Source: an uncultured Candidatus Saccharibacteria bacterium (lineage in GTDB: Bacteria > Patescibacteriota > Doudnabacteria > UBA920). Taken from it: a stretch of 49,757 bases of DNA. Positions within the stretch are counted from its first letter, which is position 1; each line of letters opens with the position of its first letter. Location: positions 67,531 through 117,287 of the forward strand of contig CAYVOF010000001.1 of NCBI GenBank assembly GCA_964453405.1. Direction: 5' to 3'. The notes under the pieces are model-generated. The model was not told where the DNA came from. It made no database searches and worked only from the letters and a program-made list of their open reading frames with translations. The translations under genes were made by a program, and so were the position numbers. This document shows, in pieces, positions 1-49,757 of this stretch.

Positions 1-806
1 TAATTACTAATTCCGAAAAGATTTTTGGCGTGTTGGAAGCCGAACAAGGTAAGTTCGAAAAAACTTTAGAAAAGGGTATGCGCGAATTTGAAAAAGCAGT
101 TCCCGCAACATGGAATGATGAGAACATACCATGGGGCGAAAATAGCCAACCTTGGAATGATAATAAAATACTTAGATCAGATATTGTTTTTGATCTCTAT
201 CAATCATATGGCTTCCCATTAGAATTGACATATGAATTGGCTAATAAGATGGGACTAATAATTAATAAGGAAGAAGTTGATAAAAAGATTACAGCGCATC
301 AAGACTTATCTCGCACAGCTAGTGCCGGCACATTTAAAGGTGGTTTGGCAGATCATAGTGATGTCGTGGTACGTTATCACACTGCAACTCATTTGATGCA
401 TAAAGCTTTGCGTGATGTGTTAGGCGAAGATGTCTGGCAAAAAGGCAGTAATATCACCGCAGAACGCACGCGCTTTGACTTTACATATCCGCAAAAAATG
501 ACTGACGAACAAAAAAAGCAAGTTGAGGATTTGGTAAACAAATGGATTCAACTCGATGCTAAAATGGAACAGGAAATGATGCCGTTAGAAAAGGCCCGCG
601 AGCTTGGTGCTATCGGTCTATTTGGCGAAAAGTACGCCGACACTGTATCTATATACACCGCAACTGATAAAGATGGTAATGTTATTTCTCGCGAATTCTG
701 TGGTGGTCCGCACGTTGAGCACACTGGAGTTATTGGAAAATTTCGCATTGCAAAAGAAGAAGCAGTTTCTAGCGGAGTGAGACGCATTAAAGCCGTGATA
801 GAATAA
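1..806 (+). CDS. alaS: alanyl-tRNA synthetase, C-terminal part (5'-partial at window edge)
   Basis: The frame is open back to base 3. An FEKTLEKG-type linker is followed by the AlaRS/ThrRS editing (SAD) domain with HTATH (HxxxH) and CGGPH (CxxxH) motifs. The protein ends ...GVRRIKAVIE* right after that domain. Confidence 0.8.
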   Translation, partial: ITNSEKIFGVLEAEQGKFEKTLEKGMREFEKAVPATWNDENIPWGENSQPWNDNKILRSDIVFDLYQSYGFPLELTYELANKMGLIINKEEVDKKITAHQDLSRTASAGTFKGGLADHSDVVVRYHTATHLMHKALRDVLGEDVWQKGSNITAERTRFDFTYPQKMTDEQKKQVEDLVNKWIQLDAKMEQEMMPLEKARELGAIGLFGEKYADTVSIYTATDKDGNVISREFCGGPHVEHTGVIGKFRIAKEEAVSSGVRRIKAVIE

Positions 807-858
807 AGATAGAGACGCCGGTAAGCTAGCTTCAGCTATATTCAAAAAAGAAACAAAA

Positions 859-2040
859 ATGGAAATAAAATTTTACAATACGTCTGAGCCGCAGAAGTTT
901 GATTCTGTTACTCTGCCCGAAAAGCCGAATTTTATAGATTATCGGCCTGATTTTGTTTTGATGGAAAAGTTGGCGGTTAAGTTTGCTCATAAAAAAAATC
1001 TGATTGTTATCGGCCATGGCGGTAGCGTGACCTCATTCAAAGGAATTTACAATGCGCTTAAGTCTGAAGCTGACGCTTCTTCCTTTTTAAAAGAAGTTTA
1101 CTTTATTACTACAATCGACCCTGATTTTATAACTGAAATTAAAAAGTTAACCAGCGCCCAAGATTCTGTGGTTGTCGCAATCAGCAAGTCAGGGGATACT
1201 GTCACCCAGATCGAAGCGTTAATGCAGTTTATAGATTATGATTTGGTTTTGGTTACTGGAGCGGCGGGACCATTGGCACAAATTGCTGAGAAGTTAATTG
1301 CTACTCATGTTATTCATCCACCGATCGGCGGACGCTATACAGGTTTTACCGAAATCGGGTTACTACCAGCGGCGATGTGTGGTATTAATGTCAAAGCGAT
1401 TTTTGAATCCGGTCACGACCTACTGCAAAAATATAATGAAAACAATATTGCCTTTGATGCTGCGTCGCGGTTATTTGAACTAGAAAAAAAAGGCATTGTT
1501 GATGTGTTTATGCCTGTGTATTCAGAAAAGTTATTTCCGTTTTCAAATTTAGTTGTGCAGCTGTGTCATGAAAGTTTTGGTAAGAATGGTATGGGTCAAA
1601 CTTACTTTGCCCATCAAGCGCCGGAATCACAACACCACACTAACCAGCGATTCTTTGGTGGTCAAAAAAATATTGCCGGCTGGTTTGTAGGTAGTAAAAA
1701 ATCTGAACACGATTTAGTAACGCAGGTGCCAGAAAATCTTCAGGATATTCCATTTAAAACTCAAACCTTGGACGTGTTAAATAATATTCCATTGCAAAGC
1801 GCGCTTCAATTTGAGCGCGAGGCCACTCTCGAAGATGCCAAGCTGCAAAATATTCCTGTAATCGATATGTTGCTAGAAAATATTACTTCATTAGAAGTTG
1901 GAGAGTTCATGGCTTTTTGGCAACTGTATGCAGTCTATGGTTCTGTGTTGCGAGGAGTAAATCCTTTTGATCAGCCTCAGGTAGAATCGAGTAAAAAAAT
2001 CAGTTTTACCAAACGCGAGCAGTTTAAAGGCACCTTATAG
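859..2040 (+). CDS. pgi: glucose-6-phosphate isomerase-like (short SIS-type PGI)
   Basis: ISKSGDTVTQ SIS motif. IGGRYTGFTEIGLLPA matches the PGI signature G-G-R-[FY]-[ST]. FDQPQVESSKK resembles PGI signature 2. Confidence 0.72.
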   Translation: MEIKFYNTSEPQKFDSVTLPEKPNFIDYRPDFVLMEKLAVKFAHKKNLIVIGHGGSVTSFKGIYNALKSEADASSFLKEVYFITTIDPDFITEIKKLTSAQDSVVVAISKSGDTVTQIEALMQFIDYDLVLVTGAAGPLAQIAEKLIATHVIHPPIGGRYTGFTEIGLLPAAMCGINVKAIFESGHDLLQKYNENNIAFDAASRLFELEKKGIVDVFMPVYSEKLFPFSNLVVQLCHESFGKNGMGQTYFAHQAPESQHHTNQRFFGGQKNIAGWFVGSKKSEHDLVTQVPENLQDIPFKTQTLDVLNNIPLQSALQFEREATLEDAKLQNIPVIDMLLENITSLEVGEFMAFWQLYAVYGSVLRGVNPFDQPQVESSKKISFTKREQFKGTL

Positions 2041-2064
2041 TAGACCAATTCGTCGTTTGCCTAG

Positions 2065-2102
2065 ACCTCTAAAAACCCCTACAATAGCAGTAGAGGTTTT
2101 TT
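2065..2102 (+). terminator. weak hairpin plus T-run after pgi
   Basis: ACCTCTA (2065-2071) pairs with TAGAGGT (2091-2097), followed by TTTTT. The 19-nt loop makes it weak. Confidence 0.35.
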
Positions 2103-2104
2103 AT

Positions 2105-3799
2105 ATGAAGACACTTTACTTAAATTTAGAAGACGACGTAACCAGAATTATTACCAAAATCAAAGCCCAGCGCGGTGAAACCGAGCTGGTTTTAGTGATT
2201 CCAAAAGGGGCTCAACTTTTAGCCGATAGCATTAATTTGCGTCTACTTAAAAAGCAGGTTGATATGCTTGGCTCTAAACGCGCTAAGGTGTCGATTTTAA
2301 CTATGGATGAAACTGGTCAAGTTTTTGCCAAAGAAGCTGGTTTTGCGTTAAAGCGGTTGCCAAAAATTTCACGAAGTAATTCTATTTCGGATATTCGTCC
2401 TAGTAACCGATCTACTGAAATTGAAGATGCAGTAGAAGCAACTCCCGTTGTCGCTGCAGCTTCTGTTAAAACTTTTGCAAAGCCTGTTTCTAGCAAACCT
2501 CAGCCGCGTGTTCACATTGCGTCAAATACCTCAAATAGAAAATCTCGCATCGAAAATAACGATTGGCTAACACCAACCGCTGTTGAACTACCAGCTCGTT
2601 CAAAAAAAACTAAGGACAACATGTTCATGCCTCCTAATAATAAGAGCACTAAGCCACCTCAGCAAAAGTCGTATAAAAAAGTGGCATTGGTTTTTGTTGC
2701 TTTAGCTCTAATTGTGGTAGCGGCTTTGGTGATTATTGTTTTACCAAGTGCGAATGTTACCATTTATGCTCGATCGCAAACTGTGGCGCGTGATTTAGAT
2801 TTAGTGATTGATGCTAATCAAGATTCGGTTAATGCCAGTAATTTAACTTTACCAGCAACTAAAGTTGACGAAACTAAACAGCTATCGGATTCATTTACCG
2901 TCAACGGAAAAAAAGAAGTTGGCAGTAAAGCACAGGGTCGCATCGTAATTTACAATTTAACTGGCAGTCCAATGAACTTGCGCGCATCTACGACGGTGCT
3001 TACAGTAGGGACCAAAACCTATTATTTTGTATCAGACATAAATGGAATTAATGCATTAGAAAGTCCGAGTAAAGACAGTAATGCTACTACAGCTGATATC
3101 GTAGCTGCCGATGGGGGAGAAGATTTTAATTTGCCAGCTGGTACCCGCGTCGAGATTACTAACCAATCATTTGGTAGTCAGCCGCAACGATTGTATGCTA
3201 AAACCGTAACGCAGGTGATTGGAGGTTCGTCACGATTTGTTTCGGTGGTTAGCAAAGAAGATATTGATGCCGCACAGAAAACTTTAATTAAAAAAGCTGT
3301 GGATGATGTGAATAGTAATTTATCCGATGGGCGTAAATTGGTTGATGGCGCTTATAATATAGAACTTACAAATTTTACCCCAGACAAAGCCGAAGGTATC
3401 GAAGGTACAGTATTTAACGCTTCGGCCACAATTAAGATCACCGGCTTAGCGTTTAATGAGAATGATTTAAAGGGCATGGTTCGGGGCCGTCTTACTCAGA
3501 CATTGGGTACTGATAAGAGTTTACAGGAACAAGAGCAGGACACTGTGGTTTATAAAATTAAAAATTTAGACTTAGCTAGTGGTGTGATGCAACTTTCGAT
3601 TCATTATGAAAGTCAGGCTAAACCCACTATTGATAAAGTTGGTTTAACTAGTCAACTGGCAGGGAAGTCTAAAGAGCAGGCTAATGATATTTTGCTAACC
3701 AATCCAAATATTGAACGGGTTAATATTAAGTTAGCTCCAACTTGGCAAAAATCTTTTCCAAGGATCACAGGAAAAGTGCATATTGAAGTTGTGGAGTAG
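2105..3799 (+). CDS. hypothetical membrane-anchored protein (single TM about aa 200, large extracytoplasmic C-terminal part)
   Basis: Long ORF. I prefer the ATG at 2105 (MKTLYLNLEDD) because the track start at 2057 overlaps the pgi terminator hairpin. Hydrophobic stretch VALVFVALALIVVAALVIIVL. No family recognised. Confidence 0.6.
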   Translation: MKTLYLNLEDDVTRIITKIKAQRGETELVLVIPKGAQLLADSINLRLLKKQVDMLGSKRAKVSILTMDETGQVFAKEAGFALKRLPKISRSNSISDIRPSNRSTEIEDAVEATPVVAAASVKTFAKPVSSKPQPRVHIASNTSNRKSRIENNDWLTPTAVELPARSKKTKDNMFMPPNNKSTKPPQQKSYKKVALVFVALALIVVAALVIIVLPSANVTIYARSQTVARDLDLVIDANQDSVNASNLTLPATKVDETKQLSDSFTVNGKKEVGSKAQGRIVIYNLTGSPMNLRASTTVLTVGTKTYYFVSDINGINALESPSKDSNATTADIVAADGGEDFNLPAGTRVEITNQSFGSQPQRLYAKTVTQVIGGSSRFVSVVSKEDIDAAQKTLIKKAVDDVNSNLSDGRKLVDGAYNIELTNFTPDKAEGIEGTVFNASATIKITGLAFNENDLKGMVRGRLTQTLGTDKSLQEQEQDTVVYKIKNLDLASGVMQLSIHYESQAKPTIDKVGLTSQLAGKSKEQANDILLTNPNIERVNIKLAPTWQKSFPRITGKVHIEVVE

Positions 3800-3821
3800 A
3801 AGAAAATAGATAAAAAAATAG

Positions 3822-3848
3822 CCGCCAACGAATTTCGTTGGCGGTTTT
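3822..3848. terminator. bidirectional rho-independent terminator
   Basis: CCGCCAACGA / TCGTTGGCGG 10-bp stem with a 3-nt loop, A-run upstream and T-run downstream, between convergent genes. Confidence 0.75.
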
Positions 3849-3856
3849 AGATTACC

Positions 3857-4453
3857 CTACTTTTTTATCTCCGGAAACTGGGTTATGACCGCTTCCATTA
3901 TACTTCGAAAGGTTCGCCTGCCGCCGCACATATATGTCTCGACAACTGCCGACAAAGTATTATCCTCGAGAAGGGGAGTCATTTGCCTTCTTTTCATCTG
4001 CGGTTCACAGTCACAAGTAACCATTATCACAACCGCTTGCGGTTGCTTACTCTTTAGATCTTTGGCCATGTCTAGAGCCTCGTCGAAAGCTGTAAGTCCG
4101 CCGTAGATAACTACCATTAACGGTTTGTCGTTGGTATCCAAATCTCTGAAAATATTACCAGAGACTACCGATTGAGCTTCTCGACCCATGGTCTCCATTT
4201 CATTTACGGCAATATTGTTAATACGGGAATCGTTCGACAGTACGCCGGCAAGGTGGAACATACTGTACGGTTCCATATCCCCACTGGTTACCGTCACAGT
4301 AAGACCGGGGATATCATTTTGATAAATTGAATTGCATTCTTTGTAGGTAGCAAAATGAACGTGAAGTTCATTACTATCCTTTAACAAATTACGCATTAAT
4401 TGGTTGAGCTTGTTCCCACTTAGGAATGCTTTTTCGTCCATAAAATTGTCCAT
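3857..4453 (-). CDS. hypothetical protein (198 aa), stand-alone transcription unit
   Basis: ORF with a strong SD (GGAGGAAAT-ATG) and its own consensus promoter. No family recognised. Confidence 0.6.
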   Translation of the reverse strand: MDNFMDEKAFLSGNKLNQLMRNLLKDSNELHVHFATYKECNSIYQNDIPGLTVTVTSGDMEPYSMFHLAGVLSNDSRINNIAVNEMETMGREAQSVVSGNIFRDLDTNDKPLMVVIYGGLTAFDEALDMAKDLKSKQPQAVVIMVTCDCEPQMKRRQMTPLLEDNTLSAVVETYMCGGRRTFRSIMEAVITQFPEIKK

Positions 4454-4486
4454 ATTTCCTCCAAAGAAATGATAAAATCTTACTGC

Positions 4487-4515
4487 ATTATAGCACTTGT
4501 CAGCCTTTTTGTCAA
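4487..4515 (-). promoter_or_regulatory. sigma70-type promoter for 3857..4453
   Basis: On the minus strand: TTGACA, 17 nt, then TATAAT preceded by TGC (extended -10). Confidence 0.6.
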
Positions 4516-4551
4516 TATCTGACCAAAATCCCTAAAATTCATAGAAAATTG

Positions 4552-4579
4552 TTGACAAAGCCTGAAACTGTGTTAAAAT
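4552..4579 (+). promoter_or_regulatory. sigma70-type promoter for the infA / r-protein block
   Basis: TTGACA (4552-4557), 16-nt spacer, TGT-TAAAAT (4571-4579). Confidence 0.6.
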
Positions 4580-4625
4580 TAGGGAAATTCGTAATTAGTT
4601 AAATTCCACTAGGAAAAACAAGAAT

Positions 4626-4853
4626 TTGGGAAGTTCCGAACAAAATCAAACCATTGAACTTGAGGGTAAAGTAATCGAAAGTTTACCTAACACTGTTTTT
4701 CGCGTTCAATTGGACTCCGGCCAAGTAATCCTTGGTCACTTATCTGGCAAGATGAGACTGCACCGTATTCGCGTATTAATGGGCGATAGAGTGCTACTCG
4801 AAGTCACGCCATATGATTTGTCCAAAGGTCGCATTACCCGTCGTCTTAAATAA
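4626..4853 (+). CDS. infA: translation initiation factor IF-1
   Basis: TTG start. S1-like sequence [59 protein letters not shown] is an unmistakable IF-1. Confidence 0.95.
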
Positions 4854-5000
4854 GACCTCAAGTAGAAAGTTTGATTCAATTAAATATTATAGGAACCAGT
4901 CCAGCGCCTTACAAAAGAGCTGTGGCTGTGGGAATCCCTGAGCCTCGGCTCGCTATTCCCTAAATTGTCTGTTTTAAAAACAGCACAAGGATAAATTTTT

Positions 5001-5114
5001 ATGAAAGTTAGAGCATCTGCAAAACCAATTTGTAAGAAGTGTAAGGTCGTAAAAAGATTCGGTCGAGTCTTTGTTATTTGCGAAGTACCAAAACATAAAC
5101 AACGTCAGGGTTAA
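5001..5114 (+). CDS. rpmJ: 50S ribosomal protein L36 (below the ORF-track size cut-off)
   Basis: Hand translation gives [37 protein letters not shown]. Canonical position between infA and rpsM. Confidence 0.9.
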
Positions 5115-5167
5115 TTTTAACTCGAGGCGTTTTATTGTTCCCCATTTAAAGAATTAACTTATCAAGT

Positions 5168-5557
5168 ATGGCTCGTATTGCCGGAGTAAACATTCCTACC
5201 GAAAAAAGAATAGAAGCATCTCTTCAATATATTTATGGAGTTGGCGCAACTTTAGCTAAGCGCGCTTTAACCGAAACTGGTGTTAGCGCTGATATTCGTA
5301 CAAAAGATTTATCAGAAGCTGATTTAACTAAACTTCGTGATTATATCGATAAGAATTTTAAGACCGAAGGTAACTTAAAGCAACAAGTATTGCTTAACAT
5401 CAAACAACTTAAAGAAATTGGTTCTTACCGAGGAAGTCGTCACAAAAAGAGTTTGCCAGTTCGCGGTCAGCGCACCAAGACTAACTCTCGTACCCGTCAC
5501 GGTAACGTTCGCCGTACAGCAGGTAGCGGCCGTAAGAAGTCATCTGATAAGACCTAG
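5168..5557 (+). CDS. rpsM: 30S ribosomal protein S13
   Basis: [10 protein letters not shown]...LQYIYGVG...GSYRGSRH motifs and conserved operon position. Confidence 0.95.
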
Positions 5558-5596
5558 GTCGTGGCCCAGCAATTGTTCACTTATTTATAAATTATT

Positions 5597-6106
5597 ATGT
5601 CCGATATTACAGACACAACTACAACTGAAGAAACTTCTAGCCAAAATACTAGTATGAGTGCTGCCGAATTGGTCAGTGCTGAGTTTGCCGAAAAAGCAGC
5701 AGCTACTTCCGATATTGCCGCTAAGATTAAAGGTGGTAAGAAAAAGAAGAACAAGCAAAAAGTTACCAAAGGCAAGATTTTTATTAATTCCACTTATAAC
5801 AACACTATCGTTTCTGTAACAGATTTAACTGGTAACGTAATTGCTTGGGGTAGCGCTGGTAAAGCTGGCTTTAAAGGTTCTAAGAAATCTACTCCATACG
5901 CTGGTGGAAAGACTATGGAAGATGTTTTGTCTCGTGTTAAAGATCGTGGCTTACAAGAAGTAGACATTTTTATCAAAGGCATTGGTTCAGGTCGTGAACA
6001 AGCTATTCGTGCACTATTAGGTGCTGGCCTAACTGTTTTAACTATTAAAGATCGCACCCCAACACCTCACGGCGGAGTTCGTCCTAAAAAGGTACGCCGC
6101 GTCTAA
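5597..6106 (+). CDS. rpsK: 30S ribosomal protein S11 with an about 40-aa N-terminal extension
   Basis: Core INSTYNNTIVSVTDLTGNVIAWGSAGKAGFKGSKKSTPYA is S11. It is preceded by an acidic/Thr-rich then Lys-rich tail. Confidence 0.95.
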   Translation: MSDITDTTTTEETSSQNTSMSAAELVSAEFAEKAAATSDIAAKIKGGKKKKNKQKVTKGKIFINSTYNNTIVSVTDLTGNVIAWGSAGKAGFKGSKKSTPYAGGKTMEDVLSRVKDRGLQEVDIFIKGIGSGREQAIRALLGAGLTVLTIKDRTPTPHGGVRPKKVRRV

Positions 6107-6125
6107 GCCGGTTAAATAATATTTT

Positions 6126-6734
6126 ATGAGATATACAGGACCAAAAGTTAAAAGAGCACGTCGTCTAGGTTTTGCCTTTACCGACAAAGATGCCAAGATT
6201 TTGCAAAAGCGTGGATTCCCACCTGGACAGCATGGTCAGAATCGCGTTCGCATTTCGGAATATGGCACCCAGCTTCGCGAAAAGCAAAAAGCAAAGATCA
6301 ATTATGGTATTACCGAACGACAGTTCTTGCGTTATTTTGACAAAGCGCACAGCGGTGTTGGTGTAACAGGTGATCGCTTGCTAGCTAATTTGGAATTACG
6401 TTTAGACAACATCGTATTCCGTTTAGGCTTTGCAGTTACTCGCGCGCAAGCTCGTCAATTAGTAAATCATGGTTTCTTTCAAGTTAACGGTAAAAAAGTT
6501 GATATTCCTTCTTATGCTACCAAACCTGGTGATGTAATCGCAGTTCGCGATAACAAAAAAGAATCTAAGTACATGCAGACCCATAAAGAAGTGTTGAAGA
6601 ATTTTAAAACTCAAGACTGGGTTGAACTCAAAGCCGCTGATTTTTCTGGAAAAGTATTATCAGTTCCAACTCCAGATCAAATCGGCAACCTCATCGACAC
6701 ACAGTTGATCGTTGAACACTACTCTAGAATTTAA
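6126..6734 (+). CDS. rpsD: 30S ribosomal protein S4
   Basis: MRYTGPKVKRARRLG..., LESRLDN-type motif (LELRLDNIVFRLGF) and an S4 RNA-binding domain. Confidence 0.95.
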   Translation: MRYTGPKVKRARRLGFAFTDKDAKILQKRGFPPGQHGQNRVRISEYGTQLREKQKAKINYGITERQFLRYFDKAHSGVGVTGDRLLANLELRLDNIVFRLGFAVTRAQARQLVNHGFFQVNGKKVDIPSYATKPGDVIAVRDNKKESKYMQTHKEVLKNFKTQDWVELKAADFSGKVLSVPTPDQIGNLIDTQLIVEHYSRI

Positions 6735-6817
6735 TTCGGAATTTAAATTAATTAATCTTCTACCTTTCGCAGACACACGAACATTGGCCAAAGCGAGCTG
6801 TAGAAAAAGGGGCATTT

Positions 6818-7789
6818 ATGCAACCAATCCCATTACCTAATCAGGCTAAGATTACCCACTTAGAGGGTAACTCTTACGAAGTCACACTAGAGCCATTATA
6901 TCCTGGCTACGGTGTTACCATCGGCAACACGCTTCGTCGTGTGTTATTGTCGTCAATGCCTGGGGCAGCCGTAACTGCGGTTAAGATCAAGTTCGTAGAT
7001 CACGAATTTGCATCTATTCCAAACGTTAAAGAAGACGTGATTCAAATTATTTTGAATCTTAAACAGCTTCGTTTGCGTAGTTTTTCTACCGAACCAGTTC
7101 GCCTTAAGCTAACTAGCAAAGGCGAAGGCGTTATCACTGCAGAAATGATTCAGGAAACTGATCAAGTCGAAGTGATGAACAAAGATTTGTACATCTGCAC
7201 ATTGGATAACAAGAATGCTGACTTTGAAATGGAATTGATTGTCGAACAAGGTCGTGGTTATGAACCAGTCGAAGTTCGCCAAAGCGCTTCTAACTTAGAA
7301 GCTGGCATGCTCGCGATCGACGCTATTTATACTCCAGTTCGCTCCGTTTACTTTGATGTATCAAACGTTCGTGTTGGTGGTATGACTAACTTTGATAAAT
7401 TAGTAGTTCGCATGGAAACTGATGGTACTATCACTGGTGGCGAAGCGATTGACATTGCTTCTCACATCTTAGTTGATCACTTCTCAATGTTGTACAACAA
7501 TCAAGGCGCTGAGCGTCTAGAAATGATGAACCAAGCAGCATTAGAAGAAGCTGCTATGGAAGAAGCTCCAGCAGAGATGGATGCGACAGTAGAACCAGTG
7601 GAAACTGGTACTCCGATCGACGATACCACACTTTCTAACCGCGCTAAGAATGCTTTGCAAAAGTCTGGTATTACCACCATCGAATCGTTGACAGCTATGA
7701 GTACCGATGATATAAATAATATTTCCGGATTAGGTGAAAAGACAATTACCGAAATTCTAGAAATGCTTGGACGTAATCAGCAAGCCTAA
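6818..7789 (+). CDS. rpoA: DNA-directed RNA polymerase alpha subunit
   Basis: GYGVTIGNTLRRVLLSSMPGAAV N-terminal domain and a C-terminal helix-hairpin-helix domain (LSNRAKNALQKSGITTIESL). Confidence 0.95.
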   Translation: MQPIPLPNQAKITHLEGNSYEVTLEPLYPGYGVTIGNTLRRVLLSSMPGAAVTAVKIKFVDHEFASIPNVKEDVIQIILNLKQLRLRSFSTEPVRLKLTSKGEGVITAEMIQETDQVEVMNKDLYICTLDNKNADFEMELIVEQGRGYEPVEVRQSASNLEAGMLAIDAIYTPVRSVYFDVSNVRVGGMTNFDKLVVRMETDGTITGGEAIDIASHILVDHFSMLYNNQGAERLEMMNQAALEEAAMEEAPAEMDATVEPVETGTPIDDTTLSNRAKNALQKSGITTIESLTAMSTDDINNISGLGEKTITEILEMLGRNQQA

Positions 7790-7815
7790 TAACAGTTTAA
7801 CTATTTAATAATTAT

Positions 7816-8160
7816 ATGAGACACCAGAAAAAGAAAAAATTTGGAAGAGGTATGGACCACCGCCGCAAACTCTTGCGCGCGTTGGCTTCTTCAGCAATTC
7901 TGTATGAAAGAATTGAAACTAGCTACTCATATGCTCGAGCGGTTAAGCCTTACTTAGAAAAGTTGATCACTAAAGCTAAAGAACCTACATTACATAATCG
8001 TCGTCTACTATTATCTAAACTTTCTAAGAATGCGACCGCAAAAGCTTTGGAAGTTTACGGACCTCGTTACAGCGCTCGCAATGGTGGATACTTACGTTTA
8101 ACTAAATTGAATAATCCTAAAGCTGGCTTGTCTAAAGCAGTGATAGAATTCGTCGCCTAA
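7816..8160 (+). CDS. rplQ: 50S ribosomal protein L17
   Basis: MRHQKKKKFGRGMDHRRKLLRALASS... and its position after rpoA. Confidence 0.9.
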   Translation: MRHQKKKKFGRGMDHRRKLLRALASSAILYERIETSYSYARAVKPYLEKLITKAKEPTLHNRRLLLSKLSKNATAKALEVYGPRYSARNGGYLRLTKLNNPKAGLSKAVIEFVA

Positions 8161-8184
8161 TTCCAGATAAAATACTAGAAATAT

Positions 8185-8616
8185 ATGTTAAAGAATCAAA
8201 AAATTTCACTTCCAAAAGTAAGCGAAGTAACTCGTACTTGGTACGAAATCGACGCTAGCGGCCAACCAATGGGTCGAGTTGCAACTAAAATTGCTAACTT
8301 GATTCGCGGTAAGCATAAACGCAACTTTACTCCTCACATGGATATGGGTGACTTTGTCGTGGCAGTGAATGTTGATAAGTTAAAGTTTACTGGCCGTAAG
8401 ATTGATCAGAAAAAGTATTACTCTCACTCTGGTTACTTGGGTGGTTTAAAGACTAAGACTTTAAAAGATGAAAATGTCCGTAATCCAGAAAAAGTTTTAC
8501 AGCGCGCAGTGTTCTCGATGATTGATGATATTAAGTTTCGTAAAAAGTTAGTATCCCGCCTAAAGTTAGTAAAAGGCGACAAGCACACCTATAAGATTGA
8601 TAAAGAGATTAAATAA
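8185..8616 (+). CDS. rplM: 50S ribosomal protein L13
   Basis: TRTWYEIDASGQPMGRVATKIANLIRGKHK...TPHMDMGDFVVAVN. Confidence 0.95.
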   Translation: MLKNQKISLPKVSEVTRTWYEIDASGQPMGRVATKIANLIRGKHKRNFTPHMDMGDFVVAVNVDKLKFTGRKIDQKKYYSHSGYLGGLKTKTLKDENVRNPEKVLQRAVFSMIDDIKFRKKLVSRLKLVKGDKHTYKIDKEIK

Positions 8617-8617
8617 T

Positions 8618-9175
8618 ATGGAAACTAAGAAACCTACAACTAAAAAAGTAGTCGCAAAGAAAGTAGCTACAAAAAAGGTACCTGCTAAAAAGGAATCTAT
8701 TGCTGATAATGTATCTGATGCCGTAGAAACTCCGGTAACGGCAACTGCAAAAGCTGCTAAGACTGCTGATCATAAAAAGTTGGCTTCTGGCCGTTATATT
8801 TTTGCTACTGGTCGTCGTAAGACTGCAATCGCTAATGTTCGCATGTTTGCTGGCAGTGGTGAAAATATTGTTAACAAAAAAGCTTTGGAAGTTTATTTTT
8901 CAGAAAAGCCTCAGCAAGATACTGCTCTTCGTCCTTTAGCTGTTAGCGGTTTACTTGGTGAATATTACTTTACTTCTCACGTAGCTGGTGGTGGCCGCAC
9001 TTCTCAAGTTGAAGCAATTCGTCATGGCGTCGCGCAAGCCTTAGCAACTTTAAATGCTGATTTACAAAACGTTCTAAAAAAGAATGGATTCCTCACCCGA
9101 GATGACCGTAAGAAAGAACGTAAAAAGCCAGGACTTCGCGGTGCTCGTCGTGCTCCACAATGGGCTAAGCGTTAA
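8618..9175 (+). CDS. rpsI: 30S ribosomal protein S9 with an about 60-aa Lys/Ala-rich N-terminal extension
   Basis: ATG at 8618, 2 nt after the rplM stop (the track TTG at 8597 is less likely). The C-terminal core GRRKTAIANVR...GGGRTSQVEAIRHG...RKKPGLRGARRAPQWAKR is S9. Confidence 0.9.
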   Translation: METKKPTTKKVVAKKVATKKVPAKKESIADNVSDAVETPVTATAKAAKTADHKKLASGRYIFATGRRKTAIANVRMFAGSGENIVNKKALEVYFSEKPQQDTALRPLAVSGLLGEYYFTSHVAGGGRTSQVEAIRHGVAQALATLNADLQNVLKKNGFLTRDDRKKERKKPGLRGARRAPQWAKR

Positions 9176-9191
9176 TATATTGCATACAAAA

Positions 9192-9217
9192 AACTCTCTT
9201 GAATGGAGAGTTTTTTT
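9192..9217 (+). terminator. rho-independent terminator of the r-protein block
   Basis: AACTCTC / GAGAGTT stem followed by a T7 run. Confidence 0.7.
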
Positions 9218-9344
9218 ATTCACAGTATAATTATTATCCAAAAATAGGCGGTAAATTAGAGTTATTAGGAAATTTTTGTTTAAGATAAGCCAAATTTAAA
9301 TTTGCCTTATCTTTGTAAAAAGTTTATACTAAATTTATCAAACA

Positions 9345-9373
9345 TTGACTATTCCTGAGATTAGGTCTATAAT
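9345..9373 (+). promoter_or_regulatory. near-consensus promoter for the surface-protein gene
   Basis: TTGACT (9345-9350), exactly 17 nt, TATAAT (9368-9373). Confidence 0.65.
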
Positions 9374-9403
9374 CTTAGGTTTTAAACATTAATCAATAAT
9401 TAT

Positions 9404-12400
9404 ATGAACAAAGGGTCTGTTTCGCCGGCTCAAGCTCGGTATCGTATAAGGTTCAAAACTTATACTGTTCGCGATTCCGCACCACAGTCAGCCTTTCGTT
9501 TTAACCGTCAATGGTTAGGCAAAGGTTTGGCTTTTGTTGCGGTTTTTTCTTTACTATTTAGTAGTGTTGCCCCAAGTGTGGTTGTAGCAGCGGATGAGGA
9601 GGAGACTCCTGTAGTGGCTGTTGATGCAGTTGCGCCTTCCGAAAATTTGCCAGTAGAAATAATCAAAGTTTGGCAAGATGCTCAAGGTAATCCCATCCCA
9701 GCTTCACAAGTATCGAACAAGGGTGATTTAACTATCACTGCTAAAAATCATGACACTAATCCTGTTGGTCCTTTGGTGACTTGTACTTATTCTGGAGATA
9801 CACTTGGCTGTGATCAGTCTTTAACTATTCAACATGATGGTTATGAAATAGATGTAACCGAACCAACACTACCATCTGGGTGGGTAGTTTTTAGTGGTGT
9901 GGGTGTGGATCAAACTCCGATTTGTACTCAAACTGAAGTTGTTACTTGTACTCACACCGTTATAAACAGACAAGTGCCTGTTAATCCTGTCCCAACAATC
10001 GTCCATATCAATAAAGTTTGGCAAGACTCTAACGGTAATGTAATTCCGGCACCTGATAACAAGACTGACATTAAAATCACTGTAACTTATGGTGAAGCTG
10101 ATCATTCTGTTTGTACTTATGATGACGATACTCTAGTTTGTAACAATACAATTTACAGCCAAACTGGCGGGACAATCAACGTTGTAGAGACTGGTTTACC
10201 AACAGGTTGGGTAGTAGATGGGGACACAGTGGGTGTGGTTACTCCAGTATGTCCAATTGTTGAAGTTGATGCCAATGTCACAGATGGACAGAATTACTTA
10301 AATTGTACTGCAACTGTAATTAATAAATTAAAGACTCCGGCACCGTGTAATACACAATTAGTTGCTAACGGTGGTTTTGAAGTGCCTACAGTTATCACTA
10401 ACCAACAGTGGGATGTTTATCCATCTGGTACTCCAAACTTAGCGTGGAGTGCAAAGTGGGTTCGTACTGGTGGAAGTGAACCAGCGATTGCTAATGTTGA
10501 ATTGCATCGTGGTGTATCTGGATGGAATGCTCATGGTGGTCAACAGCACACTGAGTTAGATTCTGATTGGGGTGGCCCTAGTAGTGGTCAAAGTGGTGAA
10601 GACGCTTCAATCCAATTATTCCAAGATCTACCTACAGTTACTGGTCATAAATATATTGTGAGTTTTTGGACTTCTCCTCGTCCAGGACAGGGAACTGGTA
10701 ACAATGTTACTAAAGTAGAAATGGGCGGCACTGAATTAGAGACTATTACCGAAGACGGCACCGCTAACTCCAACACTGATTGGACTCAACACACTTATAC
10801 TTTTACAGCCAACTCTAGTTTGAGCCGTCTTTCATTCACTGACATGGGTGCCGGGGACAGTCTTGGTGGTTTCTTAGATGACGTTAGCGTTAAAGAACAA
10901 TGTGCTTCTGACGTTACAATTTGTAAATATGATGATGGTCAAACTCCGCTTCCGGGTTGGGATGTATTCTTAAAAGGTGAAAAAGTTGATACTGTAACAG
11001 TTAATCCTGATGGTAGTGATTACATGAGCGTTAATCTACCAGCTGGTGACTATCAATTAGTAGCAAGCGGTAAGTATGTTTACCGACCAGGTGATCCTGA
11101 TGCATCAGAATCTGACGCAGCATATTCCAAGCGGTTGCCAAGTGATTCTGTATACGGTGGACCATTTGCTCCTTGGGTTCGTGAATTAGATTTCCCAACT
11201 CCTTATACAGGGTTCTTGGGTATTGATGTTGACCATACTACTAGCTTTGATTGGGGAAGCACCTTTAACCCTCTACATGAATATTCTGGAGCTAAGAACA
11301 TGGCTTCTTCTGGACAAATGTCCTTCCGAATTTTAGATGACAACTATTCTGATAACTCTGGTCACTTAACTGTAGATATTTACCCAATTTATAAAGGTAC
11401 TACTGGTCGCAATGGTTGTGAAACAATGACTGTTCCTTTGGGCGATTATACTCTTGGTGAAATAATGCAAGACGGTTGGGAAAATGTCTTGGGTGATGGC
11501 AGTGAAGTAGTAATAAATGAATCTGAAGAAAATCTTACTTTAGTTAACAAGTGTATTTCTGAAGAATGTTCTCAGCTAGTTCCAAAACTTCACTTAATCA
11601 AAGTAGTTTGTGACCAATTCAGTGATGTTGCTGGAAACGAAAATGCTGATGAATTTGATAACACTCCAGACAGCAACTACACTCAGTTCTATAATTACGA
11701 TGATGGTGAATTTGATCTAAGCTATCTAATGGATGGTTACGTAACTCCTAATGAAATTCCAGGCAAAGAAAGTAACTGTTATCAGGCCAATGACTGGCAG
11801 TTTAAGTTAAGTACTGACCAAGGTCAGGAAAATAATGTTCAGACTGTAACTACAACTGACGGTGAATATGTAACTCCAATTTCTGGCTCAGGCTCAGATT
11901 TATCTAGCGAATTACAGCAAGGTATTCGTGGTCAAAACGATAACTCATTCTGGGTAAGCGAAGTAGAGCAGGAAGGTTATGATTTTGCTACAATTCGTTG
12001 TAACAACGATGTACTTTACGGTGATAATCTAGAATACATTAATATCGGTGATAGTAACCCAACTGATATTTACTGTATCGCTTACAACATCACTAAAGTT
12101 GAACCTTGCCGAACTCAGGACCCAGCAATTGCTAGCGGTACCGTTACTAAATTTGAAGGTTTAACTGAAACCGATCCTCTTACTACTTTGGGCTTAGACA
12201 ATCCTGCTTCTTATCCAAACGGTACAGCGGGTAATGCTGTAGCAGCAGGTCCAACCGGCTTCCCTGGTGCGTGGGATGGTCCGCAAAATGACTCTAACAT
12301 TACCGAAGGTAGCGCGTTTTGGGTCAGTAATGACTCTGTGCAGCCAACCAACCCACCTGGTCCAAATCCAGGACAGAACGGCTCGGTAGATACATGGCGC

Positions 12401-13372
12401 TTATATACTCATACCTTTACTATTCCAGCAGGAGCCACTTCACTTTCACCAGCAGTATTGTACTTCTCGGCTGATAATGAAGTTACAGCGTTCTTGGATG
12501 GCACTCAAGTTGGCTTTAACAATAGCTTTGCAGTTACAGCAACTAGTCCATTAGCACTTACAACTGGTACTCATACTCTTGCCTTTGCAGTTAAGAACTG
12601 GGCTTTTGAACCAGAAAATAATCCAACTGGCTTGATCTATAATCTAGACTTTACTTATTGCGGTGAACCAACTGGCCAGGGCGGAGATCTCTACTCTATA
12701 AGCGGTAAAGTTTATCACGACAATAATTCTCAAAATGGTACTTTAGACCCAGAAGCAGAAGACGGTCTAGCTACATGGACAGTTTATATTGACGGTAACA
12801 ACAACAATGCGCTTGATGGCGAAGAAATGAGTATAGAATCTGATAGTAATGGTAATTATTCTTTTAATAACTTACTAGCTGGTTGTTATACAATCCGCGA
12901 AATTGTTAAAGAAGGTTGGACTCAAACTGAACCAACCGCAGTCGATGACTTTGAGTACATGGTATCTGTTGGTGGAGTTTCCTGTTCACCAGATACATTA
13001 CTTCAAAAAGTAAAAGACTTCTTTATCCCTACAGCAGGCGCTGCTATTATCAACCCTGACAATATGAACTTTGGTAACATCGAAGCTGATATCGGTGGTT
13101 GTACCAGTAATTGTGGCGGCGGTGGAGGCGGCGGTTCTAATGGCGGCGGTGGTGGAGATGGAACAGTTCCACAAACTCCTCCAGGTCGAGTATTAGGTGA
13201 TGATACAACAATCCCTAGTGATCCAGTACCTCAGGTATTAGGTGCAGTTACAGAACTTCCTCGCACTGGTATGCCTATGCTAAGCTTGGTCTTGATGTTT
13301 GCGGCTACTTTAGGAATCCTCTTGGTTCCTGCAGCTGTTCAATTCAAAAAAGCTAAGCAACTCAATCCTTAA
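9404..13372 (+). CDS. large LPXTG-anchored cell-surface protein (tandem Cna-B/SpaA-like modules, DUF642/CBM-like module, SdrD-B-like module, Gly linker, LPRTG sorting signal)
   Basis: Two tandem modules begin KVWQDAQGNPIP and KVWQDSNGNVIP. LVANGGFEVP... resembles a DUF642-like jelly roll. GKVYHDNNSQNGTLDPEAEDGL...SDSNGNYSFNNL resembles an SdrD B repeat. The C-terminus is LPRTG plus a hydrophobic helix plus KKAK. Confidence 0.85.
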   Translation: MNKGSVSPAQARYRIRFKTYTVRDSAPQSAFRFNRQWLGKGLAFVAVFSLLFSSVAPSVVVAADEEETPVVAVDAVAPSENLPVEIIKVWQDAQGNPIPASQVSNKGDLTITAKNHDTNPVGPLVTCTYSGDTLGCDQSLTIQHDGYEIDVTEPTLPSGWVVFSGVGVDQTPICTQTEVVTCTHTVINRQVPVNPVPTIVHINKVWQDSNGNVIPAPDNKTDIKITVTYGEADHSVCTYDDDTLVCNNTIYSQTGGTINVVETGLPTGWVVDGDTVGVVTPVCPIVEVDANVTDGQNYLNCTATVINKLKTPAPCNTQLVANGGFEVPTVITNQQWDVYPSGTPNLAWSAKWVRTGGSEPAIANVELHRGVSGWNAHGGQQHTELDSDWGGPSSGQSGEDASIQLFQDLPTVTGHKYIVSFWTSPRPGQGTGNNVTKVEMGGTELETITEDGTANSNTDWTQHTYTFTANSSLSRLSFTDMGAGDSLGGFLDDVSVKEQCASDVTICKYDDGQTPLPGWDVFLKGEKVDTVTVNPDGSDYMSVNLPAGDYQLVASGKYVYRPGDPDASESDAAYSKRLPSDSVYGGPFAPWVRELDFPTPYTGFLGIDVDHTTSFDWGSTFNPLHEYSGAKNMASSGQMSFRILDDNYSDNSGHLTVDIYPIYKGTTGRNGCETMTVPLGDYTLGEIMQDGWENVLGDGSEVVINESEENLTLVNKCISEECSQLVPKLHLIKVVCDQFSDVAGNENADEFDNTPDSNYTQFYNYDDGEFDLSYLMDGYVTPNEIPGKESNCYQANDWQFKLSTDQGQENNVQTVTTTDGEYVTPISGSGSDLSSELQQGIRGQNDNSFWVSEVEQEGYDFATIRCNNDVLYGDNLEYINIGDSNPTDIYCIAYNITKVEPCRTQDPAIASGTVTKFEGLTETDPLTTLGLDNPASYPNGTAGNAVAAGPTGFPGAWDGPQNDSNITEGSAFWVSNDSVQPTNPPGPNPGQNGSVDTWRLYTHTFTIPAGATSLSPAVLYFSADNEVTAFLDGTQVGFNNSFAVTATSPLALTTGTHTLAFAVKNWAFEPENNPTGLIYNLDFTYCGEPTGQGGDLYSISGKVYHDNNSQNGTLDPEAEDGLATWTVYIDGNNNNALDGEEMSIESDSNGNYSFNNLLAGCYTIREIVKEGWTQTEPTAVDDFEYMVSVGGVSCSPDTLLQKVKDFFIPTAGAAIINPDNMNFGNIEADIGGCTSNCGGGGGGGSNGGGGGDGTVPQTPPGRVLGDDTTIPSDPVPQVLGAVTELPRTGMPMLSLVLMFAATLGILLVPAAVQFKKAKQLNP

Positions 13373-13385
13373 AAGTGATATAATA

Positions 13386-13421
13386 AAACTACCCATTGGC
13401 TCAAGCTGGCGGGTAGTTTTT
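13386..13421 (+). terminator. hairpin plus T-run after the surface-protein gene
   Basis: AAACTACCC / GGGTAGTTT stem with a 16-nt loop and trailing Ts. Confidence 0.5.
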
Positions 13422-13444
13422 GGTTATTATTAGCTCTAAATTAT

Positions 13445-14062
13445 ATGACGCCTCAGGTGTATAAAATGTTTAAATATGTGATTATCCTCGCTATTATCAT
13501 TGTGGTCGGATTTGTACTGCTTAATTTTGATTATTTTGTTAAGCAAGTCCGTTATTTTATGAGCGAGACTTTTGTGACAGACATACAGCGTCAAAATCTT
13601 CGCGATGAACATCCAATTACTGTTGAGCCAGATCAATTAATTATTCCTTCTTTATTAGATACAGTCGCACCTATTAAGTATGTTAGTGAAACTAATGAAG
13701 CAGCTTATCAAACGGCTTTAAAAGAAGGAGTGGTTCATTTTCCTGGTACTGCTGATGTGGGACAGGAAGGGAATGTATATATTTTTGGGCATTCATCGGA
13801 TTATGCTCTTTCTGACGGAAAGTACAAGACTATTTTTGCATTATTACCAAAAATAGAAATTGGCGCCGAGATTTTAATATCTGATCATGATGGACGACAG
13901 TATAAATATATTGTTTATGACAAATTTGTTGCGGAAAAGAATCAGGTGGAGTTGTTATCTCAAGAAACTGGTCAACACAAAATTTTAACCGTACAAACAT
14001 CGTATCCAATTGGCACTGCTCTAAAAAGATTTATTGTGAAGGCTGAACTGGAAGACAACTAA
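13445..14062 (+). CDS. sortase-family protein lacking the catalytic cysteine (Ser at the TLxTC position)
   Basis: N-terminal TM helix. The sortase His motif is GNVYIFGHSS. The TLxTC-equivalent reads LTVQTS (codon TCG). The Arg motif is KRFIVKA. The protein has no Cys anywhere. Confidence 0.8.
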   Translation: MTPQVYKMFKYVIILAIIIVVGFVLLNFDYFVKQVRYFMSETFVTDIQRQNLRDEHPITVEPDQLIIPSLLDTVAPIKYVSETNEAAYQTALKEGVVHFPGTADVGQEGNVYIFGHSSDYALSDGKYKTIFALLPKIEIGAEILISDHDGRQYKYIVYDKFVAEKNQVELLSQETGQHKILTVQTSYPIGTALKRFIVKAELEDN

Positions 14063-14171
14063 TTGTAAAGTTGGCTTAAATAAGAGAAATTTTTTGTGAG
14101 GAAGATGTCCATATTCAAAAAACCCTAAAATTTTATAGAGTTTTCCCCATAAACCCTTGACGAATTTCAAA

Positions 14172-14197
14172 AAACCCTTGTAAATCAGAGGGTTTTT
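14172..14197 (+). terminator. rho-independent terminator after the sortase gene
   Basis: AAACCCT / AGGGTTT stem followed by a T-run. Confidence 0.6.
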
Positions 14198-14312
14198 AGT
14201 TACTATTAATTTATACATAAGAGCTCGAATCCGAGCAATTTAATTAAATAATTATCTTTTACATTGCGCTGGTTCGCCAGCCGCTTCATCAAAAGATAAA
14301 AGGAAAACAAGA

Positions 14313-14585
14313 ATGACTAAGTCAGAAATCTTGCAGCACCTTGCCGAAAAAACTGGCAAGACCAAAAAAGAAGTTATCGAATTCATGGACGCCATGGTCG
14401 AATTAGCTTACAAAGAAACTAAGTCTAGCGGTGAATTTTCTATCCCTGGTTTAGGTAAGCTTAAGAAGAAGCACCGTGATGCTCGTATGGGCCGAAACCC
14501 TGCAACTGGCGCGACTATTTCTATTCCAGCAAAGACTGTAGTTAAGTTTACAGTTGCTAAAGCTGCTAAAGATTCTATTCTTTAA
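14313..14585 (+). CDS. hup: HU/IHF-family DNA-binding protein
   Basis: MTKSEILQHLAEKTG...FSIPGLGKLKKKHRDARMGRNPATGATISIPAKTVVKF (HU arm motif R-x-G-R-N-P-x-T-G). Confidence 0.9.
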   Translation: MTKSEILQHLAEKTGKTKKEVIEFMDAMVELAYKETKSSGEFSIPGLGKLKKKHRDARMGRNPATGATISIPAKTVVKFTVAKAAKDSIL

Positions 14586-14596
14586 GAACATGTAAA

Positions 14597-14692
14597 AATC
14601 CCAGAGAAATAAATATCTTTTCACCCAGTCGCTACGTTTCGCTCTGCGAAACTGGGCGACTGAGGCTCAGTCGATATTTTTTCTCTGGGATT
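14597..14692. terminator. 96-nt multi-hairpin element between convergent genes (probable bidirectional terminator, possibly more)
   Basis: A 13-bp outer stem, AATCCCAGAGAAA (14597-14609) / TTTCTCTGGGATT (14680-14692), encloses GTTTCGC-TCT-GCGAAAC and competing CAGTCGC/GCGACTG and GACTGAG/CTCAGTC pairings. Confidence 0.5.
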
Positions 14693-14717
14693 ACTGTTTT
14701 AAAGAATAAATTAAATG

Positions 14718-15263
14718 CTAGTTATTGATAGGGGGAGCACCAGCTTGGTTATTTACAGAAAGTTCCGCAGACTTTTCTGGATTAGCTAGTACTTCCTGCA
14801 CTTTTTTAAGAATTTCCTCGGTAGTAAAATAGGCCTTCACAAGATAAGCTTGCACATCAAGTGCCTTAGTCTTGAGGATGTCTTTGTTGCTCCAGAGGTT
14901 GCTAAGAATGATAATTGGAGTTTTAGCGATCTTGGCGTCAGGATTCTTGCGAATCGTTTCCAGAACCTTAAAACCATCGACTTCGGGCAACATCAAATCT
15001 AGCAAAACCAAACTTGGTTTTTCTGAGATTATTAGATCTATGCCTTCTTGGCCATCTTCTGCCTCTTTTACATTAAAGCCGTTAGTAGATAGCTTGTGGG
15101 CCACGATTTCGCGCATCGCTATGTCGTCTTCGACTACTACGATAGTAAGGTTGGTCGAGGAGGAAGCTAGTGGTGTCGGGGTTGCGGCTGGAGCTGCGCT
15201 AGTCGCCGGCTGGGGCGCTTGAGCCTCTGCAGGGGTAGATTGTGCGTTTGTTGGAGTATCCAT
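14718..15263 (-). CDS. stand-alone response-regulator receiver protein with an Ala/Pro/Thr-rich N-terminal tail
   Basis: VVVEDD...LVLLDLMLPEVDGF...PIIILSNL receiver motifs. No output domain. A TGGTATAAT box lies 10 nt upstream of the ATG. Confidence 0.85.
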   Translation of the reverse strand: MDTPTNAQSTPAEAQAPQPATSAAPAATPTPLASSSTNLTIVVVEDDIAMREIVAHKLSTNGFNVKEAEDGQEGIDLIISEKPSLVLLDLMLPEVDGFKVLETIRKNPDAKIAKTPIIILSNLWSNKDILKTKALDVQAYLVKAYFTTEEILKKVQEVLANPEKSAELSVNNQAGAPPINN

Positions 15264-15308
15264 AAGTGGGTTTATTATACCATAAATTACAGATAATTTT
15301 TAAATAGC

Positions 15309-16355
15309 ATGAATGAGCATATTGAGTTATTAGAAGAATTTGATAATCACAAGTTAGTATCGTTCGTTTTTGATAAAAAGCATAAAGTAGAAGCATATAT
15401 CGCTCTTCATAGGGGTAGTTTAACTAGTCCAAGTTTTGGAGCGACGAGGATAGTTAAGTATAGTCAAAAGGAAGATGCTTTGCGAGATGCACTGCGACTA
15501 TCGAGGTTAATGTCATACAAGGCGGCAATGGCTGGTTTGGATTATGGTGGTGGTAAGGGTGTAATCTTGCTTCCTGATAACATTACTGACGCTGAGCGTT
15601 CAAAAATTATTGAGTGTTACTGCGAAGCTTTAAATTACTACGGTGGCCACTTTGTAACAGGTGCGGATGTGGGAATTACAGATGATGATATGAAGATTAT
15701 GCATAAGCATAGTCAGTATATTGTTGGTGTCGAAAGTAATCCTGTTTTACATACAGCCCAAGGTTTATTTAAAGCCATTGAATTTTGTGTTGAAAAAAAG
15801 TTTGAAGATAGGGATTTGGGAAAACGTTCGTTTGCTATTCAAGGTGTGGGTAAAATAGGAACTGCATTATTAGAGCAGCTGTATGGCAAAGCCGCGAAAA
15901 TTGTTGTCACAGATCTAGACAATGACAGGTTAAAAGAAATCAAAAAGCAATATCCAGACGTCGAAGTAGTAGCGCCTACAGAAATTTATAAACAAGCGGT
16001 AGATGTATTTAGTCCTTGTGCGTTGAGTAATTCACTTACTTCTAAGACTATCACTCAGTTAAAAGCCTCGATAGTTTGTGGTGGAGCTAATAACCAATTG
16101 CAGGATAAATCAGTGGGTGAGTTATTGCACTCGTTAGGTATTTTGTATGCGCCTGATTACGTAGTGAATTGCGGCGGATTGATTTCGGTGGTAGATGAAT
16201 ATGAGCATAAAGGGTTTGATGCAAATCGTATTCAAACTCGTTTGAATAACATTGTTGTGATTCTTAAAGAGATTTTCACCCGAAGTCAAATGAACAATCG
16301 CGCTACTAACATTATTGCCGACGAAATGGCAGAAGAAATTTTTAATGGCCGTTAA
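15309..16355 (+). CDS. Glu/Leu/Phe/Val dehydrogenase family (Leu/Phe-dehydrogenase-like, 348 aa)
   Basis: DYGGGKGVI catalytic-Lys motif, FVTGADVG, GVGKIG Rossmann motif, and a size typical of Leu/Phe/Val dehydrogenases. Confidence 0.85.
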   Translation: MNEHIELLEEFDNHKLVSFVFDKKHKVEAYIALHRGSLTSPSFGATRIVKYSQKEDALRDALRLSRLMSYKAAMAGLDYGGGKGVILLPDNITDAERSKIIECYCEALNYYGGHFVTGADVGITDDDMKIMHKHSQYIVGVESNPVLHTAQGLFKAIEFCVEKKFEDRDLGKRSFAIQGVGKIGTALLEQLYGKAAKIVVTDLDNDRLKEIKKQYPDVEVVAPTEIYKQAVDVFSPCALSNSLTSKTITQLKASIVCGGANNQLQDKSVGELLHSLGILYAPDYVVNCGGLISVVDEYEHKGFDANRIQTRLNNIVVILKEIFTRSQMNNRATNIIADEMAEEIFNGR

Positions 16356-17883
16356 AAAACATGATAATCTTTCTTTTCCAACAGTGCTGCAAAAAGCAGA
16401 TATTACTGCTTTGGAAAAGAATCTTAAAACAAAACCAGATAGTTTTTGGAATAAGCGCGGGGAAGCTCGTGCTTTAAAGCTATTTCAGGAAATGGCTAAA
16501 CGAGTTCCTGCTTATAAAGATTTTTTAAAAAAGCATAAAGTTAATCCAACGAAGATTAAGAGCGCGGCAGATTTTGCTTTAGTGCCGCCAGTTGATAAGA
16601 AGAATTATCTACGAGCATATCCATTGGAACAATTGTGTTGGGACGGAGTATTGAACAAGCAGCAATCGGTTTATGCTTCGACATCTGGAACCACAGGGGA
16701 ACCCTTTTACTTTCCTCGTACAGATGCGCAAAGTCATCAGTATGCAATGACTGCGGAATTATATTTGCGCAATAATTTTCAAATTCATAAAAAATCTACT
16801 TTGTATATTAATGGGTTCGCAATGGGTGCGTGGATCGGCGGATTATTTACTTACGAAGCAATTCAAATTTTACAAAAAAAAGGTTACGACATTAGCGTAA
16901 TTACGCCCGGGGTAAACGCTAAAGAAATTTTAAAAGCCGTACGCGAGCTGGGTCCAAAGTATGATCAGATTATTTTGGGCGGCTACCCGCCGTTTGTAAA
17001 AGATACAATTGATTTGGGTGTAAGTGAAGGCGTGCATTGGAAAAAATACAATATGGGTATTATTTTTTCTGCCGAAGGTTTTACCGAACAATTCCGTGAT
17101 TACATTGTAAAGACTGCTGGTTTAAAAAATATTTACACCTCTACGTTGAATCACTATGGGACTGTTGATGAAGGCACTCACTCGCACGAAACGCCGTTAT
17201 CGATTTTAGTTCGCCGTTTAACAAATAAGAATAAGAGCTATAAAAAGGCACTGTTTCCAGAGACTGATCGACAGCCAACCTTAACTCAATATCTTCCAGA
17301 AATGTTTTATTTTGAAAGCGATAATGGTAATTTGTTGTGCTCCGCATTTAGCGGTTTGCCTTTGTTTAGGTATGATTTAAAAGATCGCGGTGGCATAATT
17401 CCGTTTAATGATGTTTTCGAAAAAGGGAAGGGGACTGGTGTTGATTTAGCAAAAGAAGTCCGCGCCAATAAATTAAAAGACACCATTTGGAACCTGCCCT
17501 TTGTTTACTTGTACGAGCGCAGTGATATGGTGGTGAGTTGGTATGGAGCAAATATTTACCCAGAGCATCTACGTACGGCTCATTTAGATAAAAGAGTTAA
17601 TAATAAAGTTTCTGGTAAATTCGCAATGCATATGATCAGTAATAAGAAATTGGACCCTGTATTGGAAGTTCATGTAGAATTAAAAAAAGGCATAAAGGCA
17701 ACTAGGAATTTTGCTAAAAATTTTACGGAACATTTAGTTAAAACCTTAAAGACATTTAACTCAGAATATAAAAATAATCATACTCATGCTCCACAAAAAA
17801 ACGTGCCCCGTATAAAGTTTTGGGAGTATCAAGTTGGTCCTCACTTCGCCGCAGCAGGCAAACAAAAATGGGTAATTAAATAA
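16345..17883 (+). CDS. adenylate-forming ligase, PaaK / coenzyme F390 synthetase-like
   Basis: TSGTTGEPFYFPRT AMP-binding P-loop of the PaaK/F390 clade. The ATG at 16345 overlaps the upstream stop by 11 nt; the track start at 16315 is an alternative. Confidence 0.75.
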   Translation: MAVKKHDNLSFPTVLQKADITALEKNLKTKPDSFWNKRGEARALKLFQEMAKRVPAYKDFLKKHKVNPTKIKSAADFALVPPVDKKNYLRAYPLEQLCWDGVLNKQQSVYASTSGTTGEPFYFPRTDAQSHQYAMTAELYLRNNFQIHKKSTLYINGFAMGAWIGGLFTYEAIQILQKKGYDISVITPGVNAKEILKAVRELGPKYDQIILGGYPPFVKDTIDLGVSEGVHWKKYNMGIIFSAEGFTEQFRDYIVKTAGLKNIYTSTLNHYGTVDEGTHSHETPLSILVRRLTNKNKSYKKALFPETDRQPTLTQYLPEMFYFESDNGNLLCSAFSGLPLFRYDLKDRGGIIPFNDVFEKGKGTGVDLAKEVRANKLKDTIWNLPFVYLYERSDMVVSWYGANIYPEHLRTAHLDKRVNNKVSGKFAMHMISNKKLDPVLEVHVELKKGIKATRNFAKNFTEHLVKTLKTFNSEYKNNHTHAPQKNVPRIKFWEYQVGPHFAAAGKQKWVIK

Positions 17884-17887
17884 ATTT

Positions 17888-19045
17888 ATGAAACAACAAA
17901 AAGACAATTTCGATCGCGTTAGTTACAAACCAATTCGATTAGATTCAAAAAAAGATTTTAAGCAACAGCTAAAAAAGTATTCTAATGCAAAGAATATAAC
18001 TGTTATAGATCAGTACTTAATTCAATTAGAAGAAGTTTTTTTGTTGCGTAACCCTAAGTATCGGTTTGATAAAGATTATCGGGGTGAGTTTGATAAATTT
18101 GCTAAAACACATGGTGGTAAAAATGGACTTTACCATTCTGGTTCGTGGTTTTATTTTCCATGGATGAACGCCGTTATTCATTACCTGTCTGATAAAGATC
18201 ATCAAGAGGTTAGAACTGGCCGTAATCGAAATTTGATTACTCAAGCTGAGCAAAATAAATTTTATAATTCTATCGTTGGTATTTTAGGTATGAGTGTAGG
18301 AAGCCATGTGGCTTTGACTATTGCTATGACTGGTGGAGCTCGTCATATTAAATTAGCCGATCTTGACGTGCTTTCTGCTTCAAACTTAAACCGTGTGCGC
18401 ACTGGTTTCCAAAATATCGAAGTTCCTAAGGTTGTGGCCGTTGCTCGCCAAATTTATGAAATTAATCCTTATGCAAAAGTAGAATTATATCAGCAAGGCA
18501 TTACCGAACAAGCTTTACATAAGTTTCTAGTCGGTTCAGGCAAGCTATCAGTACTCGTAGAAGAAATGGATCAACCATATTTTAAGATTAAAGTTCGTGA
18601 AGAAGCCCGCAAGTTGGGAATTCCTGTAATCATGGCGGCAGATAATGCTGATAGTATTATCGTTGACGTTGAACGTTATGATCTTAATAAAAAGTATCCG
18701 ATTTTGCATGGAATTTTAGGCAAGATGACAGCAGAAGAATTTAGACATGTAGCACCGCAGGATTTACCAAAAGTGATTGCTAAAATGGCTGGAGCAAATT
18801 TATCTACTATCAGAATGTTGGAATCAGTAATGCAAGTGGGTAAGACAATTTACTCTTGGCCTCAATTAGGAAACGCTGCCACGCTTTGTGGTTCTGTGTT
18901 AACTTACTTAGCTCGTAAAATAATTCTTAAAGAAAAAGTCCCATCAGGGCGAACAGATTTTAATGTTGATACAGCGTTTATGCCTATGACATCAGCGGAG
19001 AAAAAACAGCGTGACAAGATTTTTAAGATGATGGGGATTAAGTAA
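17888..19045 (+). CDS. ThiF/MoeB/E1-like adenylyltransferase with an about 125-aa N-terminal extension
   Basis: Rossmann IVGILGMSVGSHVA...IKLADLDVLSASNLNRV (ThiF D-x-D ... NLNR motif). The N-terminal WFYFPW...RTGRNRNLIT region is as I remember for Rv1355c-type proteins. Confidence 0.72.
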   Translation: MKQQKDNFDRVSYKPIRLDSKKDFKQQLKKYSNAKNITVIDQYLIQLEEVFLLRNPKYRFDKDYRGEFDKFAKTHGGKNGLYHSGSWFYFPWMNAVIHYLSDKDHQEVRTGRNRNLITQAEQNKFYNSIVGILGMSVGSHVALTIAMTGGARHIKLADLDVLSASNLNRVRTGFQNIEVPKVVAVARQIYEINPYAKVELYQQGITEQALHKFLVGSGKLSVLVEEMDQPYFKIKVREEARKLGIPVIMAADNADSIIVDVERYDLNKKYPILHGILGKMTAEEFRHVAPQDLPKVIAKMAGANLSTIRMLESVMQVGKTIYSWPQLGNAATLCGSVLTYLARKIILKEKVPSGRTDFNVDTAFMPMTSAEKKQRDKIFKMMGIK

Positions 19046-19050
19046 AATTT

Positions 19051-19671
19051 ATGAAATTTTATTTGTCATCATATAAATTAGGGAATGAAACCGACAAATT
19101 AAAAGAGCTTATTAGACAAGGTAATAAAAAAGTTGCCTATATACCGAATGCGTTAGACTTTAGCTTAGATGTCGAAAGAAGAGCACAAAGTGAGCAAACT
19201 GACATTGAAGATTTGCAATCTTTGGGGTTAGATGTCGATAGAATTGATTTACGCAATTTTTTCAGTAACAAAGAAGAGTTAAAAGAAAAACTAAACCTTT
19301 ATGATGTCTTTTGGGTCAGGGGTGGAAATGTTTTTGTCTTGAGGCAGGCAATGAGTTTGAGCGGTTTTGATTATATTCTCAAAAATTTAACTCATAAAAA
19401 TATTATATACGGCGGCTACAGTGCTGGGGTTTGTGTTCTTAGCCCAACACTAAAAGGATTTGGGCTTATGGATGATCCAAGTCAAAAACCCTATGGTAAC
19501 GATATCGAGACAATTTGGGATGGATTAGGGTTGATAGATTTTTCTATCGTCCCGCATTTTCAATCAGATCATCGTGAGTCTGATGATGCAAATAAGGTAG
19601 TGGAATACCTCACAACTGAGAAAATTTCTTTTAAGGCTATTAAAGATGGAGAAGTAATTATTATAGAATAA
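19051..19671 (+). CDS. peptidase S51 (dipeptidase E / cyanophycinase-like) family
   Basis: FWVRGGNVFVL, nucleophile-elbow GGYSAGVCV, and VPHFQSD His motif. Confidence 0.72.
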   Translation: MKFYLSSYKLGNETDKLKELIRQGNKKVAYIPNALDFSLDVERRAQSEQTDIEDLQSLGLDVDRIDLRNFFSNKEELKEKLNLYDVFWVRGGNVFVLRQAMSLSGFDYILKNLTHKNIIYGGYSAGVCVLSPTLKGFGLMDDPSQKPYGNDIETIWDGLGLIDFSIVPHFQSDHRESDDANKVVEYLTTEKISFKAIKDGEVIIIE

Positions 19672-19676
19672 TAGGA

Positions 19677-20480
19677 ATGTTATATAAATTAGATTTCCAC
19701 GGATTTGTTAAAAATGAGGCCAGTAAATCCAAAGTTCAGCCTTATTTTAAAAAACTTCTCAAAGAAGTAGAAAAGGTGTATACTCGTAGATTGGAGGGTA
19801 ATTTGCTCAGTATATACATAAGGGGGAGTGTTAGTGTGGGTAGAGCAAGACCCTACATTTCTGATTTGGATAGTGTTTGCGTAGTAAAAACTCCTATATC
19901 AAACAAAGATTTGTTATGGTTTGCAAAAACAGCCAAAATACTAGAAAAAAAGTATCCGAAAGTAACTCTAGTAGAGCTAGCGGTTGTATCACAATCCAAT
20001 TTACTAAAATCAAAGAAATATAAAAATTTAAGAGTTTATTTAAAGACACAGTCCTTTTGCTTAAAAGGGGTAGATGTAGTATCTGCGATTCCATCGGTGA
20101 AACCAGGTAAGGCTTTGGCGCAAGAGCTTTATGGCAATTTGGATAAAGAGCTGGAAACCCTAAAGAAAATTTTTACAGGAAAAATTAAAAACAAACAGTA
20201 TTTGTTCCAAAAAAGACCTATAGAGTTCTGGTGCGTATGGATGACTCGCGTACTATTGAGAGCAGGTTTAGGGTTGAAAATGATTCAAAAGCCTATCTAC
20301 TCTCAAGATCTACAAACCTGCTATAAAGTTTTTTCTAAATCTTATCCTCAATACAAAAATCAAATGCACCAATTGCTAAAGTGGTCTATAAAACCTATTA
20401 GTAATAAAAAAGAATTGTCTATTTTTTTGAATGATTTTGGTCCCAAGTTCATAAAATTATGGGATCAAGCAGTTAAGTAA
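19677..20480 (+). CDS. pol-beta-fold nucleotidyltransferase, AadA/ANT-like architecture
   Basis: IRGSVSVGRARPYISDLDSVCVV (G-S ... D-x-D) followed by a helical C-terminal domain. The size (267 aa) is close to ANT(3'') enzymes. Confidence 0.6.
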   Translation: MLYKLDFHGFVKNEASKSKVQPYFKKLLKEVEKVYTRRLEGNLLSIYIRGSVSVGRARPYISDLDSVCVVKTPISNKDLLWFAKTAKILEKKYPKVTLVELAVVSQSNLLKSKKYKNLRVYLKTQSFCLKGVDVVSAIPSVKPGKALAQELYGNLDKELETLKKIFTGKIKNKQYLFQKRPIEFWCVWMTRVLLRAGLGLKMIQKPIYSQDLQTCYKVFSKSYPQYKNQMHQLLKWSIKPISNKKELSIFLNDFGPKFIKLWDQAVK

Positions 20481-20494
20481 TTAATTATGAAGTT

Positions 20495-21550
20495 ATGAAA
20501 AAGATATTCCCAATAGTAATTTTGATTGTGATTATAGGTGCAGTAGGATTTTTTATTTCTCGACCAAAAACCGCTATTAATACAGAACAAAAGAAATTAG
20601 ACAAATTAACTGTTCAAGCAGGTTGGTTATTGAACGGAGAATTTGCGAATGTTTGTTCTGCAATCGTAAATGATTATTATAAGGATGAAGGGCTAGAGGT
20701 CGAGCTTGTTCCTGGTGGGCCAACAGGCGGTTCGTTTATAATTGCTACAAATGCTGTAGCGCAGAATCCTGATCTAGATATAGCAATTGATGGGGATATA
20801 GTCCCATTATTGCGTGGGGTTACTAAAGAGTCGCCTACAGAGCAATTAAAGATGAAAGCATTTGCGGCTTTTTGGAATGAAAACCCTTATGGTTTTATCG
20901 TTAAAAAAGACTCAGGAATCACAAGTCTTAAAGACTTAGCGTTAAAAATAAAACCTGATGGGACAAAGTATAAAATTGGAGTAACTGCAGATTCAGTTAT
21001 TCAGAATGCCATCGCCAGCTATGCCAATGTTTCAGTTAAAGATTTAAATTTAGAAACCGTAGGATTTGACGCATCTGCCTTTTTAAGCGGTCAAGTTGAT
21101 GCTTTAGCTTCTTATTGGACAACTCAAGCCTATGAAGTAGAAAAGGCAGGAATCGAATATAAATTTTTAAACGCGAGTGAACTACCCGGTTTTAATCAGC
21201 CTTCTATGGTTGCTTTAGCTAGTGATAAAACCTTACAAGATAAACATGATCAATTAGTAAAGTGGCTAAAAGCTACTATTAAAGGTTCTCAGTTTGTCGT
21301 AAGCAATCCTGCTAAGGCTGCAGAAATGATTACGGATAACCGTTGTGGGGGTTCAAATTTTGATGTTACTCAAGAAAAATGGTTAATTGAAAAATCTACT
21401 CCTCTATTTGATAAAAATAAAATTGGGTGGGTGTACGATAACCAAATTACTGGCTTTGCGGATGCATATTATAAGTTAGGACAGATACCTCGCAATCCGT
21501 CAGTTGATGAACTATTAGATTATTCTGTATTGAATTCAATTTATAAATAG
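20495..21550 (+). CDS. ABC transporter substrate-binding protein (NMT1/THI5-like, NitT/TauT type)
   Basis: N-terminal anchor helix, periplasmic-binding-fold pattern (VQAGWLLNGEFANV...YYKDEGLEVELVPGG), and adjacent ATPase and permease genes. Confidence 0.7.
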   Translation: MKKIFPIVILIVIIGAVGFFISRPKTAINTEQKKLDKLTVQAGWLLNGEFANVCSAIVNDYYKDEGLEVELVPGGPTGGSFIIATNAVAQNPDLDIAIDGDIVPLLRGVTKESPTEQLKMKAFAAFWNENPYGFIVKKDSGITSLKDLALKIKPDGTKYKIGVTADSVIQNAIASYANVSVKDLNLETVGFDASAFLSGQVDALASYWTTQAYEVEKAGIEYKFLNASELPGFNQPSMVALASDKTLQDKHDQLVKWLKATIKGSQFVVSNPAKAAEMITDNRCGGSNFDVTQEKWLIEKSTPLFDKNKIGWVYDNQITGFADAYYKLGQIPRNPSVDELLDYSVLNSIYK

Positions 21551-21555
21551 AACTC

Positions 21556-22317
21556 ATGGAATCACTGATTACCTTTGATGGAGTTTCTAAAGATTATTCA
21601 ACATCCAATAATAATTCTCTTGCAATAAAAGACATCAGTTTTCAGGTTTATAAAAATGAAATACTATCGATTTTAGGGCCTTCTGGATGTGGTAAAACTA
21701 CGATTCTACGTTTAATCGCTAATTCAATCATCCCTAGTAAAGGCAGAATCGATTACGGGAGCAAACCTATTGAGTGGGCTAAAAAAAATAGTCTTATTGG
21801 GTTAGTCTCTCAGAGCCCTTCCTTGTTACCAAATCGTACCGTAAAAGAAAATATAGCACTTTCTCTTGAGATTAGAGGTGGGTATAGCGAAGAGAAGATT
21901 CATAAGATAATTGAGCTCATGGGGTTGGTTGGAAGTGAGAACTATTACCCATATCAATTATCTGGAGGGATGAAGCAGCGTACTTCTTTAGCCCGATCGA
22001 TGATTTATGATCCGGAACTACTATTAATGGATGAGCCTTTTGCGTCATTAGATGAAATTATTCGCGAACGTTTAAATAGTGAGTTAATAAATATTCAACG
22101 AAAGACTCAACAGACTATTATTTTCGTCACTCACAATATCGAAGAAGCCGTTTTTTTATCTGATAGAATTTTGATACTTTCTAATACCCCAGGTAATATA
22201 ATCGGAAAAGTAAATGTTGGATTACCTAAAAATCGAACTTCAGAGGTAAGAAGTACTCAAGAATTTTTTGATATAACAAAGCAGGTCCGCTTACTTCTAA
22301 AGGAGAGCTATGTATAA
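21556..22317 (+). CDS. ABC transporter ATP-binding protein
   Basis: Walker A GPSGCGKTT, signature LSGGMKQR, Walker B LLLMDEPF. Confidence 0.9.
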   Translation: MESLITFDGVSKDYSTSNNNSLAIKDISFQVYKNEILSILGPSGCGKTTILRLIANSIIPSKGRIDYGSKPIEWAKKNSLIGLVSQSPSLLPNRTVKENIALSLEIRGGYSEEKIHKIIELMGLVGSENYYPYQLSGGMKQRTSLARSMIYDPELLLMDEPFASLDEIIRERLNSELINIQRKTQQTIIFVTHNIEEAVFLSDRILILSNTPGNIIGKVNVGLPKNRTSEVRSTQEFFDITKQVRLLLKESYV

Positions 22318-23095
22318 AAGAATAGTCCTATCTGTATTTCTAGTTTTGCTATTATTGACAACGTGGCAGATAATAGAAGACAAGGTTAACATAAGTAGAT
22401 TGCAAAGCAATCAGACGGCCTTAGAAGCTTTTATCCCCACACCTAAAACTATTGCAAAAACTTTTAGCACAGATTGGAGAGATATTAGTAGGGAAATTAG
22501 ACACACTTTAATTAAAGCTTACTTAGGTCTTATTATAGGGCTGATTTTTGCTTTATTGATGGCCAGCTTGTTTTTATTTTTTCCTTTTTTGAGAAATTTA
22601 TTTTTTCCATTATCATTTGCAATTAATTCATTTCCAATTATCGGCTTTGCACCAGTAGTTGTTTTGATTTTTGGACAAGGGTCATATTCTTCTATTATTT
22701 TTATTGCTGCCCTGATTTGTTATTTTCCGATTTTAATAAGTTTAGATACAGCTTTCCGGCAAACGGACAAAGATCTTTTAGAGTTTGCTAACATTATTAA
22801 CGCGAGTAAATGGCAAACTTTTAGTAAAATTCATTTCCCTTTAGCAATTCCATATTTAAACTTGTCTTTAAAGTTAGCTATCCCCGCTAGTATTATCGGC
22901 GCCACTATCGGAGAGTGGCTAGGGTCACGTTACGGGATAGGTCAGTTAATTACAATTGCCTTGTATCAACTTAAGCCAGGGTTGCTGTACTCTTCGTTGG
23001 TTTCAATAACATTGGTAAGTACTGTCAGTGTTTTGGCTCTGCAATTATTTGAACATATATATTTTCCATGGATAAAAAAAAGTCTTAGAAGATAA
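22310..23095 (+). CDS. ABC transporter permease (BPD-type)
   Basis: Six predicted TM helices. Overlaps the ATPase gene by 8 nt. Confidence 0.8.
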   Translation: MYKRIVLSVFLVLLLLTTWQIIEDKVNISRLQSNQTALEAFIPTPKTIAKTFSTDWRDISREIRHTLIKAYLGLIIGLIFALLMASLFLFFPFLRNLFFPLSFAINSFPIIGFAPVVVLIFGQGSYSSIIFIAALICYFPILISLDTAFRQTDKDLLEFANIINASKWQTFSKIHFPLAIPYLNLSLKLAIPASIIGATIGEWLGSRYGIGQLITIALYQLKPGLLYSSLVSITLVSTVSVLALQLFEHIYFPWIKKSLRR

Positions 23096-23110
23096 TTATC
23101 TTCTAAGACT
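23081..23110. terminator. perfect 30-nt palindrome, bidirectional terminator
   Basis: AGTCTTAGAAGATAA / TTATCTTCTAAGACT. The left arm encodes the last permease codons and stop. It lies between convergent operons. Confidence 0.6.
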
Positions 23111-23119
23111 TGCTATTTG

Positions 23120-24556
23120 TTAATCCCTTCCTCTGAATACTGGTCTTTTTGAAACCAGCATTCCAGGCAAGGATCTAAATGGCATATTATTAGTTTGCTG
23201 GGTCACTAACTCAGCTAACTCATCAATGCTCATTTGCTTCTGACTCTCTCCTCTAACTCTAACAGATAAATGGCCACCAGCCATCTCTTTGTCACCGCAC
23301 ACTACTATGTATGGAACCCATTCGCGCTCAGCTGCTCTTATCCTCCAGTTGAGTGATTCATTGCGCTCATCTACATCTACTCTGATTTTATGTGACTTGA
23401 ATTGTTCAGCCACATTCAATGCAAAGTCGACATGTTTTGCTTCTGAAACTGGAATGACTCGAACTTGAGTCGGGGATAACCATAATGGTAAGGTCGGCGG
23501 ATCCTTTTTGAGGGCATTCTCCAGAATAGAAAATATCCATCTCTCAATTGATCCAATTGAGCTGTGCACAATAGTACAGCCTTTTTGTTTACCATCCGGG
23601 TCCATGAAGGTGATCCCATAGAGTGAAGCATCTTTAATATCCAGTTGGACAGTCGAAGTTTGGCAAATCCCATCTCCGGTGTCTATGGTATTAATTTCAT
23701 GTTTCAGCACCCAGTAATGCTTCATCTCTGAGAGTATTTCGATGAAGGCAGGGGCCCCGCTATGCTTGATCATCTCCACCAATTCGTCCTTGTGCTCATC
23801 GTAAAACTCTTTTACGACTCGAAAAGCTACAGCATAACTGACATCCATACCATTTGCTAATTCGGTATAGCGTCGGTATAGCTCCTTGTATTCTTCGATA
23901 CCCTGATCAAGATTTTGGCAAAAGCTGTGGATGTCAGGCATCCAAAACCCTCGCAGCCTTCTTAACCCTGATAAGCTTCCACTTGATTCATAGCGGAAGC
24001 TTGGCGCGAATTCATACAAGCGAACCGGCAAATGTCTGTAGGTTAATTGGGCATCTCGCATTAAACGAAATAAACCAAAGTCTCCAGCAAACCTTAAGAT
24101 AAATTCCTTTTCAGGTTTATCCGGCAAGCGGACAATATAATGATGCTCGTGGAACGACTCGGCTTGGCTACGGATATCAGGTTCGCCCCAATCGTAAAGG
24201 ATCGGGGTTTCAATTGAGTACGCTCCAAGTCTTTCTAGGGCAATTTCCTCAGCCCACAGGCGTAGCAGTTCAAAAATCAATGCCCCTTTAGGATAAAAGC
24301 GAAAGTGGCCTTTATCACTAGCTGGTTCATAGTCAACTAGCTCCAACTCCTGCATCGCTCTTATAGAAAGTGGTTCGATACCGGGCTGACCCTTAATCAT
24401 TTCCACTTCCACCATTTTACGCAAGTTCGGATAGTCATCCAAAATTTCCAAATTTTCTAAATCTGGGTTAATTTCGAATTCCTTTCCGTCTTGATCCAGA
24501 ATAATAAATCTGGAATCTATATTGTCGACAATTTTCTTTCTCTCTGTCTGATTCAT
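23120..24556 (-). CDS. threonyl-tRNA synthetase-like class II aaRS, catalytic plus anticodon-binding domains only (no TGS or editing domains)
   Basis: Motif 2 FRYESSGSLSGLRRLRGFWMPDIHSFC and motif 3 GSIERWIF. ThrRS-type junction LPLWLSPTQVRVIPV. HGTP anticodon domain (IRVDVDERNESLNWRIRAAEREWVPYIVVCGDKE). Strong SD GGAGGAAAT. Confidence 0.8.
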   Translation of the reverse strand: MNQTERKKIVDNIDSRFIILDQDGKEFEINPDLENLEILDDYPNLRKMVEVEMIKGQPGIEPLSIRAMQELELVDYEPASDKGHFRFYPKGALIFELLRLWAEEIALERLGAYSIETPILYDWGEPDIRSQAESFHEHHYIVRLPDKPEKEFILRFAGDFGLFRLMRDAQLTYRHLPVRLYEFAPSFRYESSGSLSGLRRLRGFWMPDIHSFCQNLDQGIEEYKELYRRYTELANGMDVSYAVAFRVVKEFYDEHKDELVEMIKHSGAPAFIEILSEMKHYWVLKHEINTIDTGDGICQTSTVQLDIKDASLYGITFMDPDGKQKGCTIVHSSIGSIERWIFSILENALKKDPPTLPLWLSPTQVRVIPVSEAKHVDFALNVAEQFKSHKIRVDVDERNESLNWRIRAAEREWVPYIVVCGDKEMAGGHLSVRVRGESQKQMSIDELAELVTQQTNNMPFRSLPGMLVSKRPVFRGRD

Positions 24557-24576
24557 ATTTCCTCCACTAACTATGT

Positions 24577-25989
24577 TTAATCCCTACCTTTAAACACTGG
24601 TCTTTTTGAAACCAACATTCCAGGTAACGGTCTGAATGGCATATGTTGTGTTTGTTGCCTAATTAATTCTTTTAATTCTGCAACTATCATATGTCTTTGA
24701 TTTTCTCCTCTGACTCGAACTGCTAGATAATTATCGCTTATCTCTTTGTCCCCACATACAACCGTATAAGGGACCCATTCGCGTTCCGCAGCTCTTATTC
24801 TCCAGTTGAGTGATTCACTTCGATCATCTACATCCACTCTTATCTGATTGGATTTGAGTTGTTCAGCAACATTCAGTGAGAAGTCTAGATGCTTTTCCTG
24901 CGAAACGGGAATAATTCTAACCTGAGTCGGGGATAGCCATAATGGCAAAGTCGGCGATTCTTTTTTTAAAGCATCATCAACTGCTATGATCATCCACTTT
25001 TCAATGGAACCAAAAGATGTATGAATAACAACACATTCATTTTTATCACCATCATTTGTCATGTATTTAATCCCAAACTTTTTACCACTTTCAATATCGA
25101 ATTGAACATGGAATAAAGTTTGAGGATGTTCTGAGTATGAAATATGTTTCATTGACCAGTATTGGCGTTGACTTGAAATAATTTCAACCAACATTTTTTC
25201 TCCACTGGCCAGCATTTCGATCATGACATTCTTCATTGATTTATACAGATTTTCTGTAATTTTGAAGTGTATTACTAAATTTACTCCAACATCATTTGCC
25301 ATTTTGGTCAGAAGTCTTTGTATCTCCTGATATTCAATTAATGCTTCCTCCATGTTTGAACAGAAGCTATGAATATCAGTAAACGAAAATGATCTTCCTC
25401 TTCTAATTCCAGAAAGAGCCCCACTTTGATGATATCGAAAGCTATGTGTGTGTTCGTAGATTCTGAAAGGTAGATGTCGATATGTAAGCTGCGCACCTTT
25501 CATTATCTCGAACAAACCCAAGTCGTCATTAAAGCGGAGTACAAATTTTTCTTTGTTTTGTTCGCTTCCAAAAACTGGGTAAACACTATTGCTAAACATT
25601 CCTATCTGTTTATTAATATTTGAGTGATCCCAGTCGTAGATAAATGGTGTTTTTAATGGTAATGCTTCAAATGCTTCAGTAGCTATTTGTTCGCACCATC
25701 GGGTGAGTAGCTCATACATTAATGCCCCTTTGGGATAAAAACGAAAGTGTCCTTTATCACTGGCTGGTTCATAGTCAACTAACTCGAGTTTTTGCATCGT
25801 GTCCATCTGACTAGAAAATTGAACCGTACTAATTGCATCAACATTTGCGGTGATCACTTTGATCATTGCTGGGCTAAATTGATTTTCAATTTCGCGCCAG
25901 CTATCTTTTTGTAACGATATTTCATTACCCAAAGAATCGAGTGTAAAAAAACTGCTTGCTGGCAAGTTTTTGTTCTGATCTGTTTCCAT
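24577..25989 (-). CDS. ThrRS-like paralog with degenerate class II catalytic motifs
   Basis: Same architecture as the downstream copy. Long runs are identical to it (ELVDYEPASDKGHFRFYPKGAL, TLPLWLSPTQVR, SLNWRIRAAEREWVPY, LPGMLVSKRPVF). Motif 2 reads FRYHQSG...RRGRSFSFTDIH and motif 3 reads GSIEKWMI. Confidence 0.75.
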   Translation of the reverse strand: METDQNKNLPASSFFTLDSLGNEISLQKDSWREIENQFSPAMIKVITANVDAISTVQFSSQMDTMQKLELVDYEPASDKGHFRFYPKGALMYELLTRWCEQIATEAFEALPLKTPFIYDWDHSNINKQIGMFSNSVYPVFGSEQNKEKFVLRFNDDLGLFEIMKGAQLTYRHLPFRIYEHTHSFRYHQSGALSGIRRGRSFSFTDIHSFCSNMEEALIEYQEIQRLLTKMANDVGVNLVIHFKITENLYKSMKNVMIEMLASGEKMLVEIISSQRQYWSMKHISYSEHPQTLFHVQFDIESGKKFGIKYMTNDGDKNECVVIHTSFGSIEKWMIIAVDDALKKESPTLPLWLSPTQVRIIPVSQEKHLDFSLNVAEQLKSNQIRVDVDDRSESLNWRIRAAEREWVPYTVVCGDKEISDNYLAVRVRGENQRHMIVAELKELIRQQTQHMPFRPLPGMLVSKRPVFKGRD

Positions 25990-26090
25990 TTAGATTATAC
26001 CTCCTTATTTGGCTATCAACTCATTATAAATGTACTTTTTAATCAAATAAAATAGCTCTATTTGACTTAATATTCTAACTTGTTATATAA

Positions 26091-27143
26091 ATGGTGTCAA
26101 TCTGTTCAAAACATGGTATAATTAAGGAAATGTATAATGATCGCAGTGAAATAAAAGTAGAAAATTTTAGCAATTTACAAACTAACCAAGACAAACTTGA
26201 GTTTCTAATTTTACTTGCAACTTTGGCACCCTCGGCACATAACACACAGCCTTGGCTTTTTAAAATAAAAGATCAATCAATTTTTATCTCGGCTAATGTC
26301 GATCGAAAACTTCCTTACTCGGATCAACATCATCGTCAGTTGTTTTTAAGTATTGGGGCGGCTATTTCTAATCTTATGCATGCCGCAGATTATTACGGTT
26401 TAAAGTATGAAATACAATATTCCGAACCAGTAACAGACGTAAGTATAGCTGTTATAAGTTTCTTAAGTTTAGAACCGACAAATATAAATATCAAAGGACT
26501 TAGGAGTATTGTTACTAGAAAAACTAACAGACTTCCATTTTTAAATAAGGATATTGATCAAAATATTTTGGATCAATTACAGACTGTTTGTATTTCTGAT
26601 TCCAAAGTTATTTTTATTCAAGATAAAGAAAAACAATTGGAGTTACAAAAAATAATTACTGACTCCGTTGATACAGCTTTTAGTGATAAAAAATTTACTA
26701 ACGAATTATCTCATTGGATAAAACCTAGCTCTTCAAAATACAGAGATGGTATGCCAGGTTATACAATTGGTGTGCCTAAGCTTTTATCATTCCTTCTACC
26801 TTTCATGATAAGAAATTTTAATCTCAGGGGTATGCAAAAAAAGATGCATTTGGATTGGTTAAGAAACTCTTCTGTGTACGGAGCTATTTTAACAAAGGGT
26901 GACTCATCTCGGTCTTGGTTGGATGCAGGAATTTCTTTTGAAAATATTGCATTGTCAGCAGAACAGTTAGATTTAAAAATAGGTATCATTGGTGCACCGA
27001 TTGAGATAGGCGAGTACTATAAAAATATTCAACAGGCATTATCAACTACCGACAGACCTCAAATGTTTTTTCGAATAGGCTATGCAAAAGATATGCCTCA
27101 TTTTAGTCCACGAATTAATTACAAAGAAACTATTATTCACTAA
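26091..27143 (+). CDS. tandem nitroreductase-fold protein (Acg-like FMN oxidoreductase family)
   Basis: LAPSAHNTQPWLF nitroreductase motif. About 350 aa, i.e. double-domain size. The true start may be the internal Met at 26130. Confidence 0.72.
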   Translation: MVSICSKHGIIKEMYNDRSEIKVENFSNLQTNQDKLEFLILLATLAPSAHNTQPWLFKIKDQSIFISANVDRKLPYSDQHHRQLFLSIGAAISNLMHAADYYGLKYEIQYSEPVTDVSIAVISFLSLEPTNINIKGLRSIVTRKTNRLPFLNKDIDQNILDQLQTVCISDSKVIFIQDKEKQLELQKIITDSVDTAFSDKKFTNELSHWIKPSSSKYRDGMPGYTIGVPKLLSFLLPFMIRNFNLRGMQKKMHLDWLRNSSVYGAILTKGDSSRSWLDAGISFENIALSAEQLDLKIGIIGAPIEIGEYYKNIQQALSTTDRPQMFFRIGYAKDMPHFSPRINYKETIIH

Positions 27144-28813
27144 TGGATATTGCTTTTAATGCAGATTTAATTTCGGTTGGGGTATCTGTTGCGGCAGTTA
27201 CTATTTTAGGTTTTATAGTATTTTTTCAAAATACACTAAGTGCCACTAATGTGTTTTTTTTGCTATTTAGTTTGTCTAGTAGCGCTTTAGGTGTTGTGAA
27301 TTACTTAAGCTATCAAATTAACACTTTTTCACTTAGATTGTGGTTAATAAGATTAGTTTTATTTTTCGCGGTTTTCCAATCCCTTAGTCTACTCCTGCTT
27401 TTGTATAATTTTCCCAGTGAAAATTTAAGAATTACGACTAAAAGGTATTACCTTCTTTTAGCCGTATCTTTTATTGTTGCGATCTTTACATTAACCCCGT
27501 TCGTTTTTTCTTCAATTATTTTTCAACCAGGGGTTGTGGCTCAGCCTGTAGTACAGCCTGGTATTATGCTGTTCGGAGTTTTTGCGATTAGTATGGTTTT
27601 AAGCGCGCTCATTACATTAATAATTAAAATACGAAAAGCCAAAGAAGGAGAATCACGCCCTTTGTGGTATCTATTAGCAGGCGTGCTAATAATGTTCTCA
27701 TGTATCATTGTTTTAAACTTTATTTTCCCAACAGTATTCAACAACACAACATTCATCCCATTTAGTGCGGTGTTCACACTACCATTCGTAATATTTACAG
27801 CATACACAATCTTTAAACATCACCTTCTAAATATTAAAGTAATTTCTACCGAAATTCTTGTTTTCGTATTGGCTATAGCTACTTTATTTGAAGTAATTAT
27901 TTCCAAAGAATCTACCGCAATTATTCTCCGCTCCAGTATCTTCCTCTTAGTACTCAGTGTCGGTGTTTTACTCATCCGTAGTGTCATTCGTGAAGTCAAA
28001 CAGCGCGAGCAACTCGAAGTGCTTTCCAAAGAACTCGCGGCAGCCAACGAGCAACTTAAGGCTCTCGACAAAGCGCGTGCGGAATTCATTTCCATCGCCA
28101 GTCATCAATTGCGAACACCACCGGCTACAATCAAGTGGTACCTTGGTGCTGTTCTTAACGGCGACTTTGGCGCATTAACAGAAGATCTAAAAGCCGCCCT
28201 CTTGCGCACCAACGTAACCAACGAATCACAGATCTCGACCATTGACGACCTTCTAAATGCATCCCGTATCGAGCGCGGGAAGCTAGAGTTCTTTTTCCAA
28301 ATGGGCAATTTAGCACCAATGGTCCAAACCTTGATTGATCAGCTAGAACCACTAGCCCAAATGAAGAAGCAACACATCGTTTATACACCGCCCGTAAAGC
28401 CGATCCCAGACATCCTTGTGGATAACGAAAAGGTTCGCCAAGTTGTAAATAACATGGTGGATAATGCTATTAAGTATTCCAAAAAAGGGGATATCTTGGT
28501 TACTCTTGGTTTGGATTCCGATACTAACCCACAAAACGTGGTAGTTAAGGTTAAAGATACCGGAAAAGGCATTGATCCTAGTGAACTCTCCAAACTGTTC
28601 GAAAAGTACTCCAGAGGCAAGGATTCGGCCACTCACGCCACTGGATTGGGCTTAGGCATGTATGTTGCCAAAGTAATAATAGAGCAGCATAACGGCAAAA
28701 TTTGGGCCGAAAGCGAGGGAATAGGCAAGGGGGCGACTTTTGCCTTTAGTCTGCCAATTCATAGCAAAATCGAACCAACTGCCACTGTAGATTTGGCTCA
28801 ATCGGCTGGCTAA
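27143..28813 (+). CDS. membrane sensor histidine kinase (multi-TM N-terminal domain)
   Basis: About 8 TM helices, a coiled coil, H-box FISIASHQLRTP, N-box VDNAIKYS, G1 DTGKGI and G2 GLGLGM. The ATG overlaps the upstream TAA (TAATG). Confidence 0.9.
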   Translation: MDIAFNADLISVGVSVAAVTILGFIVFFQNTLSATNVFFLLFSLSSSALGVVNYLSYQINTFSLRLWLIRLVLFFAVFQSLSLLLLLYNFPSENLRITTKRYYLLLAVSFIVAIFTLTPFVFSSIIFQPGVVAQPVVQPGIMLFGVFAISMVLSALITLIIKIRKAKEGESRPLWYLLAGVLIMFSCIIVLNFIFPTVFNNTTFIPFSAVFTLPFVIFTAYTIFKHHLLNIKVISTEILVFVLAIATLFEVIISKESTAIILRSSIFLLVLSVGVLLIRSVIREVKQREQLEVLSKELAAANEQLKALDKARAEFISIASHQLRTPPATIKWYLGAVLNGDFGALTEDLKAALLRTNVTNESQISTIDDLLNASRIERGKLEFFFQMGNLAPMVQTLIDQLEPLAQMKKQHIVYTPPVKPIPDILVDNEKVRQVVNNMVDNAIKYSKKGDILVTLGLDSDTNPQNVVVKVKDTGKGIDPSELSKLFEKYSRGKDSATHATGLGLGMYVAKVIIEQHNGKIWAESEGIGKGATFAFSLPIHSKIEPTATVDLAQSAG

Positions 28814-28827
28814 TTATTCTCTAATTT

Positions 28828-28856
28828 TTGAAAAATTGGCTAGTTTCTGCTATAAT
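28828..28856 (+). promoter_or_regulatory. promoter (TTGAAA-17-TGCTATAAT)
   Basis: TTGAAA 28828-28833 and extended -10 TGCTATAAT 28848-28856. An ATG lies 6 nt downstream of the -10. Confidence 0.55.
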
Positions 28857-28862
28857 ACATTT

Positions 28863-28979
28863 ATGACAATTTCTCGTTGCTATTCAGCAGTGATGTCTCA
28901 AAAACCAATAACAAAAAATCACAGAACCAATCAAGCATCAGTTGCAATCTTGAATAGTTTTATTTACGGCGAACAATAG
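28863..28979 (+). CDS. possible leaderless 38-aa mini-ORF / leader peptide (MTISRCYSAVMSQKPITKNHRTNQASVAILNSFIYGEQ)
   Basis: The ATG sits at the predicted transcription start of the 28828-28856 promoter, and the stop codon is embedded in a terminator-like hairpin. No homology recognised. Confidence 0.25.
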   Translation: MTISRCYSAVMSQKPITKNHRTNQASVAILNSFIYGEQ

Positions 28980-28998
28980 ATATTTTTCTATTGTTTTT
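28972..28998 (+). terminator. terminator/attenuator hairpin
   Basis: Perfect 9-bp stem AACAATAGA / TCTATTGTT with a 6-nt loop, followed by TTTATTT. Confidence 0.45.
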
Positions 28999-29093
28999 AT
29001 TTATGTTAATTTTCCGGCAAGGTCGATTACCGGAGGCTAAAAAATTCGCATCACATCTTTAATAGATGTTATGCACGAAAGGAACAAATAATA

Positions 29094-29783
29094 ATGAATT
29101 ATTACAACGATTATCCTACAGTTGTCCAAGACTCTGTATACAACTTGTACGACCGGGTAATTCAGTTTTTACCAAACATTCTAGCTGCAGTGATTGTTTT
29201 ATTACTTGGTTGGATTATTGGTATCTTCTTAGGTAACGTCCTACGAAGAGCGTTAGTGTCTGTCGGTATCGATGGACTTGGTGATCAATTAGGTCTTAAG
29301 CGTTTATCAGAACGAAGCGGCCGCAATATCAGAGTTTCTGGTATTGTGCAGTGGATAGTAAAATGGTTCTTTATCTTAGCTAGCATTATCGCAGCTGCAG
29401 ATATCTTAGGACTATCAAATATCACTAACTTCTTCTACTCTGATGTATTTGCCTATGCTGGCCATGTAATCATTGCAATGGTGATTATCTTACTTGGTAT
29501 TATTGCTGCTAACTTTTTGGGCGATGTTATCAAGGGTACAGTTAAAGCTGGTGGTTTTGAAGCCGGTAACATGCTTGGTTCTCTAACTCGCTGGGCTATC
29601 ATCATCTTTACTGTGATCGCTGCGCTATCTGAATTGCAAATCGCACAAGCGTTTTTGCTTGACCTGTTCCGTGCTGTAATCGCTATGATAGCAGTTGCTG
29701 GCGGTTTGGCATTTGGCCTCGGAGGTAAAGACCATGCTAAAAAAGTGCTCGACTACGTTGAAGACGGTATCAAGAAAAACTAG
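29094..29783 (+). CDS. membrane protein with conserved-TM-helix repeats (mechanosensitive-channel-associated TM_helix type)
   Basis: VIQFLPNILAAVIVLLLGWIIGIFLGNVLRRAL-type repeats and 5-6 TM helices. SD-like GAAAGGAAC upstream. Confidence 0.6.
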   Translation: MNYYNDYPTVVQDSVYNLYDRVIQFLPNILAAVIVLLLGWIIGIFLGNVLRRALVSVGIDGLGDQLGLKRLSERSGRNIRVSGIVQWIVKWFFILASIIAAADILGLSNITNFFYSDVFAYAGHVIIAMVIILLGIIAANFLGDVIKGTVKAGGFEAGNMLGSLTRWAIIIFTVIAALSELQIAQAFLLDLFRAVIAMIAVAGGLAFGLGGKDHAKKVLDYVEDGIKKN

Positions 29784-29824
29784 CCAGAAAAACTAGTAGA
29801 GTTTAAAATAAAAACAAATCAAAA

Positions 29825-29848
29825 GCCGCTCCTTTCGGAGCGGCTTTT
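29825..29848 (+). terminator. rho-independent terminator
   Basis: GCCGCTCC-TTTC-GGAGCGGC followed by TTTT. Confidence 0.8.
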
Positions 29849-29928
29849 ATCTGCGCATAAGTAGTTAATACTTTGCATCCCCGTCAATATTTTTATGATA
29901 GCATATCTCAAGACTTAGTCAAGATTCA

Positions 29929-30004
29929 TGGTGGACCTGCGGGGACTTGCACCCCGATCCTATCCTTGACGGGGGTTCGCATTTACTACTTATGCTACAG
30001 GCCC
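29929..30004 (-). tRNA. 76-nt tRNA-like element with encoded CCA but a non-pairing anticodon arm (degenerate or atypical tRNA)
   Basis: Minus-strand sequence: GGGCCTG-TA-GCAT-AAGTAGTAA-ATGC-G-AACCC-CCGTCAA-GGATA-GGAT-CGGGG-TGCAAGT-CCCCG-CAGGTCC-A-CCA. The acceptor (7 bp, one G-U), D stem (4 bp) and T stem (5 bp) pair well. The anticodon stem pairs at only 3 of 5 positions. The D-loop has no GG and the T-loop is TGC rather than TTC. Confidence 0.45.
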
Positions 30005-30115
30005 ACGTAAATTCAGCTTAACAAAAGGGTAATGAAGCCCTCATCAAGATTTCCTCAAAGTGGGATAAAGTTGAAATAATTTCTGTGGGCAAGTTCATTT
30101 TTAATTCAACAAAAA

Positions 30116-30124
30116 TGCTATAAT
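30116..30124 (+). promoter_or_regulatory. extended -10 (TGCTATAAT) 6 nt upstream of the mltG ATG
   Basis: TGCTATAAT at 30116-30124 and ATG at 30131. This implies a leaderless or near-leaderless mRNA. Confidence 0.5.
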
Positions 30125-30130
30125 ACCAAT

Positions 30131-31021
30131 ATGTTAAGAAAGTATTTCCCGTTTATAATATTGATTTTAATGATTTTAGCTCTACTTGGTTTGTGGGGGC
30201 TGTTTCAAAATTATCGAGCAGAACAAGCACGCCGCACAGCTAAATTGCAAGAAAAAGCTGCCGAAACAAAAGTCACAATTATCGAAGGTTGGACTGTTGT
30301 AGAAATCGCCGAAAAGTTAGAGCAAACTGGAATGTTTTCAAAGCAAAAATTTTTAGACGCAGTAAGGGATTTTGACTATACCAATTATCCATTAATTGAT
30401 AAGCCCAATAAAACTACTTTAGAAGGCTATTTATTCCCAGACACTTATCGTTTTGAAAAAGATGCTACTCCGGATCAGGTCATAGAAAAATTACTTGAGA
30501 ACTTTACTAAACGAATGTCATCAATAGGTGTGACAATTAATGAATCACAGTTTACAGTAGACGGATATGAAAATGTTAAACCTAGTGGTGGCGATGGTAA
30601 GACTGGAGTGTCTTTGTACGATGTGCTGACTCTGGCTTCTATAATCGAAAAAGAAAGCGGAGGGCAGGGCACTGCAGGTGGTGGTGCGTTATCGTTGCAA
30701 GATGAACGCAATTTAGTGGCAGGCGTGTTTTATAACCGTTTATCAATTGGTCAGGCGTTGGAAAGCGACGCTACCATTAATTACATTACAGGAAAAAACA
30801 ATCCGGCTCCGCTACTAAAAGATTTAGCAGTAAATTCGCCTTATAATACTTATAAATACGCGGGATTGCCACCAGGTCCAATTTGTAATCCATCCTTAGG
30901 AAGCATTGAGGCAGCGCTTCATCCTACAAAATCTGACTATTTTTACTTTTTACATAAACAACCATCTGGCGAAGTAGTCTTTAGTAAAACTTTTGCCGAA
31001 CATGTTAAGCAGAAAGAATAA
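30131..31021 (+). CDS. mltG: endolytic murein transglycosylase MltG (YceG-like)
   Basis: N-terminal TM helix, EGYLFPDTYRF, LASIIEKE, YNTYKYAGLPPGPICNPS. Confidence 0.9.
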   Translation: MLRKYFPFIILILMILALLGLWGLFQNYRAEQARRTAKLQEKAAETKVTIIEGWTVVEIAEKLEQTGMFSKQKFLDAVRDFDYTNYPLIDKPNKTTLEGYLFPDTYRFEKDATPDQVIEKLLENFTKRMSSIGVTINESQFTVDGYENVKPSGGDGKTGVSLYDVLTLASIIEKESGGQGTAGGGALSLQDERNLVAGVFYNRLSIGQALESDATINYITGKNNPAPLLKDLAVNSPYNTYKYAGLPPGPICNPSLGSIEAALHPTKSDYFYFLHKQPSGEVVFSKTFAEHVKQKE

Positions 31022-31043
31022 AACCGCAAATATCTTGCGGTTT
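31021..31043. terminator. bidirectional terminator between mltG and fmt
   Basis: CCGCAA-ATATC-TTGCGG with flanking A-run and T-run. Confidence 0.6.
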
Positions 31044-31918
31044 TATTTTAATTTACTTATATCAAAAGCTGGATAGCCGTTTTTAAAATCTTTTATACTA
31101 GTTGGATTTTTTCCTTCTAGTTGGACTGTAATTAGTTCGAGAGTGGATTTATCTTCGGATAATTTGCAGTTTAAAATTTTTAGTTTTTTGTCTTGCCATG
31201 TTGTGTAGACTCCTGGCCAGGGCTGATAGGCGCGGAACTGATTGTAAATTTGTTGTGCGGGTTTGCTCCAGTCTATGAGGCCATCTTCTTTGCTAATCAT
31301 TTTAGCCGAAGTTGCATGGCTATGGTCTTGTTCTTGCGGCGTGATTTGCCCAGCTTGGTATTTAGGAAGTGTATCCAATAGAAGGTCAGAAGAAATTGCG
31401 GCAAGCTTGGATTGTAAAGTAATGTTCGTGTCATCTGGATCAATCGCAACTTCTTGTGTAGTTAAAATTGGTCCGTGGTCCACTGCTTCGTCGAGAATAA
31501 AAATCGTTGCGCCTGTGCTAGTGTCCCCGTTAAGTATGGAAGACTGAACCGGACTTGGGCCGCGGTACTTTGGTAGCAAAGAAAAATGAACATTCACAGT
31601 TTTGAGTGGGGGAATGTCGAGTAACACAGTAGGCAAAATTTTGCCATAAGAAACCACAACAAAAATATCAACCGAATGATCGGTGGCTAACTTTTGCAAT
31701 TCAGATAAAAATTCCGGATTATTTTTTACCTTCTCAGGTTTTAAAACCGGAATGTTATGTTTAGCAGCGAGGTCGGCAATTGGAGTCGCAGTTAAAACTT
31801 GCTTACGACCAACAGGGCGGTCGGGCGAAGTAACAACGTTAATTACTTCATGGTTTGCCAACAATGCTTCTAGAATTGGCAAGCCGATTTCTGATGTTCC
31901 AAAAACAACTATTTTCAT
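31043..31918 (-). CDS. fmt: methionyl-tRNA formyltransferase
   Basis: MKIVVFGTSEIGLPILEAL..., VNVHFSLLPKYRGPSPVQ (formyltransferase HxSLLP motif). ATG at 31918 preferred over the track start at 31927. Confidence 0.9.
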   Translation of the reverse strand: MKIVVFGTSEIGLPILEALLANHEVINVVTSPDRPVGRKQVLTATPIADLAAKHNIPVLKPEKVKNNPEFLSELQKLATDHSVDIFVVVSYGKILPTVLLDIPPLKTVNVHFSLLPKYRGPSPVQSSILNGDTSTGATIFILDEAVDHGPILTTQEVAIDPDDTNITLQSKLAAISSDLLLDTLPKYQAGQITPQEQDHSHATSAKMISKEDGLIDWSKPAQQIYNQFRAYQPWPGVYTTWQDKKLKILNCKLSEDKSTLELITVQLEGKNPTSIKDFKNGYPAFDISKLK

Positions 31919-31953
31919 AAATAACAAACTTGGCGGGATGCGCCAATAAATAA

Positions 31954-32517
31954 TTAAACTTTAAAAGCTTTAACAAGCTTGCGTAGCACCTCGGCTTCCA
32001 AACGGCAGTCAGCCAAAGCTGTGTGACGATTGCTCGGCACTTTTATTTTAAAATGATTGGCAATGTCGTTGAGAGAAAAACCAGAAAAACGTTTTTTGTT
32101 TACTAGTAATTTCTTTTTGGCCATGTAGGTATAGCATAGAGGCCAAACATCAAAAACATGGTAATCATAAGGATATTGTTTACCAATTTTTTTGTAAGCT
32201 ACGCGCAGCATGGCTGTATCCATGATTGTTCCATATGGCGCTAAAATAACATTCGTTCCAAACTTTTTTTGGAAGGTGTTGATCACTGTTCTCAAAGATG
32301 GGGCTTTAGCTAAGTCTTCCCAAGTAATTTTATTAACAGCCATGGCTTCTGGATCGCGATTGCGCCAGTGTTCAGGTTTAATAAAGGAGCGAAAATGCTT
32401 TTTTTCTTTGAGAGTTTTTTTATCGAGCAAAACTCCGGCTAATTCAATGAGGTCATTTTTTTGGTAATCCAAGCCAGTGGATTCAACGTCGATTATGAGA
32501 ATGTCTTTATGAAACAT
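31954..32517 (-). CDS. DEDDh 3'-5' exonuclease (DnaQ-like)
   Basis: Exo I IIDVESTG, Exo II GTIMDTAML, Exo III HTALADC. Confidence 0.8.
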   Translation of the reverse strand: MFHKDILIIDVESTGLDYQKNDLIELAGVLLDKKTLKEKKHFRSFIKPEHWRNRDPEAMAVNKITWEDLAKAPSLRTVINTFQKKFGTNVILAPYGTIMDTAMLRVAYKKIGKQYPYDYHVFDVWPLCYTYMAKKKLLVNKKRFSGFSLNDIANHFKIKVPSNRHTALADCRLEAEVLRKLVKAFKV

Positions 32518-32551
32518 AGTTAAATAGTTAATTGCGGCGGGGCTATATAAA

Positions 32552-33085
32552 TTAGCCGTTTAAAATCTTTTTAAAAACTTCGGCAGTAAGACGGGCTTTG
32601 GCTAAGGCATCATTAGCGCGGCTCAACTTGAGATTAAAATGTGTAGCCATGGTCTGCAAAGTAGGAATTTTTTTAATACCATAGTGCATGATGTAAATAT
32701 AACTCAATGACCAAACGTCTAATAAATGCTTGTCGTAATCAAACGGGGTCATAGTTTTTTTAAAAGCCTGTTTTAAAAATAAATAGTTTGGTACAGACTG
32801 CGACGCGAGCAATGGTTCATATCCAAAAGCGGAAACAAAATTTTTAATGGTTTCGGTTAATTTTGGACTTTTGCGCAGTTGATCAAAAGTGATTCCTAAA
32901 TGGTCGGCATGAGCTTGCACTGTTCCGTCTAAAAAGCTGACCTTTACGTAACTGTTAAAAAAGTTTTTTTCGAGCAAGCTATCTTTATCGAGCAAGATCG
33001 CGGACAACTGAATAATATGATCCCGTTCGAGATCGGGACCAGTGGTTTCTATTTGAAAAATTAAAATATCTTTAATGAGCTTCAT
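32552..33085 (-). CDS. DnaQ-like exonuclease-fold paralog with substituted catalytic residues
   Basis: Same fold pattern, but Exo I is FQIETTG (Asp to Gln) and Exo III is NDALAKA (His to Asn, Asp to Lys). Confidence 0.6.
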   Translation of the reverse strand: MKLIKDILIFQIETTGPDLERDHIIQLSAILLDKDSLLEKNFFNSYVKVSFLDGTVQAHADHLGITFDQLRKSPKLTETIKNFVSAFGYEPLLASQSVPNYLFLKQAFKKTMTPFDYDKHLLDVWSLSYIYIMHYGIKKIPTLQTMATHFNLKLSRANDALAKARLTAEVFKKILNG

Positions 33086-33098
33086 AGTTGACGATTGC

Positions 33099-33611
33099 TT
33101 ACTTTTTTAACTTTAAATTTTCTAAACCGTAATTTTTTAACAACTGTTGGCCGCTAGTAATTTCGGTAAACTTGTCAGCTATCAAAGTTTGATTTAAGTG
33201 ATCTATTTCATGTTGAAGTACGCGCGCTAAAAACGTGTCATCAGTAATTTCAAATTTTTTACCTTCTAAATTATAGGCTTCCATGGTAATTTTTTTTGGT
33301 CGAACTACTTTGCCAAACACATTTGGTAAAGACAAACAGCCTTCTTCCATTTCATCGGTTTCTTTGGAAACTTTTATGATCTTTGGATTGATGATAGGGA
33401 ACACTGGCAAACCCATTTCTTCTAAGTAAATAATTGCCAGCTGCAAGTTTTGACCTATTTGCGGCGCAGCTAAACCGACTCCGTTAGCAGTTTTACAAGT
33501 AGACACCATGTTTTTGAGCAACTTTAACAATTGCTTGTCAGCTGGAAAGGGGACAGGCTCTGTTTTGGTGCGCAAAATTTTTGCTGGTAATTTAGAAATC
33601 GGTAAGATCAT
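33099..33611 (-). CDS. def: peptide deformylase
   Basis: GVGLAAPQIG, EGCLS and HEIDH motifs. Confidence 0.95.
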   Translation of the reverse strand: MILPISKLPAKILRTKTEPVPFPADKQLLKLLKNMVSTCKTANGVGLAAPQIGQNLQLAIIYLEEMGLPVFPIINPKIIKVSKETDEMEEGCLSLPNVFGKVVRPKKITMEAYNLEGKKFEITDDTFLARVLQHEIDHLNQTLIADKFTEITSGQQLLKNYGLENLKLKK

Positions 33612-33619
33612 AAATATAT

Positions 33620-33910
33620 TTATTTGACCGCGTTGGCAGCATCTTTATTTTCTTGATTATGTTTTTTAATTAGATAAGCAAACAGACGGCCCTTGTTATC
33701 GACTTTTGGGTTTTCTAATACTTGTCCGGCCAAGCCGCGTAGCACTGCTGGAGACATTGTCGAAGCCATTTTTAAATAAAACCCAAAGTGCTTAGGGTCA
33801 GACAATTGTGTAGCTAATTCGTCAGCTAAAACATGGGCTGCAGAGTGTAGCTTGGGGTCTCGTTTAGTAGGAAATTTTTTGCTGCTAGCAAGACTTTTGA
33901 GGGAATCCAT
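33620..33910 (-). CDS. hypothetical protein (96 aa)
   Basis: ORF in an operon with def. A TATAAT box lies 6 nt upstream of its ATG. No family recognised. Confidence 0.5.
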   Translation of the reverse strand: MDSLKSLASSKKFPTKRDPKLHSAAHVLADELATQLSDPKHFGFYLKMASTMSPAVLRGLAGQVLENPKVDNKGRLFAYLIKKHNQENKDAANAVK

Positions 33911-33916
33911 ACCTGT

Positions 33917-33953
33917 ATTATACCTAGAATTTTTGCTTATTTCTAGGTATAAT
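33917..33953. promoter_or_regulatory. symmetric divergent promoter: perfect 13-bp inverted repeat carrying two back-to-back TATAAT boxes
   Basis: ATTATACCTAGAA (33917-33929) and TTCTAGGTATAAT (33941-33953) are exact reverse complements separated by 11 nt. Each TATAAT lies 6-7 nt from an ATG (33910 minus strand, 33961 plus strand). Confidence 0.55.
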
Positions 33954-33960
33954 TTGGAAT

Positions 33961-34803
33961 ATGTCGAATAAATTCCGTATAATTTTGCTTCTAGTAGTGT
34001 TTGTGGGGGTAGCTATTTTTGAAGGTCTGCCAACTCGAATAGAAAATTGGGTTAAAAGTGATAAATCTAGCACCCTGTCTGGTCAATTAACCGAGTCTTT
34101 ATCGGGTACTTTGCGTGGTCCGTTAGATAGTCGCGGCATTTTAACTGTGGCTGGTACTGTTGAGGCTACTAACAAACAACGTGAACTTTACGGGAAAAAT
34201 GCTCTTCACGTAAATTCCAAACTTAACCTTGCAGCTCAAGCTAAAGTTGAAGACATGTTTCGTCAGCAATATTTTGAACATGTCTCGCCTGATGGCAAGC
34301 ACCCATCTGATGTTATTAGTGCCACCAGTTATGAATACCTAGTAGTGGGTGAAAATTTAGCATTGGGTAATTATGAAAATGATGAAGCTTTGGTTGAAGC
34401 CTGGATGAACAGTCCTGGTCATCGCGCTAATATTTTGGATGGCAAGTTTGAAGAAATCGGCGTGGCAGTAGGAAAGGGGATGTATGAAGGCCGCGAGACT
34501 TGGTTAGCAGTGCAAGAATTTGGAACGCCTTTAGCAAGCTGCCCAGGGCCGGGTGCAAGTTTAAAAGCTAATATTGAACGCAACCGTTTGGATATCAAAA
34601 CTCAAGAAGCTAGTTTGGATCAGTTAAAGAGGAAGATTGACGCAAATAATTATTCTTCTCGCAGTGAGTACGAAGCTGATGTAGCTAGATATAATTCGCA
34701 AGCAAATCAGTTAAATAAATTGATTGATCAAACCAAATCATTGGTCAATGACTACAATATGCAAGTAAACAGTTTTAATAGATGTTTAGAAAGTGATAAG
34801 TAA
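33961..34803 (+). CDS. secreted CAP/SCP (PR-1-like) domain protein with a C-terminal coiled coil
   Basis: Signal/anchor helix. GENLALGNYENDEALVEAWMNSPGHRANIL is the CAP-domain signature. Confidence 0.8.
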   Translation: MSNKFRIILLLVVFVGVAIFEGLPTRIENWVKSDKSSTLSGQLTESLSGTLRGPLDSRGILTVAGTVEATNKQRELYGKNALHVNSKLNLAAQAKVEDMFRQQYFEHVSPDGKHPSDVISATSYEYLVVGENLALGNYENDEALVEAWMNSPGHRANILDGKFEEIGVAVGKGMYEGRETWLAVQEFGTPLASCPGPGASLKANIERNRLDIKTQEASLDQLKRKIDANNYSSRSEYEADVARYNSQANQLNKLIDQTKSLVNDYNMQVNSFNRCLESDK

Positions 34804-36134
34804 TGTCTGATAAAGTTATAGAGAAAATTAAAGTTGCGAACTTAGATATTTCTGCAACCACCAAGCAAGAATTTTTGGCAGAAGTAGATAGTATACTAAA
34901 GTCTGATCAGCAGGCTTTTATTACTACACCTAATTCAGAATTTTTGTATGCAGCACTGCGCGATAATAGTCTGCGGGATTTGTTTAACTCTGCAGATATT
35001 GCTTTGGCTGATGGTATTGCCATTTTTTGGGCTGAACGATTTTTAGCTAAACCATTTAAATTAAAGAGTTACTGGGGGAAAATCATTGAAGCTTGGTTAC
35101 AAGTAATTACAACTGGTGCGCGGATTTTGTTCACTCCAAAATATTTGTATCAAAATATCCCCGAAAAACTTACTGGAGCGGAAGTATTTTATGATTTAAT
35201 TGAATTAGCTGGTAATGAAAATAAATCAGTCTATTTTGTAAATCACCGTAGTGATTCGGCAGAAAAAACAGCGCGTATTTTAAAAGCTAAATATCCCAAC
35301 TTAAGTATTGGAGTATCGAGAAAGAATTGGGATGATAATAGCTTGCTCGAGGATATATCAATTGCTAAACCAGATATGTTGTTTGTGTCCTATGGTCAAC
35401 CGTCGCAAGAGAAATGGATAAAAAACTCTTTAAAGGATTTACCAGTTTCGATCGCTATGGGAATTGGTGGTACGTTTGATTATGCCGCGGGTTTTAAAAT
35501 TCCGCCACCACAATGGATTAGATCAATTGGTTTAGAATGGCTATTTAGATTAGTCACTCAACCAATGCGTTTGCCACGCATATATCGCGCTACTTGGGGA
35601 TTAGTAATGAGCTTGGTGAAATATAAAGTTTTTACTAGTTATGATTACAGACAGAATGTATGCGTTGTAGTTGTTAATTCGGAAAATAAAATGTTACTGT
35701 GTCATAACAATGCAAATAGAACTTCTAAGATAGGATTTGTAGTTGATAACCCAAAAAATGAATGGATGATGCCCCAAGGGGGAGTTAAGTCTGATGAGAA
35801 TACTGCACAAGCTGCCCGCAGAGAATTAGAAGAAGAAACAAATATTACTTCTGTAGAATACTTAGGTCAGGCCAATTATATTAATCAGTTTGATTGGCCA
35901 AATGGAATTCGTGATTTTTTTAAAGCTAAGCGTAAATTCCGCGGCCAAAAACAGTTCACCGTATTTTTTAGGTTTACTGGCCAGGATTCCGAAGTCAAAG
36001 TCGACCCAATTACTTTTAGCGGATGGAAGTGGGTCACCTTAGAAGACGCTGAGAAAATGGTGATTTCGTACAGACGAGAACATCTTAGAAATATAATAAA
36101 AGAGCTGTCTCAATTCCTTGAAAAAGCCTCATAA
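34803..36134 (+). CDS. WecG/TagA/CpsF-family glycosyltransferase fused to a C-terminal Nudix hydrolase domain
   Basis: The N-terminal about 280 aa carry DGIAIFWA ... YGQPSQEKWI ... GIGGTFDYAAG ... GLEWLFRL. The C-terminal Nudix box is GGVKSDENTAQAARRELEEETNI. TAATG overlap with the upstream gene. Confidence 0.8.
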   Translation: MSDKVIEKIKVANLDISATTKQEFLAEVDSILKSDQQAFITTPNSEFLYAALRDNSLRDLFNSADIALADGIAIFWAERFLAKPFKLKSYWGKIIEAWLQVITTGARILFTPKYLYQNIPEKLTGAEVFYDLIELAGNENKSVYFVNHRSDSAEKTARILKAKYPNLSIGVSRKNWDDNSLLEDISIAKPDMLFVSYGQPSQEKWIKNSLKDLPVSIAMGIGGTFDYAAGFKIPPPQWIRSIGLEWLFRLVTQPMRLPRIYRATWGLVMSLVKYKVFTSYDYRQNVCVVVVNSENKMLLCHNNANRTSKIGFVVDNPKNEWMMPQGGVKSDENTAQAARRELEEETNITSVEYLGQANYINQFDWPNGIRDFFKAKRKFRGQKQFTVFFRFTGQDSEVKVDPITFSGWKWVTLEDAEKMVISYRREHLRNIIKELSQFLEKAS

Positions 36135-36152
36135 ATATGGTAAATTTTATTC

Positions 36153-37685
36153 ATGACTGATTCAACTCCTAACAAACTAGTTCGTACTCGATTTGCTCCT
36201 AGCCCAACAGGGTTTATTCATGTTGGGAATTTTCGAACAGCATTATTTGCATTTTTGTATGCTCGTCATAATAACGGCACAGTGATCTTAAGAATTGAAG
36301 ATACTGATCAAAATCGCAAAACTGATGGTGCAGTAGAAAATTTGATCACAACAATGCACACCATGGGAGTAGATTTTGATGAAGGCGCATACTACAACAG
36401 CGGTAAAATTGAGTTTAAGGGAGACTTTGGTCCTTATGTTCAATCAGAACGTTTGGATTTGTATCAGGAGCATGCAAAGCAATTAGTAGATGATGGAAAG
36501 GCATACTATTGTTTTTGTACTCAAGAACGTTTGGATGAACTACGCAAAGAACAAACTGCTCTCAAAAAGCCACCGATGTATGATCGGCTTTGTAAAAAAC
36601 TTTCTAAAGAAGAAGTCGCTGAGAAACTAAAAGAAAATCCACATCCAGTAATTCGGCAAAGCAATCCTGATAGCGGTCAAACCGTCATCCACGATTTAGT
36701 ATATGGTGATATTACTTATGAGCACAATTTGCTCGATGATCAGGTATTACTAAAGTCTGACGGCTTTCCAACTTATCATTTAGCTGTAGTGATTGATGAT
36801 CATTTTATGGGAGTCACTCATGTCATTCGAGCTGAAGAGTGGATTCCTTCTACCCCAAAACATATTTTGTTGTATCAAGCTTTAGGTTGGGATATTCCAG
36901 AGTTTGCTCACTTGCCATTAATTTTAAATCCGGACAAAACAAAACTTTCCAAGCGTCAGGGTGATGTTTCGGTCGAAGATTTTTTGCAAAAAGGTTATTT
37001 ACCAGAAGCCTTGGTCAACTTTGTAGCTCTATTGGGTTGGAATCCAAAAACAGAACAAGAAATTTTTACCATGCAAGGATTGGTAGATAATTTTGAATTA
37101 AGCAAAGTTAACAAAGCTGGCGCAGTCTTTGATCTGAATAAACTGGATTGGATGAATGCCACTTACATTCGCACTAAAAGTCCTTCAGAAATATTAGAAC
37201 TAGTTAAACCATGGTTGGTACCATTTTTGGAAGAGAATGAATTAAATATTTCTAATTTTTCTTTAGATTTTTTGCTAGCGATAATTAAAATTGAACAAGA
37301 GCGCTTAAAAACTTTGGCACAAATCAGCGAGCAGATTTTGTTCTATTTTAAAGATCCAGAGTTTGACCAGCCAGAAGCCGGACCAGAATTAATGGTCTGG
37401 AAAAAATCTGACAAAGTAGATGCTAAACAGAAGCTGTCATTAATTGCTGAGCAGTTAAATTCTTACTCTGACTCCGATTTTACAACAGAAAATCTAGAAA
37501 CTAAGCTCAAGACTTGGATCACAGACCAAGGTTTTGATACTGGCAGTGTGTTATGGCCGCTGCGTGTAGCTCTAACAGGTTTAGGTAAGAGCCCGAGCCC
37601 ATTTGAGGTGGCTAGTACCTTATTCTTAAATGGCGGCAAGGATGCGGTTATAAAACGCTTAAATAAGGCAATAAATCTGCTCTAA
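36153..37685 (+). CDS. gltX: glutamyl-tRNA synthetase
   Basis: RFAPSPTGFIHVGNFRTAL (HIGH region), KLSKR (KMSKS), EDTD. A TGGTAAATT box ends 6 nt before the ATG. Confidence 0.95.
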   Translation: MTDSTPNKLVRTRFAPSPTGFIHVGNFRTALFAFLYARHNNGTVILRIEDTDQNRKTDGAVENLITTMHTMGVDFDEGAYYNSGKIEFKGDFGPYVQSERLDLYQEHAKQLVDDGKAYYCFCTQERLDELRKEQTALKKPPMYDRLCKKLSKEEVAEKLKENPHPVIRQSNPDSGQTVIHDLVYGDITYEHNLLDDQVLLKSDGFPTYHLAVVIDDHFMGVTHVIRAEEWIPSTPKHILLYQALGWDIPEFAHLPLILNPDKTKLSKRQGDVSVEDFLQKGYLPEALVNFVALLGWNPKTEQEIFTMQGLVDNFELSKVNKAGAVFDLNKLDWMNATYIRTKSPSEILELVKPWLVPFLEENELNISNFSLDFLLAIIKIEQERLKTLAQISEQILFYFKDPEFDQPEAGPELMVWKKSDKVDAKQKLSLIAEQLNSYSDSDFTTENLETKLKTWITDQGFDTGSVLWPLRVALTGLGKSPSPFEVASTLFLNGGKDAVIKRLNKAINLL

Positions 37686-37717
37686 AATCTTATAGTCGGT
37701 GTGATATAATTAGAGTA

Positions 37718-39043
37718 ATGGGTAACTCTAATTTTGAGATAAAAACTAAAAAAACTAAAAAAACTAATAAAAAACTAGTTTATACTAGTTTTGTAATTCT
37801 CGCTGTTGCTATGTCTGTGACAGGATTTTTTGGTTTTCAAAAAGCTCAACAAGTTTTTGGTGCAAACGATAGAGATCGGTTACAGCTCAAACTTGACCAA
37901 CTCAAAAATCAGATCAATACATACCAAAGTCAAATTAACCAAACCCGAAACCAAGCCGCAAGTTTAAAAAATGAAATTTCAATTTACGATAATCAGATCA
38001 AATCTATTGAGTTGCAAATTGAAGCCAATCAAACCCAGACCGAAGATACAACTTTGCAAATCAATGAATTAGAAATTCAGATTCAACGTCGTCAAGAAGA
38101 AATTGAAGAGAATAAAAAAATTCTTTCTCAGTTAATAGTCCAACTTTCAAAATTAGATAACAGTTCTTTTTTGCAGATAGGTTTAGGCACCGATAATTTT
38201 TCGAGTTTCTTAGATCAAGTACAGTATGTGCGTAGCGTACAAGATCAAGTTTACTCATTAGTAACTCGAATCAAAGAAATAAAAATAAAACTCGAAACCC
38301 AACAAGCAGATTTAGAAAAATCCTTAGAACAATTAAAAATGCTTAAAGAGCAACTTTCGATTAGCCAAGATAGTTTAGAGAGTCAACGAGGGGCAAAAGA
38401 GCAATTATTAGCTCAAACAAAAGGTGTAGAAAAAAACTATCAAAAACTATTAGGCCAAACTCAAAATGAAGAAGATAAAATATTACAAGAATTAGAAGAT
38501 TTAAATAATGCAGCACAGACTGGCAAGAAAACCATTTTACCAAGTAAAGGAGTTTTAGCTTGGCCAATGGACGGTGTCTTAACTCAGGGTTATGGTAATA
38601 CTGGGTTTAAATCTTTGGGCTATAGTTTTCATAACGGAATCGACATTGCTGCTCCAGCTGGTAAGCCTATCTATGCCCCAGCAGATGGTACCGTAGCCAC
38701 TTGCGATACTGGAGAAGCCGCATACGGAAATTGGTGCACAGTTAAGCACAATATCGATACAAAGTCAGGAAAGCGTTGTATAGTTACTTTGTTCGCGCAC
38801 ATGCGTTCGATAAAAGTTAAAGGTGGCTCAAAAGTAGAAAAAGGTGATCTTATAGGTTACGAAGGAAACACTGGCAACACTACACGTTTATTGTACGGAC
38901 CGGAACGTGGGTATCATCTACACTTTACTGTGTTTGACTGCGATGGTTATAAGGTTACACCAGGAGCGCATACTGATGTTTATGGTCATTATTCTGTGCC
39001 ATCTGGTTTTACCTATAATCCAATGAGTTTCTTGGGACAATAA
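37718..39043 (+). CDS. M23 (LytM-type) peptidase with an N-terminal coiled coil (EnvC-like architecture)
   Basis: TM helix, long heptad region, HNGIDIAAPAGKPIYAPADGTV ... GNTGNTT ... HLHF. TGATATAAT ends 7 nt before the ATG. Confidence 0.85.
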   Translation: MGNSNFEIKTKKTKKTNKKLVYTSFVILAVAMSVTGFFGFQKAQQVFGANDRDRLQLKLDQLKNQINTYQSQINQTRNQAASLKNEISIYDNQIKSIELQIEANQTQTEDTTLQINELEIQIQRRQEEIEENKKILSQLIVQLSKLDNSSFLQIGLGTDNFSSFLDQVQYVRSVQDQVYSLVTRIKEIKIKLETQQADLEKSLEQLKMLKEQLSISQDSLESQRGAKEQLLAQTKGVEKNYQKLLGQTQNEEDKILQELEDLNNAAQTGKKTILPSKGVLAWPMDGVLTQGYGNTGFKSLGYSFHNGIDIAAPAGKPIYAPADGTVATCDTGEAAYGNWCTVKHNIDTKSGKRCIVTLFAHMRSIKVKGGSKVEKGDLIGYEGNTGNTTRLLYGPERGYHLHFTVFDCDGYKVTPGAHTDVYGHYSVPSGFTYNPMSFLGQ

Positions 39044-39079
39044 TTTTGATTTGTACGGGCAAAGAAATAAAAACAAAAA

Positions 39080-40144
39080 ATGAACTATTGGTTGAAAAAA
39101 ATTAAAATTGGTTTTTTAAGCCTTATAGTTTTTTTGCAACTGTTTGCGTTTATTTCGCCAGCTCAGGTTTATGCGCAGGCTCTTCCTGATCCAATAAAAA
39201 CTGACACTCAAGCTAAGACTCCTGAGGAGCTTCCAGTTTATAATGCTGGTGTTGATAAAAGTATTCAAGATTATTTATGTACACCGCAAGGTAATGGCAC
39301 AGATTTATTTGACTGTGTAGATCGCTTGTATCGTTTTGGAATATCGGCTGGTGCGATCATGGTAGTGTTCTTTATTGTTTACGCAGGATATATTTATATC
39401 ACCGGTGGGGAAGCGTCTAAGACTAAGGCCAAGCAAACAATCTATTCGGCTCTCACTGGCTTGGCGATTATGTTAGGAAGTTTTGTGTTACTCAACTTTA
39501 TTAATCCGAATTTGACTAAGATTAAACCAATTCAGCCGCCGATTTTTAGTGCTTTAGATTTGCCAAGTTGTGAGGAAATAGGTTTTGCTGAGAAGTGTAT
39601 AATAAGTACAGGTGGGAGTGCAGGGCAGGTTGTTAATCCTAGTACTGGCTCTGGTGGTGCAGGTGCAGGTAGTTGTAAAATTATGAACTCTGGTGCTTGC
39701 GCGGTGCAAAATATGAAATTATGCCCTGATTGGAACCCAGAGGATGCCTCTCGTGTGTGTAATTTGGAGAGTGCTGGTGGTGCGAATTTAACAATTGCTA
39801 GTGGATCAGATAAATGTTCGGACGGAACCTCATTTTCTTATGGCTTGTGGCAGATTAACTTAACTGCTCATCAGGGACAACCATATATGCCAGCTGCATG
39901 CCAGAAGACTTTGTTTAGCGGCAAGAATTTTAGCTGCAAATTGATCGTAAGCAAAGCCGAGCTACAGGCTTGCGTTACGGCATTGGGAGATGTAGCCGCC
40001 CAAACTAAGGTAGCTTGTGGTTTGTATAAGGGTCGCGGAGGAAATTTTAAAGATTGGATATGTTCTGCGTATCGTTGCAAAATCCCCGGTCCGTATTCTG
40101 GAGCAAGTAGCAGTAAGTTTTGTCAAACTTTTCCTCCGAGGTAA
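39080..40144 (+). CDS. T4SS-pilin/TrbC-like membrane module fused to a Cys-rich lysozyme-like (transglycosylase) domain
   Basis: Signal peptide and two TM helices around ITGGEASKTKAK (VirB2/TrbC-like topology). The C-terminal NLESAGG...SFSYGLWQINL resembles the catalytic Glu plus GLxQI motif of lysozyme-like enzymes. Confidence 0.6.
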   Translation: MNYWLKKIKIGFLSLIVFLQLFAFISPAQVYAQALPDPIKTDTQAKTPEELPVYNAGVDKSIQDYLCTPQGNGTDLFDCVDRLYRFGISAGAIMVVFFIVYAGYIYITGGEASKTKAKQTIYSALTGLAIMLGSFVLLNFINPNLTKIKPIQPPIFSALDLPSCEEIGFAEKCIISTGGSAGQVVNPSTGSGGAGAGSCKIMNSGACAVQNMKLCPDWNPEDASRVCNLESAGGANLTIASGSDKCSDGTSFSYGLWQINLTAHQGQPYMPAACQKTLFSGKNFSCKLIVSKAELQACVTALGDVAAQTKVACGLYKGRGGNFKDWICSAYRCKIPGPYSGASSSKFCQTFPPR

Positions 40145-40171
40145 TATTTTGTTAATCAAATTTTATATTTT

Positions 40172-40612
40172 ATGAGTATTGAAAAGAAATTACTAATCGC
40201 TTTAATAGTTACAATAGTTTTGTGTGGTGTAGCTATATTGTTATTTATGCGTTCTAAAAATTCTGATACGGTTTCTGTAACTCCGGATTTAGAGCAAGTT
40301 TTAGAAAGCAAGGCTATTAAATCAGAACAAGACATACTAACCTTTGTTGACACAGGAAAGTACTTCATTACCTACAACAAAGTGAGTAAAGAATTTTTAA
40401 TTGTATTATTACCTTCAGAACAAATTAATCAAGAAATAAATGATCTCCGAACCCAAGCCGAAAGTGAGTTAATGACCATAGTTAGTATGGACAACTTAGC
40501 TATCTGTAGTCTTAAAGTTTCGCTAATTATACCCCCATCATACTGGCCAGAAATGTCCGGGGTTGATTACGGATTAAGTGGTTGTGGTAATTTTATTCCT
40601 TTTAATAAATAA
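40172..40612 (+). CDS. hypothetical membrane-anchored protein (146 aa)
   Basis: ORF with an N-terminal TM helix. No family recognised. Confidence 0.5.
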   Translation: MSIEKKLLIALIVTIVLCGVAILLFMRSKNSDTVSVTPDLEQVLESKAIKSEQDILTFVDTGKYFITYNKVSKEFLIVLLPSEQINQEINDLRTQAESELMTIVSMDNLAICSLKVSLIIPPSYWPEMSGVDYGLSGCGNFIPFNK

Positions 40613-40613
40613 G

Positions 40614-41333
40614 ATGAATAACGAAGAACATAAAAATAATGTATCGCCCCGCAATCCCATGCCTATTATTATTACCATTATAATAGCCGCGTGGTTAGTT
40701 GGGATCAGTGTGTTGGGTGCTGGATGGTTGATTGCAAAAGAAATTTCTAAGCAGAGCACCAATGATTCCAGTGATATAACTAAAACAAATGAACCAATTA
40801 ATATAGAGATACCAAGGTATAAGTCCCAACAGGGGAGTGATGACGCCAAGGTCACTGTAATTGAATTTGCAGATTTTCAATGTCCGTTCTGCGGGGAGTG
40901 GCAAAAAACTATTTATCCTAAATTGAAAAGTGATTATATAGATACAGGTAAAGTTAAGTTTGTATATTGGGATTTAGCCTTTTTAGGTGATGAATCAATA
41001 AAAGCTGCCGAAGCGGCTATTTGTGCCAAGGACCAAGATAAGTTTTGGGAATTTCATGATCGTTTATTTGCCGGACAATATGGGGAAAATCAAGGTGCTT
41101 TTAGTGACGTAAATTTAAAAAAAATAGCCGCAGAATTAGGTTTAGAAACCAAAATTTTTAATAAATGTTTTGACGAAGGTCTCTATAAATCATTAGTCGA
41201 AGATTCAAACAATATGGCTCAAACTTACGGTGTTAATTCTACACCAACTGTATTTGTCAACGGTTTAAAGTTTGAGGGTGTGATGCCGTTTGAGAATTTA
41301 AAACAAGTAATAGACTCTGCTCTTGCAAAATAA
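40614..41333 (+). CDS. DsbA-like thiol:disulfide oxidoreductase (membrane anchored)
   Basis: TM helix and a thioredoxin fold with FQCPFCGEW (CxxC). ATG at 40614 preferred over the track start at 40578. Confidence 0.85.
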   Translation: MNNEEHKNNVSPRNPMPIIITIIIAAWLVGISVLGAGWLIAKEISKQSTNDSSDITKTNEPINIEIPRYKSQQGSDDAKVTVIEFADFQCPFCGEWQKTIYPKLKSDYIDTGKVKFVYWDLAFLGDESIKAAEAAICAKDQDKFWEFHDRLFAGQYGENQGAFSDVNLKKIAAELGLETKIFNKCFDEGLYKSLVEDSNNMAQTYGVNSTPTVFVNGLKFEGVMPFENLKQVIDSALAK

Positions 41334-42366
41334 ACTATCTAAATTAATAGTTACTATTGGGCTGGTTGTGTTAGCTGTGAATCCGATTTTTGTGTATGCG
41401 CAAAATCCACCTAAGACAACTACCACAGTTGTCAAAGAACCAAACACCTCAACTACGGAGGAACTTCCAGTTTATAACGCTGGCGTAGACCGCAGCATTC
41501 AAGATTATTTGTGTACACCAAGCGAGCCCGCTGATGGTCATGACCTAGAACGCTGTGTGAATCGCTTGTTCAGGTTTACGGTTACTGCAGGCGCATTGAT
41601 TGTATTGTTTATGGTGGTCTTTGCAGGATACATGTATATCACGGGTGGCGAGCAAGCCAAAACTAAAGCAAAAGGTTATCTTCAAAATTCTCTGACAGGC
41701 ATGGCGATATTATTAGGTAGCTACCTATTGCTGTACTTTATAAACCCGACACTCACGCAGTTTAAACCAATTCAGCCACCGATTTTTGATGCAGCAGATT
41801 TACCAAGTTGTGAAGAAATCGGGTTTTCTAAAAGTTGTGTAATTCAAGCTGGTGAGGATGTTCCTGGAAATTCACCAGTTGTAGTTGTAGCAGGTGGAAG
41901 TAGCGGTGGTACAGCAGTTGCCTGTACAACTGGAATGTCTACACTTTCTGAGTACGGGGTGCCAACAAAAGATGGCCGAAGCTTGCCAATTTGTAAGTCT
42001 TTGGGCCCAAAGGTTAAGGCAGCATATGAGGCATCAAAAATCGAAAAATGGCGAGCTACAGCTACTGTTGATCCTGGTCATTCTAGTAGATGTCATAAAC
42101 CTGTAAACCCAGAAAATGGTAACTGTGTTGATATTGGAACAGGTGATGGTGATAGAAGCACAGCTCGTTGGGATAAAATATGCGCAGCGTTTAAACAACA
42201 AGGCGGTGTTTCTATAGCTAATGAAATTGCGCCAAAGTCAGCAAGTGGTTCTGCTCTTGCCGCTTATGCAACACCCAATTGTGGTCCTGCAAAGGACAAG
42301 TCTACAAAGGTGTATCAATTTGCTAGTGATGCACCATCAATACATGTTAATTACACAGGTCGTTAA
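41323..42366 (+). CDS. paralog of 39080..40144: same pilin-like membrane module, different C-terminal domain (possibly a LAS/M15-like metallopeptidase)
   Basis: The N-terminal module shares EELPVYNAGVD.SIQDYLCTP, ITGGE..KTKAK and KPIQPPIF...DLPSCEEIGF with the paralog. The C-terminal HSSRCHKPVNPENGNCVDIG ... SIHVNY is only loosely H...D...H-like. TTG start overlaps the dsbA-like stop. Confidence 0.55.
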   Translation: MQNKLSKLIVTIGLVVLAVNPIFVYAQNPPKTTTTVVKEPNTSTTEELPVYNAGVDRSIQDYLCTPSEPADGHDLERCVNRLFRFTVTAGALIVLFMVVFAGYMYITGGEQAKTKAKGYLQNSLTGMAILLGSYLLLYFINPTLTQFKPIQPPIFDAADLPSCEEIGFSKSCVIQAGEDVPGNSPVVVVAGGSSGGTAVACTTGMSTLSEYGVPTKDGRSLPICKSLGPKVKAAYEASKIEKWRATATVDPGHSSRCHKPVNPENGNCVDIGTGDGDRSTARWDKICAAFKQQGGVSIANEIAPKSASGSALAAYATPNCGPAKDKSTKVYQFASDAPSIHVNYTGR

Positions 42367-42476
42367 AGTGGAGTTTAATCTACATTGTCACATGTAGCAT
42401 TGTGGATAAACTCGTTGCTAATTTCAGATAAAAGCTATATCATATAATTGAATAACAATTAAAATATAATAACAAA

Positions 42477-42734
42477 ATGAAGCAAAAAATGGTTCTTTAT
42501 GGCATAGGTATATTTATCGTTGGGCTTTTAGTAGGTGGTCTGTACGTGGATAGGTTTGGGTCACCAATTCACTTAAAAGGCCAGAACTCTTCGGCAAATG
42601 TACAATACACATGTGCTCAACTACTTTGGTATATTGATCACACATCTGGTCCTGCCCAACATTCTTGGACAACTATTTACAATTCTCAATGTAGTCATGA
42701 TGTGTTTCCGGTATCACCAAGCATATCCGAATAA
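42477..42734 (+). CDS. small hypothetical membrane protein (85 aa)
   Basis: ORF with an N-terminal TM helix. A TATAAT box (42465-42470) lies 6 nt upstream of the ATG, and a strong terminator follows. Confidence 0.45.
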   Translation: MKQKMVLYGIGIFIVGLLVGGLYVDRFGSPIHLKGQNSSANVQYTCAQLLWYIDHTSGPAQHSWTTIYNSQCSHDVFPVSPSISE

Positions 42735-42756
42735 TACTTAATAATTCAGCTAAACT

Positions 42757-42783
42757 AAAAACGCGAGAAGATCGCGTTTTTTT
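42757..42783 (+). terminator. rho-independent terminator
   Basis: ACGCGA-GAAGA-TCGCGT followed by a T6 run. Confidence 0.8.
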
Positions 42784-42840
42784 AATTGAGTCTTATTAAG
42801 CGGAAGTTCAGTGGTTAGTGGTTGTCAGCATCACCACACC

Positions 42841-42857
42841 ATGTCGCATAAGATACA
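42841..42857 (+). repeat. 17-bp direct repeat, copy 1 (ATGTCGCATAAGATACA)
   Basis: Identical 17-mer at 44454-44470. The flanks show weaker similarity (CAGT..TAGTG upstream, GCG..ACG.CGG downstream). Confidence 0.8.
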
Positions 42858-43139
42858 ACGCGTAACGTCGGACAGTTAGAAAATAACCCACCTAGTTATA
42901 AGGAACACACCATTGGTGTGTTTTCTTATTGGATTCGACTAAAAAAGAACATAAAAATGCAAAAAACCGTCAAAGGAGACGGCAAATGTATCTTGTGTAA
43001 TGTGGGAGGGTTAAAAAGCTAACTCCGAACTCTTGTATATAGGATATAGGGAGCAAAATTTGTACCTTATATTCTGGCTACAAGAGTCAGACGCACAATA
43101 CAGAATTGTGCGACTTGATCTTTGACAAATTGGGTGAAT

Positions 43140-43174
43140 AAAAAAGCCCGTCTATCAAACACAATAGACGAGCC
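43140..43174 (-). terminator. rho-independent terminator of the small minus-strand CDS (coordinates +/-1)
   Basis: On the minus strand: GCTCGTCTAT-TGTGTTTG-ATAGACGGGC followed by a T-run, 8 nt after the stop codon. Confidence 0.6.
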
Positions 43175-43181
43175 TTGTAAC

Positions 43182-43334
43182 CTAGCGGTTCTTACGTTTG
43201 CACTCTGAGCACAGACGATAACCACCTTTACCACGAGCAACATTTTCGTCTTCAATGTTGTTTCCAAGATTGCAGTCGTGGTTATTGTGGTACACCTCGG
43301 TGGTGTCTGTAGAATGCCATTCGTCACGAGCCAT
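43182..43334 (-). CDS. small conserved-looking Cys-motif protein, 50 aa (MARDEWHSTDTTEVYHNNHDCNLGNNIEDENVARGKGGYRLCSECKRKNR)
   Basis: Hand translation; the ORF is below the track cut-off. It has its own terminator. The pattern VYH..(3)..C..G..I ... G.GG..LC..C resembles a widespread family of tiny bacterial proteins that I remember only vaguely. Caveat: my manual base count of an A-run (about 43140-43145) and a T-run (about 43319-43321) differs by one base each from the frames implied by the supplied ORF track. Coordinates follow the track frame. With my count, the same body would start at GTG 43327. Confidence 0.5.
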   Translation of the reverse strand: MARDEWHSTDTTEVYHNNHDCNLGNNIEDENVARGKGGYRLCSECKRKNR

Positions 43335-43776
43335 TTTACACAAAAGTTCTCTTCCTTACCATAGGGAAGACTATTTCAGAAAGCTTAATTGTCTGTTACG
43401 ACCTCCTGGGTATATTTATGTCTTGCTTGCGTTTTGAAAAGAATCTAGAGTTTTGTCTTTCTTTCATTACGTTTACTCGAGAATAAGTATTACTCACGGT
43501 ACGTACTTCCTATAAATCAAAACACCACCAGTAATTTCGCTACTAGTGGTGTCCTGATAATCAGGTCGGACCATTCGAGAGCGAAATTAACGAATGATTT
43601 CTGATTTGTTACTGGTATTGTACATTTGTTCACCCTGTTTGTCAAGGATCAGTTCTTTGTAAAATCGAAGGGGGAGACGGTTCATGTCTTTTGGGCGATA
43701 TCTACGAAGGAGGTGTTGACCTATTAGATTAATTCGTTGGCTCTATGATATACTGGGTTTAAATAACAATCCTTAT

Positions 43777-44010
43777 ATGAGAGATTTAACCCCTGAGGAA
43801 ATAGCAAATATTTTAAATACACAGTTAAATATTGGTACTGAAACAGCTTGGGTAGAAGTATCTGGCACCCTTGGCTTACCTCAGACAGATTTGTCGAACC
43901 CTGATTCTATTAATGTAAAGTTTGACCAAACAGTAGTAGTGAAAGCCTTTCTTAATACTCACACTAAAGAAATTAAATTATATCCACTAAAAGCAATTAT
44001 TGGAGATTAG
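43777..44010 (+). CDS. hypothetical protein (77 aa)
   Basis: ORF preceded by TTGACC ... TATGATATACT promoter-like boxes. No family recognised. Confidence 0.4.
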   Translation: MRDLTPEEIANILNTQLNIGTETAWVEVSGTLGLPQTDLSNPDSINVKFDQTVVVKAFLNTHTKEIKLYPLKAIIGD

Positions 44011-44011
44011 T

Positions 44012-44293
44012 ATGGCAAAAGACTTAGGTAGCAAAAGTAAATTAGATAAAGCTATAGAAAGATGGGATTATCTTTTTTGGGCTGTTATATCAATCTTGGG
44101 AGTAGGTGTAATAACCATGATATTTATGGTCGCAGGTATGGTTATTCAAGCATGGCAAACTAGACCAATACCCCAGTACTATGGTAACCAGCAGCAGATA
44201 ATTGATAAATTAAATAAGATAGAAGCACAGCAAAATATACAAGTTATCAAAACAGGGGAGAGTACCCCACCCCAACCAGTTCCAAATCAATAA
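44012..44293 (+). CDS. hypothetical single-TM protein (93 aa from ATG 44012)
   Basis: The ATG lies 2 nt after the upstream stop. TM helix LFWAVISILGVGVITMIFMVAGMVI. Confidence 0.45.
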   Translation: MAKDLGSKSKLDKAIERWDYLFWAVISILGVGVITMIFMVAGMVIQAWQTRPIPQYYGNQQQIIDKLNKIEAQQNIQVIKTGESTPPQPVPNQ

Positions 44294-44307
44294 TATGAAT
44301 TAAACCG

Positions 44308-44326
44308 ACCACCCAAGCAGGGTGGT
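44308..44326 (+). terminator. hairpin after the two small ORFs
   Basis: ACCACCC-AAGCA-GGGTGGT. The trailing T-run is short, so termination may be weak. Confidence 0.4.
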
Positions 44327-44453
44327 TTAAACTTACACAGCAATAAAAATAATTAATTAAATACTTTTAATAACTAATGGACAACATAACAATAAAAAGT
44401 TTATGATGGTCAGTTAGTGTATGGGATCAGAACCTAGAGATTAAAAGAATATA

Positions 44454-44470
44454 ATGTCGCATAAGATACA
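44454..44470 (+). repeat. 17-bp direct repeat, copy 2 (ATGTCGCATAAGATACA)
   Basis: Identical to 42841-42857. Here it overlaps a TATAAT box (44450-44455) and forms the hairpin GTCGCA-(12 nt)-TGCGAC. Confidence 0.8.
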
Positions 44471-44755
44471 TTGTGCGACGCGGTATCAATCTCAAAAGTA
44501 TATATCCCCTATGTATTTTGGGGTTTAATTTACAATTGCTATTTGAATTGTAATTCCCTGCTCTTGTGCCGGCACTGGTGTCTTCTGAATAGTTTATATT
44601 CTATTTATTATATTCTCTAAGTTTAATATATTGCGCATACGGTATATAAGTTCGAACGTCACCTATAAAAAGTATTATCACCTATTGAATACTTTAAGGG
44701 ACTCAGTTAGTATAGATATAAGTTAAATTTGAATTCTTAGGAGGAATAATAATTT

Positions 44756-45361
44756 ATGTTAAATGTAACCTCGGATAGTACACATTCTCGTTATGAGGAC
44801 CGGTTCAAGCCTGAACACAAAAAGCTGTCTGATTTTTTGGAAGACTATCGTAAGTTCCACCCTGAAGCCAAAGTAGGGTTTGTAAGTGGCGTATGGGATC
44901 TGACCCATCTGGGTCATATGGCTTATATTGAAAAAGCTAAAGAAGATGTTGACTTACTAGTAGTCGGTGTAGACACTGATGAGTTCACTAGAAGCCGTAA
45001 AACAACTGATGATATTGAGCGTCCAATTGTTCCGTTTGAGGAACGTTCGCGGATATTATCGTATCATCGAGGGGTTGATATTATTACTTCGGTCGGCGAA
45101 GATTTTTTTTCGGTTCTAGAGGCTGTGCGTCCTGATAAATTAGTTTTTTCTAAATCAACTAAAGATATGGATAAAACTAAAATGAAGGAATATAAAAAGT
45201 ACGCTAAGAAGGTTGTGATTTTAGAACCTCAGGCCCCACCTGATAAAATCTCGACGACTGTGAGAATTCGTGAATTGATGATTAAGGGTGTTCAACAAGC
45301 TCGACTAAAAATTCACGATGTTGTTGATAGTGCCTTAGACGAGATCGAGGGAAAATTATGA
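44756..45361 (+). CDS. cytidylyltransferase-family nucleotidyltransferase (HxGH / ISTT type)
   Basis: GVWDLTHLGHMAYIEKAKE (HxGH) and KISTTVRIR (ISxT). Strong SD AGGAGGAATAATAATTT-ATG. Confidence 0.75.
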   Translation: MLNVTSDSTHSRYEDRFKPEHKKLSDFLEDYRKFHPEAKVGFVSGVWDLTHLGHMAYIEKAKEDVDLLVVGVDTDEFTRSRKTTDDIERPIVPFEERSRILSYHRGVDIITSVGEDFFSVLEAVRPDKLVFSKSTKDMDKTKMKEYKKYAKKVVILEPQAPPDKISTTVRIRELMIKGVQQARLKIHDVVDSALDEIEGKL

Positions 45362-46185
45362 AAAAAGATGTCATTGCTTTTGTACCAGTGCTTCATGCCG
45401 GGTATATGAATTTTTTTCGAAAGCATGAGAACAGTGATTTGTATCTCATGTCCCCTGACCTTTACGGTGAGTTAGAACCATTGACCCGAGAAATTCGAGC
45501 TTTGGAGTTTGGAGATATGCTGGGGATTGTTAGATCGCTGCGAATATTTAGAGGGGTCTTCCTTCTAAGCGACAAAATAATTGATAAAATAGATTTTACC
45601 TATGAAATTATCATGCCTGATGAGGATATTTGTAGGCATGTTGCTGCCAAGTATCTAGTAAATCATCATGTAACTTTTGAATCAGTGTTCTTACGTTACG
45701 ACATGGATAAGACCATGACTCAAAACCCTGTCGTTCCAGATCGAGAAATTGATTTACGCCAATTGGATATCGAGTTTATGGCTCAGGCTAAGAATGCAGC
45801 TCAACAGAGCCCTGATTGGTGGCGACAAGTCGGAGTTGTGCTAGTTAAAGACGGTAAGGTCTTAGACGTGGCTTATAATCGACATATGCCGAGTGAGCAT
45901 AGCTTATATGCTTTGGGTGATCCAAGGAATAATTTTAAGCCTGGTGAGCATCTAGAAATTTCAGCTGCCCATCATGCAGAAAAAGTCCTGATTTCTAGAG
46001 CTGCTAAAAATGGGGAGTCTACCGACGGAGCTTCTATATATGTTTCGGTGTTCCCCTGTCCTCCATGCGCGTATGATATTGCAACAGCCGGAATCTCTAA
46101 GGTGTACTATTCCGAAGGGTATTCTTCCTTACAAGCGCAAGAAACATTTAGGCTGGCAGGAATAGAGCTCATTCACGTTAATTAA
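45358..46185 (+). CDS. dCMP/cytidine deaminase-fold protein with an about 140-aa uncharacterised N-terminal domain
   Basis: HAEKVLISRAA ... VFPCPPCAYDI (H-A-E ... P-C-x-x-C zinc motif). ATGA overlap with the upstream gene. Confidence 0.8.
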   Translation: MKKDVIAFVPVLHAGYMNFFRKHENSDLYLMSPDLYGELEPLTREIRALEFGDMLGIVRSLRIFRGVFLLSDKIIDKIDFTYEIIMPDEDICRHVAAKYLVNHHVTFESVFLRYDMDKTMTQNPVVPDREIDLRQLDIEFMAQAKNAAQQSPDWWRQVGVVLVKDGKVLDVAYNRHMPSEHSLYALGDPRNNFKPGEHLEISAAHHAEKVLISRAAKNGESTDGASIYVSVFPCPPCAYDIATAGISKVYYSEGYSSLQAQETFRLAGIELIHVN

Positions 46186-46211
46186 TTTTTTGCAAAAATT
46201 GCAAAAATAAA

Positions 46212-46233
46212 ACCCGTACAAATTTGTACGGGT
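46212..46233. terminator. bidirectional terminator (perfect 22-nt palindrome)
   Basis: ACCCGTACAAA/TTTGTACGGGT with an A-run before and a T-run after. A second hairpin TTTTTGCAA-AAA-TTGCAAAAA lies at 46187-46207. Confidence 0.8.
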
Positions 46234-46239
46234 ATTTTT

Positions 46240-46716
46240 TTATGCTTTGTTGTTAAAAGCAACTACGGCCTTAATGACTTCATTTTCTGTCATCTCTTTG
46301 GGGTCCTTGTTTGGTCGTTCGGTCCCACAAATTAAATGAGCATGTAAATGCGACACACTGGCTCCAGTATGAGACTTCTCCCCCATTCTCCATAAAAGCG
46401 AGTAACCTTTTAAGCGATGCTTAAACACTAATTGCTTGATTAGAGTTCTGAAGTCTAACCATTCGCTTTTAGAAATTTGGTAAAAGCTTTCTACGTGTCG
46501 TTTGGGGATTAACAAGAAGGCAAATTCTGCATTTTGGTAATTAAAGCTATTGCGAGTTACTTTCCAAAGTTTTGTTTTAAGTTCAATCGGATACTTGTGT
46601 CCGTTACCTTGGTCTAAACAAAACGGAGCTGGGCAATTTCCCTCTTCTTCAATTTCTTTTAGAACCTCACGGTATTCGTCCGAAAAGGTATTAATTACAT
46701 CAACTTGATCACTCAT
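46240..46716 (-). CDS. HIT (histidine triad) family protein
   Basis: SVSHLHAHLI histidine triad. ATG at 46716 with AGGAGGAAT SD, 7 nt after the upstream stop. The track start at 46776 would overlap the ThyA-like gene. Confidence 0.8.
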   Translation of the reverse strand: MSDQVDVINTFSDEYREVLKEIEEEGNCPAPFCLDQGNGHKYPIELKTKLWKVTRNSFNYQNAEFAFLLIPKRHVESFYQISKSEWLDFRTLIKQLVFKHRLKGYSLLWRMGEKSHTGASVSHLHAHLICGTERPNKDPKEMTENEVIKAVVAFNNKA

Positions 46717-46723
46717 ATTCCTC

Positions 46724-47656
46724 CTATACTGCAACTGGAATGTTTTTGATGGGTTGGCCGGCTTCATAGTCTTCAATTACAAAGTGTTCAGGCAAGATTT
46801 GAAACAAATCTTTTGGTGTATCTTTTTTGAGATAAACACTGCAAAAACGTTTTTGCTCTCGAGACAAAATTTCTTTTACATCATTTATCTGATTATCATA
46901 TATATGTGCATCAGAAAATGAATGATAATAATGCGAAGCCTTCATATCTAGAACATGAGCTAAAGCCAAAGTTAACACCGAATATTGAAATATATTAAAT
47001 GGTACTCCGATCGGAACATCACCGGCACGCTGATACATGTGAAGATGTAACTCATTTTTGTTGAAGACACGAATATGAATCCATCCATGGCATGGTGCTA
47101 CCACAACTTTTCGCTCGGCATTTTCGCCGGCTACACAGTATTCTGGAATCCACGGCGAAACAAAGTGTGTTCTCAAATTTGGAGCTCGTTTGATTTGATC
47201 AATTACATTTTTAAATTGATTGATTTCCTTTCCGTTGTGGGTTGGATAATGGCCAAATGCTCCTCCATAAGAACCGTATCCAAGATGATGAGCTGGAAGG
47301 CCAAAGTCGGCGCATTTTTCTGCTGTTACAGACGCTCCCCAAAACCTTTCACTAACACCCAACGCAGTTAACTCCTCTAGCGTCATGTACCCCCTGACGA
47401 AAGCCAGTATCTCAGCCACGGATGACATTCCTGCCTGCTTCATGCTGCGTTCTGTTCCAAGCGGAATGCCATTACGCAAATCAAATCGCAACGGGTTAGG
47501 TGCCATGTAGCTTCTGGATTTTTCTGTATGGAAAGATTTAGCTTCGACGCCGTAGGTATACACTTGTCTAAGCAAATCCGCATACTGGCAATCCACAGTT
47601 CTGTCTTGATGTGGAATGTAATCCACAACACTAATTAGATCTTTATTATCAGTCAT
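46724..47656 (-). CDS. thymidylate-synthase-family (ThyA fold) enzyme, divergent
   Basis: VAPCHGWIHIRV (PCH nucleophile), MYQRAGDVPIGVPFNIFQYS (YQRS.D...G.PFNI) and SDAHIYDNQ (D.H.Y.N). Other ThyA signatures are altered. Confidence 0.8.
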   Translation of the reverse strand: MTDNKDLISVVDYIPHQDRTVDCQYADLLRQVYTYGVEAKSFHTEKSRSYMAPNPLRFDLRNGIPLGTERSMKQAGMSSVAEILAFVRGYMTLEELTALGVSERFWGASVTAEKCADFGLPAHHLGYGSYGGAFGHYPTHNGKEINQFKNVIDQIKRAPNLRTHFVSPWIPEYCVAGENAERKVVVAPCHGWIHIRVFNKNELHLHMYQRAGDVPIGVPFNIFQYSVLTLALAHVLDMKASHYYHSFSDAHIYDNQINDVKEILSREQKRFCSVYLKKDTPKDLFQILPEHFVIEDYEAGQPIKNIPVAV

Positions 47657-47744
47657 TTATTATTCCTCCTAGAATGTTTGCATTACAGCTAAATATACCA
47701 AAAAGCCCTCGCTTGAGCAAGGGCTAGGTTTTGTTGGTTTTGGT

Positions 47745-48986
47745 TTATAAATTCTGAGTAGTGCGTTGTAGGATTTTAATGGAATTCTTAAGCGCTGTTA
47801 CAAAGCGCTTAAGATCCGCTTTTGTGATTTCAGTGCTTAGACTCAATCGGATTGCTGACTTAGCTTGCTCTGGAGTTAAACCCATAGCTAGTAAGACATG
47901 TGAGGGGTCGTCTGAACTTGCGGTGCAAGCACTGCCTGTGGCTACGGCAAACCCAGCCGCGTTTAAATAAAACATGAGCGCTTCGCCTTCAATACCTTTT
48001 ATAGAAAAATTGATTGTGCCAGGGAGTTTTAATAGACCGGCAGTTGCGCCATTTTTTTTAACGGAAAAATTACTTGGTCCATTTATCGTCATTAGTTTAA
48101 TCTGTTTTAATTCTGCTTCTAAGTATTTTTGTAGTGCTAATAAAGTTTTTAAATTTTTGGTACGAGACTTTTGACTCAACTCTAGTGCTTTAGCAAATCC
48201 AACAATTGCAGGAGTGTTTTCGGTGCCACTGCGTAAGCCGCGTTCTTGTCCCCCGCCGTAAATAATTGGTTCAAGTTTTATACCAGTTCGGGCAAATAAA
48301 ATTCCTGAACCTTTGGGTCCGTTAATTTTACTACCATTTAAAGTTAGTAAATCAACTTTTAATTTGTGAACATCTAATTCAAGTACTCCCCCAGCCTGAC
48401 AAGCATCGGAATGAAAATAAATCGGTGGCAAGTTTTTTTGACTGCGAACTTTGTTAATTCCAGTTAATGCGCGTCCAACTTCTGTAACAGGCTGAATTGT
48501 CCCGACTTCGTTGTTTGCGTACATTACCGAAACAAGTGCGGTATCGGGTTTAATTTTTTTCTTTAGATCTTCGACACTTACCACACCGTCAGAATTAACT
48601 GTTAGATAATCAATTTTCCAACCCCATTGTTGGAGTGCTTTAACACATTCCAGGACCGTTTCGTGTTCAATTTTAGAAACAATCATATGGCCGGCTTTGT
48701 GGTATTTGGTTTGGTGAGCCTTAGCGACACCAAAAATTGCCAGGTTAGTGCTCTCGGTCCCCCCGGCTGTGAAAATGATCTCTTTTGGGTTTGCACCAAG
48801 CACTTTTGCTACCGAGCCGCGGGCCTGATCTACGGCCTGACGCGATTTGCGACCGAATTCGTGCAAGCTAGATGGATTGCCAAACTCCGCTTCTAGATAT
48901 GGTTTCATAGCTAAAAAAACGCTCTTGCTGAGCTCTGTAGAGGCTGCGTTATCTAAATAGATGAGGTTGGTCTTCATGTTTGACAT
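47745..48986 (-). CDS. cysteine desulfurase (NifS/IscS class V aminotransferase)
   Basis: IYLDNAAST, SKINGPKGSG (PLP Lys region), ATGSACTAS (active-site Cys). Start at 48986 (MSNMKTN) or 48977; the track start at 49073 would overlap the divergent gene. Confidence 0.9.
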   Translation of the reverse strand: MSNMKTNLIYLDNAASTELSKSVFLAMKPYLEAEFGNPSSLHEFGRKSRQAVDQARGSVAKVLGANPKEIIFTAGGTESTNLAIFGVAKAHQTKYHKAGHMIVSKIEHETVLECVKALQQWGWKIDYLTVNSDGVVSVEDLKKKIKPDTALVSVMYANNEVGTIQPVTEVGRALTGINKVRSQKNLPPIYFHSDACQAGGVLELDVHKLKVDLLTLNGSKINGPKGSGILFARTGIKLEPIIYGGGQERGLRSGTENTPAIVGFAKALELSQKSRTKNLKTLLALQKYLEAELKQIKLMTINGPSNFSVKKNGATAGLLKLPGTINFSIKGIEGEALMFYLNAAGFAVATGSACTASSDDPSHVLLAMGLTPEQAKSAIRLSLSTEITKADLKRFVTALKNSIKILQRTTQNL

Positions 48987-49040
48987 CTTAACAAAAATAT
49001 GGGATAGTGTAAAGTAATCGATTTCCTTAGGAGGAATCAT

Positions 49041-49673
49041 ATGAACAAAATTGATAACGAACGCACCTCTCAATGGATATGGCGCGTGGATCTGAGTTTA
49101 ATTGTTAGCGAAATTATTTTCGCTGCAGTTGTGTATGCTTTGTACGGTGGTCTGGCCTATTTAGCTTTTGGGCATGATAGTGTTGGTGAATTGGTTTCTA
49201 ATTTGGTTGTGTTGTTTTATTTAGGCAATGTGATCAAACATAAGAACAGTCACAAGCATGCCGGCACTACTCCGCACGAGCATGAATTTCATGAACGGGA
49301 AAGTAAAGCTTCACAGTACGTAGCATTTGTATTTTTTGGCTTAGCACTTTCGACTTTGATTTGGCCTTTGCTCTTTGGCGCGGAGCATACTCCGACTACA
49401 GTGGTATGGCCAACTTATGTGTTAGGGTTCTTTACTATCACAACTGGTGCGATGGGATTCTTAAAGTGGAAACAAAGCCGTGATAAGCACGATCCACGCT
49501 GGGCAGAAGCTTTGCAGTCTGTGTTCTGCGTTTTGTCTGGTGTTGTTGCGATGGTAGCTGGTATGTTGGAGAATCTCATTCCGCGGAGTCATCTTTACGG
49601 GGACATTGTTATCGCGGGGTTGATGTTTGTTGCTGGTTGCATGATTATTAATAATAAAAAATTGTGCTGCTAG
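49041..49673 (+). CDS. hypothetical polytopic membrane protein with a His-rich loop
   Basis: SD AGGAGGAATCAT-ATG, about 6 TM helices, and loop HKNSHKHAGTTPHEHEFHERE. Confidence 0.5.
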   Translation: MNKIDNERTSQWIWRVDLSLIVSEIIFAAVVYALYGGLAYLAFGHDSVGELVSNLVVLFYLGNVIKHKNSHKHAGTTPHEHEFHERESKASQYVAFVFFGLALSTLIWPLLFGAEHTPTTVVWPTYVLGFFTITTGAMGFLKWKQSRDKHDPRWAEALQSVFCVLSGVVAMVAGMLENLIPRSHLYGDIVIAGLMFVAGCMIINNKKLCC

Positions 49674-49691
49674 TTAGTTTTAAAGCGAGAA

Positions 49692-49718
49692 AACTTCTCG
49701 CTTTTTTTATTCTTCTTA
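49692..49718 (+). terminator. rho-independent terminator
   Basis: GCGAGAA-AAC-TTCTCGC followed by a T7 run. Confidence 0.75.
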
Positions 49719-49757
49719 GAGAGAAAAACTCTGGACTTTAGTCCAAGGCTTCAGCAT

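Follow-up and report, generated by a model that had tools for sequence, protein, structure and literature searches.

By definition and by classification (MEROPS C60), sortases are cysteine transpeptidases, and inhibitors are directed at them as such. Their usual layout includes an N-terminal type II membrane anchor. The signals of classes D and E are of the LPxTA/LAxTG type. For class GN and SrtB-type enzymes, the sortase is encoded beside its cognate target. Serine-based acyl transfer to the cell wall is well established for other enzymes, since the DD-transpeptidases (PBPs) carry out transpeptidation to peptidoglycan through a serine acyl-enzyme. Protein-sorting enzymes can also be serine-based: rhombosortase is a serine protease that processes GlyGly-CTERM proteins.

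What happens when the catalytic cysteine of a sortase is exchanged for serine? The C184S substitution is reported to reduce the activity of S. aureus SrtA strongly (PMC4827206, citing its ref. 26), and C184S SrtA serves as a cysteine-less background (PMC5578623). Such a loss of activity implies that serine is no drop-in replacement and that extra changes would be needed. Full-text literature searches returned no description of natural serine sortases or of the biochemistry of CPR sortases, and databases label the proteins discussed here simply as “sortase.” A conserved serine variant of the sortase family has apparently gone undescribed.

The locus considered here, in a CPR/Patescibacteria bacterium, encodes a sortase homolog with serine at the position of the catalytic cysteine, directly downstream of a gene for a surface protein that ends in an LPRTG sorting signal. 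The best explanation, with a probability of roughly 0.6, is that the protein would be an active His116/Ser186/Arg195 sortase, dedicated to the neighboring LPRTG substrate and acting via an ester acyl-enzyme.

The gene pair

The features of the pair, within the 49.7-kb stretch of DNA that was analyzed (the window), are as follows.

9404..13372, + strand: substrate gene; its product is a secreted surface protein of 1322 aa, adhesin-like and containing 24 cysteines (open reading frame; Pfam and NCBIfam domains)
13229..13372, + strand: C-terminal sorting signal, P-Q-V-L-G-A-V-T-E-LPRTG, with LPRTG at 13256-13270 (sequence; logo of 63 substrates)
13385..13423, + strand: stable intergenic hairpin with a U-run behind it (RNA folding)
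13445..14062, + strand: serine-type sortase gene, 205 aa from ATG 13445 (Pfam, AlphaFold, Foldseek)
13466..13534, + strand: N-terminal membrane anchor, residues ~8-30, MFKYVIILAIIIVVGFVLLNF (hydrophobic stretch; AlphaFold helix 3-26)
13790..13792, + strand: codon CAT of His116 in GNVYIFGHSS, equivalent of the catalytic histidine (His in 151/151 representatives)
13799..13801, + strand: codon GAT of Asp119, specific to the serine clade, three positions past His116 (Asp in 108/116 serine-clade representatives)
13994..14008, + strand: remodeled nucleophile motif Q184-T185-S186-Y187-P188 (clade alignment; codon counts)
14027..14029, + strand: codon AGA of Arg195 in LKRFIVKA, equivalent of the conserved sortase arginine (Arg in 145/151 representatives)

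The product of the upstream gene combines a head of the choice-of-anchor C/DUF642/CBM-like kind with a prealbumin-like stalk (SdrD-B/SpaA). No other LPxTG protein is encoded in the window, and this one has all three parts of an LPXTG-type substrate, namely the motif, the hydrophobic helix and the basic tail. Specifically, the C-terminus consists of PQVLGAVTELPRTG, the hydrophobic stretch MPMLSLVLMFAATLGILLVPAAVQF and the basic tail KKAKQLNP, and the segment with the LPRTG signal reads QVLGAVTELPRTGMPM.

The downstream open reading frame is intact, and its 205-aa product is without any cysteine. The true start of the sortase is probably Met8 (ATG 13466) rather than ATG 13445, because AGGTG lies 9 nt upstream of ATG 13466 and because homologs align from about residue 7. 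With its N-terminal anchor, the protein would have an extracytoplasmic catalytic domain.

The hairpin between the two genes has a folding energy of -22.4 kcal/mol (z of -4.66; 0 of 200 shuffled sequences fold as well). Together with the U-run, it resembles an intrinsic terminator or attenuator. In the one metatranscriptome with this locus, contigs from a near-identical strain span parts of the substrate gene, the last of them ending at 13395, and no contig covers the sortase gene. These contigs fit, weakly, with high expression of the substrate and low expression of the sortase, and they are not evidence that a sortase transcript is absent.

A sortase fold with serine at the nucleophile position

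By sequence and by fold, the product of 13445..14062 belongs to the sortase superfamily, with classes D and E the nearest. First, it matches Pfam PF04203 (Sortase) at 70.2 bits (cut-off 26.6), with an E-value of 1.7e-19. Second, an AlphaFold2 model (74 homologs; mean pLDDT 93, pTM 0.83) has N-terminal helices at residues 3-26, 28-43 and 46-55, followed by a beta-barrel. Third, every one of the top 50 PDB entries matched by Foldseek is a sortase; they represent classes C, D, A and E, and their target-normalized TM-scores reach 0.75. Model and Foldseek matches together identify the eight-stranded beta-barrel of the sortase fold.

The assignment to a class is another matter. The best of the NCBIfam class models is class D, at 42.9 and 41.4 bits against cut-offs of 140 and 165, and classes C, E, F and GN all score below it. 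The score for TIGR01076 (sortase_fam) is also below its cut-off (24.7 vs 39.35), and for all 74 members of the clade described below the matches to the class models are weak (best E-value 1.4e-20). Because the protein falls below every NCBIfam class cut-off and lacks the TLxTC cysteine, it is not to be filed under any described class of cysteine transpeptidase. A role as a class C pilus polymerase was considered and rejected, given that the [YF]PK[NDQ] pilin motif occurs in 0 of 63 substrates and that there is just one substrate gene per locus.

Both conserved catalytic partners of the sortase nucleophile are present. In the model, strand 109-115 leads up to His116, and Arg195 lies in strand 192-202, which follows the strand that contains Ser186 (179-189). 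The catalytic cysteine of TLxTC is missing: where that motif is expected the sequence reads T-V-Q-T-S, within LTVQTS, and Ser186 is encoded by TCG at 14000-14002. Three alignments put Ser186 in the column of the catalytic cysteine. These are a phmmer alignment to C. perfringens SrtD (4d70), with mTivTC over lTvqTS; a profile-profile alignment with a cysteine-containing sister clade (probability 100%, E 3e-61); and a MAFFT alignment of 151 family representatives. No alignment places a cysteine at another catalytic position of this protein. In Logan contigs, the TCG codon appears without variant in three runs. They stem from two independent studies on wastewater and activated sludge, one with X1 and X2 and the other with X5.

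A preliminary description of this DNA, made from the letters alone, had called the protein a sortase homolog with an N-terminal transmembrane helix, had located the motifs GNVYIFGHSS, LTVQTS (TCG at about 14000) and KRFIVKA, and had read serine in place of the TLxTC cysteine in a 205-aa protein free of cysteine. The Pfam, AlphaFold and Foldseek results bear out the homology, the motifs and the helix are where it put them, the three alignments agree on the serine, and the Logan contigs agree on the codon. The comparison with sortase classes refines this picture by naming D and E as the nearest, with all class cut-offs missed.

A serine clade and a cysteine sister clade

Is the serine peculiar to this genome? 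Among the best clusters at 90% identity, Q-T-S-[YW]-P is found in 120 of 120, down to 46% identity, and 99 of these 120 are wholly without cysteine. The motif is T-L-Q-T-S-Y/W-P across the approximately 300 close relatives examined, and the serine is fixed in hundreds of homologs down to ~40% identity. In a scan of one genome per species, a relative was present in 165 genomes, and all 80 of the loci fetched have the serine motif. With serine fixed across relatives, a sequencing error in any one genome is irrelevant. The top 151 representatives of a library clustered at 50% identity comprise 116 with serine, 30 with cysteine and 5 that are truncated, the cysteine forms being the more distant matches (E > 1e-29). 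In a neighbor-joining tree, the 30 cysteine sequences are monophyletic, and 114 of the 116 serine sequences lie across the midpoint root.

The genome titles of the serine clade are mostly Doudnabacteria, with one complete Kazan genome (CP011216.1) and one Yanofskybacteria. Many others are MAGs titled “Patescibacteria group” or auto-labeled “Saccharibacteria.” The cysteine sister clade has the motif S/T-L-M-T-C-x-P-V-G-T, and within the best 120 of its 678 proteins the names are Berkelbacteria, Peregrinibacteria, Gracilibacteria and “Patescibacteria group.” Those members of the cysteine clade that bear a lineage name belong to CPR lineages other than those of the serine clade.

The distribution of cysteine sortases bears on one alternative, in which the protein is an inert pseudo-sortase that binds the LPRTG of its neighbor, acting perhaps as a holdase, as a retention factor or in the regulation of display, and either a cysteine sortase elsewhere does the anchoring or the adhesin stays in place by its C-terminal helix. 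This alternative is unlikely. It has in its favor that the canonical nucleophile is missing, that C184S is reported to lower the activity of S. aureus SrtA strongly (PMC4827206), and that the intergenic hairpin and the absence of sortase transcript contigs would fit low expression. A cysteine sortase encoded in the same genomes has not come to light in the regions searched. HMM searches found no second sortase among all open reading frames of the 49.7-kb window, and none within 10 kb on either side of the 80 serine-clade loci except for a tandem serine duplicate in one of them (L033). The search covers the window and the flanks, which amount to ~1.2 Mb, and an anchoring enzyme may be encoded elsewhere in these genomes. 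Two further observations speak against such an enzyme: the cysteine sister clade takes its named members from other CPR lineages, and long serine-clade contigs (e.g., 943,189, 851,616 and 787,846 bp) do not reappear as contigs encoding any of the best 120 of 678 cysteine-clade proteins, although the latter is weak evidence.

Selection on Ser186 and remodeling around it

Within the serine clade, position 186 is serine in 116 of 116 representatives, and never alanine, glycine, threonine or proline. Across both clades, the histidine is present in 151 of 151 of the 50%-identity representatives and the arginine in 145 of 151, with truncated or junk rows as the exceptions. The codons for Ser186 in 80 genomes are TCT (34), TCG (17), TCC (15), TCA (12), AGC (1) and AGT (1). 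AGY codons thus make up 2.5% (2/80) at this position, compared with 38% for all serine codons of the same genes. Synonymous drift among TCN codons, an unchanging amino acid and the near-absence of AGY together indicate strong purifying selection on the serine itself. The pattern would also fit an origin of TCY codons from TGY; the nucleophile codons of the cysteine clade are TGT (41) and TGC (39). Judging by its sequences, the serine clade is large, ancient and under strong purifying selection.

The serine is accompanied by other changes. Gln184 is found in 114 of the 116 serine-clade representatives, and the cysteine clade has methionine there. Position 187 is Tyr or Trp in 115 of 116, and over the same motif the cysteine clade reads Met-Thr-Cys-x-Pro. 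Asp119 is present in 108 of 116 (93%) in the serine clade vs 3 of 30 in the cysteine clade, which mostly has Tyr or Asn. Pro135 and Ala192 are fixed in the serine clade as well, and differ in the cysteine clade. From these comparisons, the active site appears to be altered in a coordinated way, at Gln184, Tyr/Trp187, Asp119, Pro135 and Ala192, in the serine clade only. What could the individual changes contribute? In the AlphaFold model, Gln184 would face the same side as Ser186, because it lies two residues earlier on the same strand. Asp119 could complete a Ser-His-Asp triad, but it is only 93% conserved. Asp119 was also considered as the residue that recognizes the arginine of the substrate, and this was rejected because the aspartate is kept in all 7 loci with a non-arginine motif.

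These patterns are difficult to reconcile with an inert pseudo-sortase. Binding alone needs no strict serine, yet alanine, glycine and threonine never occur in ~300 sequences; nor does binding need an invariant histidine and arginine. The bias toward TCN codons, with free synonymous drift, points to selection on serine as such. Furthermore, the neighbors in the active site have been remodeled and then fixed, not relaxed.

The LPRTG signal and its pairing with the sortase gene

The signal that the sortase would recognize is strongly conserved among the substrates of the clade. In a logo of 63 substrates, the L, P, T and G of LPxTG are each present in 63 of 63, and the variable position is arginine in 56 (otherwise V in 4, K in 2 and G in 1). 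Upstream of LPRTG, the logo reads P-Q-V-L-G-A-x-T-E, in which V(-7), L(-6), G(-5) and T(-2) are conserved. Downstream of LPxTG come x-P, then 20-33 residues that include the hydrophobic helix, and then the basic tail. The rest of the protein is highly variable. Passenger regions range from 148 to 1962 aa, the best match between substrates has a median identity-times-coverage of ~36%, and the SdrD_B/SpaA stalks are combined with variable heads of the VWA, DUF11, DUF642/choice-of-anchor C or CBM types.

In 62 of the 80 serine-clade loci, the sortase gene is directly preceded by an LPxTG gene of the same orientation, with a median gap of 74 nt. Beyond the pair, synteny is weak: the most widespread other neighbor, HU, occurs in 24/80 loci, a response regulator in 22/80 and ribosomal protein genes in ~10/80. 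Since the rest of the neighborhood is so loosely kept, the sortase gene and the LPRTG gene form a conserved unit. The control was the cysteine clade, for which two long contigs and 80 metagenome loci were considered and loci with at least 1.5 kb on each side (33) counted as evaluable. A genuine LPxTG neighbor was found in 0 of these 33 loci, in open reading frames called with table 11, which could break in Gracilibacteria that use code 25. Some Gracilibacteria do use this genetic code.

The preliminary description had pointed out that the gene immediately follows the window's sole LPXTG protein, had expected a functional pairing, and had left two readings side by side, a serine-nucleophile enzyme and an inactive pseudo-enzyme, with the state of the residue in homologs as a way to tell them apart. 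The pairing extends well beyond this genome, to the 62 of 80 loci given above, and the homologs carry serine throughout (116 of 116 clade representatives, 80 of 80 species-genome loci). Of its two readings, the comparative evidence favors an active serine enzyme. Specifically, the retention of Ser, His and Arg, the coordinated changes around them, the invariant L, P, T and G, and the conserved pairing suggest a site that is still doing chemistry on a recognized signal.

How might the enzyme work?

The homology, the fold, the position of the serine, the clade-wide purifying selection and the pairing with LPRTG are the observations on which a mechanism can be built; the serine catalysis, the scissile bond and the acceptor are what we infer from them. 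The protein is almost certainly functional, and Ser186 is probably its working nucleophile. The pair would then constitute a two-gene surface-display module. The upstream gene would supply an adhesin-like protein, large and variable, which its C-terminal sorting signal would keep in the membrane after export. The downstream gene would supply a membrane-anchored enzyme of the sortase fold, with Ser186 in place of the canonical cysteine. His116 would act as a general base that activates Ser186, and Ser186 would attack the Thr-Gly bond of LPRTG to give an ester acyl-enzyme. Arg195, possibly with Gln184, would stabilize the oxyanion. Finally, the amine of a peptidoglycan precursor would resolve the acyl-enzyme, leaving the adhesin anchored to the wall.

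How far can this be generalized? The odds are only a little better than even for the broader proposal that sortases of the Doudnabacteria/Kazan type in the CPR would be the first natural serine sortases, products of a clade-wide switch from cysteine to serine with compensating changes at Gln184, Tyr187 and Asp119, still active, and each dedicated to one hypervariable LPRTG adhesin. The main reason for caution on serine catalysis is the reported loss of activity of SrtA on C184S substitution (PMC4827206).

The last step of the proposed mechanism can be read in another way. An active serine hydrolase, with water as the acceptor, would cut LPRTG and so release, shed or mature the adhesin, with no covalent anchoring to the wall. 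All of the evidence for activity counts equally for this possibility, and the arrangement of one enzyme with one substrate resembles that of dedicated processing proteases. The chemistry of the intermediate also matters here. Oxy-esters favor aminolysis over hydrolysis less than thio-esters do, which is the basis of subtiligase; an ester acyl-enzyme is thus intrinsically more prone to hydrolysis. Because of this partitioning, transpeptidation by the enzyme is less certain than cleavage, and a role in processing or shedding is a real alternative. It is nevertheless quite unlikely. The substrates resemble the wall-anchored adhesins of Gram-positive bacteria, with an SdrD-B/SpaA stalk beside the signal, and PBPs show that serine acyl-enzymes can transpeptidate efficiently. 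In addition, the window encodes peptidoglycan-related functions (YceG/MltG and M23), so a wall to act as acceptor probably exists. The preferred reading is an active sortase that would transfer its substrate to the wall.

An artefact or decay, whether a sequencing or assembly error at the cysteine codon or a lone degenerating pseudogene, can be ruled out for practical purposes, since nothing but the prior expectation of cysteine in sortases speaks for it, and it is contradicted by the same TCG in three runs from two studies, the intact open reading frame and a serine fixed across the clade to ~40% identity.

Functional implications

What would follow if the enzyme is active? First, the sortase fold would be seen to support serine-based acyl transfer, in parallel to the dichotomy between PBPs and LD-transpeptidases. 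Second, the second-shell changes that enable the switch (Gln184, Tyr187 and Asp119), a switch in which the plain C184S mutant of SrtA does not succeed, would have been identified. Third, there would be a hint as to the means by which many uncultivated members of the CPR present their main variable adhesin, a process probably relevant to attachment to host cells. If the broader proposal is true, these proteins would represent a new chemical class of sortases, and a thiol-free, oxidation-insensitive scaffold for an LPRTG ligase; the hypervariable LPRTG adhesin belonging to each enzyme would be what these episymbionts display. If the enzyme is inactive, it would instead be a rare, conserved pseudo-sortase locked to a single client protein.

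Comparison with known systems

The closest relatives are the cysteine-type sortases of the CPR (STLMTCxPVGT; e.g., CP011213.1), whose homology to the serine clade is clear (hhalign probability 100%, E 3e-61, ~33% identity). The two clades share the N-terminal anchor and the GNxxxxGHSS, PxGT and R motifs. The cysteine-type enzymes differ in having Cys for Ser, Met for Gln184 and mostly Tyr or Asn for Asp119, and in having no LPxTG neighbor in any of the 33 evaluable loci. Among characterized enzymes, the best sequence and structure matches are the class D and E sortases, such as C. perfringens SrtD (4d70) and the SrtE enzymes of Streptomyces and Thermobifida (5go5, 9m2g). The order and spacing of the histidine, the cysteine position and the arginine are equal to those in the protein studied here, which differs in the serine at the nucleophile position, in its LPRTG signal and in scores far below the class cut-offs.

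Similarities to other systems are of genomic logic or of chemistry. The class GN “marine” sortase (TIGR03784) and SrtB-type enzymes follow the same genomic logic, with one sortase beside one cognate target. The sequence similarity to TIGR03784 is weak (27 bits vs a cut-off of 158), and class GN and SrtB-type enzymes retain the cysteine. The PBPs, which use serine, and the LD-transpeptidases (YkuD), which use cysteine, offer a parallel in working mode; their folds are unrelated, and they have no homology to the sortase considered here. Rhombosortase resembles it in being a serine-based sorting enzyme, again with an unrelated fold. The nearest engineered counterpart is the C184S mutant of S. aureus SrtA, which has the same change of nucleophile and whose activity is reported to fall dramatically (PMC4827206). 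The natural serine clade differs from this mutant in that it has, in addition to the serine, the fixed residues Gln184, Tyr187 and Asp119.

Specificity, codon usage and expression of the Ser sortase

Which features of the Ser sortase might match it to its substrate? On sequence comparison, sortase residues 123, 85 and 89 are possible determinants of specificity for X, the third position of the substrate LPXTG motif. Residue 123 (window 13811-13813) is Lys in 6 of the 7 loci with an LPV/K/GTG substrate, a small and phylogenetically non-independent sample, and is Ser, Ala or Asn in loci with an LPRTG substrate. Glu85 and Gln89 are less conserved in the LPV/K/GTG loci, again seven loci that are phylogenetically non-independent.

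Among the 80 clade members, an AGY codon (AGT, AGC) for the nucleophile Ser is found only at the species-genome loci L036 and L080, whose sortases are otherwise typical clade sequences. The two AGY codons imply that the clade has, on rare occasions, crossed from one Ser codon family to the other, perhaps by way of Cys or Thr.

Between the substrate and sortase genes, window 13385-13423 forms a strong hairpin followed by a U-run (dG -22.4 kcal/mol, z -4.66), and one metatranscriptome contig ends inside this region, at 13395. The hairpin may attenuate transcription and so keep the substrate-to-enzyme ratio high. At the 5' end of the substrate ORF (window 9404-9600), the called start at 9404 places ~40 residues N-terminal to the hydrophobic signal-peptide core, GLAFVAVFSLLFSSVAPSVVVA-ADEEE, and translation may really begin further downstream. 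In the species-genome locus L033, one LPRTG protein lies upstream of a tandem pair of Ser-type sortases, each of which carries LTLQTSYP:
L033 9986-10600, Ser-type sortase
L033 11063-11968, Ser-type sortase

Redox setting and neighboring proteins

The number of Cys residues per LPRTG substrate is even in 84% of cases, with a median of 8. We speculate that, in an oxidising extracytoplasmic space, a lone catalytic thiol could be a liability.

Elsewhere in the window, the gene at 40578-41333 encodes a DsbA-like thioredoxin (Pfam Thioredoxin_4, E 5e-38) and lies among those of secreted Cys-rich proteins, for which no Pfam match was found:
within window 39080-42734, secreted Cys-rich protein, 354 aa, 16 Cys
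within window 39080-42734, secreted Cys-rich protein, 347 aa, 10 Cys

The window also holds two paralogues with almost identical tails, ...RPLPGMLVSKRPVF[RK]GRD:
window 23120-25989 (-), tandem gene pair, proteins of 478 aa and 470 aa

Finally, several CPR loci encode PEP-CTERM-like C-termini (for example, ...VPEPATYALVGTVLAGGFIYRRRRG and VPESGTMLMVAGGLAGIVAVRRKG) 1.4-8.5 kb from the Ser sortase:
L032 2966-3661, PEP-CTERM-like C-terminus
L022 695-1459, PEP-CTERM-like C-terminus
L041 1160-1894, PEP-CTERM-like C-terminus
L074 7953-8423 (-), PEP-CTERM-like C-terminus

Follow-up and report, generated by a model that had tools for sequence, protein, structure and literature searches.

The gene block and its boundaries

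Eight tightly packed genes in the genome of a candidate-phyla-radiation bacterium raise the question of whether they serve one pathway. Within the whole stretch of DNA analysed here (49,757 nucleotides, referred to below as the window), the eight open reading frames lie on one strand at positions 15309–23095, exactly where the first-pass annotation had placed them, and its family calls hold for all eight (Table 1), as do the motifs it quoted: GGGKG in the dehydrogenase (at residue 80), TSGTTGEP in the ligase, NLNR in the ThiF-like enzyme and GS...DxD in the nucleotidyltransferase. That annotation read the block as a single pathway, in which the importer takes up an amino-acid- or peptide-derived compound and five enzymes process it. 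Neighbouring genes are separated by 4–14 nt (17883/17888, 19045/19051, 19671/19677, 20480/20495 and 21550/21556) or else overlap, the permease start at 22310 preceding the ATPase end at 22317. The ligase gene has two possible starts, TTG at 16315 or ATG at 16345; the ATG is favoured by the length of its homologues (495–515 residues) and gives an 11-nt overlap with the dehydrogenase gene. The perfect palindrome reported at the end of the block is present, with a total length of 32 rather than 30 nt; its arms (23080–23095 and 23096–23111) are 100% complementary and include the permease stop codon, and it looks like a terminator hairpin on both strands, that is, a bidirectional terminator. A hairpin scan of 15309–23095 found no other of comparable length; five short ones of 5–8 pairs were listed, and altogether the scan gave no more hairpins than expected from shuffled sequence. 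Because the spacing is tight and a single strong terminator-like palindrome stands at the end, co-transcription of the eight genes in this genome appears likely.

Table 1. Features of the locus, with positions in the window
Feature	Position	Strand	Module	Basis or detail
Receiver-only response regulator	14718–15263	-	A	Pfam Response_reg 1.7e-20; divergent from dehydrogenase gene
Leu/Trp-type NAD(P)-dependent amino-acid dehydrogenase (gene 1)	15309–16355	+	A	Pfam ELFV_dehydrog_N, ELFV_dehydrog
PaaK-fold adenylate-forming ligase (gene 2)	16345–17883	+	A	AF2 and Foldseek
ThiF/E1-like adenylating enzyme (gene 3)	17888–19045	+	A	Pfam ThiF; N-terminal (cyclase) half of Rv1355c/TrzS family
S51 serine peptidase, PepE/cyanophycinase family (gene 4)	19051–19671	+	B	Pfam Peptidase_S51 3.8e-24
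AadA/ANT(3'')(9)-fold nucleotidyltransferase (gene 5)	19677–20480	+	B	AF2 and Foldseek
ABC importer (genes 6–8)	20495–23095	+	B	NMT1/ThiY-like binding protein 20495–21550, ATPase 21556–22317, permease 22310–23095
Perfect palindrome, 16+16 nt	23080–23111	.		Between convergent permease and ThrRS genes
ThrRS1 and ThrRS2	23120–25989	-		23120–24556 and 24577–25989; tandem, archaeal-type, without N-terminal editing domain
Acg-family FMN-dependent oxidase, nitroreductase superfamily	26091–27143	+	A	NF047509 210.5 bits (cutoff 199)
Histidine kinase with N-terminal 7-TM sensor	27143–28813	+	A	Pfam HisKA_7TM, HisKA, HATPase_c

Two independently conserved modules

The co-occurrence data contradict the one-pathway reading: the block consists of two independently conserved and unrelated gene sets lying side by side. 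Module A comprises genes 1–3 together with the receiver, the Acg-type oxidase and the 7TM kinase, and module B comprises genes 4–8. When 13 window proteins were compared by tblastn with 63 fetched loci, all of them module A loci, the ligase, oxidase and kinase were found beside ThiF almost everywhere, and the S51 peptidase, nucleotidyltransferase, binding protein, permease and ThrRS had no match in any of the 63. Counts were made on 30 non-redundant, well-flanked loci, each extending 3.5 kb or more to either side. In this set the ligase adjoins ThiF at 28 loci, the oxidase at 27 and the dehydrogenase at 23; the kinase lies nearby at 25, and the receiver is present at 13. Each module B gene scores 0/30, the sole exception being two generic ABC-ATPase matches at 26–27% identity. 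Co-occurrence outside this genome, on which the first-pass annotation had staked its reading, splits the block: dehydrogenase, ligase and ThiF are found together, in variable order, in dozens of genomes, the S51 gene is beside them in none (0/30 and 0/63), and genes 4–8 recur apart. Module A genes stay linked despite reshuffling, as in the orders ThiF-FDO-LIG-HK and FDO-DH-LIG-ThiF-HK.

Relatives show a contiguous order of receiver (divergent)–dehydrogenase–ligase–ThiF–oxidase–kinase, as in L006 and L013, and the upstream synteny of the window (surface protein, sortase, HU, receiver) is common to L006. The receiver and the nitroreductase-coupled kinase, which had been taken for mere brackets around the block, are the missing half of module A. 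In close relatives genes 1–3 run straight into oxidase and kinase, or a different cargo comes next, as in L005 and L008, where it lies at the ThiF–oxidase junction that is also interrupted here. Insertion of foreign cargo at this junction has happened in this genome and, as separate events, in two or more close relatives; in this window the cargo consists of module B and the convergent ThrRS pair and sits inside module A. The module A cassette is conserved across candidate-phyla-radiation bacteria, and a few MAGs that are labelled as belonging to other phyla carry a more distant form of it.

Module B forms its own operon in at least eight other contigs, none of which carries module A genes (L064, L065/L077, L067–L069, L071, L072 and L074). 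The S51 gene lies directly upstream of the nucleotidyltransferase gene in L064, L065, L067–L069, L071, L072, L074, L079 and L084, and the three importer genes lie 3' of it in at least eight other contigs, with binding proteins 64–74% identical. The ThrRS pair travels with module B: L064 and L072 have the same convergent 478+470-residue pair after it, and L074 and L078 have one copy or more. The two ThrRS of the window are 51% identical and score 485 bits (ThrRS1, cutoff 484) and 388 bits (ThrRS2) against NF003068. The view of all eight genes as one pathway is thus largely refuted and, in our estimate, has almost no chance of being right; their close packing here is a chance arrangement of this locus.

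Module B is not part of the chemistry of module A, and its own role is read from family and fold. Its peptidase carries the GYSAG nucleophile elbow and PH motif and matches DR_1070, PepE and Lmo0363 in the PDB (~1e-13). The nucleotidyltransferase has no Pfam match and reaches only 2e-4 against the ANT(3'') family; its AF2 model (pLDDT 95.6) matches AadA 6fzb in Foldseek (E 2.5e-8, TM 0.57–0.60, identity 13–15%), and its GS-x10-DLD motif (residues 50–65) is invariant. With only 59 homologues among 5.8 billion proteins, this family is small and specific to candidate-phyla-radiation bacteria. The importer components match NMT1 (2e-25), ABC_tran (6e-32) and BPD_transp_1 (1.6e-24), and the closest solved relatives of the binding protein are 4nmy and ThiY 3ix1, a formylaminopyrimidine binder. 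Module B would take up a small polar compound, which the hydrolase and nucleotidyltransferase may then process.

The ThiF-like enzyme and its flavin oxidase

The ThiF-like protein matches the Rv1355c family NF005901 with 317.6 bits (E 1.6e-94; residues 9–374 on model positions 7–349 of 722), the next-best family reaching 1.6e-18. Rv1355c is TrzS, an oxazolone synthetase in which a ThiF cyclase is fused to a flavin oxidase (PMC12856293), and TrzS, TyzB/TyzC and OxzB have been demonstrated by experiment to combine an ATP-dependent cyclase with an O2-dependent desaturase (PMC12856293, PMC10404671). In the window, unlike in TrzS, the two activities would reside in two separate genes 7 kb apart; in L061, where ThiF and oxidase are likewise separate proteins, ThiF scores 203 bits against the N-half of NF005901 and the oxidase 199 bits against its C-half. 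A glycine-rich loop, NLNRxR (NLNRVR at residue 166) and Asp228 of EEMD are invariant in the ThiF-like protein; Asp228 was equated with Asp217 of TrzS, and the FMN-site Arg of the oxidase with Arg540, by motif position only. The published ThiF plus flavin-oxidase oxazolone synthetases fit genes 1–3 closely.

Most ThiF-like enzymes have peptides, proteins or tRNA as substrates, and the cited review gives one small-molecule case only, which weighs against an oxazolone product. The enzyme described here might act on a macromolecule, as a TcdA-like tRNA t6A cyclodehydratase, an activator of a ubiquitin-like or sulfur-carrier protein, or a modifier of microcin-C/pantocin-type peptides, with the S51 peptidase and second ThrRS as immunity genes. 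Among solved structures TcdA, a cyclodehydratase, is closest to it, MccB and PaaA can be detected as relatives, and JGI labels several homologues tRNA threonylcarbamoyladenosine dehydratase. A duplicated aminoacyl-tRNA synthetase beside ThiF and a peptidase also recalls Trojan-horse inhibitors of these synthetases. However, the score against the TcdA family NF011696 is 30 bits (cutoff 304), to be compared with the 317.6 bits above, the tightly packed genes leave no room for a ThiS/MoaD-like or short precursor reading frame, and the peptidase and ThrRS pair belong to module B and are missing from every other ThiF locus. We regard a macromolecular substrate as very unlikely.

The oxidase is the partner of the ThiF enzyme. 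It scores 72.9 bits against the C-terminal half of Rv1355c and matches Acg (2ymv) at 3e-11, the APSxHNTQPW motif being common to both; the oxidases of candidate-phyla-radiation cassettes score higher against the Acg/Rv3131 family (183–240 bits) than against the Rv1355c C-half (56–79 bits). In the scheme of Grigg et al., Acg and Rv3131 are 'FDO-B', whereas OxzB, TyzC and TrzS form the FDO-A clade. That the window oxidase is closer to Acg/Rv3131 than to the C-half of TrzS counts against an oxazolone reading. We know of no Acg-type enzyme with a demonstrated substrate.

The ligase and the deaminating enzymes

The ligase has no Pfam match and hits TIGR02155 PaaK at 1.6e-11, far under the cutoff. 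Its AF2 model (pLDDT 87.2) matches PaaK1 2y27 (E 3.9e-21, TMt 0.81), as well as BT_0428, 6siw/6six and ClxA 9s45, and its ANL motifs TSGTTGEP (residue 113), YGTVD, RYDLKD and a C-terminal GK are invariant; homologues form 530 clusters at E<=1e-30. The structure of ClxA was solved with 3-amino-4-hydroxybenzoate and its adenylate; the ClxA and NatL2 class are CoA-independent bond formers of benzoxazole pathways. OxzAB, TyzACB and TrzAS use an acyl-CoA-dependent N-acyltransferase, whereas module A has the ligase in its place, and neither the window nor the annotated contexts showed a GNAT or OxzA-like gene. With the ligase, formation of an N-acyl amino acid would thus need no acyl-CoA acyltransferase, but the enzyme could also be an ordinary CoA ligase with the acyltransferase encoded elsewhere.

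The dehydrogenase scores 286 bits against the NCBIfam ScyB Trp dehydrogenase, below the cutoff of 600, and its closest solved structures in a PDB search are TrpDH 5b37 (230 bits) and LeuDH 3vpx (229 bits). It alternates with an aromatic amino-acid ammonia-lyase in a mutually exclusive manner (dehydrogenase only in 32 loci, lyase only in 9, both in 0; five flanked loci have neither), and by type the lyases are similar to PAL/HAL and to the FlxA tyrosine ammonia-lyase. This alternation and the lyase types suggest that deamination is the first step.

Another possibility is that the ligase is a true aryl-acetate or 2-oxo-acid CoA ligase, acting with the dehydrogenase in catabolism or salvage of Leu, Phe or Trp, and that ThiF, oxidase and kinase form a separate redox-sensing unit. 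The best sequence and fold matches of the ligase are indeed phenylacetate-CoA ligases, the oxidase is an Acg-family member, and the oxidase and kinase genes, the kinase start overlapping the oxidase stop, remained joined when the cassette split; in mycobacteria, too, Acg/Rv3131 proteins lie next to DosS, Rv3131 adjoining dosS. Yet the ligase is bound to ThiF by DH-LIG-ThiF and LIG-ThiF fusions, in rearranged loci (for example L019, L030 and L054) the oxidase adjoins ThiF and not the kinase, and the contexts lack downstream catabolic enzymes. We consider this arrangement unlikely. DH-LIG fusions (dehydrogenase to ligase in P0317 and P0351) and ThiF-LIG fusions were found as well, although metagenome-derived fusion proteins can be gene-calling artefacts. 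Several loci have a SAM methyltransferase within the cassette; together with the fusions, it suggests physical coupling and a small-molecule character of the product.

The kinase and the receiver

The kinase is present in 25 of the 30 close loci, being absent nearby in the other five, and in 5/5 distant loci. The receiver has an Ala/Pro/Thr-rich N-terminal tail of 38 residues and no output domain; its homologues occupy the same divergent position in 13 of the 30 well-flanked close-group loci, and are 54–82% identical in L005, L006, L011, L013, L015, L018, L026, L027, L041 and L050. The recurrence of the kinase is consistent with a module A product that serves this kinase itself, as prosthetic group or dedicated ligand, instead of being a free metabolite. 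The one distant-group, lyase-type kinase scanned against Pfam (L061) has a GAF domain, a classic fold for binding small ligands and chromophores, and there are lyase plus ligase pairs of the TAL/FlxA-FlxY type; photoactive yellow protein owes its chromophore to a tyrosine ammonia-lyase and a p-coumarate ligase, and a desaturated aryl-oxazolone is the oxygen analogue of the GFP chromophore. On the other hand, Pfam found 7TM, HisKA and HATPase domains but no GAF in the window kinase, and, to judge by record names, many source samples appear to come from groundwater or sediment, settings that make light sensing improbable. We give such a dedicated ligand a small chance; it is compatible with oxazolone synthesis and does not exclude it.

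A proposed pathway

All chemical steps of module A, its product included, are inferred from the N-acyl-oxazolone pathway described for OxzAB, TyzACB and TrzAS, of which module A would be a variant. The dehydrogenase would deaminate a hydrophobic or aromatic amino acid to supply the 2-oxo acid, or, in other genomes, a PAL/TAL-type ammonia-lyase would give an aryl-acrylate. The ligase may then adenylate this acid and attach it to the amino group of a second amino acid, replacing the acyl-CoA-dependent N-acyltransferase. ThiF would adenylate the carboxylate of that amino acid, so that the amide oxygen closes the oxazolone ring, which the flavin oxidase may desaturate. Sensing of the hydrophobic product, or control over its synthesis, could fall to the membrane-bound 7TM kinase and the receiver that lacks an output domain. 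For genes 1–3, the earlier idea that an amino-acid-derived compound undergoes ATP-dependent activation or conjugation makes sense, although not as uptake followed by activation across eight genes. Module A probably makes an oxazolone-type small molecule; for the explanation as a whole, in which module A would be a ligase-dependent, kinase-coupled variant of oxazolone biosynthesis beside an independent module B, we put the chance at somewhat better than even.

A conserved cassette interrupted by an importer operon

Two unrelated gene sets share the closely packed block of eight genes at 15309-23095. Genes 1-3 (a Leu/Trp-type dehydrogenase, a PaaK-fold ligase and a ThiF-like protein), together with a receiver, a flavin-dependent oxidase and a histidine kinase, make up a widely conserved, unannotated cassette, here called module A. 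Genes 4-8 (an S51 peptidase, a nucleotidyltransferase, and the binding protein, ABC ATPase and permease of an importer; module B) are an unrelated importer operon that interrupts this cassette in the window. The description of the genes in the first-pass annotation has held up well: ORF calls place all eight on the plus strand at the coordinates it gave, neighbouring genes overlap slightly or are 4-14 nt apart, and all eight family assignments agree with domain and profile matches, as well as with the predicted folds of the ligase and the nucleotidyltransferase. The palindrome reported at the end of the block is indeed perfect, its length being 32 nt and not 30. It extends over the permease stop codon, and its score is that of a terminator-like hairpin whichever strand is read.

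The distinction between the two modules comes from their occurrence in other genomes. Homologues of the ThiF protein numbered 817 at E<=1e-5, most of them 50-87% identical; a family-alignment scan with one genome per species gave 54 loci, and 13 window proteins were compared with all loci by tblastn. Genes were counted when they lay within 6 kb of ThiF, in a set of 30 non-redundant loci with at least 3.5 kb on each side. The ligase was found in 28 of these 30 loci, the Acg-type oxidase in 27, the histidine kinase in 25, the dehydrogenase in 23 and the receiver in 13. Within the same distance, tblastn detected the S51 peptidase, the nucleotidyltransferase, the binding protein, the permease and the threonyl-tRNA synthetase (ThrRS) in none of the 30, and the ABC ATPase had two generic matches (26-27% identity). 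Linkage within module A is kept despite reordering, with the ligase (LIG), oxidase (FDO), dehydrogenase (DH) and kinase (HK) arranged as ThiF-FDO-LIG-HK, FDO-ThiF-LIG-HK or FDO-DH-LIG-ThiF-HK. In locus L006, from a 68%-identical relative, a surface protein, a sortase, HU, the divergent receiver, the dehydrogenase, the ligase, ThiF, the oxidase and the kinase are contiguous, and the upstream synteny from the surface protein to the receiver is common to L006 and the window. Since they are contiguous with genes 1-3 in L006 and linked to them across loci, the receiver, 'nitroreductase' and kinase that had been regarded as brackets of the block are the remaining members of module A.

Module B, for its part, forms an operon of its own, in the order S51 peptidase, nucleotidyltransferase, binding protein, ABC ATPase and permease, in L064, L065 (= L077), L067, L068, L069, L071, L072 and L074, and none of the module A genes occurs in these neighbourhoods. 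Co-occurrence elsewhere, on which the reading of the block as one route of uptake and activation depended, was thus found for genes 1-3, which recur together; genes 4-8 do not join them in the loci compared and belong to a separate conserved operon, so that we reject a single eight-gene pathway.

The nearest contigs with homologues bear labels such as Saccharibacteria and Doudnabacteria, and by these labels the window would come from a small-genome, Patescibacteria-like bacterium; it encodes a sortase, a large surface protein and few metabolic functions. A literature search found no paper on the module A gene combination in Patescibacteria, and a published review of ThiF proteins makes no mention of kinase-linked or PaaK-linked clusters. 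Public records name the ThiF protein MoeB, ThiF or TcdA, and the oxidase 'nitroreductase'.

Features of the window and of related loci
Locus	Feature	Coordinates	Strand	Remarks
Window	AlaRS, C-terminal part	30-806	+	tRNA-synt_2c + tRNA_SAD; truncated by window edge
Window	Receiver (module A)	14718-15263	-	
Window	Dehydrogenase (module A)	15309-16355	+	
Window	Ligase (module A)	16345-17883	+	
Window	ThiF protein (module A)	17888-19045	+	
Window	Cargo at ThiF-oxidase junction	19046-26090		
Window	S51 peptidase (module B)	19051-19671	+	
Window	Nucleotidyltransferase (module B)	19677-20480	+	
Window	Importer (module B)	20495-23095	+	Binding protein, ABC ATPase, permease
Window	Palindrome, two arms	23080-23095 / 23096-23111		
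Window	ThrRS1	23120-24556	-	
Window	ThrRS2	24577-25989	-	
Window	Divergent region	25990-26090		100 bp
Window	Oxidase (module A)	26091-27143	+	Annotated start ATG 26091
Window	Best promoter-like match on this strand	26094-26122	+	Extended -10 TG
Window	Kinase (module A)	27143-28813	+	
Window	Two tandem RNase_T-family exonuclease genes	31954-33085	-	
Window	WecG/TagA glycosyltransferase fused to NUDIX domain	34803-36134	+	
Window	Region of 2.4 kb	42367-44755		No ORF >=100 aa on either strand, no Rfam match, no tandem repeats; GC down to 0.30-0.34 at 3' end
L005	Cargo at ThiF-oxidase junction	11186-16609		
L008	Cargo at ThiF-oxidase junction	3749-13137		
L011	SAM-dependent methyltransferase	7669-8469		
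L045	SAM-dependent methyltransferase	13722-14474		
L048	SAM-dependent methyltransferase	12140-12859		
L051	SAM-dependent methyltransferase	7604-8416		
L064	ndk	11447-11896		After module B permease
L065 (= L077)	PheRS-alpha-like pair	4841-7219		More distant genome

Cargo and transcription

In the window, 19051-25989 (module B with the ThrRS pair) behaves as a single block inside module A, as the same operon and ThrRS pair recur together in L064 and L072. The junction between ThiF and oxidase is uninterrupted in L006 and L013, and holds different cargo in three close relatives, namely the window, L005 (CP064996.1; a DNA methyltransferase, an SNF2/ResIII helicase and a 92-aa aromatic-lyase fragment) and L008 (~9.4 kb with about ten unrelated genes). 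The possibility that module B is a mobile element found no support: a search for direct and inverted repeats across 18800-26300 revealed no flanking repeats, only ThrRS paralogy and chance matches, and integrase, transposase and recombinase families had no match among window ORFs of at least 100 aa. GC content was uninformative as an insertion marker, the values for the genes of the two modules overlapping (0.33-0.36 in module B; 0.32 for the oxidase and 0.36-0.38 for the dehydrogenase, ligase and ThiF genes of module A).

Close spacing, and the lack of a long or strong terminator-like hairpin before 23080, make a single transcript from dehydrogenase to permease likely in the window genome. 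Module B would in that case have come under the promoter of module A, and the oxidase-kinase pair would be transcribed from the divergent region, which contains good -35/-10 matches on both strands (consensus matches only). Here, a shared terminator and close packing did not equal a shared pathway.

Two start codons deserve comment. For gene 2, a homologue length of 495-515 aa makes ATG 16345 a more probable start than TTG 16315. The annotated ATG of the oxidase sits under the best plus-strand promoter-like match, and the in-frame ATG 26130 is preceded by AAGGAA; the true start may be this ATG, 13 codons downstream.

The ThiF protein and its flavin oxidase

The window ThiF protein matches the whole ThiF half of NF005901, the Rv1355c family (317.6 bits, E 1.6e-94, model positions 7-349 of 722), the cutoff of 476 having been set for the two-domain fusion and being out of reach for a half protein; the next-best NCBIfam family is at 1.6e-18. 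On these profile matches we place it in PF00899 with the TrzS/TyzB/OxzB branch. Among solved structures, TcdA, an ATP-dependent cyclodehydratase, is nearest to the family profile, and the catalytic Asp, assigned by motif position only, would be Asp228 in the invariant EEMD. Rv1355c is TrzS (PMC12856293), which converts N-acyl-tryptophan to N-acyl tryptazolone by ATP-dependent cyclization followed by O2-dependent desaturation; TyzB/TyzC and OxzB carry out the equivalent cyclization and desaturation on tyrosine or phenylalanine (PMC12856293, PMC10404671, bioRxiv 10.1101/2020.06.11.147165). A distant cassette in an Acidiferrales-labelled MAG (L061) bridges module A to the TrzS type, because its ThiF protein, encoded separately from the oxidase, scores 203 bits on the N-half of Rv1355c and the oxidase 199 bits on the C-half.

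A microcin-C-like system would bring together an MccB-type ThiF protein, a peptidase and a resistant copy of an aminoacyl-tRNA synthetase. We reject this reading because the ThiF protein is far closer to Rv1355c (E 1.6e-94) than to MccB (2.5e-5 in a profile search), there is no space for a precursor ORF, and the peptidase and the ThrRS pair go with module B. Some source annotations call the protein a TcdA tRNA cyclodehydratase, a reading rejected on its score of 30 bits (cutoff 304), and activation of a ThiS/MoaD sulfur carrier was rejected as no carrier gene occurs in any examined context.

The oxidase scores 210.5 bits on NF047509, the Acg family (cutoff 199), and, more weakly, 72.9 bits on the C-half of Rv1355c; the L061 oxidase reaches 135 bits on the Acg model. 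The best solved match of the window oxidase is Acg (2ymv), and the APSxHNTQPW motif is present in both. The oxidase of the candidate-phyla-radiation cassettes is Acg-type and may lie outside FDO-A, the clade of OxzB, TyzC and TrzS. It also differs from Acg, Rv3131 and Rv3127 of the mycobacterial DosR regulon in that its gene is embedded beside ThiF in a biosynthetic-looking cassette; the two adjoin in 27 of the 30 loci and are 7 kb apart in the window. We know of no mycobacterial Acg-type protein with a known substrate.

The ligase and the deaminating first enzyme

No Pfam family matches the ligase. Its AlphaFold model (pLDDT 87) has PaaK1 as the top Foldseek hit (E 3.9e-21, TM 0.81), the score on TIGR02155 (PaaK) is 43.4 bits against a cutoff of 646.3, and it carries the invariant adenylation motifs TSGTTGEP, YGTVD, RYDLKD and a C-terminal GK. 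Its family comprises 530 clusters (50% identity) at E<=1e-30 among 1.84 billion representatives. Among its fold neighbours are ClxA, solved with 3-amino-4-hydroxybenzoate and with its adenylate, and the 'PaaK family AMP-ligase' 6siw/6six, which we take to form esters or amides without CoA in benzoxazole pathways. The window ligase shares the fold (TM 0.65-0.81) and the core adenylation motifs with these and other PaaK-family ligases, but is only 15-19% identical to them and ~80 residues longer, and it may still be an ordinary CoA ligase.

The dehydrogenase belongs to the ELFV family (PF02812, 60.3 bits, and PF00208, 59.2 bits, both above the gathering score; GGGKG at residue 80). Against ScyB it scores 286 bits (cutoff 600), and TrpDH and LeuDH structures match it equally well. 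Across the cassettes a dehydrogenase is present in 32 loci, an aromatic ammonia-lyase in 9 and both in none; neither is found in 10 loci, five of which end at a contig edge. The lyase lies directly upstream of the ligase in all seven distant-group loci, and occurs also in L016, L019 and L032. By similarity these lyases are PAL/HAL-like or like FlxA, the tyrosine ammonia-lyase of flexirubin synthesis, on which the L019 type scores 624 bits, and the window ligase has a weak FlxY match (3.8e-8). No other clue to the pathway logic is as strong as this alternation of non-orthologous enzymes, which suggests that the first enzyme makes the carboxylic acid that the ligase activates. Lyase-type cassettes thus pair a PAL/TAL-family lyase with a ligase, as do the TAL-pCL pair for the PYP chromophore and flexirubin FlxA-FlxY; unlike these, the window has a dehydrogenase and no lyase, the ThiF and oxidase steps come after, and the ligase family is far from the 4CL/FlxY equivalogs.

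Fused proteins encoded on metagenomic contigs join dehydrogenase and ligase (P0317), ligase and ThiF (P0301), ThiF and ligase (P0365), or all three as DH-LIG-ThiF (P0351). A class I SAM-dependent methyltransferase, which looks like a tailoring enzyme, lies within the cassette at varying positions in several loci; the table gives four of them. Both features support one pathway acting on one substrate.

The importer operon and its synthetase neighbours

Conservation within module B is highest for the binding protein (64-74% identical across loci). Its best solved relatives, 4nmy and ThiY (3ix1), are modest matches (E 1e-10 to 1e-12), the latter a binder of formylaminopyrimidine, a thiamine-pyrimidine precursor. 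Module B resembles ThiXYZ importers in combining an NMT1/THI5-fold binding protein with an ATPase and a permease; however, its importer genes are accompanied by those for an S51 peptidase and an AadA-fold nucleotidyltransferase, neither of which is a thiamine-salvage partner. Identity with the SaoA/SaoP transporter was rejected, the scores being well below cutoff and that family being an unrelated selenoprotein-associated system.

The S51 enzyme scores 85.9 bits on PF03575 (gathering score 23.9) and has a GYSAG nucleophile elbow, but reaches neither the PepE (36.9 versus 156 bits) nor the cyanophycinase (25.4 versus 126.6) equivalog; its likeness to those enzymes lies in S51 Pfam membership and the Ser nucleophile elbow. 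The nucleotidyltransferase, from a small family of 59 proteins, likewise resembles AadA/ANT(9) in its two-domain fold (pLDDT 95.6, TM ~0.6, 13-15% identity) and its invariant GS-x10-DxD motif; it scores 12-21 bits on the aminoglycoside NCBIfam families (cutoffs 193-595; best 21.2 versus 500). A resistance-gene label was rejected for both enzymes, the nucleotidyltransferase sharing only the fold with ANT(3'')/ANT(9). Their conservation beside the importer in small-genome bacteria argues that they process a compound brought in by it, and against classic antibiotic resistance. From sequence we can say only that module B appears to be an uptake system with two cytoplasmic processing enzymes.

Directly after the permease, ndk is found in five fetched records (L064, L065, L067, L071 and L072), which represent four distinct contigs (L065 = L077); it is absent from this position in the window and L074. 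The tandem ThrRS1 and ThrRS2 that follow module B in the window are archaeal-type and 51% identical, with three stretches of 72-79% identity between their DNA sequences. ThrRS1 just reaches the NF003068 cutoff (485 versus 484) and ThrRS2 falls below it (388.4); both align to this model from ~143-149 to 612 only, and are without the N-terminal editing domain. Both have Asp at the zinc site where the E. coli and S. aureus enzymes have a Cys ligand (MNCP motif). A convergent ThrRS pair (478 and 470 aa, as in the window) follows module B in L064 and L072, and at least one of the genes is present in L074 and L078; the association in the window, L064, L072 and L074 may partly reflect shared ancestry of the contigs. 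In L065, a PheRS-alpha-like pair stands beside module B instead (370 and 375 aa, 38% identical, one with a weak FDX-ACB match).

Discussion

Module A is best described, on the basis of its sequences, as a putative ligase-dependent, two-component-coupled variant of oxazolone biosynthesis. In such a pathway, an amino acid would be deaminated to a carboxylic acid, either a 2-oxo acid by the dehydrogenase or an aryl-acrylate by the lyase, and the ligase would activate this acid as an acyl-AMP and attach it to the amino group of another amino acid, to yield an N-acyl amino acid. The ThiF protein would then adenylate the free carboxylate, the amide oxygen would close the oxazolone ring, and the flavin oxidase would desaturate the C-alpha-C-beta bond.

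The named oxazolone systems are OxzAB of Pseudoalteromonas rubra, and TyzACB (Rv2336-Rv2338c) and TrzAS (Rv1356c-Rv1355c) of Mycobacterium tuberculosis. Like these, module A pairs an ATP-dependent ThiF-like enzyme with a nitroreductase-superfamily flavin oxidase, and it would also use aromatic or hydrophobic amino-acid precursors. The two enzymes are encoded by separate genes; Tyz shares this arrangement, Oxz and Trz do not. On the other hand, all known oxazolone clusters contain an acyl-CoA-dependent N-acyltransferase (OxzA, TyzA or TrzA), whereas module A has a PaaK-fold adenylating ligase in its place; it adds an amino-acid dehydrogenase or ammonia-lyase upstream, includes a 7TM histidine kinase and receiver as integral parts, and is found in Patescibacteria instead of Actinomycetota or Pseudomonadota. 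Acyltransferase families had no match among window ORFs of at least 100 aa and the 90-aa HU gene, nor was an acyltransferase present in the annotated contexts of L001, L002, L005, L006 and the P0120 contig. Although a Pfam model may be missing for TyzA-like proteins, every gene inside the cassette is assigned. This suggests a CoA-independent route to an N-acyl amino acid, whose acyl donor is made on site by amino-acid deamination. Such a route would fit organisms of minimal metabolism, and would widen the chemistry expected of ThiF-oxidase clusters.

The physiological role of bacterial oxazolones was left open in the discovery papers, which speculated on signalling or stress (PMC12856293; bioRxiv 10.1101/2020.06.11.147165), and cyclic-di-GMP genes beside trzAS were remarked on by the authors of the oxazolone work. 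The conserved kinase of module A is a firmer genomic link to signalling than those genes, its conservation being on par with that of the enzymes. The 7TM kinase and output-less receiver might sense the hydrophobic product or gate its making; as the receiver carries no output domain, the two-component output is probably not direct control of transcription. The window receiver begins with a tail of 38 residues rich in Ala, Pro and Thr, and lacks output domains of any kind, a DNA-binding one included. The L061 kinase, the one distant-group kinase scanned, carries an extra GAF domain. It is conceivable, though we consider it rather unlikely, that module A is a self-contained 'make-and-sense' circuit, in which an oxazolone (azlactone) is built from two amino acids solely by ATP-dependent ligation and the 7TM (or 7TM-GAF) kinase serves as its receptor or as the carrier of a chromophore-like ligand.

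Were this cassette recognized, labels for several hundred Patescibacteria protein families would be put right. It links a TrzS-type pair of ThiF protein and flavin oxidase to a membrane histidine kinase and receiver in dozens of genomes, and this linkage offers a concrete handle on the role of oxazolones: does the kinase sense the product? If the make-and-sense circuit were real, it would represent private chemical signalling or host-sensing in ultra-small bacteria of the candidate phyla radiation, and provide the first physiological role for bacterial oxazolones.

What the first reader, a model, noticed from the sequence alone, without database searches (positions are those of the whole stretch)
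39080..42366. Two paralogs share a T4SS-pilin/TrbC-like membrane module but carry different Cys-rich 'heads', flanking a DsbA-like oxidoreductase
Residues about 48-175 of 39080..40144 and about 45-170 of 41323..42366 are highly similar: EELPVYNAGVD.SIQDYLCTP, two TM helices around ITGGE..KTKAK, and KPIQPPIF...DLPSCEEIGF. The C-terminal domains are unrelated to each other. One has NLESAGG...SYGLWQINL (lysozyme/lytic-transglycosylase-like). The other has HSSRCHKP...NCVDIG...SIHVNY (perhaps LAS-type metallopeptidase-like).

Between the two paralogs lie a small membrane protein and a membrane-anchored DsbA (CPFC), which fits disulfide formation in these Cys-rich exported domains. An M23 peptidase gene sits immediately upstream.

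This looks like a cassette system in which a conserved pilin-like membrane or display module presents exchangeable peptidoglycan-hydrolase domains. Its role could be self-wall remodelling or attack on a host cell wall.
Basis: partly seen in the sequence, partly recalled or inferred. Interest (0 to 1): 0.62.

Follow-up and report, generated by a model that had tools for sequence, protein, structure and literature searches.

The report
Pilin-anchored cell-wall hydrolases, swappable heads
An ultra-small (Patescibacteria) bacterium carries a conserved operon in which two different cell-wall-cutting enzymes hang from the same membrane hairpin, a relative of secretion-system pilins, and related genomes put at least ten other wall-cutting enzymes on that hairpin; I found no paper describing this design.

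Summary
ORFs 39080..40144 and 41323..42366 share a ~190-residue N-module (55% identity, E 4e-66) and have unrelated Cys-rich C-termini. They flank a small membrane protein and a CPFC DsbA and follow a coiled-coil M23 peptidase.

The N-module has a signal peptide, two TM helices and a disulfide-bearing connector. It is below Pfam's cut-off for T4SS_pilin, but its profile hits this genome's true VirB2-like pilins at 5e-15.

Head A keeps an invariant ES...GLWQ motif and aligns weakly with SLT and lysozymes. Head B models confidently as a Hedgehog/DD-peptidase (LAS) fold with invariant H, D, E and H.

In about 240 relatives the same module carries SLT, CHAP, M23+M15, M15_4/VanY, amidase, C39-like or GDSL heads. 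The N-module tree shows repeated head swaps. The operon gltX–M23–fusions is conserved in all 20 loci sampled from about 17 other genera of the family and is never beside the T4SS genes.

My best reading (about 0.45) is tethered hydrolases acting on the cell's own wall. The main rival (about 0.33) is enzyme-armed pilus subunits that breach a host wall. This is a new variant of known kinds and is already seen repeatedly in this scan.

The parts
33961..37685 (+). Conserved upstream part of the operon: CAP-domain protein (33961..34803), WecG/NUDIX fusion (34803..36134) and glutamyl-tRNA synthetase (36153..37685).
   Evidence: Pfam CAP 4e-16. The same gene order precedes the fusions in 17 loci of close relatives and in 20 loci of other genera; CAP is not always present.
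37718..39043 (+). Membrane-anchored coiled-coil M23 (LytM-type) endopeptidase. The HxxxD (HNGID) and HxH (HLH) motifs are intact.
   Evidence: Pfam Peptidase_M23 1.2e-22. NCBIfam gives sub-threshold hits to DipM, MepM and EnvC-type models plus SMC-like coiled coil. It lies directly upstream of the first fusion gene in every locus that extends that far.
39080..40144 (+). Fusion protein A (354 aa): signal peptide, pilin-like hairpin module, Gly-rich linker and head A.
   Evidence: ORF. 55% identical to B over the N-module. 24 of 118 first-search relatives carry the same head class.
39080..39598 (+). N-module of A. Signal peptide residues 1-32 (cleavage after VYA); exposed segment with Cys67 and Cys79; TM1 about 82-111; cytoplasmic loop TGGEASKTKAK; TM2 about 120-143; connector NPNLTKIKPIQPPIFSALDLPSCEEIGFAEKC with Cys164 and Cys173.
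   Evidence: Hydropathy and Cys positions. Invariant columns across 150 relatives. Profile hit to true PF18895 pilins at 5e-15. Pfam T4SS_pilin 17.1 bits, below the cut-off.
39674..40141 (+). Head A: a 12-Cys lysozyme-like domain. The putative catalytic Glu230 (codon 39767..39769) sits in the motif NLES; the GLWQIN motif is at residues 255-260.
   Evidence: Invariant E, G, Q and W and five invariant Cys in 16 relatives. AF2 pLDDT 90.3. Pfam SLT_3 hits 6 of 16 members (best 3e-4) and SLT hits 4 of 16. A profile hits human lysozyme C at E 0.026. hhalign to SLT heads gives E 1.5e-4 and 2e-4 with the motifs aligned. Foldseek is weak only: DslA and MltE at E about 3; LT_GEWL and SLT phage proteins at E 0.2-0.7.
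40172..40612 (+). Small single-TM extracytoplasmic protein (146 aa, 'type I', two conserved Cys). It is a candidate cognate regulator or inhibitor of the glycosidase head.
   Evidence: A gene of 146-185 aa occupies this position in most loci. Two unrelated types co-vary with the glycosidase head class. No Pfam or PDB match for type I. Type II has weak IseA-inhibitor hits in 3 of 10 members.
40614..41333 (+). Membrane-anchored DsbA-like thiol:disulfide oxidoreductase (CPFC).
   Evidence: Pfam Thioredoxin_4 5e-38 and DSBA 4e-17. NCBIfam gives sub-threshold DsbA and DsbG hits. The gene is present in all loci of the genus with Cys-rich glycosidase heads and absent where the head has 2 Cys.
41323..42366 (+). 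Fusion protein B (347 aa, TTG start overlapping the dsbA stop by 11 nt): signal peptide (1-26), pilin-like hairpin module (to Cys172, nt 41838), linker and head B.
   Evidence: ORF. Pfam T4SS_pilin 19.0 bits and TrbC 14.9 bits, both below cut-off. N-module profile score 249 bits.
41893..42363 (+). Head B: a 6-Cys Hedgehog/DD-peptidase (LAS)-fold domain. Invariant His258 (42094), Asp270 (42130), Glu301 (42223) and His341 (42343).
   Evidence: Invariant columns in 21 relatives (numbering). AF2 pLDDT 91.7 with all five models at 89.6 or above. Foldseek against PDB: ranks 1-46 are all Hedgehog N-domains or VanXY/VanY/VldE, probability up to 0.94, TM 0.4-0.5, E from 0.04. No sequence-level match to Pfam, PDB or M15_4 heads.

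Best explanation
The locus is the tail of a vertically inherited core operon of one Patescibacteria family: (CAP)-wecG/NUDIX-gltX-M23-fusions. It encodes a set of peptidoglycan-cutting enzymes that share one membrane module.

What the sequence shows or implies:
- Each fusion protein is exported by Sec and loses a signal peptide at VYA|Q.
- It then sits in the membrane as a two-helix hairpin with a positively charged cytoplasmic loop. The hairpin is homologous to the VirB2-like (PF18895) pilins of the same genome.
- Unlike those pilins, which end after the second helix, the hairpin here continues outside the cell. The order is a conserved two-Cys connector, a Gly-rich linker and an enzymatic head.
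- Head A is a divergent lysozyme/SLT-like glycan-strand cutter.
- Head B is a zinc peptidase of the Hedgehog/DD-peptidase (LAS) fold.
- Together with the upstream coiled-coil M23 endopeptidase, the operon covers both glycan and peptide bonds.

What I infer:
- The many disulfides of the heads are made by the operon's own DsbA.
- The small membrane protein encoded after the glycosidase is its cognate regulator or inhibitor.
- Over evolutionary time, heads are exchanged by recombination at the linker while the hairpin stays.
- The linker is only about 20-25 residues, and the operon is linked to a division-type M23 gene, not to the T4SS genes. I therefore think the enzymes most likely work while tethered, on the cell's own wall. 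That could be septum splitting, or local openings for envelope machines (a VirB1-like job).

The confidence given (0.45) is for the whole statement including the own-wall target. For the architecture alone (pilin-derived hairpin carrying exchangeable extracytoplasmic wall hydrolases) I would say about 0.85.
For: Architecture:
- Shared module at 55% identity, E 4e-66.
- Signal peptide, two hydrophobic helices, and even Cys counts of 16 and 10.
- 15 invariant and 29 nearly invariant columns of the module across 150 relatives.

Homology to pilins:
- The module profile hits the seven-gene PF18895 array on contig 21 at 5e-15 to 1e-6.
- PF18895 is hit by 23 of 75, 34 of 75 and 60 of 77 relatives at E <= 1e-3.
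- The array pilins end after TM2.

Heads are wall hydrolases:
- Head A.
- Head B.
- Heads in relatives are SLT, M23, M15, M15_4, VanY, CHAP, C39_2, Amidase_2, GDSL and phage lysozyme.

Swapping:
- Head classes are interspersed within both N-module clades. Examples: an Amidase_2 head sister to a CHAP head (SH-aLRT 99); an SLT head paired with a head-A protein inside a 96-supported clade.

Core operon:
- The same gene order occurs in 17 close loci and in 20 loci from about 17 other genera, with no VirB4 or VirB6 within 10 kb.
- 75 of 95 genomes and 25 of 28 genera of the family have the module at E <= 1e-25.
- The T4SS core of this genome lies on another contig.

DsbA and partner:
- DsbA presence matches Cys-rich glycosidase heads in 16 of 16 loci. 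Median Cys is 12 for head A, 10 for SLT-b and 2 for SLT-a.
- Two types of small protein co-vary with the glycosidase class.

Division-type M23:
- Coiled coil plus an intact LytM domain, with DipM, EnvC and MepM-type hits.
Against: - Nothing here shows enzymatic activity, localisation or target.
- Head A's fold matches are weak (Foldseek E 0.2-3, TM 0.23-0.42) and its Pfam hits are below threshold.
- Head B has no sequence-level link to any peptidase family. I could not inspect the metal-site geometry of the model.
- The extracellular parts of the module are far more conserved than a plain anchor needs.
- Non-homologous heads are swapped between congeneric species. That pattern is more typical of enzymes aimed at varying foreign walls than of housekeeping autolysins.
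- The genome has other wall hydrolases (three more M23, one SLT, one M15_4-like), so the operon is not needed to explain basic autolysis.
- The DsbA link rests on 2-3 independent changes (sign test p 0.5). It fails outside the genus: 8 loci have Cys-rich heads and no dsbA nearby.
- Earlier notes of this scan report such fusions beside T4SS genes in other lineages. I did not test this.
Confidence: 0.45

Rival explanations
1. Enzyme-armed pilus. The hairpin is still a working VirB2-type pilin. The T4SS (VirB4, PrgI and VirB6 on contig 4) extracts the fusions from the membrane and builds them, as minor or tip subunits, into the filament made from the contig-21 pilin array. The filament then carries glycosidase and peptidase heads that open the wall of the host bacterium at the contact site.
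For: - The module is homologous to true pilins and its extracellular segments are strongly conserved.
- The array pilins of this genome already carry bulky N-terminal domains: 269-, 276- and 366-aa members. Large decorations therefore seem to be tolerated.
- The T4SS is present in 90 of 95 genomes of the family.
- The T4SS cluster examined here has no hydrolase of its own among the ORFs scanned. Published work notes that most Patescibacteria T4SS lack VirB1 (PMC12102498).
- Head swapping between congeners fits adaptation to different host walls.
- The T4SS and pilin array are essential for epibiotic growth in S. epibionticum (PMC10633639; PMC12857230).
- Earlier scan notes report fusions next to T4SS genes in other lineages (untested here).
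Against: - In this family the fusions are never near T4SS genes in the loci examined: 17 close and 20 distant.
- They sit behind a division-type M23 gene.
- G004 keeps an intact fusion while its virB4 reads as fragments with stops. G054 and G055 have a fusion but no VirB4 hit. Assembly error is possible in all three.
- The two window proteins score below the pilin family's cut-off.
- Polymerisation cannot be tested with these tools.
Confidence: 0.33
2. Released effectors with immunity. The hairpin is only an export and holding device. The heads are clipped off at the Gly-rich linker and act as soluble wall-degrading toxins against host or competitor bacteria. The small membrane protein downstream of the glycosidase is the immunity protein.
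For: - A small extracytoplasmic protein follows the glycosidase gene and changes type together with the glycosidase head.
- Type II has weak IseA-like inhibitor hits.
- Polymorphic heads sit on a constant N-terminal module.
- A flexible Gly/Ser linker lies between module and head.
Against: - No partner gene follows the peptidase fusions.
- No protease site or processing enzyme is evident.
- The operon is core and syntenic, not mobile or variable in position.
- The inhibitor hits are far below threshold (E 0.024).
Confidence: 0.1
3. The heads are not enzymes. They are Cys-rich binding or adhesion domains on lysozyme-like and Hedgehog-like scaffolds, which recognise wall or surface glycans without cutting.
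For: - Hedgehog N-domains themselves act as ligands.
- In the window's head B the first His of the usual H-x-H is Ser (SIH), and this position varies in relatives.
- Head A lacks the third SLT motif and has weak fold matches.
Against: - The candidate catalytic and metal residues (E230; H258, D270, E301, H341) are invariant across relatives only 24-39% identical, with a few closer.
- The same gene positions in relatives hold bona fide SLT, M23, M15, CHAP and amidase domains with strong Pfam scores, 1e-14 to 1e-29.
Confidence: 0.07

Closest known systems
VirB2-like pilins of Patescibacteria (Pfam PF18895 T4SS_pilin; tandem pilin arrays described by Quinonero-Coronel et al. 2025, PMC12102498, and Wang et al. 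2023, PMC10633639)
   Same: Signal peptide plus a two-helix hairpin with a short basic loop. Detectable profile homology (5e-15 to this genome's own array). Several paralogs per genome.
   Different: - Array pilins end after the second helix and vary at the N-terminus. Here a conserved two-Cys connector, a linker and a 150-380-aa enzyme follow the hairpin.
- The module is far more conserved (48% mean column identity) than published arrays (about 25% average identity; PMC12102498).
- In this family the genes are not in or near the T4SS cluster or the pilin array.
VirB1-like multidomain hydrolases of Gram-positive conjugation systems (PrgK of pCF10: LytM+SLT+CHAP; TraG of pIP501: SLT+CHAP; as summarised in PMC12102498)
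   Same: Membrane-anchored, extracytoplasmic, with the same repertoire of catalytic domains (M23/LytM, SLT, CHAP). Their presumed job is local opening of a thick wall.
   Different: - There the domains are strung on one polypeptide with a simple N-terminal anchor and encoded inside the transfer operon.
- Here each domain has its own pilin-type hairpin, the set is split over 2-4 genes, and the operon is chromosomal, core and unlinked to the T4SS.
Modular type IV pilins (for example PilB of Streptococcus sanguinis, a pilin with a grafted vWA module; PMC8179133, seen)
   Same: The design principle: a functional globular module grafted on the C-terminal side of a pilin moiety.
   Different: - A different, unrelated pilin class (type IV pili, prepilin-peptidase signal).
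- The modules there are adhesive, not wall hydrolases.
- No swapping series has been described.
Hedgehog/DD-peptidase (LAS) zinc enzymes: VanX/VanXY/VanY (M15) and the Hedgehog N-domain
   Same: Predicted fold of head B (Foldseek probability up to 0.94). An invariant His...Asp...His set plus a Glu.
   Different: - No sequence-level match to any M15 model.
- 11 residues lie between the His and Asp candidates, and there is a 20-40-residue insert before the last His.
- Six conserved Cys.
- Found only fused to the pilin module in my searches.
Family-1 lytic transglycosylases / lysozyme-like superfamily (Pfam SLT PF01464, SLT_3 PF18896; C-type lysozyme)
   Same: Head A keeps Glu-Ser and G-L-x-Q motifs in the right order and spacing. 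These align with the motifs of SLT heads at the same gene position and with the GIFQIN stretch of human lysozyme.
   Different: - All scores are below family thresholds.
- There is no AYNxG-type third motif.
- 10-12 Cys.
- Structure search finds only weak matches.

Membership tests
PF18895 T4SS_pilin / VirB2-like pilin | Score at or above the Pfam gathering threshold (26.6 bits) | tested here: not met
   17.1 bits (A) and 19.0 bits (B). Whole-genome scan gives 20.7 and 22.7 bits.
PF18895 T4SS_pilin / VirB2-like pilin | Homology to accepted members | tested here: met
   The N-module profile hits six above-threshold PF18895 pilins of contig 21 at 4.7e-15 to 1.2e-6, and the seventh only at E 0.018. 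117 of 227 relatives hit PF18895 at E <= 1e-3, and 6 hit TrbC.
PF18895 T4SS_pilin / VirB2-like pilin | Signal peptide followed by two hydrophobic helices joined by a short charged loop | tested here: met
   Hydropathy windows 82-111 and 120-143 in A and 81-110 in B; loop TGGE.KTKAK; VYA|Q cleavage motif.
PF18895 T4SS_pilin / VirB2-like pilin | Small protein that ends shortly after the second helix | tested here: not met
   About 210 further residues follow TM2 in both proteins. The seven array pilins end within about 10 residues of TM2.
PF18895 T4SS_pilin / VirB2-like pilin | Encoded in or next to the T4SS cluster or pilin array | tested here: not met
   VirB4, PrgI and VirB6 are on contig 4 and the array is on contig 21, while the locus is on contig 1. 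There are no T4SS genes within 10 kb in 20 loci of other genera.
PF18895 T4SS_pilin / VirB2-like pilin | Polymerises into an extracellular filament | not testable with these tools
   Needs microscopy or biochemistry.
SLT / lysozyme-like superfamily (head A) | Pfam SLT or SLT_3 above threshold | tested here: not met
   SLT_3 gives 15 bits against a cut-off of 27 for the window's head. The best among 16 relatives is E 2.9e-4.
SLT / lysozyme-like superfamily (head A) | Conserved catalytic Glu (E-S) and G-L-x-Q motifs | tested here: met
   E230, G255 and Q258 are invariant in 16 sequences. They align to the ES and GL(T/M)Q motifs of Pfam-positive SLT heads.
SLT / lysozyme-like superfamily (head A) | Lysozyme-like fold | tested here: inconclusive
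   Model pLDDT is 90. Foldseek's best named hits are lysozyme-like (DslA, MltE, LT_GEWL, SLT), but E is 0.2-4 and TM 0.23-0.42.
LAS / Hedgehog-DD-peptidase fold (head B) | Fold similarity to solved members | tested here: met
   Foldseek PDB ranks 1-46 are all Hedgehog-N, VanXY, VanY or VldE. Probability is up to 0.94, TM 0.4-0.53, and the best E is 0.04, above the usual 1e-3. Model pLDDT is 91.7.
LAS / Hedgehog-DD-peptidase fold (head B) | His, Asp, His zinc ligands (plus a catalytic acid) conserved | tested here: inconclusive
   H258, D270, E301 and H341 are invariant in 21 sequences. I could not read the model coordinates to confirm that they form one site.
LAS / Hedgehog-DD-peptidase fold (head B) | Sequence match to Peptidase_M15, M15_4 or VanY models | tested here: not met
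   No Pfam hit at E <= 10. No PDB sequence or profile hit to such enzymes. hhalign to M15_4 heads gives probability 1.3%.
DsbA-type oxidoreductase (40614..41333) | Thioredoxin fold with a CxxC motif, exported or membrane-anchored | tested here: met
   Thioredoxin_4 5e-38, DSBA 4e-17, CPFC motif, N-terminal TM helix.
Gram-positive T4SS VirB1-like hydrolase (PrgK/TraG type) | Several hydrolase domains on one anchored polypeptide encoded in the transfer operon | tested here: not met
   There is one head per protein, and the operon is not linked to the T4SS genes.

The most novel reading that the evidence does not exclude
The fusions are genuine subunits of a VirB2-type filament built by a monoderm bacterium. 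The Patescibacterial T4SS would polymerise ordinary pilins together with these modular pilins. The pilus would then carry an interchangeable, complementary set of peptidoglycan-cutting enzymes (glycosidase, endopeptidase/carboxypeptidase, amidase, esterase). This set would bore through the host bacterium's wall and would be re-tooled by head swapping when the host changes. It would also explain why these T4SS clusters lack a VirB1 gene.
Probability: 0.3. Interest if true: 0.88.

Novelty: new variant of a known kind. Interest (0 to 1): 0.62.

Why it matters
Patescibacteria make up a large share of bacterial diversity and live attached to other microbes. Their T4SS and VirB2-like pilins are essential for that life in the one species tested (PMC10633639), yet what the system does is unknown and its expected wall-opening enzyme (VirB1) is usually missing (PMC12102498).

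A large family in which the pilin module itself carries the wall-cutting enzymes gives a concrete, testable link between pilins and wall breaching. In my searches, 1183 50%-identity clusters match at E <= 1e-10, though that count also takes in ordinary pilins. Alternatively, the family shows how a pilin was recycled as a universal anchor for the cell's own autolysins.

It also adds two unannotated enzyme families: a 12-Cys lysozyme-like domain and a bacterial Hedgehog-fold peptidase. It provides a natural series of domain swaps on one scaffold, and a candidate glycosidase-partner pair. All of this can be tested in existing Saccharibacteria co-culture systems.

Tried and rejected
- Sequence searches of the two heads alone gave nothing usable beyond SLT_3 at E 0.035. 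These covered Pfam at E <= 10, PDB phmmer and PHROGs.
- A profile of head B against PDB sequences found only chance hits.
- hhalign of head B against the M15_4 heads found no similarity.
- Word-index searches for head B relatives, with a single sequence and with the alignment, found only pilin-fused close relatives and no stand-alone forms.
- Co-occurrence of fusions with VirB4 across the family cannot discriminate between the models, because both are nearly universal (75/95 and 90/95).
- The idea that this operon holds all the wall hydrolases of the genome is rejected. Three further M23 genes, one SLT and one M15_4-like gene exist elsewhere, although Amidase_3 and NlpC/P60 are absent.
- The idea that gene position 1 is always a glycosidase holds for the genus-level loci (16 of 16) but not across the family.
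- DsbA linkage as a general rule is rejected outside the genus.
- Recent gene conversion between the two N-modules is rejected (68% DNA identity).
- The small proteins gave no convincing family or structure match.
- The ARAGORN tRNA-Leu call inside the M23 gene is not supported by Rfam.

Full report
**1. Observation**

The two ORFs are real and lie at the stated coordinates. Their products align over residues 15-199 (A) and 8-201 (B) with 55% identity, E = 4e-66. The rest does not align.

- Between them lie a 146-aa single-TM protein and a thioredoxin-fold protein with a CPFC motif (Thioredoxin_4 5e-38). That protein most likely starts at ATG 40614.
- Upstream is a membrane-anchored coiled-coil M23 peptidase with intact HxxxD and HxH motifs.
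- Gene B starts at a TTG that overlaps the dsbA stop.
- Gaps between the genes are 2-36 nt and no convincing terminator lies inside the block, so this reads as one operon.
- The window belongs to a 1.02-Mb genome that is 96% complete.
- Related loci come from MAGs labelled Candidatus Saccharibacteria, Doudnabacteria or Patescibacteria group.

**2. The shared module**

In order it consists of:
- a Sec signal peptide (VYA|Q);
- an exposed segment with two invariant Cys;
- a hydrophobic helix;
- the loop TGGE.GKTKAK;
- a second helix;
- the connector INPxLxxxKPIQPPIFxxxxLPSCExxGFxxxC.

The positive loop places both ends outside, so the heads are extracytoplasmic. That fits their even Cys counts (12 and 6) and the DsbA.

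Pfam's T4SS_pilin model scores 17-19 bits, below its 26.6 cut-off. Three results still establish homology:
- The genome has a seven-gene array of above-threshold PF18895 pilins on contig 21.
- A profile built from 30 N-modules hits six of those pilins at 4.7e-15 to 1.2e-6.
- 117 of 227 relatives reach E <= 1e-3 against PF18895, most often the more distant ones.

So the module is a derived member of the VirB2-like pilin superfamily.

There is a clear difference in anatomy. The array pilins carry their variable part at the N-terminus and stop right after the second helix. The fusions extend at the C-terminus.

**3. Head A**

- Sixteen relatives (24-86% identical) keep an invariant Glu in an E-S/T motif, G-x-x-Q in G(L/I/V/M)(W/F/Y/M)Q, a Trp and five Cys.
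- The AF2 model is confident (pLDDT 90.3).
- Sequence evidence for a lysozyme-like enzyme is consistent but weak:
  - SLT_3 hits 6 of 16 members (best 2.9e-4) and SLT hits 4 of 16.
  - A profile hits human lysozyme C at E 0.026 over the GIFQIN region.
  - hhalign to the Pfam-positive SLT heads that occupy the same gene position in relatives gives E 1.5e-4 and 2e-4, with ES on ES and GLWQ on GL(T/M)Q.
- Fold search gives only weak matches. The best named ones are lysozyme-like: DslA and MltE at E about 3; phage LT_GEWL and SLT proteins at E 0.2-0.7 with TM up to 0.42.
- I read head A as a strongly diverged glycan-strand-cleaving domain. Whether it is a hydrolase or a lytic transglycosylase is open.

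**4. Head B**

- Twenty-one relatives (26-38% identical to the window's copy, one at 68%) keep His258, Asp270, Asn300-Glu301, His341 and six Cys invariant.
- All five AF2 models agree (pLDDT 89.6-91.7).
- The first 46 Foldseek matches in the PDB are all Hedgehog N-terminal domains or VanXY/VanY/VldE D,D-peptidases. Probability is up to 0.94 and TM 0.4-0.53, with best E 0.04.
- No sequence method links it to M15 families.
- I found no copies outside the pilin fusion.
- From memory, the stretch VDIGTGDGDRS resembles the zinc-site strand of Sonic hedgehog, and the NE...H-x-H order matches its Glu and His. This is a lead, not a test.

**5. Exchangeable heads**

- A search with the N-module alone returned 118 proteins whose C-termini fall into 11 unrelated clusters.
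- An exhaustive profile search found 122 clusters (at 50% identity) at E <= 1e-30 and 1183 at <= 1e-10.
- Pfam labels the heads as SLT, Peptidase_M23 plus M15 (VanX-like), M15_4, VanY, CHAP, C39_2, Amidase_2, GDSL/DUF459 and phage lysozyme.
- The window's two classes are the commonest and carry no Pfam label.
- All labelled heads act on peptidoglycan or belong to families that do.
- In a tree of 42 N-modules the first-position modules form one clade and the later ones another (SH-aLRT 91). Within each clade the head classes are interspersed:
  - an Amidase_2 protein is sister to a CHAP protein (99);
  - a head-A protein pairs with an SLT protein inside a 96-supported clade;
  - a head-A protein pairs with an SLT-b protein (94);
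  - two paralogs of one genome with GDSL and M23+M15 heads are sisters (98).
- Heads have therefore been replaced repeatedly on a persisting module. The conserved part ends at a GQV motif and a Gly-rich linker, which is a plausible recombination site.

**6. Operon and distribution**

- In 17 loci of close relatives the order is CAP, WecG/NUDIX, GltX, coiled-coil M23, fusion 1, small protein, (DsbA), (fusion 2), last fusion.
- There, fusion 1 always carries a glycosidase-type head (head A, SLT-a or SLT-b). The last fusion carries a peptidase (head B or M23+M15). GDSL, M15_4, CHAP or amidase heads sit in between.
- In the family, 75 of 95 genomes and 25 of 28 genera have the module at E <= 1e-25. 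In the genus, 25 of 26 genomes have one to three copies.
- Twenty loci from about 17 other genera all show WecG/NUDIX-GltX-M23 followed by one to four fusions. None has VirB4 or VirB6 within 10 kb. The order of heads is less strict there.
- This genome's T4SS core lies on contig 4: VirB4 with P-loop_TraG 2e-25, PrgI, and a 1371-aa TrbL/VirB6 protein.
- VirB4 is present in 90 of 95 genomes, so co-occurrence says nothing.

**7. DsbA and the small protein**

- Median Cys counts of the glycosidase heads are 12 (head A), 10 (SLT-b) and 2 (SLT-a).
- In the 16 genus-level loci where this can be scored, dsbA is present exactly where the head is Cys-rich. The two traits change together three times on the tree. 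That gives only 2-3 independent pairs and no statistical weight.
- In other genera, Cys-rich heads occur without a neighbouring dsbA.
- The small protein after fusion 1 comes in two unrelated types that follow the glycosidase class. Type I has two Cys and goes with head A and SLT-b. Type II goes with SLT-a.
- Type II gives weak hits to the IseA endopeptidase-inhibitor family in 3 of 10 members, best E 0.024. Type I matches nothing.
- A cognate regulator or inhibitor is my inference from position and co-variation only.

**8. Mechanism**

Shown by sequence:
- export, hairpin topology and heads outside;
- homology of the hairpin to pilins;
- wall-hydrolase nature of the heads in the family;
- head replacement;
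- core synteny with a division-type M23 gene.

Inferred:
- activity of heads A and B;
- oxidative folding by the DsbA;
- the role of the small protein.

The target is open.

- A tethered enzyme with a 20-25-residue linker can reach only the cell's own wall. Together with the synteny and the lack of T4SS linkage in this family, this makes own-wall cutting my first choice (about 0.45). That would be septum splitting, or local openings for the T4SS and type IV pili.
- The armed-pilus model (about 0.33) better explains the strong conservation of the exposed parts of the module, the swapping between congeners, and the missing VirB1 of Patescibacterial T4SS clusters (PMC12102498). The array pilins of this genome already carry bulky domains.
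- Released effectors (about 0.1) and non-enzymatic binding heads (about 0.07) are less likely.

**9. Comparison with what is known**

- VirB2-like pilin arrays and the essential T4SS of Patescibacteria are published (PMC12102498, PMC10633639, PMC12857230).
- Gram-positive VirB1-like hydrolases combine LytM, SLT and CHAP on one anchored chain.
- Modular type IV pilins exist in streptococci.
- I found no paper describing VirB2-type pilin modules fused to wall hydrolases, although only open-access text was searchable.
- One database source names such a protein 'D-alanyl-D-alanine carboxypeptidase/Type IV secretion system pilin', so the domain pair is visible to annotation pipelines.
- Earlier notes of this scan describe the same design in at least ten other genomes. 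They agree with this report but are not independent evidence.
  - the gene-position structure within the genus;
  - the co-variation of DsbA and of the small protein with the glycosidase class;
  - the family-wide synteny without T4SS linkage;
  - fold assignments for the two unlabelled head classes.

**10. Verdict**

This is a new variant of known kinds, of real interest for Patescibacterial cell biology. It is tempered by the unresolved target and by the fact that the class has already surfaced repeatedly in this scan.

Noticed in passing
G000 contig 21, 4181-9058 (minus strand; not in the window): Seven tandem above-threshold PF18895 pilin genes (147-366 aa). Three carry 150-250-aa N-terminal extracellular domains, and all end right after the second TM helix. 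FtsH lies next to them and there are no T4SS genes on that contig.
   Followed up: partly
G000 contig 4, 13876-23907 (minus strand; not in the window): T4SS core: VirB4-like ATPase (639 aa), PrgI/VirB3-like protein (151 aa), a 1371-aa TrbL/VirB6-like protein with a large N-terminal exposed domain, and a 397-aa membrane protein. No hydrolase, relaxase or coupling protein was seen among the ORFs looked at.
   Followed up: partly
window 38553-38626 (+) and 29932-30004 (-): ARAGORN reports one tRNA-Leu(CAG) inside the M23 coding region, which Rfam does not confirm. Rfam finds a tRNA at 29932-30004 on the minus strand (44.9 bits), which ARAGORN did not list.
   Followed up: no
proteins P0172, P0173, P0186, P0192, P0195, P0239 (relatives): Proteins of 461-916 aa that contain three or four pilin-type hairpin modules in one chain, i.e. 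tandem 'poly-pilins'.
   Followed up: no
relatives P0015, P0051, P0053, P0054, P0061 and others: Long forms of the head-B proteins carry a second C-terminal domain of about 200 aa with a SDHGxGxAxD...H motif of VanY/M15 type. These proteins therefore bear two different LAS-type peptidase domains in series.
   Followed up: no
window 42477-42734 (+): An 85-aa ORF with one TM helix and two Cys lies 110 nt after gene B and has no family match. It is followed by an AT-rich stretch of about 2 kb with few ORFs, which another first-stage note flags (42790-44755).
   Followed up: no
G004 contig 4, 57976-59837 (relative genome): The virB4 homolog reads as six fragments with several stop codons, while the pilin-hydrolase fusion on the same contig (135241-135672 region, 362-aa frame) is intact. 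This is either a decaying T4SS or assembly error.
   Followed up: no
G000 contig 2, 81650-82417 (minus strand): A stand-alone 255-aa protein related to the M15_4 heads (3.7e-9). It is the only other relative of any head class in this genome.
   Followed up: no
window 39080-40144, NCBIfam result: The hairpin of protein A gives a weak hit (E 0.008) to the Mbov_0395 family 'pilin-like conjugal transfer protein' of mycoplasma ICEs. This hints that the module class extends to other wall-poor or monoderm lineages.
   Followed up: no
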